Assembly (NCBI GenBank): GCA_051530055.1
Contig: CM121341.1
Location: forward strand, 3,631,761 to 3,695,760
Direction of reading: 5' to 3'
Source of the DNA: Neoechinorhynchus agilis
Taxonomy: Eukaryota; Animalia; Acanthocephala
Length of the DNA stretch: 64,000 nucleotides
Part shown: positions 1-64,000 of the stretch, piece after piece
Position numbering within the stretch: the first letter of the stretch is position 1
Layout of the letters: each line of letters begins with the position of its first letter
The notes under the pieces: generated by a model
What the model saw: the letters and a program-made list of their open reading frames with translations, nothing else
Databases searched by the model: none
What the model was told of the DNA's origin: nothing
Program-made: the position numbers and the translations under genes

Positions 1-3000
1 ACGTCACTCGATCGACCAACGCTGAAGTCGCATTTAAATAAAAGTCAACAGCATTCATTTCAAAAAAGAACGCGTCGACCTTTTTTCGTTGGTTTTTTGT
101 TCTAAATGAACGTGAGTGTTGAACATTTGTTGAGATTACGTCACGACCAAAAACGACGGGGCAGAAACGTTCTATGCGATGAAGTCACTCGATTGACCAA
201 CGTTTAAGTAGATATTTTTTAAATAAAAGTCAGCAGGATTCTTTTCTAAAAACCAACGCGTCGACCTTTTTCCGTCGATTTCTTTCTAAACGAACGTGAG
301 TTTTGAACATTTGTTGAGATTACGTCACGACCAAAAACGACGGGGCAGAAACGTTCAATGCGATGATGTCACTCGATTGACCAACGTTTAAGTAGATATT
401 TTTTAAATAAAAGTCAGCAGGATTCTTTTTTAAAAACCAACGCGTCGACCATTTTCCGTCGATTTCTTTCTAAACGAACGTGAGTTTTGAACATTTGTTG
501 AGATTACGTCACGACCAAAAAAGATAAAGCAGAAAAACGTTTTACGTTGACGTCACTCGATCGAACAACGCTGAAGTCGCATTTAAATAAAAGTCAACAG
601 CATTCATTTCAAAAAAGAACGCGTCGACCTTTTTTCGTTGGTTTTTTGTTCTAAATGAACGTGAGTTTGGAACATTTGTTGAGATTACGTCACGACCAAA
701 AAAAATAAAGCAAAAAACGCTTTACGTTGACGTCACTCGATCGACCAACGCTGAAGTCGCATTTAAATAAAAGTCAACAGGATTCATTTCAAAAAAGAAC
801 GCGCCGGCCTTTTTTCGTCGATTTCTTTCTAAACGAACGTGAGTTTAGAACATTTTTTGAAATTACGTCACGACCAAAATCGATAGGGCAGAAACGTTCT
901 TTGCGATGACGTCACTCGATCGACCAACGCTCAGGTCGCATTTAACTAAAAGTCAACAGGATTCATTTCAAAAAAGAACGCGTCGACCTTTTTTCGTCGA
1001 TTTCTTTATAAACGAATGTGAGTTTTGAACATTTGTTGAGATTACGTCACGACCAAAATCGATAGGGCAGAAACGTTCTATGCGATGACGTCACTCGATT
1101 TACCAACGTTCAAGTCGCATTTTTTAAGTAAAAGTCAGCAGGATTCATTTTAAAAAAGAACGCGTCGACCTTTTCTCGTCGATTTCTTTCTAAACGAACG
1201 TGAGTTTTGAACATTTGTTGAGATTACGTCACGACCAAAAAAGATAAAGCAGAAAAACGTTTTACGTTGACGTCACTCGATCGACCAACGCTCAAGTCGC
1301 ATTTAAATAAAAGTCAACAGGATTCATTTCAAAAAAGAACGCGTCGACCTTTTTTCGTCGATTTCTTTATAAACGAATGTGAGTTTTGAACATTTGTTGA
1401 GATTACGTCACGACCAAAAAAGATAAAGCAGAAACGTTCTATGCGTTGACGTCACTCGATCGACCAACGCTCAAGTCGCATTTAACTAAAAGTCAACAGG
1501 ATTCATTTCAAAAAAGAACGCGTCGACCTTTTTTCGTCGATTTCTTTTTAAACGAACGTGAGTTTTGAACATTTGTTGAGATTACGTCACGACCAAAAAA
1601 GATAAAGCAGAAAAACGTTTTACGTTGACGTCACTCGATCGAACAACGCTGAAGTCGCATTTAGATAAAAGTCAACAGGATTCATTTCAAAAAAGAACGC
1701 GTCGACCTTTTTCGTTGGTTTTTTGTTCTAAACGAACGTGAGTTTGGAACATTTGTTGAGATTACGTCACGACCAAAAAAGATAAAGCAGAAAAACGTTT
1801 TACGTTGACGTCACTCGATCGAGCAACGCTGAAGTCGCATTTAGATAAAAGTCAACAGGATTCATTTCAAAAAAGAACGCGTCGACCTTTTTCGTTGGTT
1901 TTTTGTTCTAAACGAACGTGAGTTTGGAACATTTGTTGAGATTACGTCACGACCAAAAAAGATAAAGCAGAAAAACGTTTTACGTTGACGTCACTCGATC
2001 GAGCAACGCTGAAGTCGCATTTAAATAAAAGTCAACAGGATTCATTTCAAAAAAGAACGCGTCGACCTTTTTCGTTGGTTTTTTTCTAAACGAACGTGAG
2101 TTTGGAACATTTGTTGAGATTACGTCACGACCAAAAAAGATAAAGCAGAAAAACGTTTTACGTTGACGTCACTCGATCGAACAACGCTGAAGTCGCATTT
2201 AAATAAGTCAACAGGATTCATTTCAAAAAAGAACGCGTCGACCTTTTTCGTTGGTTTTTTGTTCTAAACGAACGTGAGTTTGGAACATTTGTTGAGATTA
2301 CGTCACGACCAAAAAAGATAAAGCAGAAAAACGTTTTACGTTGACGTCACTCGATCGAACAACGCTGAAGTCGCATTTAAATAAAAGTCAACAGGATTCA
2401 TTTCAAAAAAGAACGCGTCGACCTTTTTCGTTGGTTTTTTGTTCTAAACGAACGTGAGTTTGGAACATTTGTTGAGATTACGTCACGACCAAAAAAGATA
2501 AAGCAGAAAAACGTTTTACGTTGACGTCACTCGATCGAACAACGCTGAAGTCGCATTTAAATAAAAGTCAACAGGATTCATTTCAAAAAAGAACGCGTCG
2601 ACCTTTTTCGTTGGTTTTTTGTTCTAAACGAACGTGAGTTTGGAACATTTGTGAGATTACGTCACGACCAAAAAAGATAAAGCAGAAAAACGTTTTACGT
2701 TGACGTCACTCGATCGAGCAACGCTGAAGTCGCATTTAAATAAAAGTCAACAGGATTCATTTCAAAAAAGAACGCGTCGACCTTTTTCGTTGGTTTTTTG
2801 TTCTAAACGAACGTGAGTTTGGAACATTTGTTGAGATTACGTCACGACCAAAAAAGATAAAGCAGAAAAACGTTTTACGTTGACGTCACTCGATCGAACA
2901 ACGCTGAAGTCGCATTTAGATAAAAGTCAACAGGATTCATTTCAAAAAAGAACGCGTCGACCTTTTTCGTTGGTTTTTTGTTCTAAACGAACGTGAGTTT

Positions 3001-6000
3001 GGAACATTTGTTGAGATTACGTCACGACCAAAAAAGATAAAGCAGAAAAACGTTTTACGTTGACGTCACTCGATCGAGCAACGCTGAAGTCGCATTTAAA
3101 TAAAAGTCAACAGGATTCATTTCAAAAAAGAACGCGTCGACCTTTTTCGTTGGTTTTTGTTCTAAACGAACGTGAGTTTGGAACATTTGTTGAGATTACG
3201 TCACGACCAAAAAGATAAAGCAGAAAAACGTTTTACGTTGACGTCACTCGATCGAACAACGCTGAAGTCGCATTTAAATAAAAGTCAACAGGATTCATTT
3301 CAAAAAAGAACGCGTCGACCTTTTTCGTTGGTTTTTGTTCTAAACGAACGTGAGTTTGGAACATTTGTTGAGATTACGTCACGACCAAAAAAGATAAAGC
3401 AGAAAAACGTTTTACGTTGACGTCACTCGATCGAACAACGCTGAAGTCGCATTTAGATAAAAGTCAACAGGATTCATTTCAAAAAAGAACGCGTCGACCT
3501 TTTTCGTTGGTTTTTTGTTCTAAACGAACGTGAGTTTGGAACATTTGTTGAGATTACGTCACGACCAAAAAAGATAAAGCAGAAAAACGTTTTACGTTGA
3601 CGTCACTCGATCGAACAACGCTGAAGTCGCATTTAGATAAAAGTCAACAGGATTCATTTCAAAAAAGAACGCGTCGACCTTTTTCGTTGGTTTTTTGTTC
3701 TAAACGAACGTGAGTTTGGAACATTTGTTGAGATTACGTCACGACCAAAAAAGATAAAGCAGAAAAACGTTTTACGTTGACGTCACTCGATCGAACAACG
3801 CTGAAGTCGCATTTAGATAAAAGTCAACAGCATTCATTTCAAAAAAGAACGCGTCGACCTTTTTTCGTTGGTTTTTTGTTCTAAACGAACGTGAGTTTGG
3901 AACATTTGTTGAGATTACGTCACGACCAAAAAAAATAAAGCAAAAAACGCTTTACGTTGACGTCACTCGATCGAACAACGCTGAAGTCGCATTTAAATAA
4001 AAGTCAGCAGGATTCTTTTTTAAAAACCCGATCTTTTCGTTGGTTTTTTGTTCTAAACGAACGTGAGTTTGGAACATTTGTTGAGATTACGTCACGACCA
4101 AAAATAAAGCAGAAAAACGTTTTACGTTGACGTCACTCGATCGAACAACGCTGAAGTCGCATTTAAATAAAAGTCAACAGGATTCATTTCAAAAAAGAAC
4201 GCGTCGACCTTTTTTCGTCGATTTCTTTTTTCTAAACGAACGTGAGTTTGGAACATTTGTTGAGATTACGTCACGACCAAAAAAGATAAAGCAGAAAAAC
4301 GTTTTACGTTGACGTCACTCGATCGAACAACGCTGAAGTCGCATTTAGATAAAAGTCAACAGGATTCATTTCAAAAAAGAACGCGTCGACCTTTTTCGTT
4401 GGTTTTTTGTTCTAAACGAACGTGAGATTTTAACATTTGTTTAGATTACGTCACACCAAAAAAAATAAAGCAAAAAACGCTTTACGTTGAAGTCACTCGA
4501 TCGAACAACGCTGAAGTCGCATTTAGATAAAAGTCAACAGGATTCATTTCAAAAAAGAACCCGTCGACCTTTTTTCGTCGATTTCTTTCTAAACGAACGT
4601 GAGTTTAGAACATTTTTTGAAATTACGTCACGACCAAAAACGATAAAGCAAAAAACGCTTTACGTTGACGTCACTCGATCGACCAACGCTGAAGTCGCAT
4701 TTAAATAAAAGTCAACAGCATTCATTTCCAAAAAGAACGCGTCGACCTTTTTCGTCGATTTCTTTCTAAACGAACGTGAGTTTTATACATTTGTTGAGAT
4801 TACGTCACGACCAAAAACGATAAAGCAGAAAAACGTTTTGCGTTTACGTCACTCGATCGACCAACGCTCAAGTCGCATTTAAATAAAAGTCAACAGGATT
4901 CATTTCAAAAACGAACGCGTCGACCTTTTTTCGTCGATTTCTTTCTAAACGAATGTGAGTTTTTAACATTTGCTAAGATTACGTCACGACCAAAAATAAT
5001 AGGAGAGAAACGTTCAATGCGATGACGTCACTCGATCGACCAACGTTTAAGTAGAATTTTTTTAAATAAAAGTCAACAGGATTCATTTAAAAAAAGAACG
5101 CGCCGGCCTTTTTTCGTCGATTTCTTTCTAAACGAATGTGAGTTTTGAACATTCGTTGAGATTACGTCACGACCAAAAACGATAAAGCAAAAAAACGTTT
5201 TACGTTGACGTCACTCGATCGACCAACGCTCAAGTCGCATTTAAATAAAAGTCAGCAGGATTCATTTAAAAAAAGAACACGTCGACTTTTTTCGTCGATT
5301 TCTTTCTAAACGAACGTGAGTTTTGAACATTTGTTGAGATTACGTCACGACCAAAAACGATAAAGCAAAAAAACGTTTTACGTTGACGTCACTCGATCGA
5401 CCAACACTCAAGTCGCATTTTAATAAAAGTCAGCAGGATTCATTTCAAAAAAGAACGCGTCGACGTTTTTTCGTCGATTTCTTTCTAAACGAACGTGAGT
5501 TTTGAACATTTGTTGAGATTACGTCACGACCAAAAACGATAAAGCAGAAAAACGTTTTACGTTGACGTCACTCCATCGACCAACGCTCAAGTCGCATTTA
5601 AATAAAAGTCAGCAGGATTCATTTCAAAAAAGAACGCGTCGACGTTTTTTCGTCGATTTCTTTCTAAACGAATGTGAGTTTTGAACATTGTTGAGATTAC
5701 GTCACGACCAAAAACGATAAAGCAGAAAAACGTTTTACGTTGACGTCACTCCATCGACCAACGCTCAAGTCGCATTTAAATAAAAGTCAGCAGGATTCAT
5801 TTCAAAAAAGAACGCGCCGGCCTTTTTTCGTCGATTTCTTTCTAAACGAACGTGAGTTTTGAACATTTGTTGAGATTACGTCACGACCAAAAACGATAAA
5901 GCAAAAAAACGTTTTACGTTGACGTCACTCGATCGACCAACGCTCAAGTCGCATTTAAATAAAAGTCAGCAGGATTCATTTCAAAAAAGAACGCGTCGAC

Positions 6001-6694
6001 GTTTTTTCGTCGATTTCTTTCTAAACGAACGTGAGTTTTGAACATTTGTTGAGATTACGTCACGACCAAAAACGATAAAGCAGAAAAACGTTTTACGTTG
6101 ACGTCACTCCATCGACCAACGCTCAAGTCGCATTTAAATAAAAGTCAGCAGGATTCATTTCAAAAAAGAACGCGTCGACCTTTTTTGCGTCGATTTCTTT
6201 CTAAACGAACGTGAGTTTTATACATTTGTTGAGATTACGTCACGACCAAAAACGATAAAGCAGAAAAACGTTTTACGTTGACGTCACTCGATCGAACAAC
6301 GCTGAAGTCGCATTTAAACAAAAGTTAGCAGGATTCATTTCAAAAAAGAACGCGCCGGCCTTTTTTCGTCGATTTCTTTCTAAACGAATGTGAGTTTTGA
6401 ACATTCGTTGAGATTACGTCACGACCAAAAATAATAGGAGAGAAACGTTCAATGCGATGACGTCACTCGATCGACCAACGTTTAAGTAGAATTTTTTTAA
6501 ATAAAAGTCAACAGGATTCATGTTAAAAAAGAACGCGTCGACGTTTTTTCGTCGATTTGTTTCTAAACGAACGTGAGTTTTGAATATTTGTTGAGATTAC
6601 GTCACGACCAAAAACGACACGGCAGAAACGTTCTATGCGGTGACGTCACTCGATCGACCAACGTTTAAGTCGCATTTTTTAAATAAAAGTCAAC
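1..6694. repeat. Satellite A: ~37 tandem copies of a 180-bp CpG-rich unit (runs off the window start)
   Basis: TGACGTCACTCGATCG recurs at a 180-bp period (e.g. 2701, 2881, 3061). Each unit carries TGACGTCA, TTACGTCA, ACGCGT, GTCGAC and CGATCG. The last matching bases (AAATAAAAGTCAAC) end at 6694. Confidence 0.99.
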
Positions 6695-6701
6695 TTTGTC
6701 A

Positions 6702-9700
6702 ATGAATGAATTTATCCATATGAAATCGTCATCATTTGAGTGTGGTACAAATTCTCAATTGATACGCGTGGACTCTCGAAATGAACTGGACGATGAAAGC
6801 CTAATGATGTACGGATCGGATCACCGTGCTGGTCATTTAGTGATTAACGATTACCTTCTATATTGGCGTAGTCATTTAAATTCAGTGTTTGTTGTTCATC
6901 GGCCTTTGAAGGATTCATACGAGTCGACATCGACCATTCAAATCGATCTTGGCGGTCATTGCGTTACTGGCGACTGTCAGATCGTCGTGTTTCCGACTCA
7001 AATAGTGCTCGTGATTCCAACCAGGACTCATTTCGTCGTCTTAATGCCATTCACGTCCGATGAAATCATTCTTGTTCCTTATCAACAACCGTTACAAATC
7101 ACCAAATCAACCCACGTGTCCGCTTCAGCCGATGGATCAAATCTTAGAGTTTGTTTACATAATTTTGATCTGAGTCGAACCGAAGTGGTATATGTGGATC
7201 TTGTTCAAACGTCTATAGAATTCATCGCCAATACAGAAAGCATCATCCAAGCCTACGATGAACGAATCCGAACCTTGACATTTTGTAGTTTGTTATCTGA
7301 TGGATGTTTATTAACCGTAGCCGTCAATAGAGAAGGGAAAGATGTCGTTTCTATATGGCAACCGGATCTTCAACCTGTCGTTAAAAGTCTAAGCAATGCA
7401 ATCATTGGAGAAATCGTAATCCAAGAGTTCTCTAATTGCCTAAAACGAGTTAGTGACCGCCGAATCTTTGGAGAGCGAGATAAAAAGGGGGTGTTAATCG
7501 TTCAAAAACTTGATTTTTTTCTCTCTCTCGAAAGCCCTCTGATTTTTTTGCAGATTATTGTGCTCAAAATTGCTATTTTCCTCTTCTCTCAAAAGAATTG
7601 TATCTTTTTATTTTAGCCCGACGACCGTGACTTTTTTAATTCTAAAGGTGAAAAAAGCGATCCAAACGTTACCAATTCAAGATTTCTGTATGTAATTTGT
7701 CTACAATTTCTTAAAAGTTTGAGTCAGGTTCTTTTTTTCGTTTGGAAGAGAACTCTTGTTTTCGACGTTCACGAGACACAAGATTCGCTCTGTATTATTT
7801 CATCCGATTCTCAGAACATTCTCTGGGTCAAATACAATCCCGATGATTACTCACTGATTGGTCGAACCTTCGTCACTTCCGTCCCAACAACCAGAATTGT
7901 CCATACCGCCATCTTGGACAATTCAATTCTTTTAGTTGATCGACTCGAGGATAATGTGGATCACATTACTGAAATAGATGAAACTGGCCACATCGTTCAT
8001 TTCACTTGCGCTCCATACGACATTGAATTCGATTCTATTGATTCCGTTTTCATGCTAAATAGGCCTCTTGTTAACAAAGCGGCTTCTTTATGTTGTCGCT
8101 TGTCTCTTGGAGAAGTGGAATTCATGCCTGTCAGTGAGCTTCAAGTCACAATAGAAGATATGGACGTGGTTGAGAATTTTGTATGTATAGGTCGAAGGAT
8201 TTTCGCAGACCAAACGAGGATTCTTGGATTTGTTTTGATTGATCCCGATGTCCTTGTTGTGTTTCGTCAAGACAATGTCAGCGTTTCGATCCGAAGTCAT
8301 TTACTCCATTTCCCAATCAATGGTGCTTCTTGCCAATTTCGAGAATCGTGCTTCGAATCCGCTCAGCGAAAAATACACGCTTCATGCTCAAAGTCTGAAA
8401 TGAGTATAGTCACTGATGATGTGAATGAAATCGCTGAACAACTTGAAGACTACGTGAGAAATGAACTTGAAAAGTGGTCTTCATTGACTCAAAAAACCGT
8501 TGATCTTAAACTGCCAATCAAACCGATTTCATGTCTTTCTTTAATAGACGAAACATCGTTGGCTTTAGCTTCACTAAAACTTTCAATTGACGTTGAACTT
8601 GAACAGAGGTCAACTACAGAGTCCGAAAGCCATGTTTTTCGTGCTCGAATGTTGGAGTTAATTAAAATGATTATAGGAGAAGAGAAGGTAACGACTAGAG
8701 ATACCGATCCATGTGTACGGGAATTCATTGAAAAACTTTATGGTTTACAAATAAGCGAAGAAGATCAATCAATCAGTTTGGCATCTATCGCAGTTGCATT
8801 GTTTTCTAGAAGTTCTACGTTCAAGCAGAATGCAAAGACACTGATAAAAGCGTTGGCTGGTCAGACATTTGCTTATTACCTTTTCGCAAGTGGTCATTTC
8901 GCAGTCCTTAGAGATTTTTATGTCCTTGACGAATTTTGGGCCGAACGAAACCAATGTTTCGGTAACTTGATCAATGCAACTCTCACTGCGGCTCGACTTA
9001 TCCAGGACTACCATGCTGTAAATTGTGCTTTATCTTCATCTGTGTTGGACGAATGTTTACTTGTAAATGCTAGAAGTATACATTCTAATCTTTTTTATCC
9101 CATTTTTCTAGCTCTATTTCTTCGCTCTCAAAATTATCATCCTTTTATTGCGTCCGTTTATCTCGGTCTTTCTCTAAACTCTCACAATTACGGAATTCTA
9201 TGATCACATTCAACTGTGCATGATATTTTCGCTAGTTTTCCTCCGTGGTACTTTTTGCGCCATACAAAACCGAAATATAGATTCGTAAATCGTTGAGGGC
9301 ATCCTTTTCAAGAAACTATAAACAATCTAAATGTCTAGGATTAATGCATTTTCTTCTTTCAAACACCTTTATCAATCATTAGACAGTTCGATTGGTTATT
9401 TATACTTCTAGCGAATATCTCATACAGTCCCTGGTATCGAAGACCGAGTCGTCCGAGTGCGCCAGTTCATTTACCGTATGATCAATGCCCTCACCTATTT
9501 ACCGAAATCAAGAGCATGCAGTAAGTTTCTAACAGTAGCTCTCAAAACGTGTTCTCCAATTCCGGAATCGGACGAAAAATGCATTGATTGGCACCGATTC
9601 ATATTTTCTTCTTTAATAACAGACGACGACGAATCCATCTTTTCGGCTTTGAGCGCAATCGACACACTCCAATCGTCTTTTTATAAGCTTAAATCATACA

Positions 9701-10686
9701 AATCATTGTTTGAATGTCTTGTTAAGGACAATAAGTTTGATGCCGTTATTGGGATCAGCCGAGAAGAGCAGTTGGGCGACCACCCAAGCTTCCTTGATGC
9801 CGTAATGATTGGTGAGATATGCAACACTGACATCTACTCGGACCTTAAAGTTTGCTGTATGTTTGCTGAAGTTTTTGTTGATCATGGCGTTCACTACAAG
9901 GCTGCAGATATCTTAGCTGGATTCATCAGTAACAATCTTAGTAAAAGTAACGAACGTGACATTGTATCATTAACGCTGGAACGAGACATATTGAAACAAA
10001 TTTTCGACATGATACCTGGCAATGGTTTGAATGAAGTCTCAATTTTAACTGACGTTCGATTTGGAGGAAGTGGAAAAAACGAAACATTTGACGCACCGAA
10101 GCTTTCACAAAGGATTTTGTTACTTGATTGTATTATAAGTATTTCTCAGACTCATAAGTTATCGGAAATGTCTGAAATTTCAAATGTCATTAATAGACTA
10201 GTCGATTGCGACCAATACGAAAAGGCTATTGCTCTTTCGGACGCATTTCAAGTTCCAATTGATTTCAATGTAATCGCAGAACTAGTCGTGAATGGCGAAC
10301 AAGGGCAGGCTTTTTTAAAAGAGTATTTCACGCTTAATGGGAGTTATTGGAGGAAACAAGCACTTTCGGCATCACTTGAGTGTTTTATGAAAAACACTAT
10401 CGCTCCTCCTGATTGGCTGATTGAGCTCTCTCTACAACATAGTCCATCCCGCACTCTTGAAGCATTTGTCAAACACGGATTCATCTCTGAAGCCGTTGCA
10501 GTTGCTCTACATTTCCTCTCAAAACCAACAAGGGAAGTTAAACAAACTGCCAGTCTTATGCCAATGCGAATGATTTCGTCACTTCTTCGAGACTTGGACG
10601 ATCCCGGATATGGTAGTCGAATGAAAGCACAATTGGAGAGCGCAGTAGATGACTATTATAAGAAACTCGCATATACCACTTTCTAA
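6702..10686 (+). CDS. NUP160: Nucleoporin Nup160 (multi-exon)
   Basis: ORFs 6696-7616, 7719-9203 and 9457-10686 join through a GT-AG intron at 7449-7616 (phase 0), a 36-nt intron at 9076-9111 and an acceptor at 9411. Exons between 9200 and 9411 are unresolved. The N-terminus (LLYWRS...IVLVIPTRTHFVVLMP) resembles the Nup160 beta-propeller start. The C-terminus (PPDWLI...LEAFVKHGFISEAV...MPMRMISSLLRDL...VDDYYKKL) resembles the metazoan Nup160 C-terminus. First in-frame ATG is 6702 (6720 also possible). Confidence 0.85.
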
Positions 10687-11253
10687 TGACGGTCCATTTC
10701 GAGCTACAATACTGGGATAGGTTGTGAGTACTCTTTTGTCTTAAATTCCATCATTTGTATTTAACATTAAAAAGTAAAGTGCTATTATTAAAATATTGAT
10801 TATAAAAAAACACAAAGTTTTGCAATAGTTTTCCATTTCTGAAAAATAAAACAGTGCTCATGATTTTAAGCATTTCGAAATTTGTATTTAAAATTTTATC
10901 CATAAATATTTTATACAGGTTCACAACATTTAAAAGTCCTTCATAAATTTTAATTTACGCTCAGCAAAAATGATTGATTCTTTTTTGAGATTCAGCTGCA
11001 AAAGTCGGACGCTCGTTAGGGTCTGTAGGTCGACTGTTAGAGCGCTCGCAATTGGAGGAACTGCTCCTTTCTAAAAGGAAAAGTGACGCAGTTCTCAATC
11101 TGAATCTCGAATGTTTCCTAGCGGTCCACTTGTTTTCCCTCTAAACACAAAAAGTTCCTAAATTTCTACGAAGCTCAATTTAGAGAGTTTGACTGAAATA
11201 GGAGAATAAACAATATTTCTAAATAATTAAAAATAGAGGGGATCTTTCCTTCG

Positions 11254-11525
11254 ACAGTGTTTTGGGCGACTGTCAATGAACCAATTGAACGCTTAACTAA
11301 CAAGTGTTTTACACTTCAGAAGGACATTCGTCGAGCTTTTGTATGAAAAATCACTGCAGACTTTCAATGATTTCTCAAGAGTCATTCAAGTTTCCTTACG
11401 TTCTGCTTTTGAGAAATCATAGAAAGTTTTCAGCGACACTTCACAAGAAAGTCCGACGTTTTGAAATATTGAAAGTTTGTTAGTCAACCTTTCAATTGGA
11501 TCATTAACAATCGCCATAAAGACTA
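11254..11525. other. Tail-to-tail inverted duplication of an unidentified coding segment
   Basis: The + arm (11254-11381) reads VFWATVNEPIERLTNK...LLYEKSLQTFNDFSR. The - arm (11525-11406) reads VFMAIVNDPIERLTNK...LSCEVSLKTFYDFSK. Differences are mostly at third codon positions, and the + arm has a 7-nt frameshifting insertion. Confidence 0.7.
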
Positions 11526-12599
11526 ACGATAGCTCGTATGGAGCTGATTCCAGTCGGCCAAGAGATCGTTGAAGGGATGAATCGCCGGTTTGAAGTGGAA
11601 GATGACATATTCTAATTTTAAGTTGATTGACCAAAAAGTGGAGGGCTCTCACTTCAGTGATTTTTCCAAATTATAAGCTCAGTTGTTCAAACCAATCGAG
11701 AGGATAAATTATAATATTAGAACTTGAGCAAAATTGGGAATTTTTTCTGAAGTCGAAGATGGCATATTCTAATTTTAAGTTGATTAACTAAGAAAATTCA
11801 AAAAAATAGAAAGAGAATTTTAGTTTAGAATTCAGGCGATTTCCGATTCGGATCTTTTTTTTTCTAAACGGATTCACTTAAATGTCCAGGTGTGAATGTC
11901 ATTTTAATATTAAAATTAACAAATGTGTTGTGGTTTTAAACATATTTTTAACGCTGCTTTTCCTATGTTGTTCTATTGTGTGTTTCTTTTGATAGCTATA
12001 ATTAAACATTGGACTTTTTCTCGAAATTATTAAAATTAATTTTGCTTTAGTGAAGATAAAATGCATCTTAGATTATCAATTTTTACGGGAAAATGGAGCG
12101 TTTTAAACCACTAATTCGGTTCGCCGGGACCGTTTATCAAAGTTTGAAGCCGCGTAACTGTTCCCGAAATCGATATTCTTAGTGTCTCTGTCCATTCGTC
12201 GCTGTCGTTCATCTTCAATCATGGTTCAATGACTGATAAGTGATTAAACAGTAATTGGTTTGAATAGTTTCCACTTTCGTCACAGTCGATAGTAAAAAGG
12301 AAATTTCATTAAAGACGCATTGCAATGAAGTTAGTTGAAAATTTGGATTAATTGTCTTAGGCGATTAATCCTTTGAGGTATTTGAACTGGGATCTGTGAT
12401 TAATTTTACCTTTTTGATTTATTTTAGTGTCTTTTTTCGCCAATTGTTAAAATATTTAAGCGATAGTATTTCCCCTTCACAATTATAGACGTTTCAAATA
12501 TGAGATTACTGGATATTTTCTATGGTGTTTGTTCTCAAAAAGAAAGCAATTTTCAAGCTTTATAACCTGCGCCCGCAATTTCTAATTCTATTCTTCGAT

Positions 12600-12960
12600 A
12601 TTCATTTATCTACGATTGAATTTTTTAGCTTCACAACTCAAAAAGTCTACGAATGGGTTTTAATTTATCTTGAAATTTGTCACGTCCCATCTTCGGGCAA
12701 CGCTTTTTCTCAGTTGGATGAAACGTTGAAATCCATTCACTATTGTCCTTCGGTTGAAAAGGCTTGCCAATTGTAAAACTGGCTGGAATGCCTCGATTTC
12801 TTGTTTATATTGTAAAATAATCTTCTATTAGCGAATTATAATATTTGATTTATTTTTGATAAATTTCGGCTTTTGCGTAGGCCTTCTTCAGTCTACTGCT
12901 CTTGTAAGTTTTCAAAAATATTCGAGTTTCGTTATAAAAAAAGTAGTTAATTTCATTTCT
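12600..12960 (-). mobile_element. Possible piggyBac-type transposase remnant
   Basis: The minus frame reads ...KMGRDKFQDKLKPIRRLFEL (12690-12634), resembling the piggyBac MSRxRF and DKLxPIRxLF motifs with the intervening segment deleted. Several in-frame stops; no clear DDD residues or TTAA-flanked termini were found. Confidence 0.35.
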
Positions 12961-13096
12961 ATTTCCGCCTTCGCGGCTATTTTCGCGATTTTCATAGAGA
13001 TGATTGTACCAAACCTGAATCCTTCATCAATCCGCCATAAAATACACCACACTAAAGATTGACTTGTTCGGCCCGAAAACAACCTTGATAACAAGA

Positions 13097-13626
13097 TTAT
13101 GCCTTTAACCAAAATTCTTTTAATTTTTTTACTTGCGGAACAAGCATCCTAATAGTGTTCAAATTTCCAAAAAGATTTTTTACCAAATAACTAAAAGCCG
13201 AGACCGTGGACATTTCCGATCTTAGAAATATTCGTCGTTCCAATGGCGGATTCCGTCCTAGTTGCGTGGAATAGTGCTCCAATTGTTTACAAAGCGAGCT
13301 CCGTGGATAAGCATAAGTTCGTCGATGCCTTATTGTATTTACAGCTACTTCCCAAGAAACTCCAGTGGCGGCGACAAGTCGCCCTCGAAATCCCCGAGAT
13401 GCAATGGACGAGAATTCTTAACGTTTTCAAAATATCGTAAGAAATTTTCGTTTGTAACCGCCACCTCGCGCACTAAAATCTGATAATGTTAAATTCCTTC
13501 AATTGGCCGTCTACTGGTCTTACATAAACTTAAAACTTCTCGTATTTGGTTAATATTGTTTCGATCAAGATTATTGTAGTGTACAGTTCTGGCAATACCT
13601 TATTCATACCGATGAAATCCGCCCAT
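13097..13626 (-). pseudogene. DUSP22/DUSP15-like dual-specificity phosphatase, frameshifted
   Basis: Across changing frames it reads MG..GMNKVLPELY / YNNLDRNNINQ..VLSLCKTSRRPIEGI*HYQI...ENFLRYFENV / RILVHCISGISRAT / LVAATGVSWEVAVNTIRHRRTYAYPRSSLCKQLEHY. This is colinear with DUSP22 (GMNKILPGLY...LVHCLAGVSRSVT...TDFGWEDALHTVRAGR...RQLQEF). The HCxxGxSR motif is at 13383-13406 and an in-frame TAA at 13489-13491. Confidence 0.75.
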
Positions 13627-14196
13627 CGAAAAGTATTCCCGAATTCTGCTGGCATCGCCGAACGATATGTGACCTATACAATTAACAAATAATAACTTCA
13701 TCGTTTCTATGGCGATTACTTGGAGCGTTCGTAAACTTTTCTTTGAAATCAAAAAAATTATCTTTGGTGATCTCAATTTTTCGTCCGTGTGTTCGGACTT
13801 CTTTTAAGGAAAGTTAAATAGCCGCTTTTTTCGCAGTTCGTTTGTACAACCTTAAAAGTCTGACGAGACGGACGAAAAGGTCTCTATTTTTCTCATAACC
13901 AAAGAACACATAAATGATTGCAGTGTCGCAAGTTGATAATGTTAATTCTCTTCGAGATGGTTCACTAGAAATAAAGTTACAAACATACAAAATATAAACT
14001 TTTAGTGAACATAATTCCCCGGTCATGACCTATTTGATTTATTTGAGATATTTCGAAGGAGGTAACCTCACCTCGTCAGTCATTGCTTGCAACTTTTTTC
14101 AAATAAAAAATTGGCGCATGTTCACAAAAAGTTTATATTGATTAACCCGAAGGATTTTCTCTATCAATGATACAAAATATCCTATAAAAGCGATAA

Positions 14197-15071
14197 AAGA
14201 AGGAATAGAGTATCTTTTTTGTTTCCATCATTAGGGAACTAAAGTCCATGGGTCGCTTATTCTCTTTGTTTCCATTATTCCCTGAACGTTGATTCTACTT
14301 TTAAAATCCAGCGGTGTCCTTTTTGGTTTTAACGACCAAAAACTCGGTCGGCGACGGCGATCCCCACCTTAGAAAAACGAAATGTGCCTGCGAGCAGTGC
14401 CATTCCGGTTCTTGGTACCATTAATTCGATGCTTAAACAAGTTCATATTTCAAAAAAGGGACAAAAGAAAGAATAGAGTATCTTTTTTGTTTCCATCATT
14501 AGGGAACTAAAGTCCATGGGTCGCTTATTCTCTTTGTTTCCATTATTCCCTGAACGTTGATTCTACTTTTAAAATCCAGCGGTGTCCTTTTTGGTTTTAA
14601 CGACCAAAAACTCAGTCGGCGACGGCGATCCCCACCTTAGAAAAACGAAATGTGCCTGCGAGCCGTGCCATTCCGGTTCTTGGTACCATTAATTCGATGC
14701 TTAAACAAGTTCATATTTCAAAAAAGGGACAAAAGAAAGAATAGAGTATCTTTTTTGTTTCCATCATTAGGGAACTAAAGTCCATGGGTCGCTTATTCTC
14801 TTTGTTTCCATTATTCCCTGAACGTTGATTCTACTTTTAAAATCCAGCGGTGTCCTTTTTGGTTTTAACGACCAAAAACTCAGTCGGCGACGGCGATCCC
14901 CACCTTAGAAAAACGAAATGTGCCTGCGAGCCGTGCCATTCCGGTTCTTGGTACCATTAATTCGATGCTTAAACAAGTTCATATTTCAAAAAAGGGACAA
15001 AAGAAAGAATAGAGTATCTTTTTTGTTTCCATCATTAGGGAACTAAAGTCCATGGGTCGCTTATTCTCTTT
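14197..15071. repeat. Satellite B: ~3.2 near-identical copies of a 268-bp unit
   Basis: ATAGAGTATC recurs at 14205, 14473, 14741 and 15009 (period 268). Confidence 0.98.
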
Positions 15072-15245
15072 AAAAATAAGCAGGATGGGAAGGATTCACT
15101 GTGAAATCAGCATGATTGTCTTTTAAGGTAAGCAATCAGAAGTATATAATCTTTAGGAAAATTTCGGAGTCTTATTTTTGAGAAATCTGATTACAACTTC
15201 TATACATCACTTACATTAAACCAAGAAAATCCAGAATATTTTTAA

Positions 15246-16013
15246 ATGAAGCTTACTTTTATCATTGTACTCTCAATGGTAATCGGATCAAAATCGATTC
15301 CAATCACTAACTTAAAGAGCACCAAAAGAAATGACGCCAATATCGTTTTAAACAATAAATCAATATATAAAATTTCAGATCCAACGAATGAATGGATTGC
15401 AGAAAACGAAACAACGTTTGTAAATAAGGATTTTGTCGACAACTGGAATCAGGTGGCGCTTACTACGGATTCAAATCAAATTGATACATCGATTGATTCG
15501 TCGAACTCTCAATGGTCTAAGGGCAACATTTCATTTACAGATTTAACGCTTTTATTTCCGGACGAATTTAGTCCTGGAACTAATTATTCAGACTACAAAT
15601 TATCCTTTGTTGATTTAACGGGTTTTAATGATGCTGATCTTTCCAATTATATTATCATAAATTCTGCAACGAAGGACGACGACGAACAAGAGCCTGATCA
15701 AATTAAATTCGATCAAACTGAAATGTTTAAAGAGTTTTTAAATTTTACAGACACTGATGGAAATGTTTATTTTGTGGATTTGGAAAACATCAATGAGACA
15801 GATAATTCGTTAAAGCAATTTTCAACTAAATCAAATGGCACGAGTTCGATAGATGAAAAATCAATCTACTATTTTCTAGTTTCCATTATTGCAATGGTTG
15901 GAGTCATTTTACTGTTTTCACTTTGCAGTTCAATCATGATTGTCTTGTCTGCTTGTGTATGGTGGCGGATTATTTCGAGACAGAAAGTGCCACCGTCGAA
16001 AATATCTCGATGA
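15246..16013 (+). CDS. Intronless single-pass (type I) membrane glycoprotein, 255 aa, unknown family
   Basis: Signal-peptide-like N-terminus (MKLTFIIVLSMVIGS), an Asn/Ser/Thr/Asp-rich ectodomain with several NxS/T sequons, a long hydrophobic segment (YFLVSIIAMVGVILLFSLCSSIMIVLSACVWW) and a short basic tail. AATAAA follows the stop almost immediately. Confidence 0.8.
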   Translation: MKLTFIIVLSMVIGSKSIPITNLKSTKRNDANIVLNNKSIYKISDPTNEWIAENETTFVNKDFVDNWNQVALTTDSNQIDTSIDSSNSQWSKGNISFTDLTLLFPDEFSPGTNYSDYKLSFVDLTGFNDADLSNYIIINSATKDDDEQEPDQIKFDQTEMFKEFLNFTDTDGNVYFVDLENINETDNSLKQFSTKSNGTSSIDEKSIYYFLVSIIAMVGVILLFSLCSSIMIVLSACVWWRIISRQKVPPSKISR

Positions 16014-17559
16014 AATAAAAATTTAAAATTTTTTAAATTAGCGATTTAAGCAAAACAACTAATTTTTACGCTTTATAATGAATGCAACGTGTATTTAAGA
16101 AATCGAAAGCAAAAACAAACATCTATAGCTTTATTTTTCAATTTTTTTATTATTAATTCTACTCTTAACTTCTCGTAGAGATCAAATTATGTTTTTAATT
16201 GTTGCGCTCTAGATTCCATTTTCAATGATGGATAATGGTGTTCTTTTTAATAACAGCAAATGGGAATAAAAACACGACGCCTAGCCTCTACTTTAATTGT
16301 TTAATACTAAAGTCTTTTAGTCGCCGCTGAGATTTCTATTTTAACTTAAATCGATCATAATGATGAAAATACAAGATCACGGATTAACGAAGCAGCAAAC
16401 AGAACCGAACAATCCATGTCAGTTTTGCGATATGATGTGCTAAAAAGGAGTCTACAGGAATCAATTATGAACGCCGATCATCGATAGTCAATTAGAGATT
16501 TCTGCATGGAAATGTTTATCAGATGAAACAGTGGATCTCATCCGGAGAGAAAGTCCAAAGAGATTCGCTGCTAAATAGGATACTTGAACGATGTCGGCTA
16601 CATGATTAAATTTGCGAAATGACGGATATAAATGATCAAGATCCGAATTTTGGGGAGCAGAAGACGTCAAAATATTATCTACTCGAATTTTAGGTGTATT
16701 CGAGGCAAGGAAAGGATTGTTCGCTCGATTTTTAAAGAAATTAAAAGGTAGATTAAATATAAACATATCTTTAAGAAGCACATTGGCTTAACTTGTCATG
16801 GATTATCGCTTATCAATATGCAAGAATTGAACACGGATATTCTTTGGATATACACTGGAACTGGTTTTTTGGCAAATTTCGTTTTTACGTTTAACCGTTT
16901 ATTTGGTGGAAATCGCAATTTTTAAAAGAAAATAAATTACGAATACACTTTGTTAAATTTCAGAAATCTTCGCTTTCTTAGATTTCTGTCCTCTCTTTCT
17001 TTTAATTAAAGTCAATTTTAAAGTATTTTATTTCTTACAAGGGTTACATGTCCTAGTTTTTAAAATTTATGCATTAAAGAATGGGAAGCGGGGCCGAAAT
17101 GTTTAATTTTCTTATTATTAATCGCCCAGAGCATTAATATCGAACCGAAAAGATGAGTTCCAAATTAAAATAGGTTTTTCTGCATTAAAAATTAAAGGTA
17201 GTTTAGTGATGAATTTTAAGTTATTTAGCATACTGAAAAATAGATAAAAAGCAATTTTTGGGAATGGTTTTTAAATGTGCATTTTGAAATTATTAATGGA
17301 ACGGGTTCAGTAGCACAATTAAAAATGAGATCGCTTGGTTATGGGGTAGAACTTTTAATTACCGGAAAATAACTCGCCAAACCTGGATCGTCAAAAGTAA
17401 AATTAGCTTTCGACTTTAATCTTCAAAGAAGAATTTTACGTGCCTCGGTCGTAAGTTCCGCTTTGCTCATCTTCGGAGTCTTTTAGTGTGACAAAAGTTT
17501 CCGAAGCCTCACTTTTAAGTTATTTAAAGTTTTGATGATTAATTAGAATCAAAGATGAA

Positions 17560-20500
17560 GAGAGATAAAATCATAACCATATTCAAAAATTGTGATTATA
17601 TTCTAGTCCATTTGCCCCATCCTAAACAAATATAATCATCATGTCTCAGAAAAGGATAAATCTCTTCTCGAATTGGTATTTTACCTCTGAACAATGATAA
17701 TCAATTCAAATAGTTTACTTCGCTTGTATACAACTTTCCATCGCCGTCTAAATGTAAAGATTAAATATAGATGATACCTTCAAGCTGCCTGTACTTACCG
17801 AGGATGTATGCAAGTGCAGGCGAGCTAAGCATTCCTCGTCCACCAGCCGAGTATCCCCTGACTCGAATTGAACAAATCTCAGATGGTATCAATTCAATTT
17901 CCACCTCTTGTTCCGAACTTGTAACAAGTCTATTGGATTCCGTGAAGGTTTGGCATTTAGTTACAACCTTTATATGCTTTGGCGGTGGACGGGATAATTA
18001 AATCTCCAAATACTACCTCATAACCTAGGATCGGTTCTTCATGCTGACTTGTCGAAATAGCTGTCCAACCAATTAAAGCAGAGCTTTCGGTCTGGCGTTT
18101 AATACGAACAAAGGTAGGCGGCACAAGAGGTGGACTCCGAAGGGTTCGCACTTCGAAGAAATCGCTTTCTGGGCCTTCGTTAAATTTATTAAATGATCTT
18201 AGTCGTATCCGATAGTCTATGGGTTTTTAGTATTTATTTCGCTATCCGAGGTTAAATGCAAACTAACGAGTATCAGGGTTTAAACCAACAACTAAACTCG
18301 AATAGTAATAATCACGTTCAGTCACATTCCATTCGCGAATCCATTGAGAAAATCTCATCGTTTTATATTTGTAAAACAAAGGACGACTATTGCCGACCTC
18401 CCATACAGCAATCTAGATACAAAGTATCAAAAACCAGTCGCCAAACACATTAATGTATTATTACTATGAAACCAGTGATGGATTTGAGCTCAATTGAACA
18501 TTGATTATAGTTCCAATAAATAACAACAGCTGATCCATTGTGTGCTTCCACTTTGATATCGCGTATTCGTTCGATTTCATCGTGAATTTGACACGAGTCT
18601 AAAATTTTAATGAGTAATTTTCTATTGAGCGAATCGAGCGGCATCCCACAATTTCCTTCTTTAATTGATATCTCTTGTGTACTTGGACCCACACCAATCG
18701 ATGATATAGCATACATTCGCCCATGAAACGATTTAAATGTTTCATTGAATTTTATAATCGCCCTCACTCGATCACTGGTTTGAGACCAATACCAACGATT
18801 AATCTAAATTATTAGAGTAATTATTCCAATATTGATATTCTATCATAAAAGTTATGATATAATTTTAGAAACACCCAACCTTTTCCGCTTTCCACTGCAT
18901 TCCGTCTAAAGTATATTCAAATCCATATTTGCGTTCAATCAATGAACTATCACCCCAACTGTGTTCACTGATCGGTACCCATTCGAGTACAATAATGGAT
19001 TTTTCCTGGTGACCGTATTTAACGAATTCTGCATTGAAATCGGAGGGTGCCATAAATGGGACTGTCTTTTTAGTCTTACAAACAACACTCGATCGCCCGC
19101 CTTCCCCAAGTCGATTCGTTGCGAAAAGCTCAAATGTAAACAAAATGTCAGCAGTCAAATTCAAGAGAGTACACTTGTTAATATCTTTGAAATAACCACA
19201 TTTTATAATTGGATGCTTAAATAGAGAACTGCCTAAAAGCATCTAATAATACGCTATGATTTTCTGATTCATTTAGTCGAATCGTTTTCCATTGTGCATT
19301 TGATTTTATAACTTAAGTAATTGACATTATTGTTTTAAAAAATATTTGTTTACCATTTATCTGAAAAGCATTCACATTTAATCCATTACTGGATCCATTT
19401 ATCCATGATAAGGTTACTTGATTCGACTCGCTTGCATTGCAAGTAAGGTTTCTCGGCATCGCAGGAACATCTAAAGTAATCGAAAGGATGAAAATAGAGG
19501 CAATGACGAGAGATGGATAATCCTCTTCTCCGAGAATTTAAACCCTTATCGCTGATTATTCTAATTGACTGTGTAAACGCCTTGTCAGAAATAACTTAAA
19601 AATTTACTATTTTGGTCAGTGTTTTTGAAATTCGCATGTGAAGTTGTTAGATGAAATCTCAAGCTAAATAATACAAGCGATCTCAACTCAGATGAGAATG
19701 TGTTTTTTCCAGGTCAATTTTATTTCAAAAATTAAAGTTTGCACCCCAAATAACTTTATTAGCTCTCAATACTTTATCAATTTATTTACGAGGCGACGTT
19801 ACATCGTGAAATATTTCAAATAAAGAAAATTTGTTTTATCTGGAGATCATACTCACCACAATTCTAGTTTGCATCGATGACTGAGGAAAAAGTTATTTAA
19901 TTTTACATCAAGAAAAACCCAATGGAATTTTTAATCGCAATCGCTTAGAAAAAATAACGGAATGGAGAATGCTTACCGACGACTTTAATAAATTTTGTCG
20001 CTTCCTTCATTTTAGCTCTACCAGTGCCATCCATGTACCAAACTTGACATTTGTATTCACCAGATTTAGAGATTTCTATAAGTTCTATACTTATTCGATT
20101 GCTCTTTTCGTATTCTTCGTTCTTAATTTCGTTGTTTTCAAAAAACCAATAGAATTTAAATGCAACTAAGTCGCGCATCCTAAAGTTGAACTGTTCATTC
20201 TTGAATTTTATAGAACAATCTAAATGAAGTCCTTCTTTAACCGCAACGACATCGTCTCCATTTAAAACTATAAGTTCAATTGAATCAATTGAGTCTTAAT
20301 TTTTGTAAATAGAAACATTTTTTTTGAAATGAAAAAGATTACCTTCGACAATAGCTAACCGCTTTTCTAATTTTGCATTATCAGCATTGCGCACCAGTGG
20401 TTTGCAAATGTAGCTCGAAATATCCTCCGTTACTTGAAAAGATACCTTTGGAAAACCCGGATTTAAGCCGCAACAAACAATATCTTTGATTTGATCACTG

Positions 20501-22906
20501 ATTTGACCGGAGTTTCCAGAGACAAGTAAAATGCTCTCAACATCGTTTACACATCCACATACGCCCGTTCGCGGCTCAGAACCTAAATATTTTTCAAAAA
20601 AAAAGAGAATGTTGTACATTCAAAGTACGGTTTAGAACTCGAACAACGGTTGTGAGCGATGTTGAAAAGCTTTCGCTTTGACCAATGAAACACTGGTATA
20701 TACCATTGTCCGTTGATTCAAGAGACCTCAAATTTAGATTTGATGTTTGAGAACCTGTAATTTTTAAAGAATCATCAAATCTATTTAAAACGAGAATTTA
20801 AAAGCACAATTTGGAATTTCGACCTTGACTTACATCTTCGATGCATTTACATACCACTGAAAGTGCCATACTTCATCTAGCTCATATCGTTCAATTGGTA
20901 CTTTTATTTCTGCATCCTCGCCCAAAAGCAAATCTAATCTTGTCTTAAACTCGCCAGCAATCTGAGGCGGATCTTTAAGTACCGATTTAAGAATTGTGAT
21001 TTCTTAAAAAATAAAACTAACGATAGACGTCGATTTGAACCGTTTCTTCTCTTAATCCAAGCTTATTTTCAGCAACACACGCATATATACCGGAGTGTCG
21101 TTTATGGATTTGCTTAATGGTTAATCGACGACCATAACTTGAGATCACAGAATCGATTGGTACATCATTATATTTCTCAAGGTCTTCGTGATAATCCAGG
21201 CGATACCACCTTAATTTCTTGCTTTGGATAAGTTCAATTTTAAAACAATGACTTACGAGTGGGTCGGATAAGGCATTCCACCGGTGGCACATTCAATCGC
21301 AACGTCCATTCCTGCCATAATCATCCCATTGTGACTTTTTTTCGAAAACACTTTAGGAAATCCGTTCCACAAATTAGGATACCGTTCGCCGGATACTTGC
21401 TAAAATGGGATAAGAACCTAAAAATTCATGAACACTAACCCCGCTTTTTATAAAATTAAATTTAATGCCCACAAGTGAAGAGAGTTCATTATCGGTCCTG
21501 TGAGTTTTAATTGCACAAAAATATCTTCCAAAATCGCCAGGTAGAACGGGCGAGAAATAAAGTTGTCCGTCCAGTGAAGCGAATCTAGTTGCACTGTCAA
21601 TTACAGGATCATCAAACGAGCTTCTGAACCATGTAAAACTGATCTAAAATTTGTAGATTTAAATACGTCGAAATCAAACTTTATTAGTCAATAAGTCTTT
21701 AACGACGAAAAAACGTTTCGATTGCGTGATCCCAAAATGATTTCCATCTAAATTAATAATTTCACTCCACTAATAAGTATCCAAACATTTTAGAAAATCC
21801 ATATAAATAATGTAAATAACCTTTATGAGATCGGAATGTTCAATAGAATGTCTGTAAGTGTGAAGACAATCGAGACTTGTATCATCGTAGAGATCTGCAA
21901 AAACATCCACTGACTCTACATACGATTTCTCAAATGAAACTCTTCCTATTTTTGAACTTTAAAATCGAATTTCGTTCTAGATTCCAAACCGTTTAGTTCA
22001 TTAGAGTTAGAATAGTTTTCGGTACGAACAAGTCCTTCGGTAGATGAACCAACGCAATAATAATTGTCTCTTGTGGTGTTTATCCATCTATGCTGATAAA
22101 GATCGATATCGCAATAATTGTGATATTGTCAAACCTCGTATCGGTATAGGTGAGCCAATCAGGCAAATCACATTTATTTTTAGATTTCACAAAAGTAGAA
22201 ATGGGTTTATTGTCGATCGGTGCTGTTTTTTTGAAAATTACTTTACAAACTTGACTAATATTTTGCCCTTCGTGATCACCAGCTTCAATGATCTTCCAAT
22301 CGAAGCCTAAAAATGGGAGAGATGTAGTATTTGAGATCACAAAATGGTCATTATTATTAATAAAGCTCATAATGCAACCTTTTAATCTAAGTGACTTGTT
22401 TTAATCGCTAGACAATATCAGAATAAATTTATTTAGTAGCATGAGAATGATAACGAGGTACTTATTCGTTTCTCACAATTTTAATGCTTTTGTAAGGATT
22501 AGAAATGGAAAAATTCAACTTACCGTTAAAAAAATACAAATATTTCACTTGTGCACGAACAAAATCTGGGAACACTTTGTGAAGATAGCCCAAGATCCAC
22601 GTCCGAGAATTAAGGTCAAAATCCCTGATTAGATTAGTGACGAATACAAGTTCACTGAAGGTATCGATTTCAAAAAGTCCGCTTGTAACCCTGGTCCATC
22701 CTTTCACAAATCCGCAATCCTATTAATGGACGAGTACAACAACAAAAAATTCGTTCGAAACAAACAATTTGTACCTGAGCAACTTGATTGCAGGTAGAAA
22801 ATTCAATATAATTATTCAGTATATAACAATGAGCAGTTCTTTTATCGGGATGATAAACATTAAGAGCCATACAAAGCGACAAAAGTTCAAAAATGAGAAT
22901 TCTCAT
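17560..22906 (-). CDS. Cont: Invertebrate-type contactin (signal peptide + C-type-lectin-like domain + Ig domains + FN3 repeats), many short introns
   Basis: Signal peptide at 22906 (MRILIFELLSLCMA), then a CTLD-like exon (CY...LFEIDTFSELVFVTNLI...TWILG). Ig exons include RFASLDGQLYFSPVLPGDFGRYFC, SSYGRRLTIKQIHKRHSGIYACVAEN and GEYKC. FN3 exons include PAMPRNLTC...VTLSW, FELFATNRLGEG, RTLRSPPLVPPT...EEPILGYE and IRVRGYSAGGRGMLSSP. This domain order is that of Drosophila Contactin / C. elegans RIG-6. The 3' end (GPI signal) is approximate. Confidence 0.8.
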
Positions 22907-23027
22907 TTTAGTGTGTACGATTCATGTTTTTCATGCAGTTTTGTTAAACCTTGTCGTGGAAACATTGCGCAATGGAGAATTCAACGGCACATTCGAGAAC
23001 AGGAAAGCAAAATTTATCAAAAGATCT

Positions 23028-24035
23028 CTAGGATTTTCCATGGCGTCTCACATGTAGATTCAAATGGTCGCTTCTCGCAAAAGCCTTTTCGCACACATTG
23101 CATCGAAAAGGTTTATCACCCGTATGAGTTCTAAAATGCCTAGTAAGTTCATCTGACCTAGCGAATCTCCATGGACAAGACGGCCATCGACAAGCGTAAG
23201 GTTTTTCCCCGGTATGCGTTCTCATATGAGCTTTCAAGTGAGAGCTTTTTCCGTATTGTTTGGTACAACCTTTACTCGGACACCTATAGTTACCCATCTT
23301 TTTATCCACGACACTTTGTCGTCTCTTCTTTTGAGATTTGTTGGTAACTTGTTTAACCTTCGATCCCGATCGTTTTTTCTTACTTTTTAACGAGCACTCT
23401 AACGTTTGATCGAAATGTATTGGTTCTTGGTGCTCATTAACGTTTCCAATGTAGTTTTGCTCTAACGATAAAATGTTTGTGCTGTTAAAATGATCATGCC
23501 CATTTGTTGAAGGCATCAAAGGTACTGAGTAAATGTATTGATTATTGCTTGATCCATTATATAGTGCAGCAGGATTCCATGCCTGATCAAATGAAGGAAT
23601 AAACACTTGAGACTCGTTATTTATCTTACAGTCTCCTTGAGCGCAAGAGTTGTAATGGAAAAATGAGTTGTAACTCGACTGTTCTTGTTGAGGTAGCAAT
23701 GACGATTGAACGTGACTAACAAACCCATCACTATCAGGAATCAATGGAGATAAATAATTAGCCAATCCAAAGTACTCAAATGTCTCTGATTGGCTTTGGG
23801 GTTCGGTCTGCTGGAAACCGTATCCAGGCGGTGCGTCCACTTTGTTCCGATTATTCACTAGTGGCTGACTGAAACCGCCGTCATTCGACACAATCACGCA
23901 TGAACATTGGTATCGAATGTTTAATGAACACTTGTTGCTATTTTCCGATTTGCAATCAGCTATATATTGATCAATCGGTGAGCTTAAAGATTTTGGAATA
24001 AGTTCGGAGTCCTCGTATGCACTTGTGTTAGCCAT
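23028..24035 (-). CDS. Kruppel-like factor (three C-terminal C2H2 fingers), intronless, 335 aa
   Basis: C-terminus [81 protein letters not shown]. There is no Btd box (CxCPxC) before finger 1, so KLF rather than Sp; the subfamily is not resolved. Confidence 0.97.
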
Positions 24036-25193
24036 TTGGTTGACTTTTTAAAGTTGAAAATTCTAGAAACAATGACACACACAAAAAAAAGTGATGAGTA
24101 TTTTCTTCAAAGTCTGAGACTTACACTAATCGTTGTTACTTGTTGAACATTACGTATAGCTCAAGCTTTTACCTGGGCTTTATCATCTTTTTTACATTAT
24201 TTAAGGTATATAGAGAAAGAGTTTTGTTTAAACTCAGATTGAGACATCGTAAATTCAACATTTCAAAATATTTAGATGATCTTGATCGAATCATGTGAGC
24301 TATTCCCATATTCAAAAAATCCGTTCCTTGTCAACTAAGCTTATTAATGAAAGAAGAAAAAATTCGCTACTGAACTTTCTCGAAGTTCCGAGTAAATCAA
24401 TCTTAAATAATAAGAATTTTGATTTAACGTATTTGGAATTCATTTAATTTGTGAAAGAAAACGTATTAAGTGGCTTTTATCTAAGCAAACAACCATGGAT
24501 TAATATGCAGCTTGACGTACAATTATCACAAATGAAAATAATTTCTATTGAAAAATGTAGACAAAAAACAACTCTAGATTTAAAATATTAGCACAGTTCA
24601 CTTCTTTTAGGTGTCAAAACAAATGATAAATGAAAAAGCAAAATTGATTTTTGAAAAATAATGGTCATTTTTTTGTGTATTTCAAATCAGAGTTTAAGAA
24701 ACAAGAATCTATTTATACATAAAGCAAAAGAGCGAATTGAATCATCTCCATATCGAAATACAAAGTGACACTTAACATTTTAATATTTAAGACTCATTTG
24801 TCTGTCAAGTCAACACAATCCTGAAAAATGTAACAAGAATCCTTAGAGAATGAAAGCATTTCGGGACTTTTACATCCAATCGAAACCGGCTAAAATAAGA
24901 TGCACAAATGGAACTCTCACTCGATAAATGTTTAAACTTAAAATGTTTTAACGATAATTCAAATTTAAGTAGCACTTATGCAATCAGATTTTATGATCGT
25001 GACTCTTGTTGGAACCTTTGAAAGATGCTCTTGCATTTCATTTAAATTAGAAAAGGTCAAATAAGGTTTAAGCGACAAATGAGGTGTCAGGAATAAAGAT
25101 TCTGTTACTGTTCAATCTATCATCGATCTGTGACCGTTACCATGGTTTTAATGATTTTACAACCTATCGTAGGCTAAAAATGGAGTGGATCAA

Positions 25194-25689
25194 ATGTTTC
25201 GTAAACACCCAAATTTAGAGGACGTTTATATAGACGAATTTATAGGAAAAGAAGATGTAGACTTTTCAAAATCTTTTCCCATTTTAAATGCCGTAAAATC
25301 CTTAGAGCTATTGGAACGATGGTCAAATTTGTATGTTCATTCTTCAATTTAAACTACTTTGAAAGCGTATTTTTCGAAAAGATTAAAGGCTAAATACTCT
25401 TCATCGTTCAAAAATTGGAGAGATCATAACACAAAAACTACTAATAATTTTCGATTGTTGACGTGGAGGTATCTTTAAAAATTGCACGTTATTTTAACTA
25501 ACTAAAAATAGGCAAGCTGAAGATAATTTTCAAATCGCTTTTAATTCGTTGGCAAAAGAAGTAAAACGCAAAACAAATTTCGTCGATAGCGAAATTAGTC
25601 GCCAATTAAATTCGAATAAAAATAAAGTAACGGAGGTACTTCGAGTCACTAATGAAACTTTAAACGAGATAATAAAACCAATTCTGTAA
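25194..25689 (+). CDS. Orphan three-exon gene (~133 aa) absent from the ORF track
   Basis: Exons 25194-25330, 25382-25468 and 25512-25689 are joined by 51-nt and 43-nt GT-AG introns, both phase 2. The spliced frame is open throughout (MFRKHPNLEDVYIDEFIGKEDVDFSKSF...EIIKPIL*). An upstream exon is possible (TAG acceptor at 25172). Confidence 0.7.
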
Positions 25690-26335
25690 GATTTATTTCA
25701 TAATCTTTAAAATAATGCATTTGTAACGTTTGAGACAGTGATTTTTCGAATATCGTAGTTCGAATAAGTGAAAAATATGAGGAAAATCAAAATGCGTTTA
25801 TTGAAAATAAAGCGATTCTTACGCCAAGGTCTTTACAGTTGATTATTGCTTATTTCTAAGCTTAACACTTAGACCAGCATGGCACAAGCTTTCCAGTCTC
25901 ATTTTCACTGGAGAGCGCGAATGGTTTAAAAAAATTAAAACCGAATCAAGTGAGCAGCTATTGCAAGATATAATCAATTATAAGAAATCTATTGATTATA
26001 CATATGGGAACTTGAGTTATTTGACAGGAATGGTTAGTTATATAAAATGCTTTTCAGTAGATTTTTTGTCTAATATTCAGGAGTAGCATTTTGGTGTGTG
26101 TTTTTTCGAAAAAATATTAAACTTTTCTCACCAAAAAGATCGGTGATCCTTGCAATAAGCGGAATATTCCTTTCTATGGAAAAAAAGAGTTTGGAGTCTG
26201 AATCTGTGTGACTTTTCGACCTTTCAATTTATAGTTTGATCTGTATTCGTTCTTTTTAATTTATTCCCCGTCTATTTTCAAAGACGAGAATTTTAAAGTA
26301 GTCGATTTATTGCTATAATCTATTGTACTGTTTTC

Positions 26336-27875
26336 ATGGACGAAAAAAAATCCGACATAGTATTATTATTTGTGCGAATAACTAATTGAGGATCTAATGC
26401 AATAAAATCCGCATTTACGGCGCCTTTAATTCTCAAACTGACGCTAAAATTGATAGTTAAAAAATAGAAAAATCCTGACTGTATTACATTTTAAACTGCT
26501 ACCTGTAAATAAGCGACAAAACGAGCTTATCTATTTTTTGTATGTATTAAATTGTAATAACTTATCTAGAACTCAATATCGAAAAGTCAGGACATTCCGT
26601 ATTTTCTAAAATCCGACCGAAAACAAATTATCAAGTCCTGTTTCACGAAAAGAGAAGTCTTAGTTAACATACAAAAACTAGTGTCAGGATGGATACAAAC
26701 TGGATTTACTGTGAGTAAATTATTTGCACCCTTTTCCATTTTTATGTATTCGATTAAGGACGATTTTATCAAATATGTACATAATTTTTTTAAAGAACGA
26801 CAAAAAATTCGTCATTTTTCCAATAATATTTACGAATTCTTGTATGCGTGTGATCGATTTTCAAATGATGAGAGAATAAACCTTTTTCTACTTGTCATGC
26901 GAGACGAAGTAAGCCGCTTTAATTTTTTCTTAAATTTTATATTTTTAAGGTCGATTCGGCGATTTATTTCAATCGAACTTATGTCATTGGATGTCTCACT
27001 TTTCAGTTTCACAAATATTTAGAAAATCATCGTGAGGAGGTATTGAGCTGTGCTGTCGAGATTTGTTAAACACATAATTTTCGTGTATTTTAGACTGTTT
27101 GGACGGAGGATATGCTTAAAAATATTTTCAATAATACTTTTATACATAAATCAGCGGAGAAAATCGAATTGTTGGTTGGAAATGCAATGGAAGTTATAGC
27201 ACAAGGACATGGAAATAGTTTTAGTGAATCTATACAGTTATTGATTGATCAGGTATGTTTGGATTATAAAATACGTTTTGTGGTTTCGATTTCAAGAACG
27301 TCGCTCGCCGATTAAACGTTTTTAATTTACAATCTCACTTTTAGAACGACGAGGGTTCGATCAATAAAATGATTAGCGTACTACATTTTCAAATGGAGCA
27401 AGAACGAATGGATAAATTACGTTTGGTAATAAGCTCGCTTCCAAAGACGAAGTGAGTATTTTTTTAGGAACGTTCCGAATCCACACAAACTCTTTCAAGA
27501 TTTATTCGAACAATAGATGCCGTCGAAGCCTTCCACAATATCGATAAATCAATTACATTATCAGAAATCACGAGATATTTAAAATGGATTTTCGTACCTG
27601 GTTTAAAACCAACTAAAAGTCACAATGTTTCTCTTGGACGAAAAGGCAAAAAAGGTAATGCAAAATTAAACAAGAGAAAGGAACAAAAGGCGAAAAATAA
27701 AGCTAAAAAAACTGCGGCAAAATTGAGAAAAAGAACTGTTAAAAAAAGAAGGAAAAAGTCAGGAAAAAAGAAGCTAATAAAAGAGCAGGACGCATCAAAA
27801 AGACCAGAGCGATTACTTAAAACAATTTTTATTGAAAGATTATTAAAGATGCACCCAAATGCAAAGCGACTTTAG
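26336..27875 (+). CDS. Multi-exon gene of unknown function with a Lys/Arg-rich C-terminal tail
   Basis: Successive GT-AG introns join ...LVSGWIQTGFT / DDFIKYVHNFF...LFLLVMRDE / VDSAIYF...ENHREE / TVWTEDML...LLIDQ / NDEGS...DKLRL / ERSESTQ...HPNAKRL* (stop 27873-27875). The 5' exons and start codon are uncertain. There is a weak remembered resemblance to TSNAXIP1-like proteins, unverified. Confidence 0.65.
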
Positions 27876-28142
27876 AAATAAATATTAAAAATTAATCGTG
27901 TATAAATGAATTTGGCTTAATTTTTTTGGAACTCAGCATTCGTTCATAGTAATTATTTTTAGTTGTTTTATGGCAACGAAATTGAAATGATTTTATTTTA
28001 AATCCGACATTTTGGCACAATTTTGTACGCCTTTATCAAGGTAATCTTCAAAGTTACTTTTAGTGTGATTATTTGGAGCGATAGCAAACGAAAACCATAG
28101 CAACGATGGATTTATTATTTTACGAAGTAGAACATTTTGAAG

Positions 28143-28511
28143 ATGATTGACAACCAAAGTATCCGTGAACGAAGGAAAGACTCAATTCTGGTTACAAAAG
28201 AGCTGATTTTTCAGATTGCGGACGAGGTTTTACATGAAAAAACTCAGATATTTGATAAATATATAACTCACGGTTGGATAACCGAAATAATGTCTAGAGT
28301 GTTATTTAAGATAAGGGAATCGCCAGAATCCGATTTGGAGGATACATATTTTATAGTGTGTTCAATTTTTGAACGGAACGTGGAAACTTTGACCAATTAC
28401 GACTTTCGATCCGATTTTATTGGTGATCCCGAAAAGGACGATGTCATTTGTATCAAATACTCGAACGATAGTCTCGTATCTTTTATACTCGTGTATGTTT
28501 TTAAGAAATGA
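28143..28511 (+). CDS. Uncharacterised ORF, ~122 aa
   Basis: A single open frame from ATG 28143 with protein-like composition in AT-rich DNA; no recognisable motif. Confidence 0.5.
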   Translation: MIDNQSIRERRKDSILVTKELIFQIADEVLHEKTQIFDKYITHGWITEIMSRVLFKIRESPESDLEDTYFIVCSIFERNVETLTNYDFRSDFIGDPEKDDVICIKYSNDSLVSFILVYVFKK

Positions 28512-28518
28512 ACAATTT

Positions 28519-29082
28519 TTATGAATCTATGCCCATTTTCCGTTTAAATTCCTTGACTCGTTCCAATCTTTTCTTACTTTTTTTATCCTTTTGCTTCCGG
28601 TTGATTTCGGCTTCTCGTTTAAGTCGAGCACTCAAACTCATCTCTCCGTTCTCCATTTCATCGAGTTTTAACAACATTTTATGCCTAGCCAATTCTCTAT
28701 TCTTTTCTAGAGAACGAGTAGAATGGCATTTGACTATGGCACCCGTCGGAACGTGGCGAAGATGAACGGCGTTATTTGTCTTGTTGACATTTTGTCCGCC
28801 CGGTCCGCTGCCTCGGACAAAACTCTCTTTAATTTCAGCATCGTCCAACTGTTTCGCCCAATCGATCGGAAGTTTAGGGAGTTTTATTGTAGAAGCAGAG
28901 CGGATTTCCGATAACCAAATTATAGTTCTCCAAGCCATCAAATCTGCAACCATAAGATTGGGGTTTTGTTCAAATGTCAATTCGAAGAGTGCCCTAAAAT
29001 CTAGCAGGACGTCGATCAATTTCTGCGCCAAGATTCGATTTAAAAGTGAATTATAATCGCCAATCATTATTATGCGTTCCAT
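28519..29082 (-). CDS. MTRFR: Mitochondrial translation release factor in rescue (C12orf65 family, GGQ)
   Basis: ESFVRGSGPGGQNVNKTNNAVHLRHVPTGAIVKCHSTRSLEKNRELAR followed by a basic C-terminal helix (KQKDKKSKKR). The start codon is ambiguous (29082, 28953 or 28938). Confidence 0.9.
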   Translation of the reverse strand: MERIIMIGDYNSLLNRILAQKLIDVLLDFRALFELTFEQNPNLMVADLMAWRTIIWLSEIRSASTIKLPKLPIDWAKQLDDAEIKESFVRGSGPGGQNVNKTNNAVHLRHVPTGAIVKCHSTRSLEKNRELARHKMLLKLDEMENGEMSLSARLKREAEINRKQKDKKSKKRLERVKEFKRKMGIDS

Positions 29083-29405
29083 TTTCGAGTTATCTGATCT
29101 TATTATCACCACGTTTTAATATTCGAATACCTAATTTTTACATCATTTTTAGCTAAATAAAAAAAATCACATTACGAAAATATTAAACACTTTAAATAAA
29201 GCACAAAAGACGGAGCATTTGCGCGATAAAAATCTTTCACTGGTAGGGTGATAAAACTTTTATTATTGTGTAAAATGACAATGGTCCAACAAGCTCTACA
29301 TGGACACTTGTTCAGAAAAGGTCATTCGCCTTGTTGACCAACGGTGGCTTGAAAAGTTCTTGAAATTTGGCAGAAAAGAACCCGGCAATTGGAAGGCCAT
29401 TGCAA

Positions 29406-31834
29406 CTAACATTTATCCGTTTTCCCATATCTCTGCGTTTCCTTCTTCGACGAATGCGACTTGTCGACGAAACGATTTGCTCCGGCTGACCTTTTTTCGA
29501 ACCAAATGATATCGTAATCGTTATTTGTGGATTTAAGCGTATTACCAATCCCAACCCTGTTCTGTGATCCACAAACAAGTTTAAAATATTTACGGTGATG
29601 ACCACCACCACTTTCCTTGTCTTCGATCACTCTTATCATCTGTTCTCCATGTGATAACTTCATTTTCCTCCGTATTGTAATGTTCAAGTACTGTCTTCGA
29701 TCATGAGAAACCTCACTTTTAACCTCCTCCATATAAGCCCTCAATCGTCGCATTGCTTCACGATTATTGCCAATATTATCTAGCCTATGTGAATCAATAG
29801 CCACGATTTGATCATCGCATTTTATCCGACCGTCTTTGTGAGCAGCACCACCGTAGATTACAGCGTCCACAAATAATCCAAGGTCTTGTCTCAATCCAGA
29901 ATTATCACTCCCGTCATTTTGAAGAGTATCAGAACATTCCAAGGATGCACCTTTTACACTTATCCCAAGACCAGCGGACTTTGTGTCGTTTAGATAAATT
30001 CGGAACCCAAATGTTTCGTATACCTCATCACCTTCGATTTCATGTCCTTGAGCGTCAAGGATCCGAAGAACTTCAAGATCAACATCTTGTCCAAAGTCGC
30101 AACACTCACTTAACCGTGCTGATTGGCGAAGATTATCAGTCGGAGTGAAATTCAATATAATGTCTCCGGGAAGTAGGTGCGACGATTGATTGGTTACTTT
30201 TCCAATAACCGACAAAATCGGGTTCTCAGTGAACGACAAGATCAATCGTTTCATGTCGCTGTTTTGCCATCCAATATTGTCCACATTTTCACTTACTAAT
30301 TGAAACCCGAATCCAATGGAGCGTTCTCGACGAACTCTGGTGGTTATTTTAGCCACCATTGTCCGTGAAGAGCCGGAACGAAGATAATGAACCCGAATAG
30401 GTCTTTCACCATTTTTTCCTTGTTGATCGCATCTATCAACAGCGATTATTACATCGCCCAGTTGAAGAGCAGTTTGACCATTCGGACCGATCATTTCATA
30501 GTTGCAGCCGCTCACTACAAGTACATTCGATTCATTGTTAACTCTAAACAAATCGAATATGGTTTTGTGTGTGTGAAAGCTCATTGTGAGCTTACATTTC
30601 AATAGAAAATGTGTAATGGTTTAAGCAATCCATTCTGTTCATTAATAAAATGCGTTTAGTCGGACTCTCGTAAGCGCCTTTTAGGATCTCCTCACTAGTA
30701 GGCCAAAGAAGTTCTGTTGATAGCAATATGTTTCCATCGGATGAAAATAAATGTGGACTAGGTGTTGATTCCGGTCCGCTGCTTGTGCCAGTGTAATATG
30801 CCTGCAAAATACGAACGAAAAATTATCAAAAAAAGGTTTGGTAAGATTACTAAGCGCTGCTTGGTTGTTCAGCCGCATGTTTTATCTATTGATGATTGTT
30901 TGATTGACAATCCGACTGAAAGAGAGAGATTTTATTGAAACACCTAGCTTTCGCCGTCCAACGATCCCGTGGAACTGTCGATAGCGGAAGCGCTGATCAT
31001 ATCCCGAGAGACCCGGGATCGTGAGGACTCTAGCGGGCATCGGTCGGTCGGTAGGACACTCATTAACCAGAAGGATGAGTTGTCTGCCGTCCACTTCACT
31101 CGCATTGTAGATTACACCCTGAAGAAGCCGTTGGACGGCGAAAGCTAGGTGTTTCAATAAAATCTCTTTCAGTCGGATTGTCAATCAAACAATCATCAAT
31201 AGAAAAAAAGGTTTCATGAATATTATTACTGAGTTAAAAAAGATCCAATATATTTTCTGATTAGAAAACTAAATCTTTCCTTAACTACGGCGACAATTTT
31301 TTGAATGGACATACCGATGAACTAGTTGGTGAATTTGCAATAATAACTTTATCGTTATTATTGGCGATTGGTGTTGATGTCTTGATCAGATCGTATTGGT
31401 CTTCGTCTGATGTTGAAGGCACTTGCCGAGAATATAAGCCGGTCCTGCTATTTTCACCTCTTAACAAACGTAGGGAATTTTGAAGTTGACTGGTGAAGCT
31501 TGACTTTTGTTTTTTATGAGATCCATGCGTTGTGTTCATTGTATTTACCGATACCTCATGATATAAAGCTCGTTTGATTTAGAAGCAAAAAAATGGGGGA
31601 AAAACTCACAACATCGCCATCTTTAAGTATATGTCCAACTTGGTCGCTTAAATCCAATAGGCATCCAAGATGCCTAGCAATCATTTTGTTTGTATCAGGT
31701 TGGCAATAGTCCGTTGAGCTTGTGATTTTCCAATACCTTCTACAAGCGTTCTCAATAACCTGACCAAGACTTTGTTCAGGCTGACAAGGCACAAGTACCT
31801 TATCTCCACTGTAGAAAGTTACAACAACTCGCAT
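29406..31834 (-). CDS. PARD3: Par-3 / Bazooka polarity scaffold (CR1 + three PDZ domains), C-terminally short
   Basis: N-terminal CR1 (MRVVVTFYSGDKVLVPC...ACRRYWK...LLDLSDQVGHILKDGD). A well-conserved PDZ3 (IYLNDTKSAGLGISVKG...DLGLFVDAVIYGGAAHKDGRIKCDDQIVAID...NREAMRRLR) and two more divergent PDZ-like segments upstream. Several short introns. Confidence 0.92.
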
Positions 31835-32994
31835 TACAGAATTCCTAGCGAGCGAGAGTTAAAGCAAGAAAAGAATTTTCATTTTGATTTTATGGAATTG
31901 TCCACGCACACTACTACATAATAAAATTGCTCTCTCACTCTCAAATGTTTACCCAGACGATAAAGATGTGTATGTAAAAGCAAAAATATTAGACAAATAA
32001 TCAGCCGAAAAAAACTTAGTCCACCACCACCACCACCCGCAGTCCATTGCACACTGGCATACCAGTTGGAGGAGGCGGCGGCGGTGGACAAAAATTGTAT
32101 AAATGTTCCGCAAGAGACCGTAAAAACTTTGGAAAAAATTCATTGTGAGCAGAAGATTCGCTTTTCAGAATAACACGCAAAAATGAAAACTGTGACCTCG
32201 GGACTTGTGAGCATGACTGGCGGTTTCTGGAGGTCAACGGACTAAGAAAACTCGGTCTAAGCGTTAATCCCCGCAGCTATTTAGTGTCTCAATGTGTGAT
32301 CGAAAGAGAAACGAGATAATAACTATTTTGTATATCCAATTCTCCGGCCGATTGAACAACCGTGACTTGAACTTACGTGCGTAACCTGGTTTGTAAACTG
32401 GATTAGTGAATGTTGTCAAATTGAACAGCTCGTGTTTATACACTTAGTTGGCAATAAAAAAATTTCTATTATTTAGACATTTAGTATCAGACAGCGATCA
32501 ATACCATCTAATATTTGGACAAGAATGTCGAATTATTTTATAACATCAATAAATAGTGCCATTAAGTTTTATGTGGCGACGACGAATTTATTAGTCCATT
32601 CTAAAGAGGAATTCATTCCTCTTAATCAAAAAAAATTAAGTTCACTAGAAATACACTTTTATCGCTGTCCGGAGAACAAATTTAGCGAAATTACTTATCC
32701 ATTGCCTCAGAATGCATTTCATAAATAATGGAAAATTGCAAATTCAATTGCTGTCCATCTCAAGAATCATTCTTAGCCTCCTGATTAATAAACAATAACT
32801 GAAATCAAATTGCTCAAATGAAGAACGCCCTACGGTCATCATGTTCACAGCTATCAGATAATGAACATTTCGAGGGGCAAAGGATGACCTGTATATTTAT
32901 TTGTTAGGAATGTTCAATCGTCTATTCCTACACCAACGAGAATAAATCCATATCACTCTCGCGGCACTATCAAATAGGTGACAAAACGAAGATT

Positions 32995-35900
32995 CAAGAT
33001 GAGATTTTATTGCCTCCTATAGATAAAACACCAATTAAATTACGGATCTTATTTTTGCTTGTAATCAAGTACCTTCCAATTTCCCAGAGAAGTCTCTAAT
33101 CAATCATCGTTATAACAGAAACTAGAAAACTTGATCACCAAAACTCGGAACCAACGCTACTTTGAATTGTAAACTAAGATGAGATTTCACTGTCTCTTCA
33201 AGTTAAAACGCTAATTAAATTACGGATATTACTTCTACTTTTGCAATCAAGCGCCCTGCAATTTCCGAGAGGTCTCTAATCAATCATCGTTATAACAGAA
33301 ACTAGAAAACTTGATCACAAAAATTCAAAATGAACGCGACTTTAAATTGTAAACTAAGATGAGTTTTTATTGTCATTGAAGATAAAACAATAATGAAATT
33401 GAGGATCTTACTTTTGTTTTTGAAATCAAGCGTCCTGCAAAGCCCCAAAGGAGTCTCTAATCAATCGTCGTTAATGAACAGAAACAACATAACTTGATCA
33501 CCAAAATTCAAAACCAACGCGACTTTGAATCTTAAACTAAGATGAGATTTCATTGTCTCTTAAAGATAAAACAATAATGAAATTACGGATCTTACTTTTG
33601 TTTTTGCAATCAAGCGTCCTGCAAATCCCCAAAGGAGTCTCTAATCAATCGTCGTTAATGAACAGAAACAACATAACTTGATCACCAAAATTCAAAACAA
33701 GCACTTTGAATCTTAAACTAAGATGAGATTTCATTGTCTCTTAAAGATAAAACAATAATGAAATTACGGATCTTACTTTTGTTTTTGCAATCAAGCGTCC
33801 TGCAAATCCCCAAAGGAGTCTCTAATCAATCGTCGTTAATGAACAGAAACAACAAAACTTGATCACCAAAATTCAATGTCTCTTAAAGATAAAACAATAA
33901 TGAAATTACGGATCTTACTTTTGTTTTTGCAATCAAGCGTCCTGCAAATCCCCAAAGGAGTCTCTAATCAATCGTCGTTAATGAACAGAAACAACAAAAC
34001 TTGATCACCAAAATTCAATGTCTCTTAAAGATAAAACAATAATGAAATTACGGATCTTACTTTTGTTTTTGCAATCAAGCGTCCTGCAAATCCCCAAGAG
34101 TCTCTAATCAATCGTCGTTAATAACAGAAACAACAAAACTTGATCACCAAAATTCAAAACAAGCGACTTTGAATCTTAAACTAAGATGAGATTTCATTGT
34201 CTCTTAAAGATAAAACAATAATGAAATTACGGATCTTACTTTTGTTTTTGCAATCAAGCGTCCTGCAAATCCCCAAAGGAGTCTCTAATCAATCGTCGTT
34301 AATGAACAGAAACAACAAAACTTGATCACCAAAATTCAAAACCAACGCGACTTTGAATCTTAAACTAAGATGAGATTTCATTGTCTCTTAAAGATAAAAC
34401 AATAATGAAATTACGGATCTTACTTTTGTTTTTGCAATCAAGCGTCCTGCAAATCCCCAAAGGAGTCTCTAATCAATCGTCGTTAATGAACAGAAACAAC
34501 ATAACTTGATCACCAAAATTCATTGTCTCTTAAAGATAAAACAATAATGAAATTACGGATCTTACTTTTGTTTTTGCAATCAAGCGTCCTGCAAATCCCC
34601 AAAGGAGTCTCTAATCAATCGTCGTTAATGAACAGAAACAACAAAACTTGATCACCAAAATTCAAAACCAACGCGACTTTGAATCTTAAACTAAGATGAG
34701 ATTTCATTGTCTCTTAAAGATAAAACAATAATGAAATTACGGATCTTACTTTTGTTTTTGCAATCAAGCGTCCTGCAAATCCCCAAAGGAGTCTCTAATC
34801 AATCGTCGTTAATGAACAGAAACAACATAACTTGATACCAAAATTCATTGTCTCTTAAAGATAAAACAATAATGAAATTACGGATCTTACTTTTGTTTTT
34901 GCAATCAAGCGTCCTGCAAATCCCCAAAGGAGTCTCTAATCAATCGTCGTTAATGAACAGAAACAACATAACTTGATCACCAAAATTCAAAACCAACGCG
35001 ACTTTGAATCTTAAACTAAGATGAGATTTCATTGTCTCTTAAAGATAAAACAATAATGAAATTACGGATCTTACTTTTGTTTTTGCAATCAAGCGTCCTG
35101 CAAATCCCCAAAGGAGTCTCTAATCAATCGTCGTTAATGAACAGAAACAACATAACTTGATCACCAAAATTAAAACCAAAGCGACTTTGAATCTTAAACT
35201 AAGATGAGATTTCATTGTCTCTTAAAGATAAAACAATAATGAAATTACGGATCTTACTTTTGTTTTTGCAATCAAGCGTCCTGCAAATCCCCAAAGGAGT
35301 CTCTAATCAATCGTCGTTAATGAACAGAAACAACAAAACTTGATCACCAAAATTCAATGTCTCTTAAAGATAAAACAATAATGAAATTACGGATCTTACT
35401 TTTGTTTTTGCAATCAAGCGTCCTGCAAATCCCCAAAGGAGTCTCTAATCAATCGTCGTTAATGAACAGAAACAACATAACTTGATCACCAAAATTCAAT
35501 GTCTCTTAAAGATAAAACAATAATGAAATTACGGATCTTACTTTTGTTTTTGCAATCAAGCGTCCTGCAAATCCCCAAAGGAGTCTCTAATCAATCGTCG
35601 TTAATGAACAGAAACAACATAACTTGATCACCAAAATTCAATGTCTCTTAAAGATAAAACAATAATGAAATTACGGATCTTACTTTTGTTTTTGCAATCA
35701 AGCGTCCTGCAAATCCCCAAAGGAGTCTCTAATCAATCGTCGTTAATGAACAGAAACAACAAAACTTGATCACCAAAATTCAATGTCTCTTAAAGATAAA
35801 ACAATAATGAAATTACGGATCTTACTTTTGTTTTTGCAATCAAGCGTCCTGCAAATCCCCAAAGGAGTCTCTAATCAATCGTCGTTAATGAACAGAAACA

Positions 35901-36198
35901 ACATAACTTGATCACCAAAATTCAATGTCTCTTAAAGATAAAACAATAATGAAATTACGGATCTTACTTTTGTTTTTGCAATCAAGCGTCCTGCAAATCC
36001 CCAAAGGAGTCTCTAATCAATCGTCGTTAATGAACAGAAACAACATAACTTGATCACCAAAATTCAATGTCTCTTAAAGATAAAACAATAATGAAATTAC
36101 GGATCTTACTTTTATTTTTGCAATCAAGCGTCCTGCAAATCCCCAAAGGAGTCTCTAATCAATCATCGTTAATGAACAGAAACAACAAAACTGGATCA
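32995..36198. repeat. Satellite C: ~20 copies, long (184 bp) and short (142 bp) unit variants
   Basis: TGATCACCAAAATTCA recurs with a 184-bp period (33495 to 33679) and a 142-bp period (35341, 35483, 35625). The first two or three copies at the left edge are clearly diverged. Confidence 0.98.
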
Positions 36199-36505
36199 AT
36201 AACGACTTATTTGAGTTTTGACAGTATTAATGTTGCTTACTAAAGTGTGTGCTCAACTCGCTTGTCCTGAGTTCGGAGTGTTTTTAGCGAGTATATTGAT
36301 ATTAATGTCGTCTCGTCGCCTGTCATTGTGAGTGGATTACAAAGAATTGAGTTCCCCAAAGATAGTAATCAAGCACATTTCCTTCTGAAAGTATTTGTAT
36401 GTCCTACAATCCCTGATTCATTCTTCACCAAGACACCTTCTAATAGGCACCTACCACTCCATTTTACTTTGAGTTCTCGTGTTGTTTGCCTGAAAGTGTA
36501 AAGCT

Positions 36506-39500
36506 ATGCCAACCGATGAAGATTCAATGGGTCAAACTAAGCCGATATCTCTATCTGGATTTACGGTTGCATTAAGGTCAAAATTTATGAAATCACTAAG
36601 ACAAAGCGGTCACATTTTGCCATTTAAACAACTCTATAGATTTGCTCCAACGAACGCAATGATACTCTCATGGATTGGTGTTATTGTGGCTGTTCTAAAT
36701 TCAACATTGATGCCATTTATGTTCATTGTGTTTGGCGATACAACTGATCTTTTTATAAACAAGAATATATGCGGTGTGCTTAACATTTACGAGATCTATG
36801 ATATTTGTCCAGCCGAAGTAAACGACCTCAACTTTCATTTGCTTTATCATAAATGCAATTTGTCTCTTCCAGGAGCGGAGATCCCAAAAATTGATTTAGT
36901 AAAGAGATCCTCGTTTAAACTTATACACTTCACGTTGATCGGATTGGGCACTTTCATTTTCTCTGCCATTCAAAATATTTCGTTTTCTTATGCTGGAGAA
37001 TTAATTGTTCGTGAGTTACGTAAACGGCTTTTCCGATCAATATTATCACAATCTGTTCATTGGTGTCAATCGCATGATGTAAACACTTATCTCACTGATA
37101 ATGTCAATCGGTTCAAAGATGGAATCAGCGATCGGATCGGGTTTGTTGTTCAAGCGTTGGGCACGCTGATAACTGTAATCGTCTTTAGTCTTTTTAAAAA
37201 TTGGACTTATGCATTAGCCGTGATCGCAGGATCACCGTTGCTCGTCTTTGCGTCCATCTTAACCACTATTGTTACACTGAGAAATAAAAATGATGATTTA
37301 CACTTGGAAGCTGAAGATATAGCAGGACAGACGATCCGAAATATTCGAACTGTTCAAGCTTTCGATGGACAACGAAGAGTTATTAAACAATATCAAAGTC
37401 ATTTGAATCAGATAAAGTTCGCAGGTATCAGGAAGGCAACTTTAAATGCACTAATGTCATCGATTCTTTGGTTCGCTATATTCGTAACGTACGCTCTTGG
37501 ATTCTGGTACGGTGGACGACTTGAAATCGACGGCAAAATATCCATTGGTGCTATTCTTACAGTGTTTCTAGGGATCCAAGCGGCCATCTATCGAGTCGGT
37601 AATGCATTTTATCATCTAGTATCGATCAATCAAGCTCGAGCAGCGGGATATATCCTCTATCAACTTATAACGAATATTTGCTATTTTTCTCAATATCTTA
37701 TAGAATCCCCCCAAAAAAAAATTTAAAGCAGATTTCGTAATGTTTTAAAAGTTACGAACCGGTTTCAGAGATCTAGAAACAATCCATCAGTGTTTTTTAT
37801 TGGGTGTCCTTTTAATAGCAAATATTCCCATAGACGCCAATCATGACGGAAATACGGAACCGGATGAAATTACAATGAAAACTGATTCAGGTCATTTGCA
37901 CAAAAAAGATATTGTGTTCAAAAGCGTTTCATTTTCATATCCTAATCGTCCTGATGTCAAAGTTCTCGAAGATTTCAGTTTAATGATACCCGGTGGAAAA
38001 ACAACTGCTTTGGTAGGAACAAGTGGATCCGGTCGATCTGCACTTGTACATTTATTGCTTCGGAATCATCAAGCGCAATCAGGGGCGATTTTAGTTGGTG
38101 GCATAGATATTGGAAAGTTTGAAGTTCGATCATATCAGAGTCGAATCGGACTATTAACCCATGATCCATCTTTGTTTTCAGTGTCAATTGCATCCAATGT
38201 CCGATTTGGAAAGAAAAATGCAACAGATGGAGAGATCAGGACGGTTTGTAAAATCGCAAATGCTGAAGAGTTTATAAGACAACTTCCTTCACAATACAAA
38301 ACGCAAATTAATCAATCGAGATTGAATGATGAACAGAAACAAAAGGTTGCAATAGCTAGAGTTTTGATCAGCGATCCCCAAATTCTAATAGTAGATAAAG
38401 TAACAAGTGGACTTGATAGCCAAAATGCGAATAGAGTTCATGAGATTCTGCGTAATGTCAGTAGAGGTCGCACCACCATAATTATTGCTTGCCGATTGAG
38501 CCAAATCCGGAATGCTGATTTCATTGTTCATATGCATAAAGGTCGAATTGTCGAGTTAGGTACTGATCGGGAGCTGATGGAACGAAATGGCATATACAGC
38601 CTATTGGTAAAGATGGAATCTAAACAAACTGATGAAGATTTTGATTGGGAAGCTAAACAGATGAGAGCGAAAAAAAATCCTATTAGAAGCATATCTGATC
38701 ATGCTAGTACATTTGAGAATAAAGATTTTGACGAAAGAGATGTTACAGTGTTCATGTTCAGAATGAACAAACCTGAGTTCATTTTCGTGTTTATCGGTTG
38801 CCTATCTTGTGCTGGATTTGGTCTGATGCAAACATTGTTTGAGATTTACTTTGCTAAAACCGTCGTAGGGTTTGCAATTTGCTGGGATGATTCACGCATC
38901 GAATCGATCAATGGATTTTGTTTAATCTTCGTTGTATTTTCTATTATATCCCTTGTTGTCCAAGTTGTGTCCGGTTATTGCTTTGGAGTATCCGGCGAAA
39001 ATTTGACAAAACGTCTTCGTACCAACATTTTCGAATTGCTACTGAGACAAGATATCGCGTTTTTTGATCGACCAAATAATTCAGTTGAACGTTTATGTAC
39101 AATGTTATCATCTACAGCATCCTTAGTGCACGGATCAACTGGAATTCGACTTGGTGTTATTGTATCCGATTTGTGTATACTCACAACTGGAACAATATTG
39201 GCACTGGTGTACTCATGGAGATTGACACTCGTGTTTGCTGCTTTCGTTCCGTTTCTAACACTCGCAACATTTTTAAGCATGAAATTCAAAAATCAATTCG
39301 ATGTTAACGACAAAAATCGCCTTAAAAAAGCCCATGTTTTGATCGATGAAGCATTGCCTAATATTGTGAAAGTTAAACAATTAAACATTGAACAGAACTT
39401 TATCGATGAATACGATGCGATTATAGAAGATGCGTTCAGTAAAACTGTAAAAAAATGTATAATCATAGGATTATTGTTTGGAATTTCCCAATCAATTGTA

Positions 39501-40475
39501 TTTTTCACTATTGGAACGGGATTCTTTGCATCGGCTCATTTTGTTGAGCGACAAAAAATGGATATTCAAGAAATGATGATTGTATTTGCCGGACTGTTAT
39601 TCGCATCAATGGCATTGGGACAGAATCAGGTCACGGCACCAACGAACACTAAATCTCGGGAAGCTGCAGTCGCGATCTATGAATTTTTGAAGAGCCAACC
39701 CGAACTAGACAGTATGACTGACGAAGGGATTATACCGAAGACGTTCAATGGGCATTACAGTTTCAGTAACGTAAACTTTCATCATCCTTTATTGGACAAT
39801 CTTCAAGTTCTAAAGAATATCTCCGCCAGTTTCGAGGGCGATTCGAAAATTGCTATAATTGGTCGCCTAGAGAGTGGTACAAGTATGATTTTAAAGCTGA
39901 TGGAGCGCTTTTATGCCCCTACATCAGGTGAAATCTTCGTTGATGGAATAAATATAAAAGATATAAATATTCGATGGTATCGGAGACAACTTGGGTTAGT
40001 GGAAAGCTATCCGGTTTTGTTTAATTGGTCGATAGGTGAGAATATAAAGTTTGGAGACACGAGCAGGGATAAGATACCTACCGAAGAAATCCGTAAAATA
40101 GCAGCTTTAGTTAATATTGACGATTTTATCAGTGGCCTCCCAGATGGATATGACACTCAAGTGGGTTGCAATGAAGTTCAATTGACACCTAATCAAAAAC
40201 AATTGATTTGTATTGCTAGAGCACTGATCCGAAGACCGAAATTTTTGTTAATAGATGACACAATGTTGGACCAAGAATGTGAGCAGAGAATCTTGACTCA
40301 CATGGCAGAAACTCAAAATGGAGTCATAATCGCTGCGAGTGCAGTTGAGGCACACACAAATTACAATCATATTTTTGTTATAAGTCACGGTGAAGTGGTT
40401 GAAAGTGGAAACCACTCTTCGTTGTTAAAAAAAGACGGTCTATACGCTCAATTGAGCATTTTATCCAAAAAATAA
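36506..40475 (+). CDS. Full-length ABCB (MDR/P-glycoprotein-like) protein, TMD-NBD-TMD-NBD, with degenerate nucleotide-binding motifs
   Basis: The N-terminal part (FKQLYRFA...MILSWIGVIVAVLNSTLMPFMFIVFGD...IRTVQAFDGQ...YALGFWYGGRL) is followed by the 891-aa ORF with FSYPNRPDVKVL, GENLTKRLR, LLRQDIAFFD and a second NBD. One interruption lies at ~37680-37818. Confidence 0.93.
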
Positions 40476-40482
40476 AAAGCGA

Positions 40483-43400
40483 TTATGAATAAAATGCTTG
40501 GTACGGATCACAATTAACACAATCAACCATGTCATTCGCAGATCCAGATTCAAAGTTGTCGTGAGTTCTCTCAAGGATTGCTAGAATTCTTTAAAATCAA
40601 TGAGTACGTTACTCAATTTTTAAACCATCTTTTACTTACTGTTTGAGAACTTCGTCGTTTCGGTACACCGTTTCATCGATTTGTCTTTGCTTCTTCTTCA
40701 AATCTGTAATTCTGGATTCGATAAAGGGTTAAATGGGATCTTTCTTGAAATTTTAAGATTCATAAAAAGGGAGATCATCTAAACTTCGAAAAGTTGTCAC
40801 AGTTTAAAACTAGAAACCATTATGCATTTGTATTTTTAGGTCATTGTTTCCTATACAATTACAAACTTTCATTTTTGGGTAATCAATTACGTTATTAAAA
40901 ATTGCAACAACTAACAAACCGAATACAAATTTCCCAAGCACGTATCGATCAATTCGATCTAAATAAGATGCTCATAAAGTTTTTAACACTAGTTTTTGAT
41001 TCTAATTGGTCATTTCGCATCGCTTTAGAGTACAACAAAAGCCCACTACAGTACAATTCTTAGAATAGGATAAGAATTTTGCTCAGTATTGTATATTATA
41101 ACCGTTACGTACGGACATTTTAAAAAATTGATTGGCTTGAGTAGATTTCGTTTTGAGACATAGCGACGAATCTTGGTCGTTGGCGTTCAATCGACCGGCT
41201 ACACAAAATCCGATGCACTCACTTAAAAGCTAATTAAGTTATAATTAAATACAGAGATAATTAAAATTTTACTTACAGACTTTGAGATTTGCCGTAGTTC
41301 TTGCAAATTGATTTCAGGTGAATTGCTCATCTTTTCCATAAACTCATTGAACACTGAGCGGTGTTCAAAAAAGTTCTGAACGCAATTGCTTATAGTCAAA
41401 ATAAGATGCTTAAAAGTCAAAAAAGTTTAAACATCAATTACTTACCACATCCATATTTCCCATTCTTTGTGTATACTTAAAAGTTTGGGGTATAATTCTG
41501 TCATTACAATATCAACCATTTTTTGTCTTAATGATCTCAGATGAATCCTTCGATTCATATGAGCCACTGTTTTCTCAGAGTTAAAATGTTGCTGTTTGGT
41601 TTCCAATTCAAATTGGTCCAAAAGAATAAGTCCGTTGTCGATTAAAGATTTCATACGCTCGTTTCTAAAATAATTTCTTGCCTTCATGCATGCCAAATGC
41701 TTTATGAGAATTTCGCTAAAAAAACCCCGCAAATTGCCGTGATTTTTTATCCCTGTAATAATTATAATCCCACCAATTACTGGAAAATAGGAAGACAAAG
41801 TGCGACCCAATAATTATTTTGTTTTAAACTTATAGACAACCTCGGATAATGGAAACCGTGATAATTGCAAGAGTTTGTTGATACCGAGAAAGCCTCATGC
41901 ATGGTTCTTACCTTTTATTACGATCAGCAATTAAAATCGCTGAATGCTTGATTTTACTAAATCCCTCCATTTTAGCAACTGCCAAATCGCATTGTGAAAA
42001 GTGAGAATAAATCTTGTAAATAACAAGCTGTGTTTTTTTAAAATAATATGAAACTCACTTCATCGTATTGAGATCTAAGTTCATTTAGATCATCGATCAG
42101 AGTTATACCATGCAATGTGTCGGTTTCGATGGAGCTTGTGATTGATTGAATATCAGAGTCAATATCATAAAGTTGTTGTTTTATCAAACTTAGTTGTTTT
42201 TGAGAAGTGTTCAATTCAGTTTGTATGTGAAGGCTGATTTGGTCACAGTTAAGATTTAATTAAACGAAGAATTTAAAAACTCACTTGATCGTCAAAGCAG
42301 TTGATTTTATAGAATCAGGAATAATCTGCATTCTATCAGCAACCTTTAAAATATGATACATACTGCCAATTGTTTCTCGTGCCCATAAGTAAGCATCTCT
42401 GACATTATTGTTCCGCTTCATTGGATGAACTTCGACTATTTCAAAAAGATTTGGTGTAACTGTTATAAAAAATCGAGTACTTACAGATTATTGGTTTCAC
42501 AATATAACTCTGTTCACGGCTTAAGGAACAAAGAACAAATTGGGAAGTTAAATCTGTGGTTGATTGAAGCACTTGGGTCATTTTTGAAGTTAAAATTTCG
42601 TTAGAAACGAGAAGTATTTGATCAATGCATGTTTTGCTGACACTCGAAACTTCCTCAAATAATTTGCAGACTCTTTAGAAATTATAGACAGAGAAATAGA
42701 GAAATTTTGTGGTATACTGACGTTGATTTCGGTGCCAATAAAACTTGCTCCTCTTGAAAAGTATTTGAATTGAAAACGTTTGAGATTGTGAATTGGGAAA
42801 TTGTGTGAGCTTCTGAAAAATACGCTTCAACCGGGAACAACCCCGTGACATGAGCGTCTAGAAGGCTTCCCAATAATGGCTCCAGTTTGTTTTTAAGCAT
42901 TCTAATTAAAATTTAAATGCGAAAAAGAAGAGAAAACGAACGCAGAGTATCCGCATGTCTTGGGAAATTTTTCGAAATAATCAATTGGACCGTTTTCCTG
43001 CCGTTGAACACCACTTAAGCAACCTGTTGGTTTTTCTTTTATTATTTTTAACCTAAACAGCTAAATCAAAAATGTTAATCCTTTTAAAAGGCGAATTACA
43101 TAGTCGGATAATCTTTTCGAACTCCAGCAAATGGTCTGAATGGTATCTGCCCTGTCGCTGCCTGATACAAAGTCACTCCAATTGTCCACAATTCACTTTC
43201 AGTTTTGAAGATCGGAGGACTCTCACGGGACAACCAATATTCAAACATGGGTGGCGGCTTTATAACGTTTAGATTAATTCAATTAACAATTTACAGACTC
43301 ACCAAATATTCTGCAGTTCCAACCAAGGATTGAAAGCCTTCCTCGTAGTCATAAAATAACTGCTTTGCGGCACCAAAATCGGCAAGTTTATATATTTTTC

Positions 43401-44662
43401 TAAAGAAATTTCACCAATAGATTTCTATCCATAAGCATACGATCCGTCTTGTCCTAATTGAACCATAATGTTGCTTGGTTTGATATCTCGATGAATAATG
43501 TTTTGACTTCTTAAATATTTCATCCCTTCGGCTATGTTCTCATGGAATTTGTGAGAAAAGGGTATGAAACTCGTACCCAAGTCTGAAAATAGATCCATAA
43601 AATCAGATTGACAAAGACCGTAGCAGTTTTGAGGTTGTTCAAGCAAGGTTTGTAAGCTTCCTATTGAGCAAAATTCCATTACGAGTATTCGTTGAGTATC
43701 ATGATACCGTGATGAGTGCTTATTCGAGAAATTATTGTCACAGTGCACAATAGAGGAAACTTACCAAAATATCTACTCCAAGAAGCTTTATTACATTTGG
43801 ATGCGATAAACCCTGCATCGTAGCCAATTCTTTAAAACTTGATTCCAGCTGATCGCCTTTATATGTTCGTTTGCTCAACGGATGAAAAACCTTGGCGGCA
43901 ACTGTTTCACCGTCGCACTATTCTCAGCAGAATCGATAATTGAAATTAAAAATTTAAAGATAGAACGAACTATTCGATGTGCCCGAAACACGTCTGCTGT
44001 AGATCCGGCACCGATGAGGTCACTGATTGACCAAAAGTACTGACTCGTCTTTTCCTAGATCCAGTGGAAATTATAGCTCTTCAAAAAAAGGGTGAAATTA
44101 TACACAAAAGCAAAAAAATTCCTAATAAGAAAAGATTATGGACGATATTGTCCCCGTAAATTTTCAGAATGACCCTTTTCGATCGGATTCTCTTAGTCTC
44201 CGATATAAAATGGTTTAAAAATGGACTAATATCAATCCGTAGATTTCCCTGATCAATAAAATTGGTTAAATACACTTTAAAACAGTCTTTAAAATTGCTA
44301 AGAAAGTTATGGATATTAAGACCTTGACTGAGAATTTGAGTAAGCTTCTCACAAATACTGTGTTAGATTGGTTTAAAGCATTGGAAAAAATACAAATCAA
44401 AATCCGTAAATAGTATATTAAAGCCCAAATCTCTTCTTTGTTTAATTTGATGTTTAACAACACGTTTTCTTCGAAATTAATTTGATCCGTGGATGTGAAC
44501 GTCGAATAGTTCATTAAATGGATCGGCGACCTAAATCTTTCTACGATCTTTTCTAAGGTCTCATTTGGTCGAATAAATATCAAAAAAAAACACTTATCAA
44601 TCAAACTGTAGTTGAGTATGGCACAACGGTAGATCATCATCAGTCAATATAGTCTTTACCAT
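40483..44662 (-). CDS. TBK1: TBK1/IKKepsilon-family Ser/Thr kinase (multi-exon)
   Basis: The spliced kinase domain reads QYFWSISDLIGAGSTADVFRAHR / GETVAAKVF...HPNVIKLLG / ILVMEFCSIGSLQTLLEQPQNCYGL...F / AEGMKYLRSQNIIHRDIKPSNIM / IYKLADFGAAKQL...SLVGTAEYL. Later exons resemble the TBK1 scaffold and coiled-coil regions. The start (ATG|GTAAAG at 44662) and stop (40483-40485) are inferred from splicing. TBK1 versus IKBKE is not resolved. Confidence 0.9.
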
Positions 44663-45155
44663 TTCCTTTATCTTGTACACGAGTGACAGAAAACAGAAAG
44701 TTTTCGTTCTTTTCCCTTATGACATTTTTTTGTTTGCGGTGAAAGGTCAGCTCTATTTTTCGCGATTTTCACGCTTTAAAAAAAGTATCAATGAGTTTGT
44801 GTGTGTGTGTGCCAACGTTATCCACCAATCAAATCAGATAAACTATAGATATAATCATGTGAAACAAGATAATATACAAGAGCAGAGTGTTTCAGGTACA
44901 GTCGAGAGGATTGTGCACTTAAAATCACTTAGGTTTTTTGTCGATTGTTTCCGTTCAGATGTGAAATTTATATCGATAGATGGGGAGATTTAAAAGATGA
45001 CGTAAGCTCACGCATTGAACGATCAAATCAATTGAAGACAATTTGATCGGTATCGGCTCTTTTTTTTAAATTGAGTGAGCGTATGCACGATTCCGAACTC
45101 TACAGTGCCCGTTTACACTCTGCTTTTGTTTCACACACACTGCTGCAGTCTTTTG

Positions 45156-48100
45156 TCAAACAATTGCTTTATCCATTCCATTAGTAGCGCCGTTCCTAAT
45201 AGAAGAAGAAGCACAGTGAATATTGCCATTGAGAGAGTAGTTTGACGAAGTCGAGTGAACAGACGATTGCTTTTGTTGATCCTTTGGTCTTTTTAGTTGA
45301 ACTTTTAGACGTTTCATCCCGATTTGGAAACCGTTCATGCCTTGTATGGCTGCTTGTGCCGACACAGGGTTGTCGAAACTTACGAATCCTATTTATATTG
45401 GATGATTGAAATCAAAAGAATGTCTTCAAATTAAAAAAACACCTACCGAAACATTTACTTTGATTTGTAGCACGGTCCACATAGACCTTGGCACTCAACA
45501 CAGTACCAAAACTCACGAACATGTGAGCAAGGTCAATGTCGCCGAACTCTTGCGGTAAATGGTAAATAAACAAGTTGCATCCTTCAGGACCAACAAACAA
45601 TACTTCTTTTGAGCTCGTTATTGTATTTATCATTCCATTTGATTGAGGAATGGGTTGTTGATGAAACAATGGATGTGTTGTGACTTGTGGACCAGTTGGA
45701 TAAGCCGCTGCTGCCATTGAGTTAGTCAGTGAGGATGTAGGAAAGACTGGTGTTGCCGCCGAGGGAGGTGTTGATTCGTTCGAAGAATTCCCATTCGATT
45801 GTGTTTGTTGTGACTGCTGATAGTTCAAATGGGAAGGTACCGATGATACGACAGGCATTCCGTTAGTGTGTTGTGGAAACATTGCAAAATTAAGAGGTAT
45901 CAACGTAGTAGCACCAGCACAATTTGTAGCGGTGGCATAAAATATTGAGTCTTAGTATCGATAAGGTATTTTTCTTTTAAGACTCAATACTGTACAACGT
46001 TGGCTGGTTGGTTGTTGATCCTGCTGGCACGTATTGTGGTTGTGGTGGTGCCGCAGCAGCGTTAACGGCACCACCATATCCCTGATGTTGTTGACTCGCA
46101 GCGACAGCAGCCGCGGCGGCATAAGCGTTAAATACTTGATTGAACAGGTACTGTTGGTTCATATAGGCCGCTGCCGCCGCCGCAGGGTTTGGGGTCAACG
46201 ATGATAGACCAGTTCCAGTTCCATAATGAGTCTGAGTAACAATTGGCACTGGAATGGCACCAAAATGTCCACCAGCCGTAGCCGCCGCAGCAGCCGCGGC
46301 TGCAGTTGCAGCATTGTATTGTTGTTGCATTTTCCTTATTTGCCGTTCTCGTTCGTTGTCTGCAAATTTAACAACAATGCTGGACGAAGCTCCCTGTTTT
46401 GAACACAAGTTAGAGAGAAAGTCTTATGTGAAGGGAGCAAAATAGCAGTCTGATGTGCACACAAACACGAGGAATGTCATTCGGGAAGGGTGGAAAAGAG
46501 CACGCGTGAGCGAAAATGATAAATTATACAATAAAGGAGAGATCTTAATCGATGTAACAGATTACGAACATTGAACGTTTCCAAATGGCGGCGTGGAATG
46601 GCGCCCAACGGTGCCTATTTTGTCTAGTGGTGGTGGTGGGTGCCACTTATGAAAAACTTGTGAACGAATCTTGAGTATCAATATCGGGGAAATTGATTCT
46701 TCTTTTGATTAGAAAAACGCAGTTTATACAAACATTTTGACCATCTAACCGATTATGAACATTGAACGTTTCCAAATGGCGGCGTGGAATGGCGCCCAAC
46801 GGTGCCAATTTTGTCTAGTGGTGGTGGGTGCCATTTATGAAAAACTAGTGAACGAATCTTGAGTATCAATATCGGGGAAATTGATTCTTCTTTTGATTAG
46901 AAAAACGCAATTTATACAAACATTTTGACCATCTAACCGATTATGAACATTGAACGTTTCCAAATGGCGGCGTGGAATGGCGCCCAACGGTGCCAATTTT
47001 GTCTAGTGGTGGTGGGTGCCATTTATGAAAAACTAGTGAACGAATCTTGGTAATATCGGGGAAATTGATTCTTCTTTTGATTAGAAAACGCAATTTATAC
47101 AAACATTTTGACAATCTAACCGATTATGAACATTGAACGTTTCCAAATGGCGGCGTGGAGTGGCGCCCAACGGTGCCAATTTTGTATAGTGGTGGTTGGT
47201 GCCACTTATGAAAAACTAGTGAACGAATCTTGAGTATCAATATCGGGGAAATTGATTCTTCTTTTGATTAGAAAAACGCAATTTATACAAACATTTTGAC
47301 CATCTAACCGATTATGAACATTGAACGTTTCCAAATGGCGGCGTGGAGTGGCGCCCAACGGTGCCTATTTTGTCTAGTGGTGGTTGGTGCCACTTATGAA
47401 AAACTAGTGAACGAATCTTGAGTATCAATATCGGGGAAATTGATTCTTCTTTTGATTAGAAAAACGCAATTTATACAAACATTTTAAGAATCTAACCGAT
47501 TATGAACATTGAACGTTTCCAAATGGCGGCGTGGAGTGGCGCCCAACGGTGCCTATTTTGTCTAGTGGTGGTGGGTGCCATTTATGAAAAACTAGTGAAC
47601 GAATCTTGAGTATCAATATCGGGGAAATTGATTCTTCTTTTGATTAGAAAACGCAATTTATACAAACATTTTGACCATCTAACCGATTATGAACATTGAA
47701 CGTTTCCAAATGGCGGCGTGGAGTGGCGCCCAACGGTGCCTATTTTGTATAGTGGTGGTTGGTGCCATTTATGAAAAACTAGTGAACGAATCTTGAGTAT
47801 CAATATCGGGGAAATTGATTCTTCTTTTGATTAGAAAAACGCAATTTATACAAACATTTTGACCATCTAACCGATTATGAACATTGAACGTTTCCAAATG
47901 GCGGCGTGGAGTGGCGCCCAACGGTGCCAATTTTGTCAGTGGTGGTGGGTGCCATTTATGAAAAACTAGTGAACGAATCTTGAGTATCAATATCGGGAAA
48001 TTGATTCTTCTTTTGATTAGAAAACGCAATTTATACAAACATTTTGACAATCTAACCGATTATGAACATTGAACGTTTCCAAATGGCGGCGTGGAGTGGC

Positions 48101-51100
48101 GCCCAACGGTGCCTATTTTGTCTAGTGGTGGTTGGTGCCACTTATGAAAAACTAGTGAACGAATCTTGAGTATCAATATCGGGGAAATTGATTCTTCTTT
48201 TGATTAGAAAAACGCAATTTATACAAACATTTTAAGAATCTAACCGATTATGAACATTGAACGTTTCCAAATGGCGGCGTGGAGTGGCGCCCAACGGTGC
48301 CTATTTTGTCTAGTGGTGGTGGGTGCCATTTATGAAAAACTAGTGAACGAATCTTGAGTATCAATATCGGGGAAATTGATTCTTCTTTTGATTAGAAAAA
48401 CGCAATTTATACAAACATTTTGACCATCTAACCGATTATGAACATTGAACGTTTCCAAATGGCGGCGTGGAGTGGCGCCCAACGGTGCCTATTTTGTCTA
48501 GTGGTGGTGGTTGGTGCCATTTATGAAAAACTAGTGAACGAATCTTGAGTATCAATATCGGGAAATTACTTCTTTGATTAAAAACGCAATTTATACAAAC
48601 ATTGAATCTAACCGATTATGAACATTGAACGTTTCCAAATGGCGGCGGATGGCGCCCAACGGTGCCATTAGTGGTGGAGAAAAACGAACAATTGAGTACA
48701 ATATGGGAAATTGATTCTTCTTTTGATTAGAAAAACGCAATTTATACAAACATTTTGACCATCTAACCGATTATGAACATTGAACGTTTCCAAATGGCGG
48801 CGTGGAGTGGCGCCCAACGGTGCCAATTTTGTATAGTGGTGGTGGTTGGTGCCACTTATGAAAAACTAGTGAACGAATCTTGAGTATCAATATCGGGGAA
48901 ATTGATTCTTCTTTTGATTAGAAAAACGCAATTTATACAAACATTTTAAGAATCTAACCGATTATGAACATTGAACGTTTCCAAATGGCGGCGTGGAGTG
49001 GCGCCCAACGGTGCCTATTTTGTATAGTGGTGGTTGGTGCCACTTATGAAAAACTAGTGAACGAATCTTGAGTATCAATATCGGGGAAATTGATTCTTCT
49101 TTTGATTAGAAAACGCAATTTATAAAAACATTTTGAGTATTGGTTTGAAGCCAAGATTCGTATCACCCCACCCCCAAAAAATAATCTCTGACCTTCCAAC
49201 GAATATTGACGGATGGTAAAGGAAACGCACAAAAGACTGCTCTTAATACTGGAAGATTTCTGAACAAGATCAAGAAAAAGCATCTTCCTTTCGAATACCC
49301 GAGCAGAAATTCAAATGCTTCCCATTAAAATTGATTGGAAATAGTCTAAGGACAAGATTATAGCCGGTTCTTTCATGGATTTCGTACTGCCCAGTAAGGA
49401 ATTTGATAGATAAAATCAATAAAGAATTCCAATATAAAGTTCGTTGCGCAATAACAACTGAGTGCTCCGTTCTTTTTCGGGAGACTCGATCTCCGATTGA
49501 GCAACCGCAGCTTCTAATGGCACATTCACAAGAACCGAGAGACGAAACTGAGGAGTGTCTAGGACTGACTGCGCCAATATTCCGACATTAGGAGATAAGG
49601 AAGAGATTTTGTCTCATTTGGGTGCAATCTTAGTGAGGACGATTTGCTTGACGTGAAATAGAAGACGAAATAATCTTGTTCTTTCACTAAAATATGAGAA
49701 AATACGCCACCCAGTGATCGATTTAGACGAAATCAATCGAGAAAGCGCGCCTTATTTTCCAGTTGGGGTTGTTGTTCCGGTAACGACGGGGGAAAACATC
49801 TTAAGAAACCGATTTGGGCATTTTTCTCATTGAAGATCATCATTTTGTTTAATTTTTTTATATCTGTTTAATTGAACAAAAAGCAAAAAAAAAATGCTAA
49901 TAATTTTTGGGTATCGTTTATTCCAGCAACGACGGGGAACACATCCCAGTAAACTGATTTTTCCATTCAAGATCATCATTTTGTTTAATTGTAAAAAAAA
50001 GGCACAAAAAATTGCTAATAATTCCGGTAACGACGGGGGGGGGAACATCCCCGTAAACCGATTTGGGCATTTTTCCATTCAAGATCATCATTTTGCTCAA
50101 TTGTAAAAAAAAGGGCACAAAAAATTGTTAATAATTCCGGTAACGACGGGGGAAAACATCCCCGTAAACCGATTTGGGCATTTTTCCCATTCGAGATCGT
50201 CATTTTGTTTAATTGAACAAAAAGCACCCAAAATTGCTAATAATTTTTAGGTATCGTTTATTCCAGTAACGACGGGGGGAAACATCCCAGTAAACTGATT
50301 TGGGCATTTTTCCCATTCAAGATCATCATTTTGTTTAATTGTACAAAAAGCACCCAAAATTGCTAATAATTTTTTTAGGCATCGTTTATTCCAGTAACGA
50401 CGGGGGGGAAACATCCCAGTAAACCGATTTTCCCATTCAAGATCATCATTTTGTTTATATATACAAAAAGCACCCAAAATTGCTAATAATTTTTAGGTAT
50501 CGTTTATTCTAGTAACGACGGGGGAAACATCCCCGTAAACTGATTTTTCCATTCAAGATCATCATTTTGTTAGATTATAAGAAAAAGGCACAAAAAATTG
50601 CTAATAATTTTTTTAGGCATCGTTTATTCCAGTAACGACGGGGGAAACATCCCAGTAAACCGATTTTTCCATTCAAGATCATCATTTTGTTCAATTGTAA
50701 AAAAAGGCACAAAAAATTGCTAATAATTCCGGTAACGACGGGGGGGAAACATCCCCGTAAACTGATTTGGGCATTTTTCCATTCAAGATCATCATTTTGT
50801 TTAATTATACAAAAAGCACCCAAAATTGCTAATAATTTTTTTAGGCATCGTTTATTCCAGTAACGACGGGGGAAACATCCCAGTAAACTGATTTTTCCAT
50901 TCAAGATCATCATTTTGTTTAATTGTAAAAAAAGGCACAAAAAATTGCTAATAATTTTTTTAGGCATCGTTTATTCCAGTAACGACGGGGGGGAAACATC
51001 CCAGTAAACCGATTTTCCCATTCAAGATCATCATTTTGTTAGATTATAAGAAAAAGGCACAAAAATTGGCAATAATTGGGGTTGTGAGTATCGTTGATTC

Positions 51101-52062
51101 CGGCGTTCGTGGTGAAAAACATTAGTACACTGCAGCCCGCGATACGAGCGCCGATCCACAAATATACATGGTATTATCGTCACGCTAAAAATATTGAACA
51201 CCCGCCCGACTTTGGTTCATAAACCAAATATCGTGTGCAAGCAGCGTTCGAAGCACTTTGGTACACACACCCGAAAAGTGAATAGAATGGGTGGAAAGCT
51301 CAATCGATATGGTGGTATGTTTGTTAAAATACTTACAGGAAAGGTTTGGCTTCCGTGGATTTTATTGATAGCGAGTATGGCGCTTTCTCGGTTCGCGAAT
51401 TTGACAAAAGCGCAACCTAAACAGACGGGAAGGTATGAGAAAATTTTGAGACCTTTTTCATCTTTAGAAGCGTGCTTTCCCACGTTACAAAATAAGCGGA
51501 TACTGACTATACATTGAAGGAGAAGATATTTGAAAGACGAAGTTCACAACGCCAAATTTAGACGCCGTTCAATTGACAACGGTCACACGTCTTTTTTTCT
51601 AAACTTACCCGTCCATCTCCTGACCGAGTAACTAAAAAATCAACGATGTTGCGATTTGTGAGCGTGAGAGTAGCACGCGGATTGAGCAGTGCTTTAAGGA
51701 ACCAAATAAACTGACCTTTGCTTTCTCCTCCTGGACCCCTTAATACTGTACATTCCTCAATTTGTCCAAAAGGCGAAAATATCATTTTTACATCTTCTTC
51801 ACTCATTTGCTTGTTAAGCATACCAACGAACAGTTTTCGTTCTTCTGAAAGGAATTTTATACTGAATGAACACGTGGAATCACCGACCTCTTTGTTGTTG
51901 TTGTTGTTGGTTGTTTATTCGTTCTCCATTTGAGTTTAGGTTGTTCTGATAGGATGATGATGATTGTGGTGATTCGATCACCGGTGGTGGTTGTGTTGCT
52001 CCCGGATTCAGCATTGTTGGAAACGTGGTGAATTGCGGTTGGTAAATGGGTGGAGCGATCAT
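45156..52062 (-). CDS. CELF/Bruno-like RNA-binding protein (CELF3-6 type), RRM2 + linker + RRM3
   Basis: Exons 52062-51888, 51844-51716 ([18 protein letters not shown]...[16 protein letters not shown]), 51416-51337 (CAFVKF...IHGSQTFP), 46393-45991 ([24 protein letters not shown]), then [18 protein letters not shown]...[14 protein letters not shown] / [36 protein letters not shown]. Confidence 0.96.
46555..49135. repeat. Satellite D: ~14 copies of a ~186-bp unit inside the large CELF intron
   Basis: ATGAACATTGAACGTTTCCAAATGGCGGCGTGG...GGCGCCCAACGGTGCC recurs every 183-188 bp. Confidence 0.98.
49780..51078. repeat. Satellite E: ~11 variable 105-135 bp units inside the same CELF intron
   Basis: GTAACGACGGGGG(G)AAACATCCC(C/A)GTAAAC...CCATTCAAGATCATCATTTTGT recurs, with optional GGGCA and TAGG(C/T)ATCGTTTATT blocks. 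Confidence 0.95.
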
Positions 52063-52782
52063 TGCACACAAACACACCAAACTTTATAAAGGCTGGTGAA
52101 ATGGAACTGAAAAAGACAGAGTTTGGTAAGCAAAAAAAGAAGCATCGATCTCTTCTACTAAAACCGCCCTCGTTGTTCGTTAAAGCAACGTCGACTGGAA
52201 TTTAATGCGGCGACTGATGCCAGTGCTCTTCCCCCCCCCCATCTATATATGTGTGTAAAATAAGAGACAGGGTTGAGTCAGGCCAACTTTATTATACAAA
52301 TGAAGTTGCCGAGCAACTAGTGGTGGTGGTGGTGGCAGTAGGAAAGGCATAATCGATGTGGAAGTTGTGCGTGTAGACGACGGCAACAGCAGTAACTACA
52401 AAATCGGATTAATAATTCAAGAGTAGTGCGGGTTGGGAGCAAAACACACGATTCCCTCTCTCTCTTAGCATTCTACTCGAGTGCAAATGGATTCGATCCA
52501 CAAAAAAAACGGTCGTTGTTGACAAACAATGGACATGCTTTTAGAAAAAGTAATCCTTGATTCTACGCGTGAGTTGTGTCAATCTTCAAACACATGGCAC
52601 AACGTTCAAACGTCAAACAAGTTTTGAAGAATCGTTTGGAAGCTCTAGAGAAATCAATGGAATGTCCTGTATATTCGTCATTCCATTAATGAGATATCCT
52701 AGATGGCGATGTAGTATTCGCGCCTCGGTATACCACAGTACCGACGGAAATTCCGGGTCGCATCAAAATTGAGCAATGCCAT

Positions 52783-53240
52783 TCGTAGTGATCTTTATTG
52801 GAAAATTCCGAACTGAGGAACATCTTCGAGATTATTTACTTGAAGTGAATAATTTTTAAGGAACCAATGGAAATTTCCTCACATTTTATTCGTGAGTCTT
52901 CCACAATTTAACAATCAAGAGAAAATCCTTCGGGATCATAGAGTTGGAGATGTGGAGATGATCATAATGCTCCTACGGATAAAAATTTTTTATTCAGATA
53001 TTTCAAAAGAGGAAGCCTCATGTCAATGATTGTTTCTAAGATGATCTTCGAGGTTATTTACTTGAAATGAATAAATTTGAAGGAGCCAATGGGAATTTCC
53101 TCGCATTTTATTCCCTTTTATAAGCTGCGGTTTTTCTCTCTACCGCGAGTGTTCCACGATTTAACAAACAAGAGAAAATCCTTCGGGATGATAGAGTTTT
53201 CTTAATGTTGCGATGATCGATATTTTATTGAAAATTTCGA
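52783..53240 (+). repeat. Diverged direct duplication (~240-bp period) with coding-like divergence
   Basis: ATCTTCGAGATTATTTACTTGAAGTGAATAA...CAAGAGAAAATCCTTCGGGAT occurs twice, translating as LRDYLLEVNNF*GTNGNFLTFY and LRGYLLEMNKFEGANGNFLAFY. Confidence 0.7.
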
Positions 53241-53559
53241 AAATAAAATATTTTCTATCAGGGATTATGATAACCAGAAATCCAACTTTGTCATCACAAA
53301 GGATTGTCTCTCGATGAAGAAAATGCAAATTTGTTCAAACTCTTGGACTTTGATGTTATAAAATTACTTCATTATAGTTTTTCTCATTCAAAAAGAGATC
53401 GGGGCTGCTTTATAGTGAGATTTGTAGCTTTACAATTACTCGTCGGATTTCGTATGTGAATATCAGAGGAATAGAAGTTAACAGATTCGCTATTTAGTAT
53501 TTTTAGTGTGCATAAACTAATTATTAAATGTACAATTTCGTAATTTGATTCGTAAACCG

Positions 53560-53850
53560 GTATCGGACACCGCTGAATTTTTTACGGTTCATCAATTTCG
53601 CAATTAGAGATCGAATATCATAGGTAGACGGAATTCTAGGAGGAAAAATCAACCTTCCCCTGTCAATACTAGGCATTTTAATTTTTTTTAAGTTCTAAAA
53701 CTAATTATCACATATATGTATATTGTTTAGTCATTTAAATTTCCAAACCATTATCGGATACGACTCGATTTGTACGCTTCATCAACTTCGCAATTAAAGA
53801 TCGAATATCATAGGTCGACCCAATTCCGAGAGGAAAACTAAAACTGGATT
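53560..53850. repeat. Diverged two-copy repeat (~190-bp period)
   Basis: TTCATCAA(T/C)TTCGCAATTA(G/A)AGATCGAATATCATAGGT occurs near 53588 and 53778, with similar flanks. Confidence 0.75.
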
Positions 53851-54199
53851 TTATTTGGGACTGCTATATACGGCGTGGTGCTTCATCAGTCGTTTTTAAC
53901 CTGTATAAAAGTTTCCGTTAAATCGCATTTTTAATTACTCTCAATAAAAATAAAACTGTGAAAGTTGAAAAGGTTACACTCACTTTCCTCATATTAACTC
54001 ATTAAAAGAACAACACTTTTCAGCTTAGTTTTTAAAATAAACCCGAAAATAGGTTTCAATCGAGTAAGTATGACCGGATTCATTTGAAGGAAAAATCTTC
54101 TTATTTAAGCGTAGTTCTTGACACGAACACATCTCATTCATAGCGCACGTTCCGTGATCATTTTTATTAAGTATTCGCATTTGATCACTCTGATATAAT

Positions 54200-54720
54200 C
54201 CTCTAATCCCACGTCGCTCATTTTCCAACGCCCTCGGCTCGTCTTGCGAATCGTGGATCATTGATCACTTTGAATCGTATCGGATCTTTAAATGTCCACA
54301 GTTGGGTCTTGAGCGGAAGTGGATCAATAACAAATGTTCAAGTAAATCGGTACGAAATTTCAGCCAATTTTTTTGTGCACTTTCTTTAGAATGATGCCGA
54401 CTACGCTTACTCACTTTTGCGATCAATTGATTCGCTTCAAGAGTTCGGTAGCCGTGATGTCTTCAGATGCCAAAAAGTTGTGTTGTGCTGGATTCACGGA
54501 CAATTCAATTAGGATTTATAATACTATCAACGGTCGACTAATGGAATCCGTCAAGGGTCATACAGGTTTGTTTGGAATAAGTGGGTTTTTTTACTGCTCC
54601 ATTGTTGATTTTACAGATTTCTATAGAAATCACGTAATTTTTGTTTCTATTGTAGCGGAGTGTGGTCTTGACGCCAATGAGATAATTTTGTGGGCGTCGT
54701 GGTTCCCGGTTAAAATTTGT
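54200..54720 (+). pseudogene. Neurobeachin/LRBA-like (BEACH family) WD40 fragment
   Basis: HVAHF...SLITLNRIGSLNVHSW / LTHFCDQLIRFKSSVAVMSSDAKKLCCAGFTDNSIRIYNTINGRLMESVKGHT...LDANEIILW aligns by eye to the NBEA post-BEACH region (VVTVTCSRLFAVNRW...ITDLVDQSIQINAHCFVVTADNRYILICGFWDKSFRVYSTETGKLTQIVFGHWD). No BEACH domain is seen upstream and the frame is broken at the 5' side. Confidence 0.5.
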
Positions 54721-54789
54721 TGCTTAGCAAACGTAGAAAATTCATTCCGTAGTGCAACTGAAAAGAAAGGGGAAAATTGTTTAATAATT

Positions 54790-55120
54790 TGAAAATAGTT
54801 GGCTGCCCTGGAGTTCCTTCGTTGTTTCGACTTACCATTTTCTAACCTTGGCTAAAAATTCTGCAGTGCTCGGTCCAACGACACCAATGTTCTCAATGGC
54901 AAGAGAGGTTATAAAAGGAGTAGAGCGAGACGAATCGAGGCATTTGTACTTCTTTTTTTCAGTGCTCTTTTTGCCACTTTACCGACTCTTGGAACTGAAA
55001 GGGACAATTTCCTTTTAGCATTTCTATTAGGGCAGATGAAGCCTCAAGGAGACGGCCTCTTTCCCACCATGGGCAGTCCGGTTTTTTCCCTTTATCTTTG
55101 CTTGAACCAATTGAATAGAT
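54790..55120 (-). mobile_element. CRE-clade non-LTR retrotransposon, 3' (RLE) fragment B
   Basis: GKKPD..PWWERGR / KVAKRALKKKKYKCL...LAIENIGVVGPSTAEFLAKV, the RPDG...PW...KY...P.A.E..G..G pattern of the restriction-like endonuclease. Confidence 0.65.
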
Positions 55121-55169
55121 GCGAGATATTTTTTTAAGAAGTGGAAACTTTAATACTAAATGTCATGAA

Positions 55170-58070
55170 ATCATTCACACCACCGCTCTGGATCGCTCAG
55201 CTGCCGTCCTGGTTCAAAGGACGGATGCAGCGTTTCCCCGTTGGATATGTTTTGTAGGAGGAATGCTCCCGATCTCGGATCGCCGGTGATTCGTCTCAAT
55301 TTCTTGGACAATTGCTTGACCGGGTCCTTCTCCGCGGTACCAAACGACCCGAGCGTCTCGACGCCAAAGGGAACGAAATAATGATTTCGACTCAGGTCCC
55401 TGTATTTTGTCCTTTTGAGTTCCTCAGCGGCGGTTCCTCCTCCGTTTTAAGAGTGGCGAATTTTATGTTGCTGGAATGCGTTCCGATGGCTCCACGGTCG
55501 CTCCGCAACGGCAGCAATGGAATGGGCACATCGGTACCCCGAGTCGAAGGGTACCCACAGAAGCGATTGGGATAGCTATGAGCCAAGCACCGGATTACCT
55601 TGTAGAGACTGCCGCCAATCGAGTTCGGTTCACCAGGTCACGAGAATCTGAAATTAAAGAGTTGTGAATTCTCGTTACCAGGGGTGAGTTCTAAACGGAT
55701 TGTTTGCAACCATTGACGGGGACCTGCTCGCTAAATAAATTTCCACACCAAAGATAAAGCGCCTCCACGAAATCTAAATCCAAAGTGTAATTCTCACCAA
55801 GAACGAATTTAGCTATTTTGCGGCTTTCTTCATACGATCCCAAATAAGCTGACAGAGAAATATCGGCTGCTTTTCAGATACCCAAACCGCCGGACGACAC
55901 AGGCAAGGACGCTTGACGTCAGGCCTCGTCCGACAGCTGAGTATTTAAAATTTTCTCGAGGGAGGCTTTCAAGTCTCGTCTAATTTTGTCAGCTTATCCT
56001 TATGTCTAAAAAGGCGCTGTGCGCAGCTTATACAGCAATTTTAGAATAAAGAAGACGTTCTTGATAAGAAACAGAGCCTCGTGTAAAGATGATTCATCAA
56101 CTCGTTAGCACAGCACCGAAAGTTGCGGTTGAAGATTGGCAATCTCTGATTGAGCATTACAACCAAAAATGGTCTAGAGTGATCGATTCTATCACACGGC
56201 CAGGTTCTGAAAATCTTTCACGATAGTTTGCCTGGGGCCTCATCTTCCACGTTTATCACTCAAATCTCGCATTTCGCAGCATTCAATTTAATGAAAAATT
56301 TTAGCCGTCTCCATTACGAGTGTCTCCCAATCACGCAGTACAACAGAGGGGTTACCTCCAAGCGTGGCATCGTCCAGGTAGCAGCCGTTAAAGCTGGACT
56401 GGAGAGAGTGCGCGACGGGATTGACTGCGAGTATCCCTATGTTGAACTCATCTTTTTGACCACAAAACGCGGTTATTGAACAACAAGGGAGTTGGCGTCC
56501 CAAATGCTTCTGGTGCGTGATCTCTAACTACTTCGTGCCAATCTGCTCGGTGAACTGTGTTGAAAGCGTTTAAAAAAATTACATTTCAAGATCACGCATA
56601 GCTTTGAGTTTTCGGTGCTGAACGTGTGGAGTGAATGAACTATCGCTCCTGGTCCACAAGGTGAACAGCAGCTCAACTCAGTCGAACGAAGTCTCGTTCC
56701 TACTTTTTCCACGATCCTTTTATTTACAATTTTTGCTGTTGAGCAGCGCAGAGTTGTTCCAATTGCAATGGGACGAACCCCACCTTCCTTTTTAGCGAGG
56801 GCACACAAAGATGCGCCGAAAAATAACTCGATTGCTTTAGGAATCAACCTTCCGTCTGCAAATTAGTCGATTAAGCGTGTCAATGCATCTTCAACGGACT
56901 GAGGAGGTCATATCTTTTAGGTGTTTGGGCTGCAGCCCGCCTAGCTCGTGAGCTGATCCGTTTGCAAAAGAGGATATTGCCATCTTCAATTCTGATTTCG
57001 ATAGGAGGAGCATTTAACGAAATACTGCTGACCGCCGTCACTCGGATGTTTGGAACGAAGAGTTCGCAAAGTTTCTTCGTTATCTTTAGCGAGACTGTCC
57101 ATTGATGATAAAAGAAGAACTCTGACATCTCCGTCAGCGGGCTTCGAAGAAACGCGTCCAGCGAGCAACCGATTTGAGTTTCGGTGGTGGTCACGCTCCT
57201 TGACACACTCCTTACGTAGCTCTCATACTGTCGAAAGGCATTAAGATTTTACTCAAAGGAAATTATTCGCTCTTTTATTTTTGTGGTCAGAGATCCCTCA
57301 AAAACATCACCAGCGGAAAACACTAGTCTAGGATTCGAAAAAAAGACGCATCCACGACAACTCTGAGTGAGTCTCGATCCAGTCTGTCAATGGAGAGGTG
57401 AATGAATCTCTTTGCGGCCTAATATCGCGCGCCCATTGATATTCTTTTCAGAACATTCCCAGGCAGAACTCCCATATTTGCCCAAACTTTACGTTTTAGA
57501 GTATTCACCATGCCGTGGCGATTGTGACTGGCTATCGCTTTGGGGCATTTGAGTCCGTGAGACAGTTCGCACCTTGCAGGATTGAGAAAGCCACGTCGAA
57601 GTCTAGTGCCGAAGCGAGACCGAAGGAACAGTCATCCAATTTAGTACCTGAAGCGTTAAGTAAAACCACTGGACCATTTGGTTGCGGCCTCGTTCTTTGG
57701 CGTCTACACAGAAACCAAAAAGGTTTCGGAACTCCTTCTCAAACCAAGGGTCTGACCAACGTGTTTTTTTTGTATTATTGATGAATTCGTCTGGACAGGT
57801 AGTTCGAGTTTTTGATGCAGTATTCAATTTAGATTCGGTGATATTAGTGGTTAATTCCAAAAACGGTCGGATAAGAATGCAGATAAAATTAGAGCGGTCA
57901 ATCGGCTTGTTTGACGGGACAGGGATCTACCAAAGTTTAGGAATGCTATTTCTGTCACTTAAAGAACACCAAAACATCCCAAGTGAACTGGGAAGCGCGA
58001 GTCGATAATTAATTCCGTGCAGCCAACACTTTTATTAAAATTATCAGCCGTGCGATTCAAAAAGGAAATG
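55170..58070 (-). mobile_element. CRE-clade non-LTR retrotransposon, near full-length decayed copy A
   Basis: In order: a degenerate Cys/His segment, LKRISMGAR, RVSSKPADGDVRVLLLSSMDSLAKDNEETLRTLRSKHP, the RT (LFFGASLCALAKKEGGVRPIAIGTTLR...CYLDDATLGG) and the RLE (KYRDLSRNHYFVPFGVETLGSFG...ITGDPRSGAFLLQ..QRGNAASVL). Many stops and frameshifts; the 5' limit is approximate. Confidence 0.85.
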
Positions 58071-58629
58071 CTGGATGCATCCTCAAGGAAACGGTGTATA
58101 AAGATGTTTCGCCGTCACTATTACCATAAATAATGATTTTCTCGAAAAAATCACGATTTAAATTTGAACGGCTCTTAATAATTCAGGCACGAATTGAGAA
58201 TCTACTTGACATCCAGACATTTTGAAATTAAGTGCTTCTTAAACAGAATTCTTAAGACAGTTATTTAATAAGCCCTTTAAATTCCGGCTTTTCTGATATC
58301 ATTGAGACGACTGACCAGTTTAATTTAGCCTTTAGGTGACTTAAGTAACATAACTGAATCCGATCAATTTTGTCCATTAGGAATCCAGCCGACTTGGAGC
58401 TCATATTTCGAACGTAAATCGCTGCTCTAGAAACAAAATTAAATTAAAATGAATCAAAATAATAAAATACGAACTGTAAAGATTTAAAACAAAGTACCTA
58501 AAAAACGATCCAGAGCGGTGACGTGAATGTTCTTATGGTTTAAAATAAAATTCTATTTGGTAAAAAAACTTTACAAATACTCTTAAAACAAAAGTAGAAT
58601 TCACATGAAATTCAGATAATTTTCAACTC

Positions 58630-59400
58630 CATTGAATCGGTTAAATGTATTCACGTTGCAGCTTCTCAACTCATGCTCATCTCCCACCGATAGAGCTCGT
58701 CTCCTCGCAGTCTCAGCTCCACACTCCAGCGACTTCTTGAAGGCCGTCCCGATCCATCACCGTCGCTGTGGGACTTCGGTTGGGCATCGATTTCTCCGGT
58801 TCATATACATGTCGGTGCGGTGAGACAGTGAACGGATCGGGAACTCACGGCCTTGACTGCAAGTGTTCAACTGCTCGCCACGCACGGCACTCAGCAGTCA
58901 ACCGCATAATCGAGGAAGCCCTCTCAACGACCGCTTCTCCCGCTTGACCGGAACGACGGTAAACGCCCGGATGGAGCCTTCCCATGGTGCTCCGGGAAAA
59001 TACTGGTTTTGGATTTTACGTGCCCGTCAGATTCAGCGAGGAAAGGGAGCGCCATAAGTATTCCTCCCTCGATGGGCATCAATATATATTCATCATCCGG
59101 TTGCGGTGGAAACACTGGGATACCTCGGAAAAGAAGCCGATTATTTCCTTTCCCGGCTGGGAAAGATGCTAAAACATGCCACCGGCGATATGCGATCCAG
59201 CAGCTTCCTGCTGCAGCGAATCAGCGCTTCGATCCAACGAGGCAATGCCGCGGACGTCAAGGAAGCTGCCGAACAAACATGACGAAAGGAGGAGGATTCG
59301 ATACGTGTCAGAATCTTCACAAAATTCTTATGTGCTGATATCGACGACATTCGGACAACATTCTTTCCCTTGGTTATGCGCCAATTAAAATTGTCTTTAA
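58630..59400 (+). mobile_element. CRE-clade non-LTR retrotransposon, 5'-truncated decayed copy C
   Basis: DRARLLAVSAPHSSDFLKAVP, a CxC...HGLDC...RH zinc knuckle, DFTCP, KYSSL...VAVETLG...FLSRLGKMLKHATGDMRSSSFLLQRISASIQRGNAA, followed by an AT-rich tail with AATAAA near 59423. Confidence 0.85.
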
Positions 59401-59484
59401 TATTAAATATTCAAAAAATTCAATAAACATTTCAGAGTTACGTCTTCGGTATCTCTCAAAGCTTAAGCTGGACTTCCTTTCTTA

Positions 59485-62400
59485 CATTCTCTAAATCATT
59501 TGAACTCGAGTTTCGAAGAACTTTTATCCCTAAAAAGATCGTTTATCGCGAAAATCGGATTCAGCGCCTAGGGAAAGTTTAAGCGGATATCCGTTTCAAA
59601 GTCTGTTTTTTATTTCGATTTAACCTTTTTTGAACATTCTCTAAATCATTTGAACTCGAGTTTCGAAGAACTTTTATCCCTAAAAAGATCGTTTATCGCG
59701 AAAACCGGATTCAGCGCCTAGGGAAAGTTTAAGCGGATATCCGTTTCAAAGTCTGTTTTTATTTCGATTTAACCTTTCTTGAACATTCTCTAAATCATTT
59801 GAACTTTAGTTTCGAAGAACTTTTATCCCTAAAAAGATCGTTTATCGCGAAAATCGGATTCAGCGCCTAGGGAAAGTTTAAGCGGATTCCGTTTCAAAGT
59901 CTGTTTTTTATTTCGATTTAACCTTTTTTGAACATTCTCTAAATCATTTGAACTCGAGTTTCGAAGAACTTTTATCCCTAAAAAGATCGTTTATCGCGAA
60001 AATCGGATTCAGCGCCTAGGGAAAGTTTAAGCGGATATCCGTTTCAAAGTCTGTTTTTTATTTCGATTTAACCTTTTTTGAACATTCTCTAAATCATTTG
60101 AACTTTAGTTTCGAAGAACTTTTATCCCTAAAAAGATCGTTTATCGCGAAAATCGGATTCAGCGCCTGGAAAGTTTAAGCGGTCTTGAACATTCTCTAAA
60201 TCATTTGAACTTTAGTTTCGAAGAACTTTTATCCCTAAAAAGATCGTTTATCGCGAAAATCGGATTCAGCGCCTAGGGAAAGTTTAAGCGGATATCCGTT
60301 TCAAAGTCTGTTTTTTATTTCGATTTAACCTTTCTTGAACATTCTCTAAATAATCTGAACTCGAGTTTCGAAGAACTTTTATCCCTAAAAAGATCGTTTA
60401 TCGCGAAAATCGGATTCAGCGCCTTTGGAAAGTTTAAGCGGTCTTGAACATTCTCTAAATCATTTGAACTTTAGTTTCGAAGAACTTTTATCCCTAAAAA
60501 GATCGTTTATCGCGAAAATCGGATTCAGCGCCTAGGGAAAGTTTAAGCGGATATCCGTTTCAAAGTCTGTTTTTTATTTCGATTTAACCTTTCTTGAACA
60601 TTCTCTAAATCATTTGAACTTTAGTTTCGAAGAACTTTTATCCCTAAAAAGATCGTTTATCGCGAAAATCGGATTCAGCGCCTAGGGAAAGTTTAAGCGG
60701 ATATCCGTTTCAAGTCTGTTTTTTATTTCGATTTAACCTTTTTTGAACATTCTCTAAATCATTTGAACTCGAGTTTCGAAGAACTTTTATCCCTAAAAAG
60801 ATCGTTTATCGCGAAAATCGGATTCAGCGCCTTGGGAAAGTTTAAGCGGTCTTGAACATTCTCTAAATCATTTGAACTTTAGTTTCGAAGAACTTTTATC
60901 CCTAAAAAGATCGTTTATCGCGAAAATCGGATTCAGCGCCTAGGAAAGTTTAAGCGGATATCCGTTTCAAAGTCTGTTTTTTATTTCGATTTAACCTTTT
61001 TTGAACATTCTCTAAATAATTTGAACTCGAGTTTCGAAGAACTTTTATCTAAAAAGATCGTTTATCGCGAAAATCGGATTCAGCGCCTAGGGAAAGTTTA
61101 AGCGGATATCCGTTTCAAAGTCTGTTTTTTATTTCGATTTAACCTTTCTTGAACATTCTCTAAATCATTTGAACTTTAGTTTCGAAGAACTTTTATCCCT
61201 AAAAGATCGTTTATCGCGAAAATCGGATTCAGCGCCTAGGGAAAGTTTAAGCGGATATCCGTAAAGTCTGTTTTTTATTTCGATTTAACCTTTTTTGAAC
61301 ATTCTCTAAATAATCTGAACTCGAGTTTCGAAGAACTTTTATCCCTAAAAAGATCGTTTATCGCGAAAACCGGATTCAGCGCCTGGGAAAGTTTAAGCGG
61401 TCTTGAACATTCTCTAAATCATTTGAACTTTAGTTTCGAAGAACTTTTATCCCTAAAAAGATCGTTTATCGCGAAAATCGGATTCAGCGCCTAGGGAAAG
61501 TTTAAGCGGATATCCGTTTCAAAGTCTGTTTTTTATTTCGATTTAACCTTTTTTGAACATTCTCTAAATCATTTGAACTCGAGTTTCGAAGAACTTTTAT
61601 CCCTAAAAAGATCGTTTATCGCGAAAATCGGATTCAGCGCCTAGGGAAAGTTTAAGCGGATATCCGTTTCAAAGTCTGTTTTTTATTTCGATTTAACCTT
61701 TTTTGAACATTCTCTAAATCATTTGAACTCGAGTTTCGAAGAACTTTTATCCTAAAAGATCGTTTATCGCGAAAATCGGATTCAGCGCCTGGGAAAGTTT
61801 AAGCGGTCTTGAATTCTCTAAATCATTTGAACTTTAGTTTCGAAGAACTTTTATCCCTAAAAAGATCGTTTATCGCGAAAATCGGATTCAGCGCCTAGGG
61901 AAAGTTTAAGCGGATATCCGTTTCAAAGTCTGTTTTTTATTTCGATTTAACCTTTCTTGAACATTCTCTAAATAATTTGAACTCTAGTTTCGAAGAACTT
62001 TTATCCCTAAAAAGATCGTTTATCGCGAAAATCGGATTCAGCGCCTAGGGAAAGTTTAAGCGGTCTTGAACATTCTCTAAATCATTTGAACTTTAGTTTC
62101 GAAGAACTTTTATCCCTAAAAAGATCGTTTATCGCGAAAATCGGATTCAGCGCCTAGGGAAAGTTTAAGCGGATATCCGTTTCAAAGTCTGTTTTTTATT
62201 TCGATTTAACCTTTCTTGAACATTCTCTAAATAATCTGAACTCGAGTTTCGAAGAACTTTTATCCCTAAAAAGATCGTTTATCGCGAAAATCGGATTCAG
62301 CGCCTTGGGAAAGTTTAAGCGGTCTTGAACATTCTCTAAATCATTTGAACTTTAGTTTCGAAGAACTTTTATCCCTAAAAAGATCGTTTATCGCGAAAAT

Positions 62401-64000
62401 CGGATTCAGCGCCTAGGGAAAGTTTAAGCGGTCTTGAACATTCTCTAAATCATTTGAACTTTAGTTTCAAGAACTTTTATCCCTAAAAAGATCGTTTATC
62501 GCGAAAATCGGATTCAGCGCCTAGGGAAAGTTTAAGCGGTTTTGAACATTCTCTAAATCATTTGAACTCTAGTTTCGAAGAACTTTTATCCCTAAAAAGA
62601 TCGTTTATCGCGAAAATCGGATTCAGCGCCTAGGGAAAGTTTAAGCGGATATCCGTTTCAAAGTCTGTTTTTTATTTCGATTTAACCTTTTTTGAACATT
62701 CTCTAAATCATTTGAACTCGAGTTTCGAAGAACTTTTATCCCTAAAAAGATCGTTTATCGCGAAAATCGGATTCAGCGCCTAGGGAAAGTTTAAGCGGAT
62801 ATCCGTTTCAAAGTCTGTTTTTTATTTCGATTTAACCTTTTTTGAACATTCTCTAAATCATTTGAACTCGAGTTTCGAAGAACTTTTATCCCTAAAAAGA
62901 TCGTTTATCGCGAAAATCGGATTCAGCGCCTGGGGAAAGTTTAAGCGGATATCCGTTTCAAAGTCTGTTTTTTATTTCGATTTAACCTTTCTTGAACATT
63001 CTCTAAATCATTTGAACTTTAGTTTCGAAGAACTTTTATCCCTAAAAAGATCGTTTATCGCGAAAATCGGATTCAGCGCCTAGGGAAAGTTTAAGCGGAT
63101 ATCCGTTTCAAAGTCTGTTTTTTATTTCGATTTAACCTTTTTTGAACATTCTCTAAATCATTTGAACTCGAGTTTCGAAGAACTTTTATCCCTAAAAAGA
63201 TCGTTTATCGCGAAAACCGGATTCAGCGCCTAGGGAAAGTTTAAGCGGATATCCGTTTCAAAGTCTGTTTTTTATTTCGATTTAACCTTTTTTGAACATT
63301 CTCTAAATCATTTGAACTCGAGTTTCGAAGAACTTTTATCCCTAAAAAGATCGTTTATCGCGAAAATCGGATTCAGCGCCTAGGGAAAGTTTAAGCGGAT
63401 ATCCGTTTCAAAGTCTGTTTTTTATTTCGATTTAACCTTTCTTGAACATTCTCTAAATCATTTGAACTCGAGTTTCGAAGAACTTTTATCCCTAAAAAGA
63501 TCGTTTATCGCGAAAATCGGATTCAGCGCCTGGGGAAAGTTTAAGCGGTCTTGAACATTCTCTAAATAATTTGAACTTTAGTTTCGAAGAACTTTTATCC
63601 CTAAAAAGATCGTTTATCGCGAAAATCGGATTCAGCGCCTAGGGAAAGTTTAAGCGGATATCCGTTTCAAAGTCTGTTTTTTATTTCGATTTAACCTTTT
63701 TTGAACATTCTCTAAATCATTTGAACTCGAGTTTCGAAGAACTTTTATCCCTAAAAAGATCGTTTATCGCGAAAACCGGATTCAGCGCCTGGGGAAAGTT
63801 TAAGCGGTCTTGAACATTCTCTAAATCATTTGAACTTTAGTTTCGAAGAACTTTTATCCCTAAAAAGATCGTTTATCGCGAAAATCGGATTCAGCGCCTA
63901 GGGAAAGTTTAAGCGGATATCCGTTTCAAAGTCTGTTTTTTATTTCGATTTAACCTTTTTTGAACATTCTCTAAATCATTTGAACTCGAGTTTCGAAGAA
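59485..64000. repeat. Satellite F: 150-bp and 109-bp unit variants, runs off the window end
   Basis: GAACATTCTCTAAATCATTTGAAC recurs with periods of 149-150 bp (59632, 59781, 59930) and 109 bp (60337 to 60446). The unit is rich in palindromes (CTCGAG, TTCGAA, TCGCGA, CCTAGG, CGGATATCCG). Confidence 0.99.

What the first reader, a model, noticed from the sequence alone, without database searches (positions are those of the whole stretch)
37900..40475. Intact P-glycoprotein-like ABCB whose two ATPase sites are both degenerate
Seen: NBD1 has Walker A GTSGSGRS (K to R), Q-loop LTHDP, signature LNDEQKQ (instead of LSGGQKQ), Walker B ILIVDK (catalytic Glu to Lys) and H-loop IACRL (His lost). NBD2 has Walker A GRLESGTS (Lys lost), signature LTPNQKQ, Walker B LLIDD (Glu to Asp) and no H-loop His. 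The ~1280-codon frame is nonetheless open, with well-preserved transmembrane domains. Known: ABCB exporters normally keep two competent sites, and asymmetric ABC proteins (ABCB11, ABCC, CFTR, SUR) keep one. Inference: this is a pseudo-ATPase retained for another role, such as a passive channel, facilitator, sensor or regulatory subunit.
Basis: partly seen in the sequence, partly recalled or inferred. Interest (0 to 1): 0.75.

Follow-up and report, generated by a model that had tools for sequence, protein, structure and literature searches.

The report
P-glycoprotein copy with two dead ATP sites
A thorny-headed worm (Neoechinorhynchus agilis) carries an old duplicate of its multidrug-pump gene in which every catalytic motif of both ATP sites has been replaced while the rest stayed protein-like, suggesting a pump fold kept for a job that does not burn ATP, although a 148-base insert in the gene leaves it unproven that a full protein is still made.

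Summary
The motif readings are correct. In both NBDs the Walker A lysine, Q-loop Gln, LSGGQ signature, catalytic Glu and H-loop His are all replaced. None of 247 other full-length relatives lacks both Walker A lysines. The gene is KAL7674470.1 of Neoechinorhynchus agilis (Acanthocephala). It is an old, lineage-specific duplicate of a fully canonical ABCB1 on another chromosome.

It is not one open frame. Two ORFs (36506-37726 and 37800-40475) lie in different frames. They are separated by a 148-nt TA-flanked element with a 14-nt terminal inverted repeat and no GT donor in register. Exact removal restores a 1273-aa protein. The database model instead deletes 24 conserved residues.

The evidence argues against long neutral decay:
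- Synonymous sites are saturated, yet codon-position identity is 0.59/0.72/0.36.
- All five unique deletions are in frame.
- There are no stops, where neutral drift to the same motif loss predicts about 10 in the NBDs alone.
- The TMDs keep 82-91% of the paralogue's Pfam score and the NBDs about 60%.

Best reading (about 0.55): a selectively retained pseudo-ATPase of the P-gp fold. Main rival (about 0.3): a pseudogene, possibly killed by the insert. Expression, splicing and orthologues could not be tested.

The parts
36506..37676 (+). Exon 1: ATG at 36506, N-terminus and TMD1 (ABC_membrane), through ...ARAAGYILYQLITN. The 3' boundary is ambiguous within 37670-37678 because of the repeated AATATT.
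   Evidence: ORF list and sequence; Pfam PF00664 at 150 bits; homology to the paralogue and ABCB1 up to YQLI
37677..37824 (+). 148-nt intervening piece: a 146-nt element (37677-37822) plus one copy of a TA duplication (TA at 37675-76 and 37823-24). Its 14-nt perfect terminal inverted repeat is GAATATTTGCTATT (37672-37685) / AATAGCAAATATTC (37814-37827). It carries the in-frame stop TAA at 37724-26. AG at 37817-18 is a possible acceptor, but there is no GT donor in register (CGAATA at 37671).
   Evidence: blastn self-hit and TIR scan; junction test z 6.4, p<=0.003; RNA fold closes the ends, z -3.0; absent from the paralogue and from the P. laevis orthologue
37825..40475 (+). Exon 2: IPIDA..., NBD1 (37908-38624), linker, TMD2 (38742-39698), NBD2 (39756-40472), stop TAA at 40473-40475
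38016..38039 (+). NBD1 Walker A GTSGSGRS (Lys->Arg)
38151..38168 (+). NBD1 Q-loop LLTHDP (Gln->His, Glu->Asp)
38322..38342 (+). NBD1 signature LNDEQKQ (LSGGQ lost; preceded by a 2-aa deletion in the X-loop region)
38382..38399 (+). NBD1 Walker B ILIVDK (catalytic Glu->Lys)
38481..38498 (+). NBD1 H-loop IIACRL (His->Cys)
39774..39794 (+). NBD2 A-loop NFHHPLL (aromatic Tyr->His; Arg of YPxRP lost)
39861..39884 (+). NBD2 Walker A GRLESGTS (second Gly->Glu, Lys->Thr)
39996..40013 (+). NBD2 Q-loop LVESYP (Gln->Ser)
40182..40202 (+). NBD2 signature LTPNQKQ (LSGGQ lost)
40245..40274 (+). NBD2 Walker B / D-loop LLIDDTMLDQ (catalytic Glu->Asp; 2-aa deletion in the D-loop)
40326..40346 (+). NBD2 H-loop region IIAASAV (His lost; 2-aa deletion just upstream)
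40471..40493 (+). Two AATAAA polyadenylation-signal hexamers, one overlapping the stop codon (40471-76) and one at 40488-93

Best explanation
This is an old duplicate of the worm's P-glycoprotein (ABCB1-type) gene. The duplication is specific to the Neoechinorhynchus side of the Acanthocephala. The copy has become a pseudo-ATPase: it keeps the complete TMD1-NBD1-TMD2-NBD2 architecture and fold but cannot hydrolyse ATP at either site.

Shown:
- All catalytic motifs are lost in both NBDs.
- The reading frame and fold have been under long-term purifying selection, stronger on the membrane domains than on the NBDs.
- A canonical paralogue remains to do the pumping.

Inferred mechanism:
- The NBDs now serve as a structural or regulatory cytoplasmic module. 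Site 1 (NBD1 P-loop GxxGxGRS, A-loop Tyr and Walker B Asp retained) may at most still bind nucleotide without turnover. Site 2 (P-loop Glu and Thr, acidic LNDEQ signature) should not bind it.
- The conserved P-gp cavity is used without ATP turnover: equilibrative passage, or binding and sensing of amphipathic ligands, or modulation of a partner protein.
- For the protein to be made, the 148-nt TA-flanked inverted-repeat element must be removed from the transcript. That step is inferred by analogy with the canonical paralogue, which carries its own such element. It is not shown.
For: Motifs:
- Searches give the replacements.
- 0 of 247 other full-length relatives lack both Walker A lysines.

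Origin:
- The protein is 100% identical over the query to KAL7674470.1 of N. agilis.
- The paralogue on CM121342.1 is fully canonical.
- The NJ tree gives (target, paralogue) 100% bootstrap, sister to P. laevis KAI0989395.1 plus a Logan transcript.

Selection:
- dS is saturated, dN is 0.45, and identity by codon position is 0.59/0.72/0.36.
- Invariant columns retained: 78-82% in the TMDs and 62-67% in the NBDs.
- Neutral simulation to the same loss of invariant residues predicts 4.1 stops in NBD1 and 6.1 in NBD2. P(no stop) is 0.02 and 0.005, and 0.027 and 0.048 for the TMDs.
- All 5 target-unique in-domain deletions are in frame, against 0 in the paralogue.
- The relative-rate test shows acceleration concentrated in the NBDs.

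Fold:
- Pfam bits, target vs paralogue: NBDs 74.8 and 69.3 vs 125.7 and 112.1; TMDs 150.9 and 152.8 vs 183.0 and 167.5.
- AF2 mean pLDDT is 79.9 with both NBDs mostly 80-90. Foldseek TM to ABCB1 reaches 0.83.

Other:
- A polyA signal sits at the stop codon.
- The genome is compact (46 Mb, 31.6% coding), so long dead ORFs are not expected to linger (PMC12690905).
- The canonical paralogue has an analogous TIR element breaking its exon. This argues that such elements are tolerated, meaning removed.
Against: - The coding sequence is interrupted by a 148-nt element with an in-frame stop and no GT/GC/AT-AC donor in the register that preserves the protein.
- The element is absent from the paralogue and from the P. 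laevis orthologue, so it is a later insertion. It could be the lesion that killed the gene.
- Its inverted repeats are perfect, which would fit a recent insertion.
- No transcript or peptide evidence was found.
- No orthologue with the same degenerate motifs was found in any other species, so retention across speciation is unproven.
- The selection tests average over the whole branch and cannot exclude inactivation in the recent past.
- No direct evidence exists for any particular non-ATPase function.
Confidence: 0.55

Rival explanations
1. It is a pseudogene. After duplication the copy lost its pumping function and is now non-functional. The 148-nt MITE-like insertion truncates the product after TMD1, and the open frames are what remains of a gene inactivated fairly recently.
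For: - A frame break with stop TAA at 37724-26 and no canonical donor in register.
- The element is a lineage-specific insertion into an ancestrally continuous exon.
- The perfect 14-nt TIR suggests a young insertion.
- All catalytic motifs are gone.
- The overall rate is 2-2.4 times faster than the paralogue's.
- No orthologue and no transcript were found.
Against: - There are no other lesions in 1273 codons despite loss of one third of the invariant NBD residues. Neutral expectation is about 10 stops in the NBDs, with a joint P of about 1e-4.
- All five deletions are in frame.
- The codon-position pattern is typical of coding constraint although dS is saturated.
- The TMDs are nearly as conserved as in the canonical paralogue.
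- The canonical, clearly constrained paralogue also carries a TIR element in its coding exon, so such an element is not by itself proof of death.
- The genome is compact.
Confidence: 0.3
2. It is still an ATP-driven exporter that hydrolyses ATP slowly with non-canonical residues. For example, site 1 would use the Arg P-loop, Walker B Asp and A-loop Tyr of NBD1.
For: - NBD1 keeps the GxxGxG-[R]-S glycine pattern, the A-loop Tyr (SYP), the Walker B Asp and the D-loop SGLD.
- NBD folds are predicted with confidence.
Against: - Site 1 also lacks the catalytic Glu (Lys instead), the Q-loop Gln, the H-loop His and the partner signature (LTPNQ).
- No known ABC exporter works without one consensus site (searches found none).
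Confidence: 0.06
3. The locus makes two separate products. One is a TMD1-only protein from ORF1 (406 aa). The other is an NBD1-TMD2-NBD2 protein from an internal start (Met at 37875, 866 aa), which might associate like half-transporters.
For: - Both ORFs are long and open.
- An ATG lies 50 nt into exon 2.
Against: - There is no independent promoter evidence.
- Eukaryotic mRNAs are not normally bicistronic.
- The frame relation, in which removing exactly 148 nt restores a homology-perfect junction, points to one product.
- Exact look-ups of both products in public assemblies found nothing.
Confidence: 0.04
4. It is an assembly or sequencing artefact that creates false substitutions or a false insert.
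For: The assembly is a hybrid of ONT and Illumina reads from a pool of about 50 worms. The insert contains a C6A9 homopolymer run.
Against: - The degenerations are dozens of independent substitutions and in-frame codon deletions, not homopolymer errors.
- The insert has a structured 14-nt TIR with a TA duplication.
- The assembly was Illumina-supported with 96% k-mer completeness.
Confidence: 0.02

Closest known systems
ABCB1 / P-glycoprotein (MDR1) and its canonical N. agilis paralogue (ACOME3_005842 plus the adjoining model, CM121342.1)
   Same: - Same TMD1-NBD1-TMD2-NBD2 order and the same fold. The best PDB hits are mouse and human ABCB1 (E 6e-216, Foldseek TM up to 0.83).
- It is sister to the paralogue with 100% bootstrap and shares the lineage-specific linker motif EDFDWEAKQ.
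- Both genes are almost intronless.
   Different: Both ATP sites lack the Walker A Lys, Q-loop Gln, LSGGQ, catalytic Glu and H-loop His. There are five in-frame deletions, three of them in the NBDs. The NBDs evolved 2.5-3 times faster.
Asymmetric type I ABC exporters with one degenerate site (ABCB11/BSEP, TAP1/2, ABCC1, CFTR, SUR1/2, TM287/288, TmrAB)
   Same: Loss of the catalytic Glu, H-loop His and signature residues in a nucleotide-binding site whose NBD fold is nevertheless retained. In those proteins the degenerate site takes on a structural or regulatory role (review PMC7756269).
   Different: All of those keep one consensus, hydrolysing site and keep both Walker A lysines. Here neither site is competent, and NBD2 has also lost the P-loop itself.
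SUR (ABCC8/9) and CFTR (ABCC7): ABC folds re-used as regulator and as channel
   Same: They are precedents for an ABC exporter fold serving a function other than pumping.
   Different: They belong to a different subfamily (ABCC), and both still bind and hydrolyse ATP at site 2 to drive gating or regulation. No channel-type or Kir-binding features were looked for or seen here.
Introner / MITE-derived introns (Huff et al. 2016, PMC5684705; non-canonical introns of appendicularian tunicates, PMC13326754)
   Same: The intervening piece is a short element with terminal inverted repeats and a short duplication (TA), inserted in a formerly continuous exon. Exact removal restores the frame.
   Different: No GT-AG pair lies in register. 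No further copies were seen in the 86 kb of this genome that I hold. Splicing is not demonstrated.

Membership tests
ABCB full transporter (P-glycoprotein/MDR type, type I exporter fold) | Domain order TMD1-NBD1-TMD2-NBD2 encoded at one locus on one strand | tested here: met
   Pfam ABC_membrane, ABC_tran, ABC_membrane and ABC_tran lie in that order over 36506-40475. The alignment to ABCB1 is end to end.
ABCB full transporter (P-glycoprotein/MDR type, type I exporter fold) | Single uninterrupted or canonically spliceable coding sequence | tested here: inconclusive
   A 148-nt insert carries a stop. Exact excision is in frame but non-canonical. The other in-frame options each lose or add residues: GT 37599 to AG 37818 (the database model) loses 24 aa; U12-like ATATCCTC 37650 to AG 37833 loses 12 aa; GC 37680 to AG 37818 adds 3 aa.
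ABCB full transporter (P-glycoprotein/MDR type, type I exporter fold) | Two PF00664 membrane domains and two PF00005 NBDs above Pfam gathering scores | tested here: met
   Scores are 150.9 and 152.8 bits (cut-off 28) and 74.8 and 69.3 bits (cut-off 25).
ABCB full transporter (P-glycoprotein/MDR type, type I exporter fold) | Phylogenetic placement inside the ABCB1/4/5/11 clade | tested here: met
   Top PDB and database hits are ABCB1/ABCB4. The NJ tree places it with the acanthocephalan ABCB1 genes at 100% bootstrap.
ABCB full transporter (P-glycoprotein/MDR type, type I exporter fold) | At least one consensus ATP-hydrolysis site (Walker A Lys, Walker B Asp-Glu, Q-loop Gln, H-loop His and the partner LSGGQ) | tested here: not met
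   All of these are replaced in both NBDs. It is therefore a homologue of the family but not a catalytic member.
Asymmetric ABC exporters with one degenerate site | One degenerate and one consensus nucleotide-binding site | tested here: not met
   Both composite sites are degenerate. 246 of 247 relatives keep two Walker A lysines and the other keeps one.
Duplicated (non-processed) pseudogene | Frame-disrupting lesions (stops, frameshifts) | tested here: inconclusive
   There is one lesion, the 148-nt element, and no others in 1273 codons. The canonical paralogue carries a comparable element.
Duplicated (non-processed) pseudogene | Neutral substitution pattern since inactivation | tested here: not met
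   Codon-position identity is 0.59/0.72/0.36 with saturated dS. Stops are absent against about 10 expected in the NBDs. Indels are in frame only. The test averages over the whole branch.
Duplicated (non-processed) pseudogene | No expression | not testable with these tools
   No N. agilis transcript data can be reached.
Tc1/mariner-type MITE (for the 148-nt piece) | Terminal inverted repeats | tested here: met
   A 14-nt perfect TIR lies at 37672-37685 / 37814-37827.
Tc1/mariner-type MITE (for the 148-nt piece) | TA target-site duplication | tested here: met
   TA at 37675-76 and 37823-24 flank a 146-nt element, and element plus one TA equals the 148 nt whose removal restores the frame. The palindromic site AATATT makes other registers equally possible.
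Tc1/mariner-type MITE (for the 148-nt piece) | Multiple related copies in the genome | not testable with these tools
   There are no copies in the 64-kb window or the 22.6-kb L001. The rest of the genome is not searchable here.
Spliceosomal intron (for the 148-nt piece) | GT-AG, GC-AG or AT-AC termini in the register that keeps the conserved protein | tested here: not met
   The seven registers of exact excision give AA-CA, AT-AA, TA-AA, AT-AT, TT-TA, TT-AT and TG-TT. With AG 37817-18 the donor is CG.

The most novel reading that the evidence does not exclude
A full-length P-glycoprotein-fold protein that has no functional ATP site at all has been kept by selection and works without ATP hydrolysis, for instance as an equilibrative conduit, ligand sensor or regulatory partner in a gutless parasite that feeds through its tegument. 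Its mRNA would be made by removing an exonic TA-flanked inverted-repeat element that lacks GT-AG ends.
Probability: 0.3. Interest if true: 0.85.

Novelty: new variant of a known kind. Interest (0 to 1): 0.6.

Why it matters
The textbook view, and the 2020 review of degenerate sites (PMC7756269), is that type I ABC exporters need at least one hydrolysing site. Asymmetric members such as CFTR, SUR, BSEP and TAP always keep one. A selectively retained ABCB with both sites dead would be a natural experiment on what the P-gp membrane cavity and NBD dimer can do without an ATP cycle. It would also add ABC transporters to the list of families with true pseudoenzymes.

For parasitology, it would mean that counting 'P-glycoprotein genes' in helminth genomes overstates drug-efflux capacity.

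The side observation may matter as much. Both ABCB paralogues of this 46-Mb genome carry lineage-specific, inverted-repeat-bounded inserts in formerly continuous exons, and the annotation pipeline mis-modelled both. If these are spliced, the species gains introns from transposon-like elements with non-canonical ends. That could also help explain its low BUSCO scores.

Tried and rejected
1. Transcript evidence.
- A 147-aa query across the predicted junction returned nothing, not even the window's own protein, so that search is uninformative. An earlier, longer version timed out.
- Exact look-ups of ORF1 (406 aa) and ORF2 from its first ATG (866 aa) found no contig.
- The one supplement of PMC12690905 held as text had no ABC entries.

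2. Orthologues with the same degeneracy.
- The full search of 1.84 billion representatives gave nothing above 41% identity except the paralogue.
- A 327-aa NBD1-plus-linker query gave only bacterial and other ABCB NBDs at 46% or less. It again missed the self protein, so it was insensitive.

3. dN/dS per domain against the paralogue. dS is saturated (NG86 undefined or 3.5; YN00 fails), so only codon-position identities and simulations could be used.

4. A U12-type intron. ATATCCTC at 37650 is in register with AG 37833, but it would delete 12 conserved residues, the branch-site match is imperfect, and AT-AC is out of frame. I kept it only as an option.

5. The idea that every intron here has hairpin ends. 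Of 44 ORF junctions only 3 reach p<=0.003, so it holds for a subset only.

6. The 329-nt element at 30880-31208 as an intron of the PDZ gene. No removal joins long ORFs.

7. Copies of the 148-nt or 363-nt elements elsewhere in the held DNA. None were found.

8. Literature on doubly degenerate ABC transporters. Three full-text searches and the specialist review mention none. A paper on acanthocephalan drug targets does not mention ABC transporters.
Full report
WHAT IS THERE.

The window is eukaryotic DNA. The region holds two long plus-strand ORFs: 36506-37726 (406 aa) and 37800-40475 (891 aa). Pfam finds ABC_membrane in the first, and ABC_tran, ABC_membrane and ABC_tran in the second. The best solved-structure relatives are mouse and human ABCB1 (E 6e-216).

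The protein collection holds a protein that is 100% identical over the query: KAL7674470.1, 'hypothetical protein ACOME3_000749' of Neoechinorhynchus agilis (Acanthocephala). It lies on the 19.4-Mb chromosome CM121341.1. The genome is 46.2 Mb with three chromosomes and 31.6% coding sequence. It was annotated with BRAKER and RNA-seq (PMC12690905).

THE OBSERVATION.

- NBD1 has GTSGSGRS, LLTHDP, LNDEQKQ, ILIVDK and IIACRL.
- NBD2 has GRLESGTS, LVESYP, LTPNQKQ, LLIDDT and IIAASAV.
- In addition, the A-loop Tyr of NBD2 is His. There are 2-aa deletions in the X-loop region of NBD1, in the D-loop of NBD2 and just before the H-loop of NBD2.

Both composite sites therefore lack the Walker A lysine, the Q-loop glutamine, the partner LSGGQ, the catalytic glutamate and the switch histidine.

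This is exceptional. In a census of 247 other full-length relatives drawn from two database searches, 246 have two G..G.GK[ST] motifs and one has one. Only this protein scores zero in all five motif classes. A specialist review of degenerate sites and three full-text searches mention no exporter with both sites degenerate.

THE FRAME IS NOT CONTINUOUS.

ORF1 ends at TAA 37724-26, and ORF2 is in the +1 frame. Homology to the paralogue and to ABCB1 shows that coding stops after ...GYILYQLIT(N) and resumes at (N)IPIDANHDG. Removing 148 nt gives a 1273-aa protein with one terminal stop.

The removed piece has these features:
- A perfect 14-nt terminal inverted repeat: GAATATTTGCTATT at 37672-85 and AATAGCAAATATTC at 37814-27. 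The junction test gives z 6.4 against shuffles.
- It can be written as TA + 146-nt element + TA, which is the signature of a Tc1/mariner-type MITE.
- RNA folding closes its ends with a stem (z -3.0).
- There is no GT between 37650 and 37737. None of the seven equivalent registers gives GT-AG, GC-AG or AT-AC. With the AG at 37817-18 the donor is CGAATA.

The database model uses GT 37599 to AG 37818 instead. That deletes 24 residues (GNAFYHLVSINQARAAGYILYQLI and the following T) which are about as conserved as the rest of the gene.

THE PARALOGUE AND THE ORIGIN OF THE GENE.

A second N. agilis gene on CM121342.1 is annotated as two models of 872 and 399 aa. It is 43-53% identical per domain and has fully canonical motifs in both NBDs.

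It is continuous where the target is interrupted. It carries its own 363-nt interruption in TMD2:
- It is TA-flanked.
- It has an imperfect TIR, GTTAGTAGTTTTGTG...CACAAAATCACTAAC.
- It has a GT donor, but its 3' end is AA.
- Its fold z-score is -3.5.

The Pomphorhynchus laevis orthologue (KAI0989395.1) encodes residues 37-1276 in one exon. Both N. agilis elements are therefore later insertions into an ancestrally continuous exon.

An NJ tree (1036 ungapped columns, 200 bootstraps) groups target and paralogue at 100%. Their sister is P. laevis plus a Logan transcript, followed by the rotifers. The duplication is therefore specific to the N. agilis side. No orthologue of the degenerate copy exists in 1.84 billion representative proteins.

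IS IT DECAYING OR CONSTRAINED?

- Against the paralogue, synonymous sites are saturated (third-position identity 0.36), whereas first and second positions are 0.59 and 0.72 identical. dN is 0.45. This is an old duplication with the signature of coding constraint.
- The target evolved faster: 234 unique changes against 99, p = 1e-13. The excess is concentrated in the NBDs. With rotifer or frog outgroups the TMDs are not significantly accelerated.
- Of the columns invariant in nine other sequences, the target keeps 78% and 82% in the TMDs and 67% and 62% in the NBDs. The paralogue changes only 6/99 and 11/92 NBD positions.
- Pfam scores tell the same story. The TMDs retain 82-91% of the paralogue's score and the NBDs about 60%.
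- I simulated neutral drift from the paralogue's coding sequence until the same fraction of invariant residues was lost. This predicts 4.1 stops in NBD1 and 6.1 in NBD2, with P(none) of 0.02 and 0.005. For the TMDs it predicts 4.3 and 3.4 stops, with P(none) of 0.027 and 0.048. None is observed.
- The target has five unique deletions inside conserved domains, all in frame. The paralogue has none.
- AlphaFold2 on exon 2 gives a mean pLDDT of 79.9 with ordinary NBD secondary structure. Foldseek gives a TM-score of up to 0.83 to ABCB1.
- AATAAA hexamers overlap and follow the stop codon.

Together these results reject 'dN/dS near 1 over the whole history'. They show that the catalytic residues were lost while the reading frame and fold were still under selection. 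They cannot exclude recent inactivation.

IS THE INSERT FATAL?

Three GT-AG introns elsewhere in the window also have 12-nt perfect complementarity between the 5' part of the intron and the region of the 3' splice site:
- 7416-7748 and 9063-9411 in the neighbouring gene.
- 45990-45951 on the minus strand, in an RRM gene.

In two of these three (7416-7748 and 45990-45951) the AG lies inside the right arm and most of that arm (8-10 nt) is exonic, as does AG 37817-18 in the target; in 9063-9411 the right arm is almost entirely intronic and reaches only 1 nt into exon 2. Only 3 of 44 ORF junctions show such pairing, so it is a subset of introns.

I read the evidence this way:
- The canonical, clearly constrained paralogue is also broken by a TIR element.
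- In both genes exact removal restores a homology-perfect frame.
- The 883 codons downstream of the target's insert show no decay.

This makes removal from the transcript more likely than not (my estimate is 0.6-0.65). It is not demonstrated.

MECHANISM.

Shown: neither site can hydrolyse ATP by any known ABC mechanism.

Inferred:
- Site 1 keeps the P-loop glycines with Arg, the A-loop Tyr and the Walker B Asp. It might still bind nucleotide.
- Site 2 has Glu and Thr in the P-loop and faces an acidic LNDEQ signature. It should not bind nucleotide.
- The better-conserved membrane domains are probably the functional part, and the NBDs a structural or regulatory clamp.

I therefore favour a retained pseudo-ATPase that uses the P-gp cavity without an ATP cycle, for equilibrative passage, ligand binding or sensing, or partner regulation (confidence 0.55 for 'retained, non-hydrolysing protein'). 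The particular role is open. The main rival is a pseudogene (0.3). Residual pumping, two separate products and artefact are minor rivals.

COMPARISON AND NOVELTY.

By descent and fold it is an ABCB1-type full transporter. It fails the family's catalytic criterion. It also fails the definition of the asymmetric exporters (BSEP, TAP, ABCC, CFTR, SUR), which keep one consensus site. I class it as a new variant of a known kind.

LIMITS.

No transcripts, orthologues or population data were available. Two of the three word-indexed searches behaved insensitively.

Noticed in passing
window 37672-37827; L001 12612-12976 (paralogue on CM121342.1); L004 8733-12452 (P. laevis): Both N. agilis ABCB paralogues carry a different short TA-flanked element with terminal inverted repeats (148 nt and 363 nt removed) inside exons that are continuous in the other paralogue and in P. 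laevis. Exact removal restores the frame in both, and neither has a GT-AG pair in register. They are either exonic MITE insertions or transposon-derived non-canonical introns.
   Followed up: partly
window 7416-7748, 9063-9411 (+); 45990-45951 (-): Three in-frame GT-AG introns have 12-nt perfect complementarity between the intron's 5' part and the 3' splice-site region: CAAGAGTTCTCT/AGAGAACTCTTG, GCTAGAAGTATA/TATACTTCTAGC and TATTGAGTCTTA/TAAGACTCAATA. The last intron is only 40 nt long. Only a subset of junctions shows this (3 of 44 at p<=0.003).
   Followed up: partly
window 37599-37818; L001 10001-12619 and 12983-14182: The public gene models are wrong at these elements. The target model (KAL7674470.1, 1249 aa) skips 24 conserved residues. 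The canonical paralogue is split into two genes of 872 and 399 aa. L001 also shows Vac14 split into three models. This kind of mis-modelling could contribute to the low BUSCO scores (47% metazoan) reported for the genome.
   Followed up: partly
L004 3001-12543 (P. laevis WNNJ02000378.1); window 36506-40475; L001 10001-14182: Acanthocephalan ABCB1 genes are almost intronless. P. laevis has a 26-aa first exon, a 5.6-kb intron and then one exon of about 1240 codons. The N. agilis copies have no ancestral introns at all.
   Followed up: partly
window 32996-36198: A 3.2-kb tandem array of 142/183-nt units (88-99% matches) ends about 300 nt upstream of the ABCB start codon. That leaves very little unique 5' flank for a promoter.
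   Followed up: no
window 1-6694; 14186-15071; 46555-49136; 49957-51077; 59484-64000: Five more tandem-repeat arrays have periods of 179, 268, 188, about 120 and 149/109 nt. They occupy roughly a quarter of the window in a genome described as compact.
   Followed up: no
window 30880-31208; 13991-14139; 11251-11529: There are further short inverted-repeat elements: 329 nt with 46-nt arms at 98%, lying inside the PDZ gene model but not joining ORFs; 149 nt with 22-nt arms at 95%; and a nested pair at 11251-11529.
   Followed up: partly
window 23028-24035(-), 28137-28511(+), 28519-29112(-), 29406-30602(-), 43425-43748(-), 45412-45903(-): The neighbouring genes, identified by Pfam, are a C2H2 zinc finger, Tctex-1, an RF-1 release-factor domain, PDZ, a protein kinase and RRM. 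None is another ABC gene, so the degenerate copy is not in a tandem cluster.
   Followed up: yes
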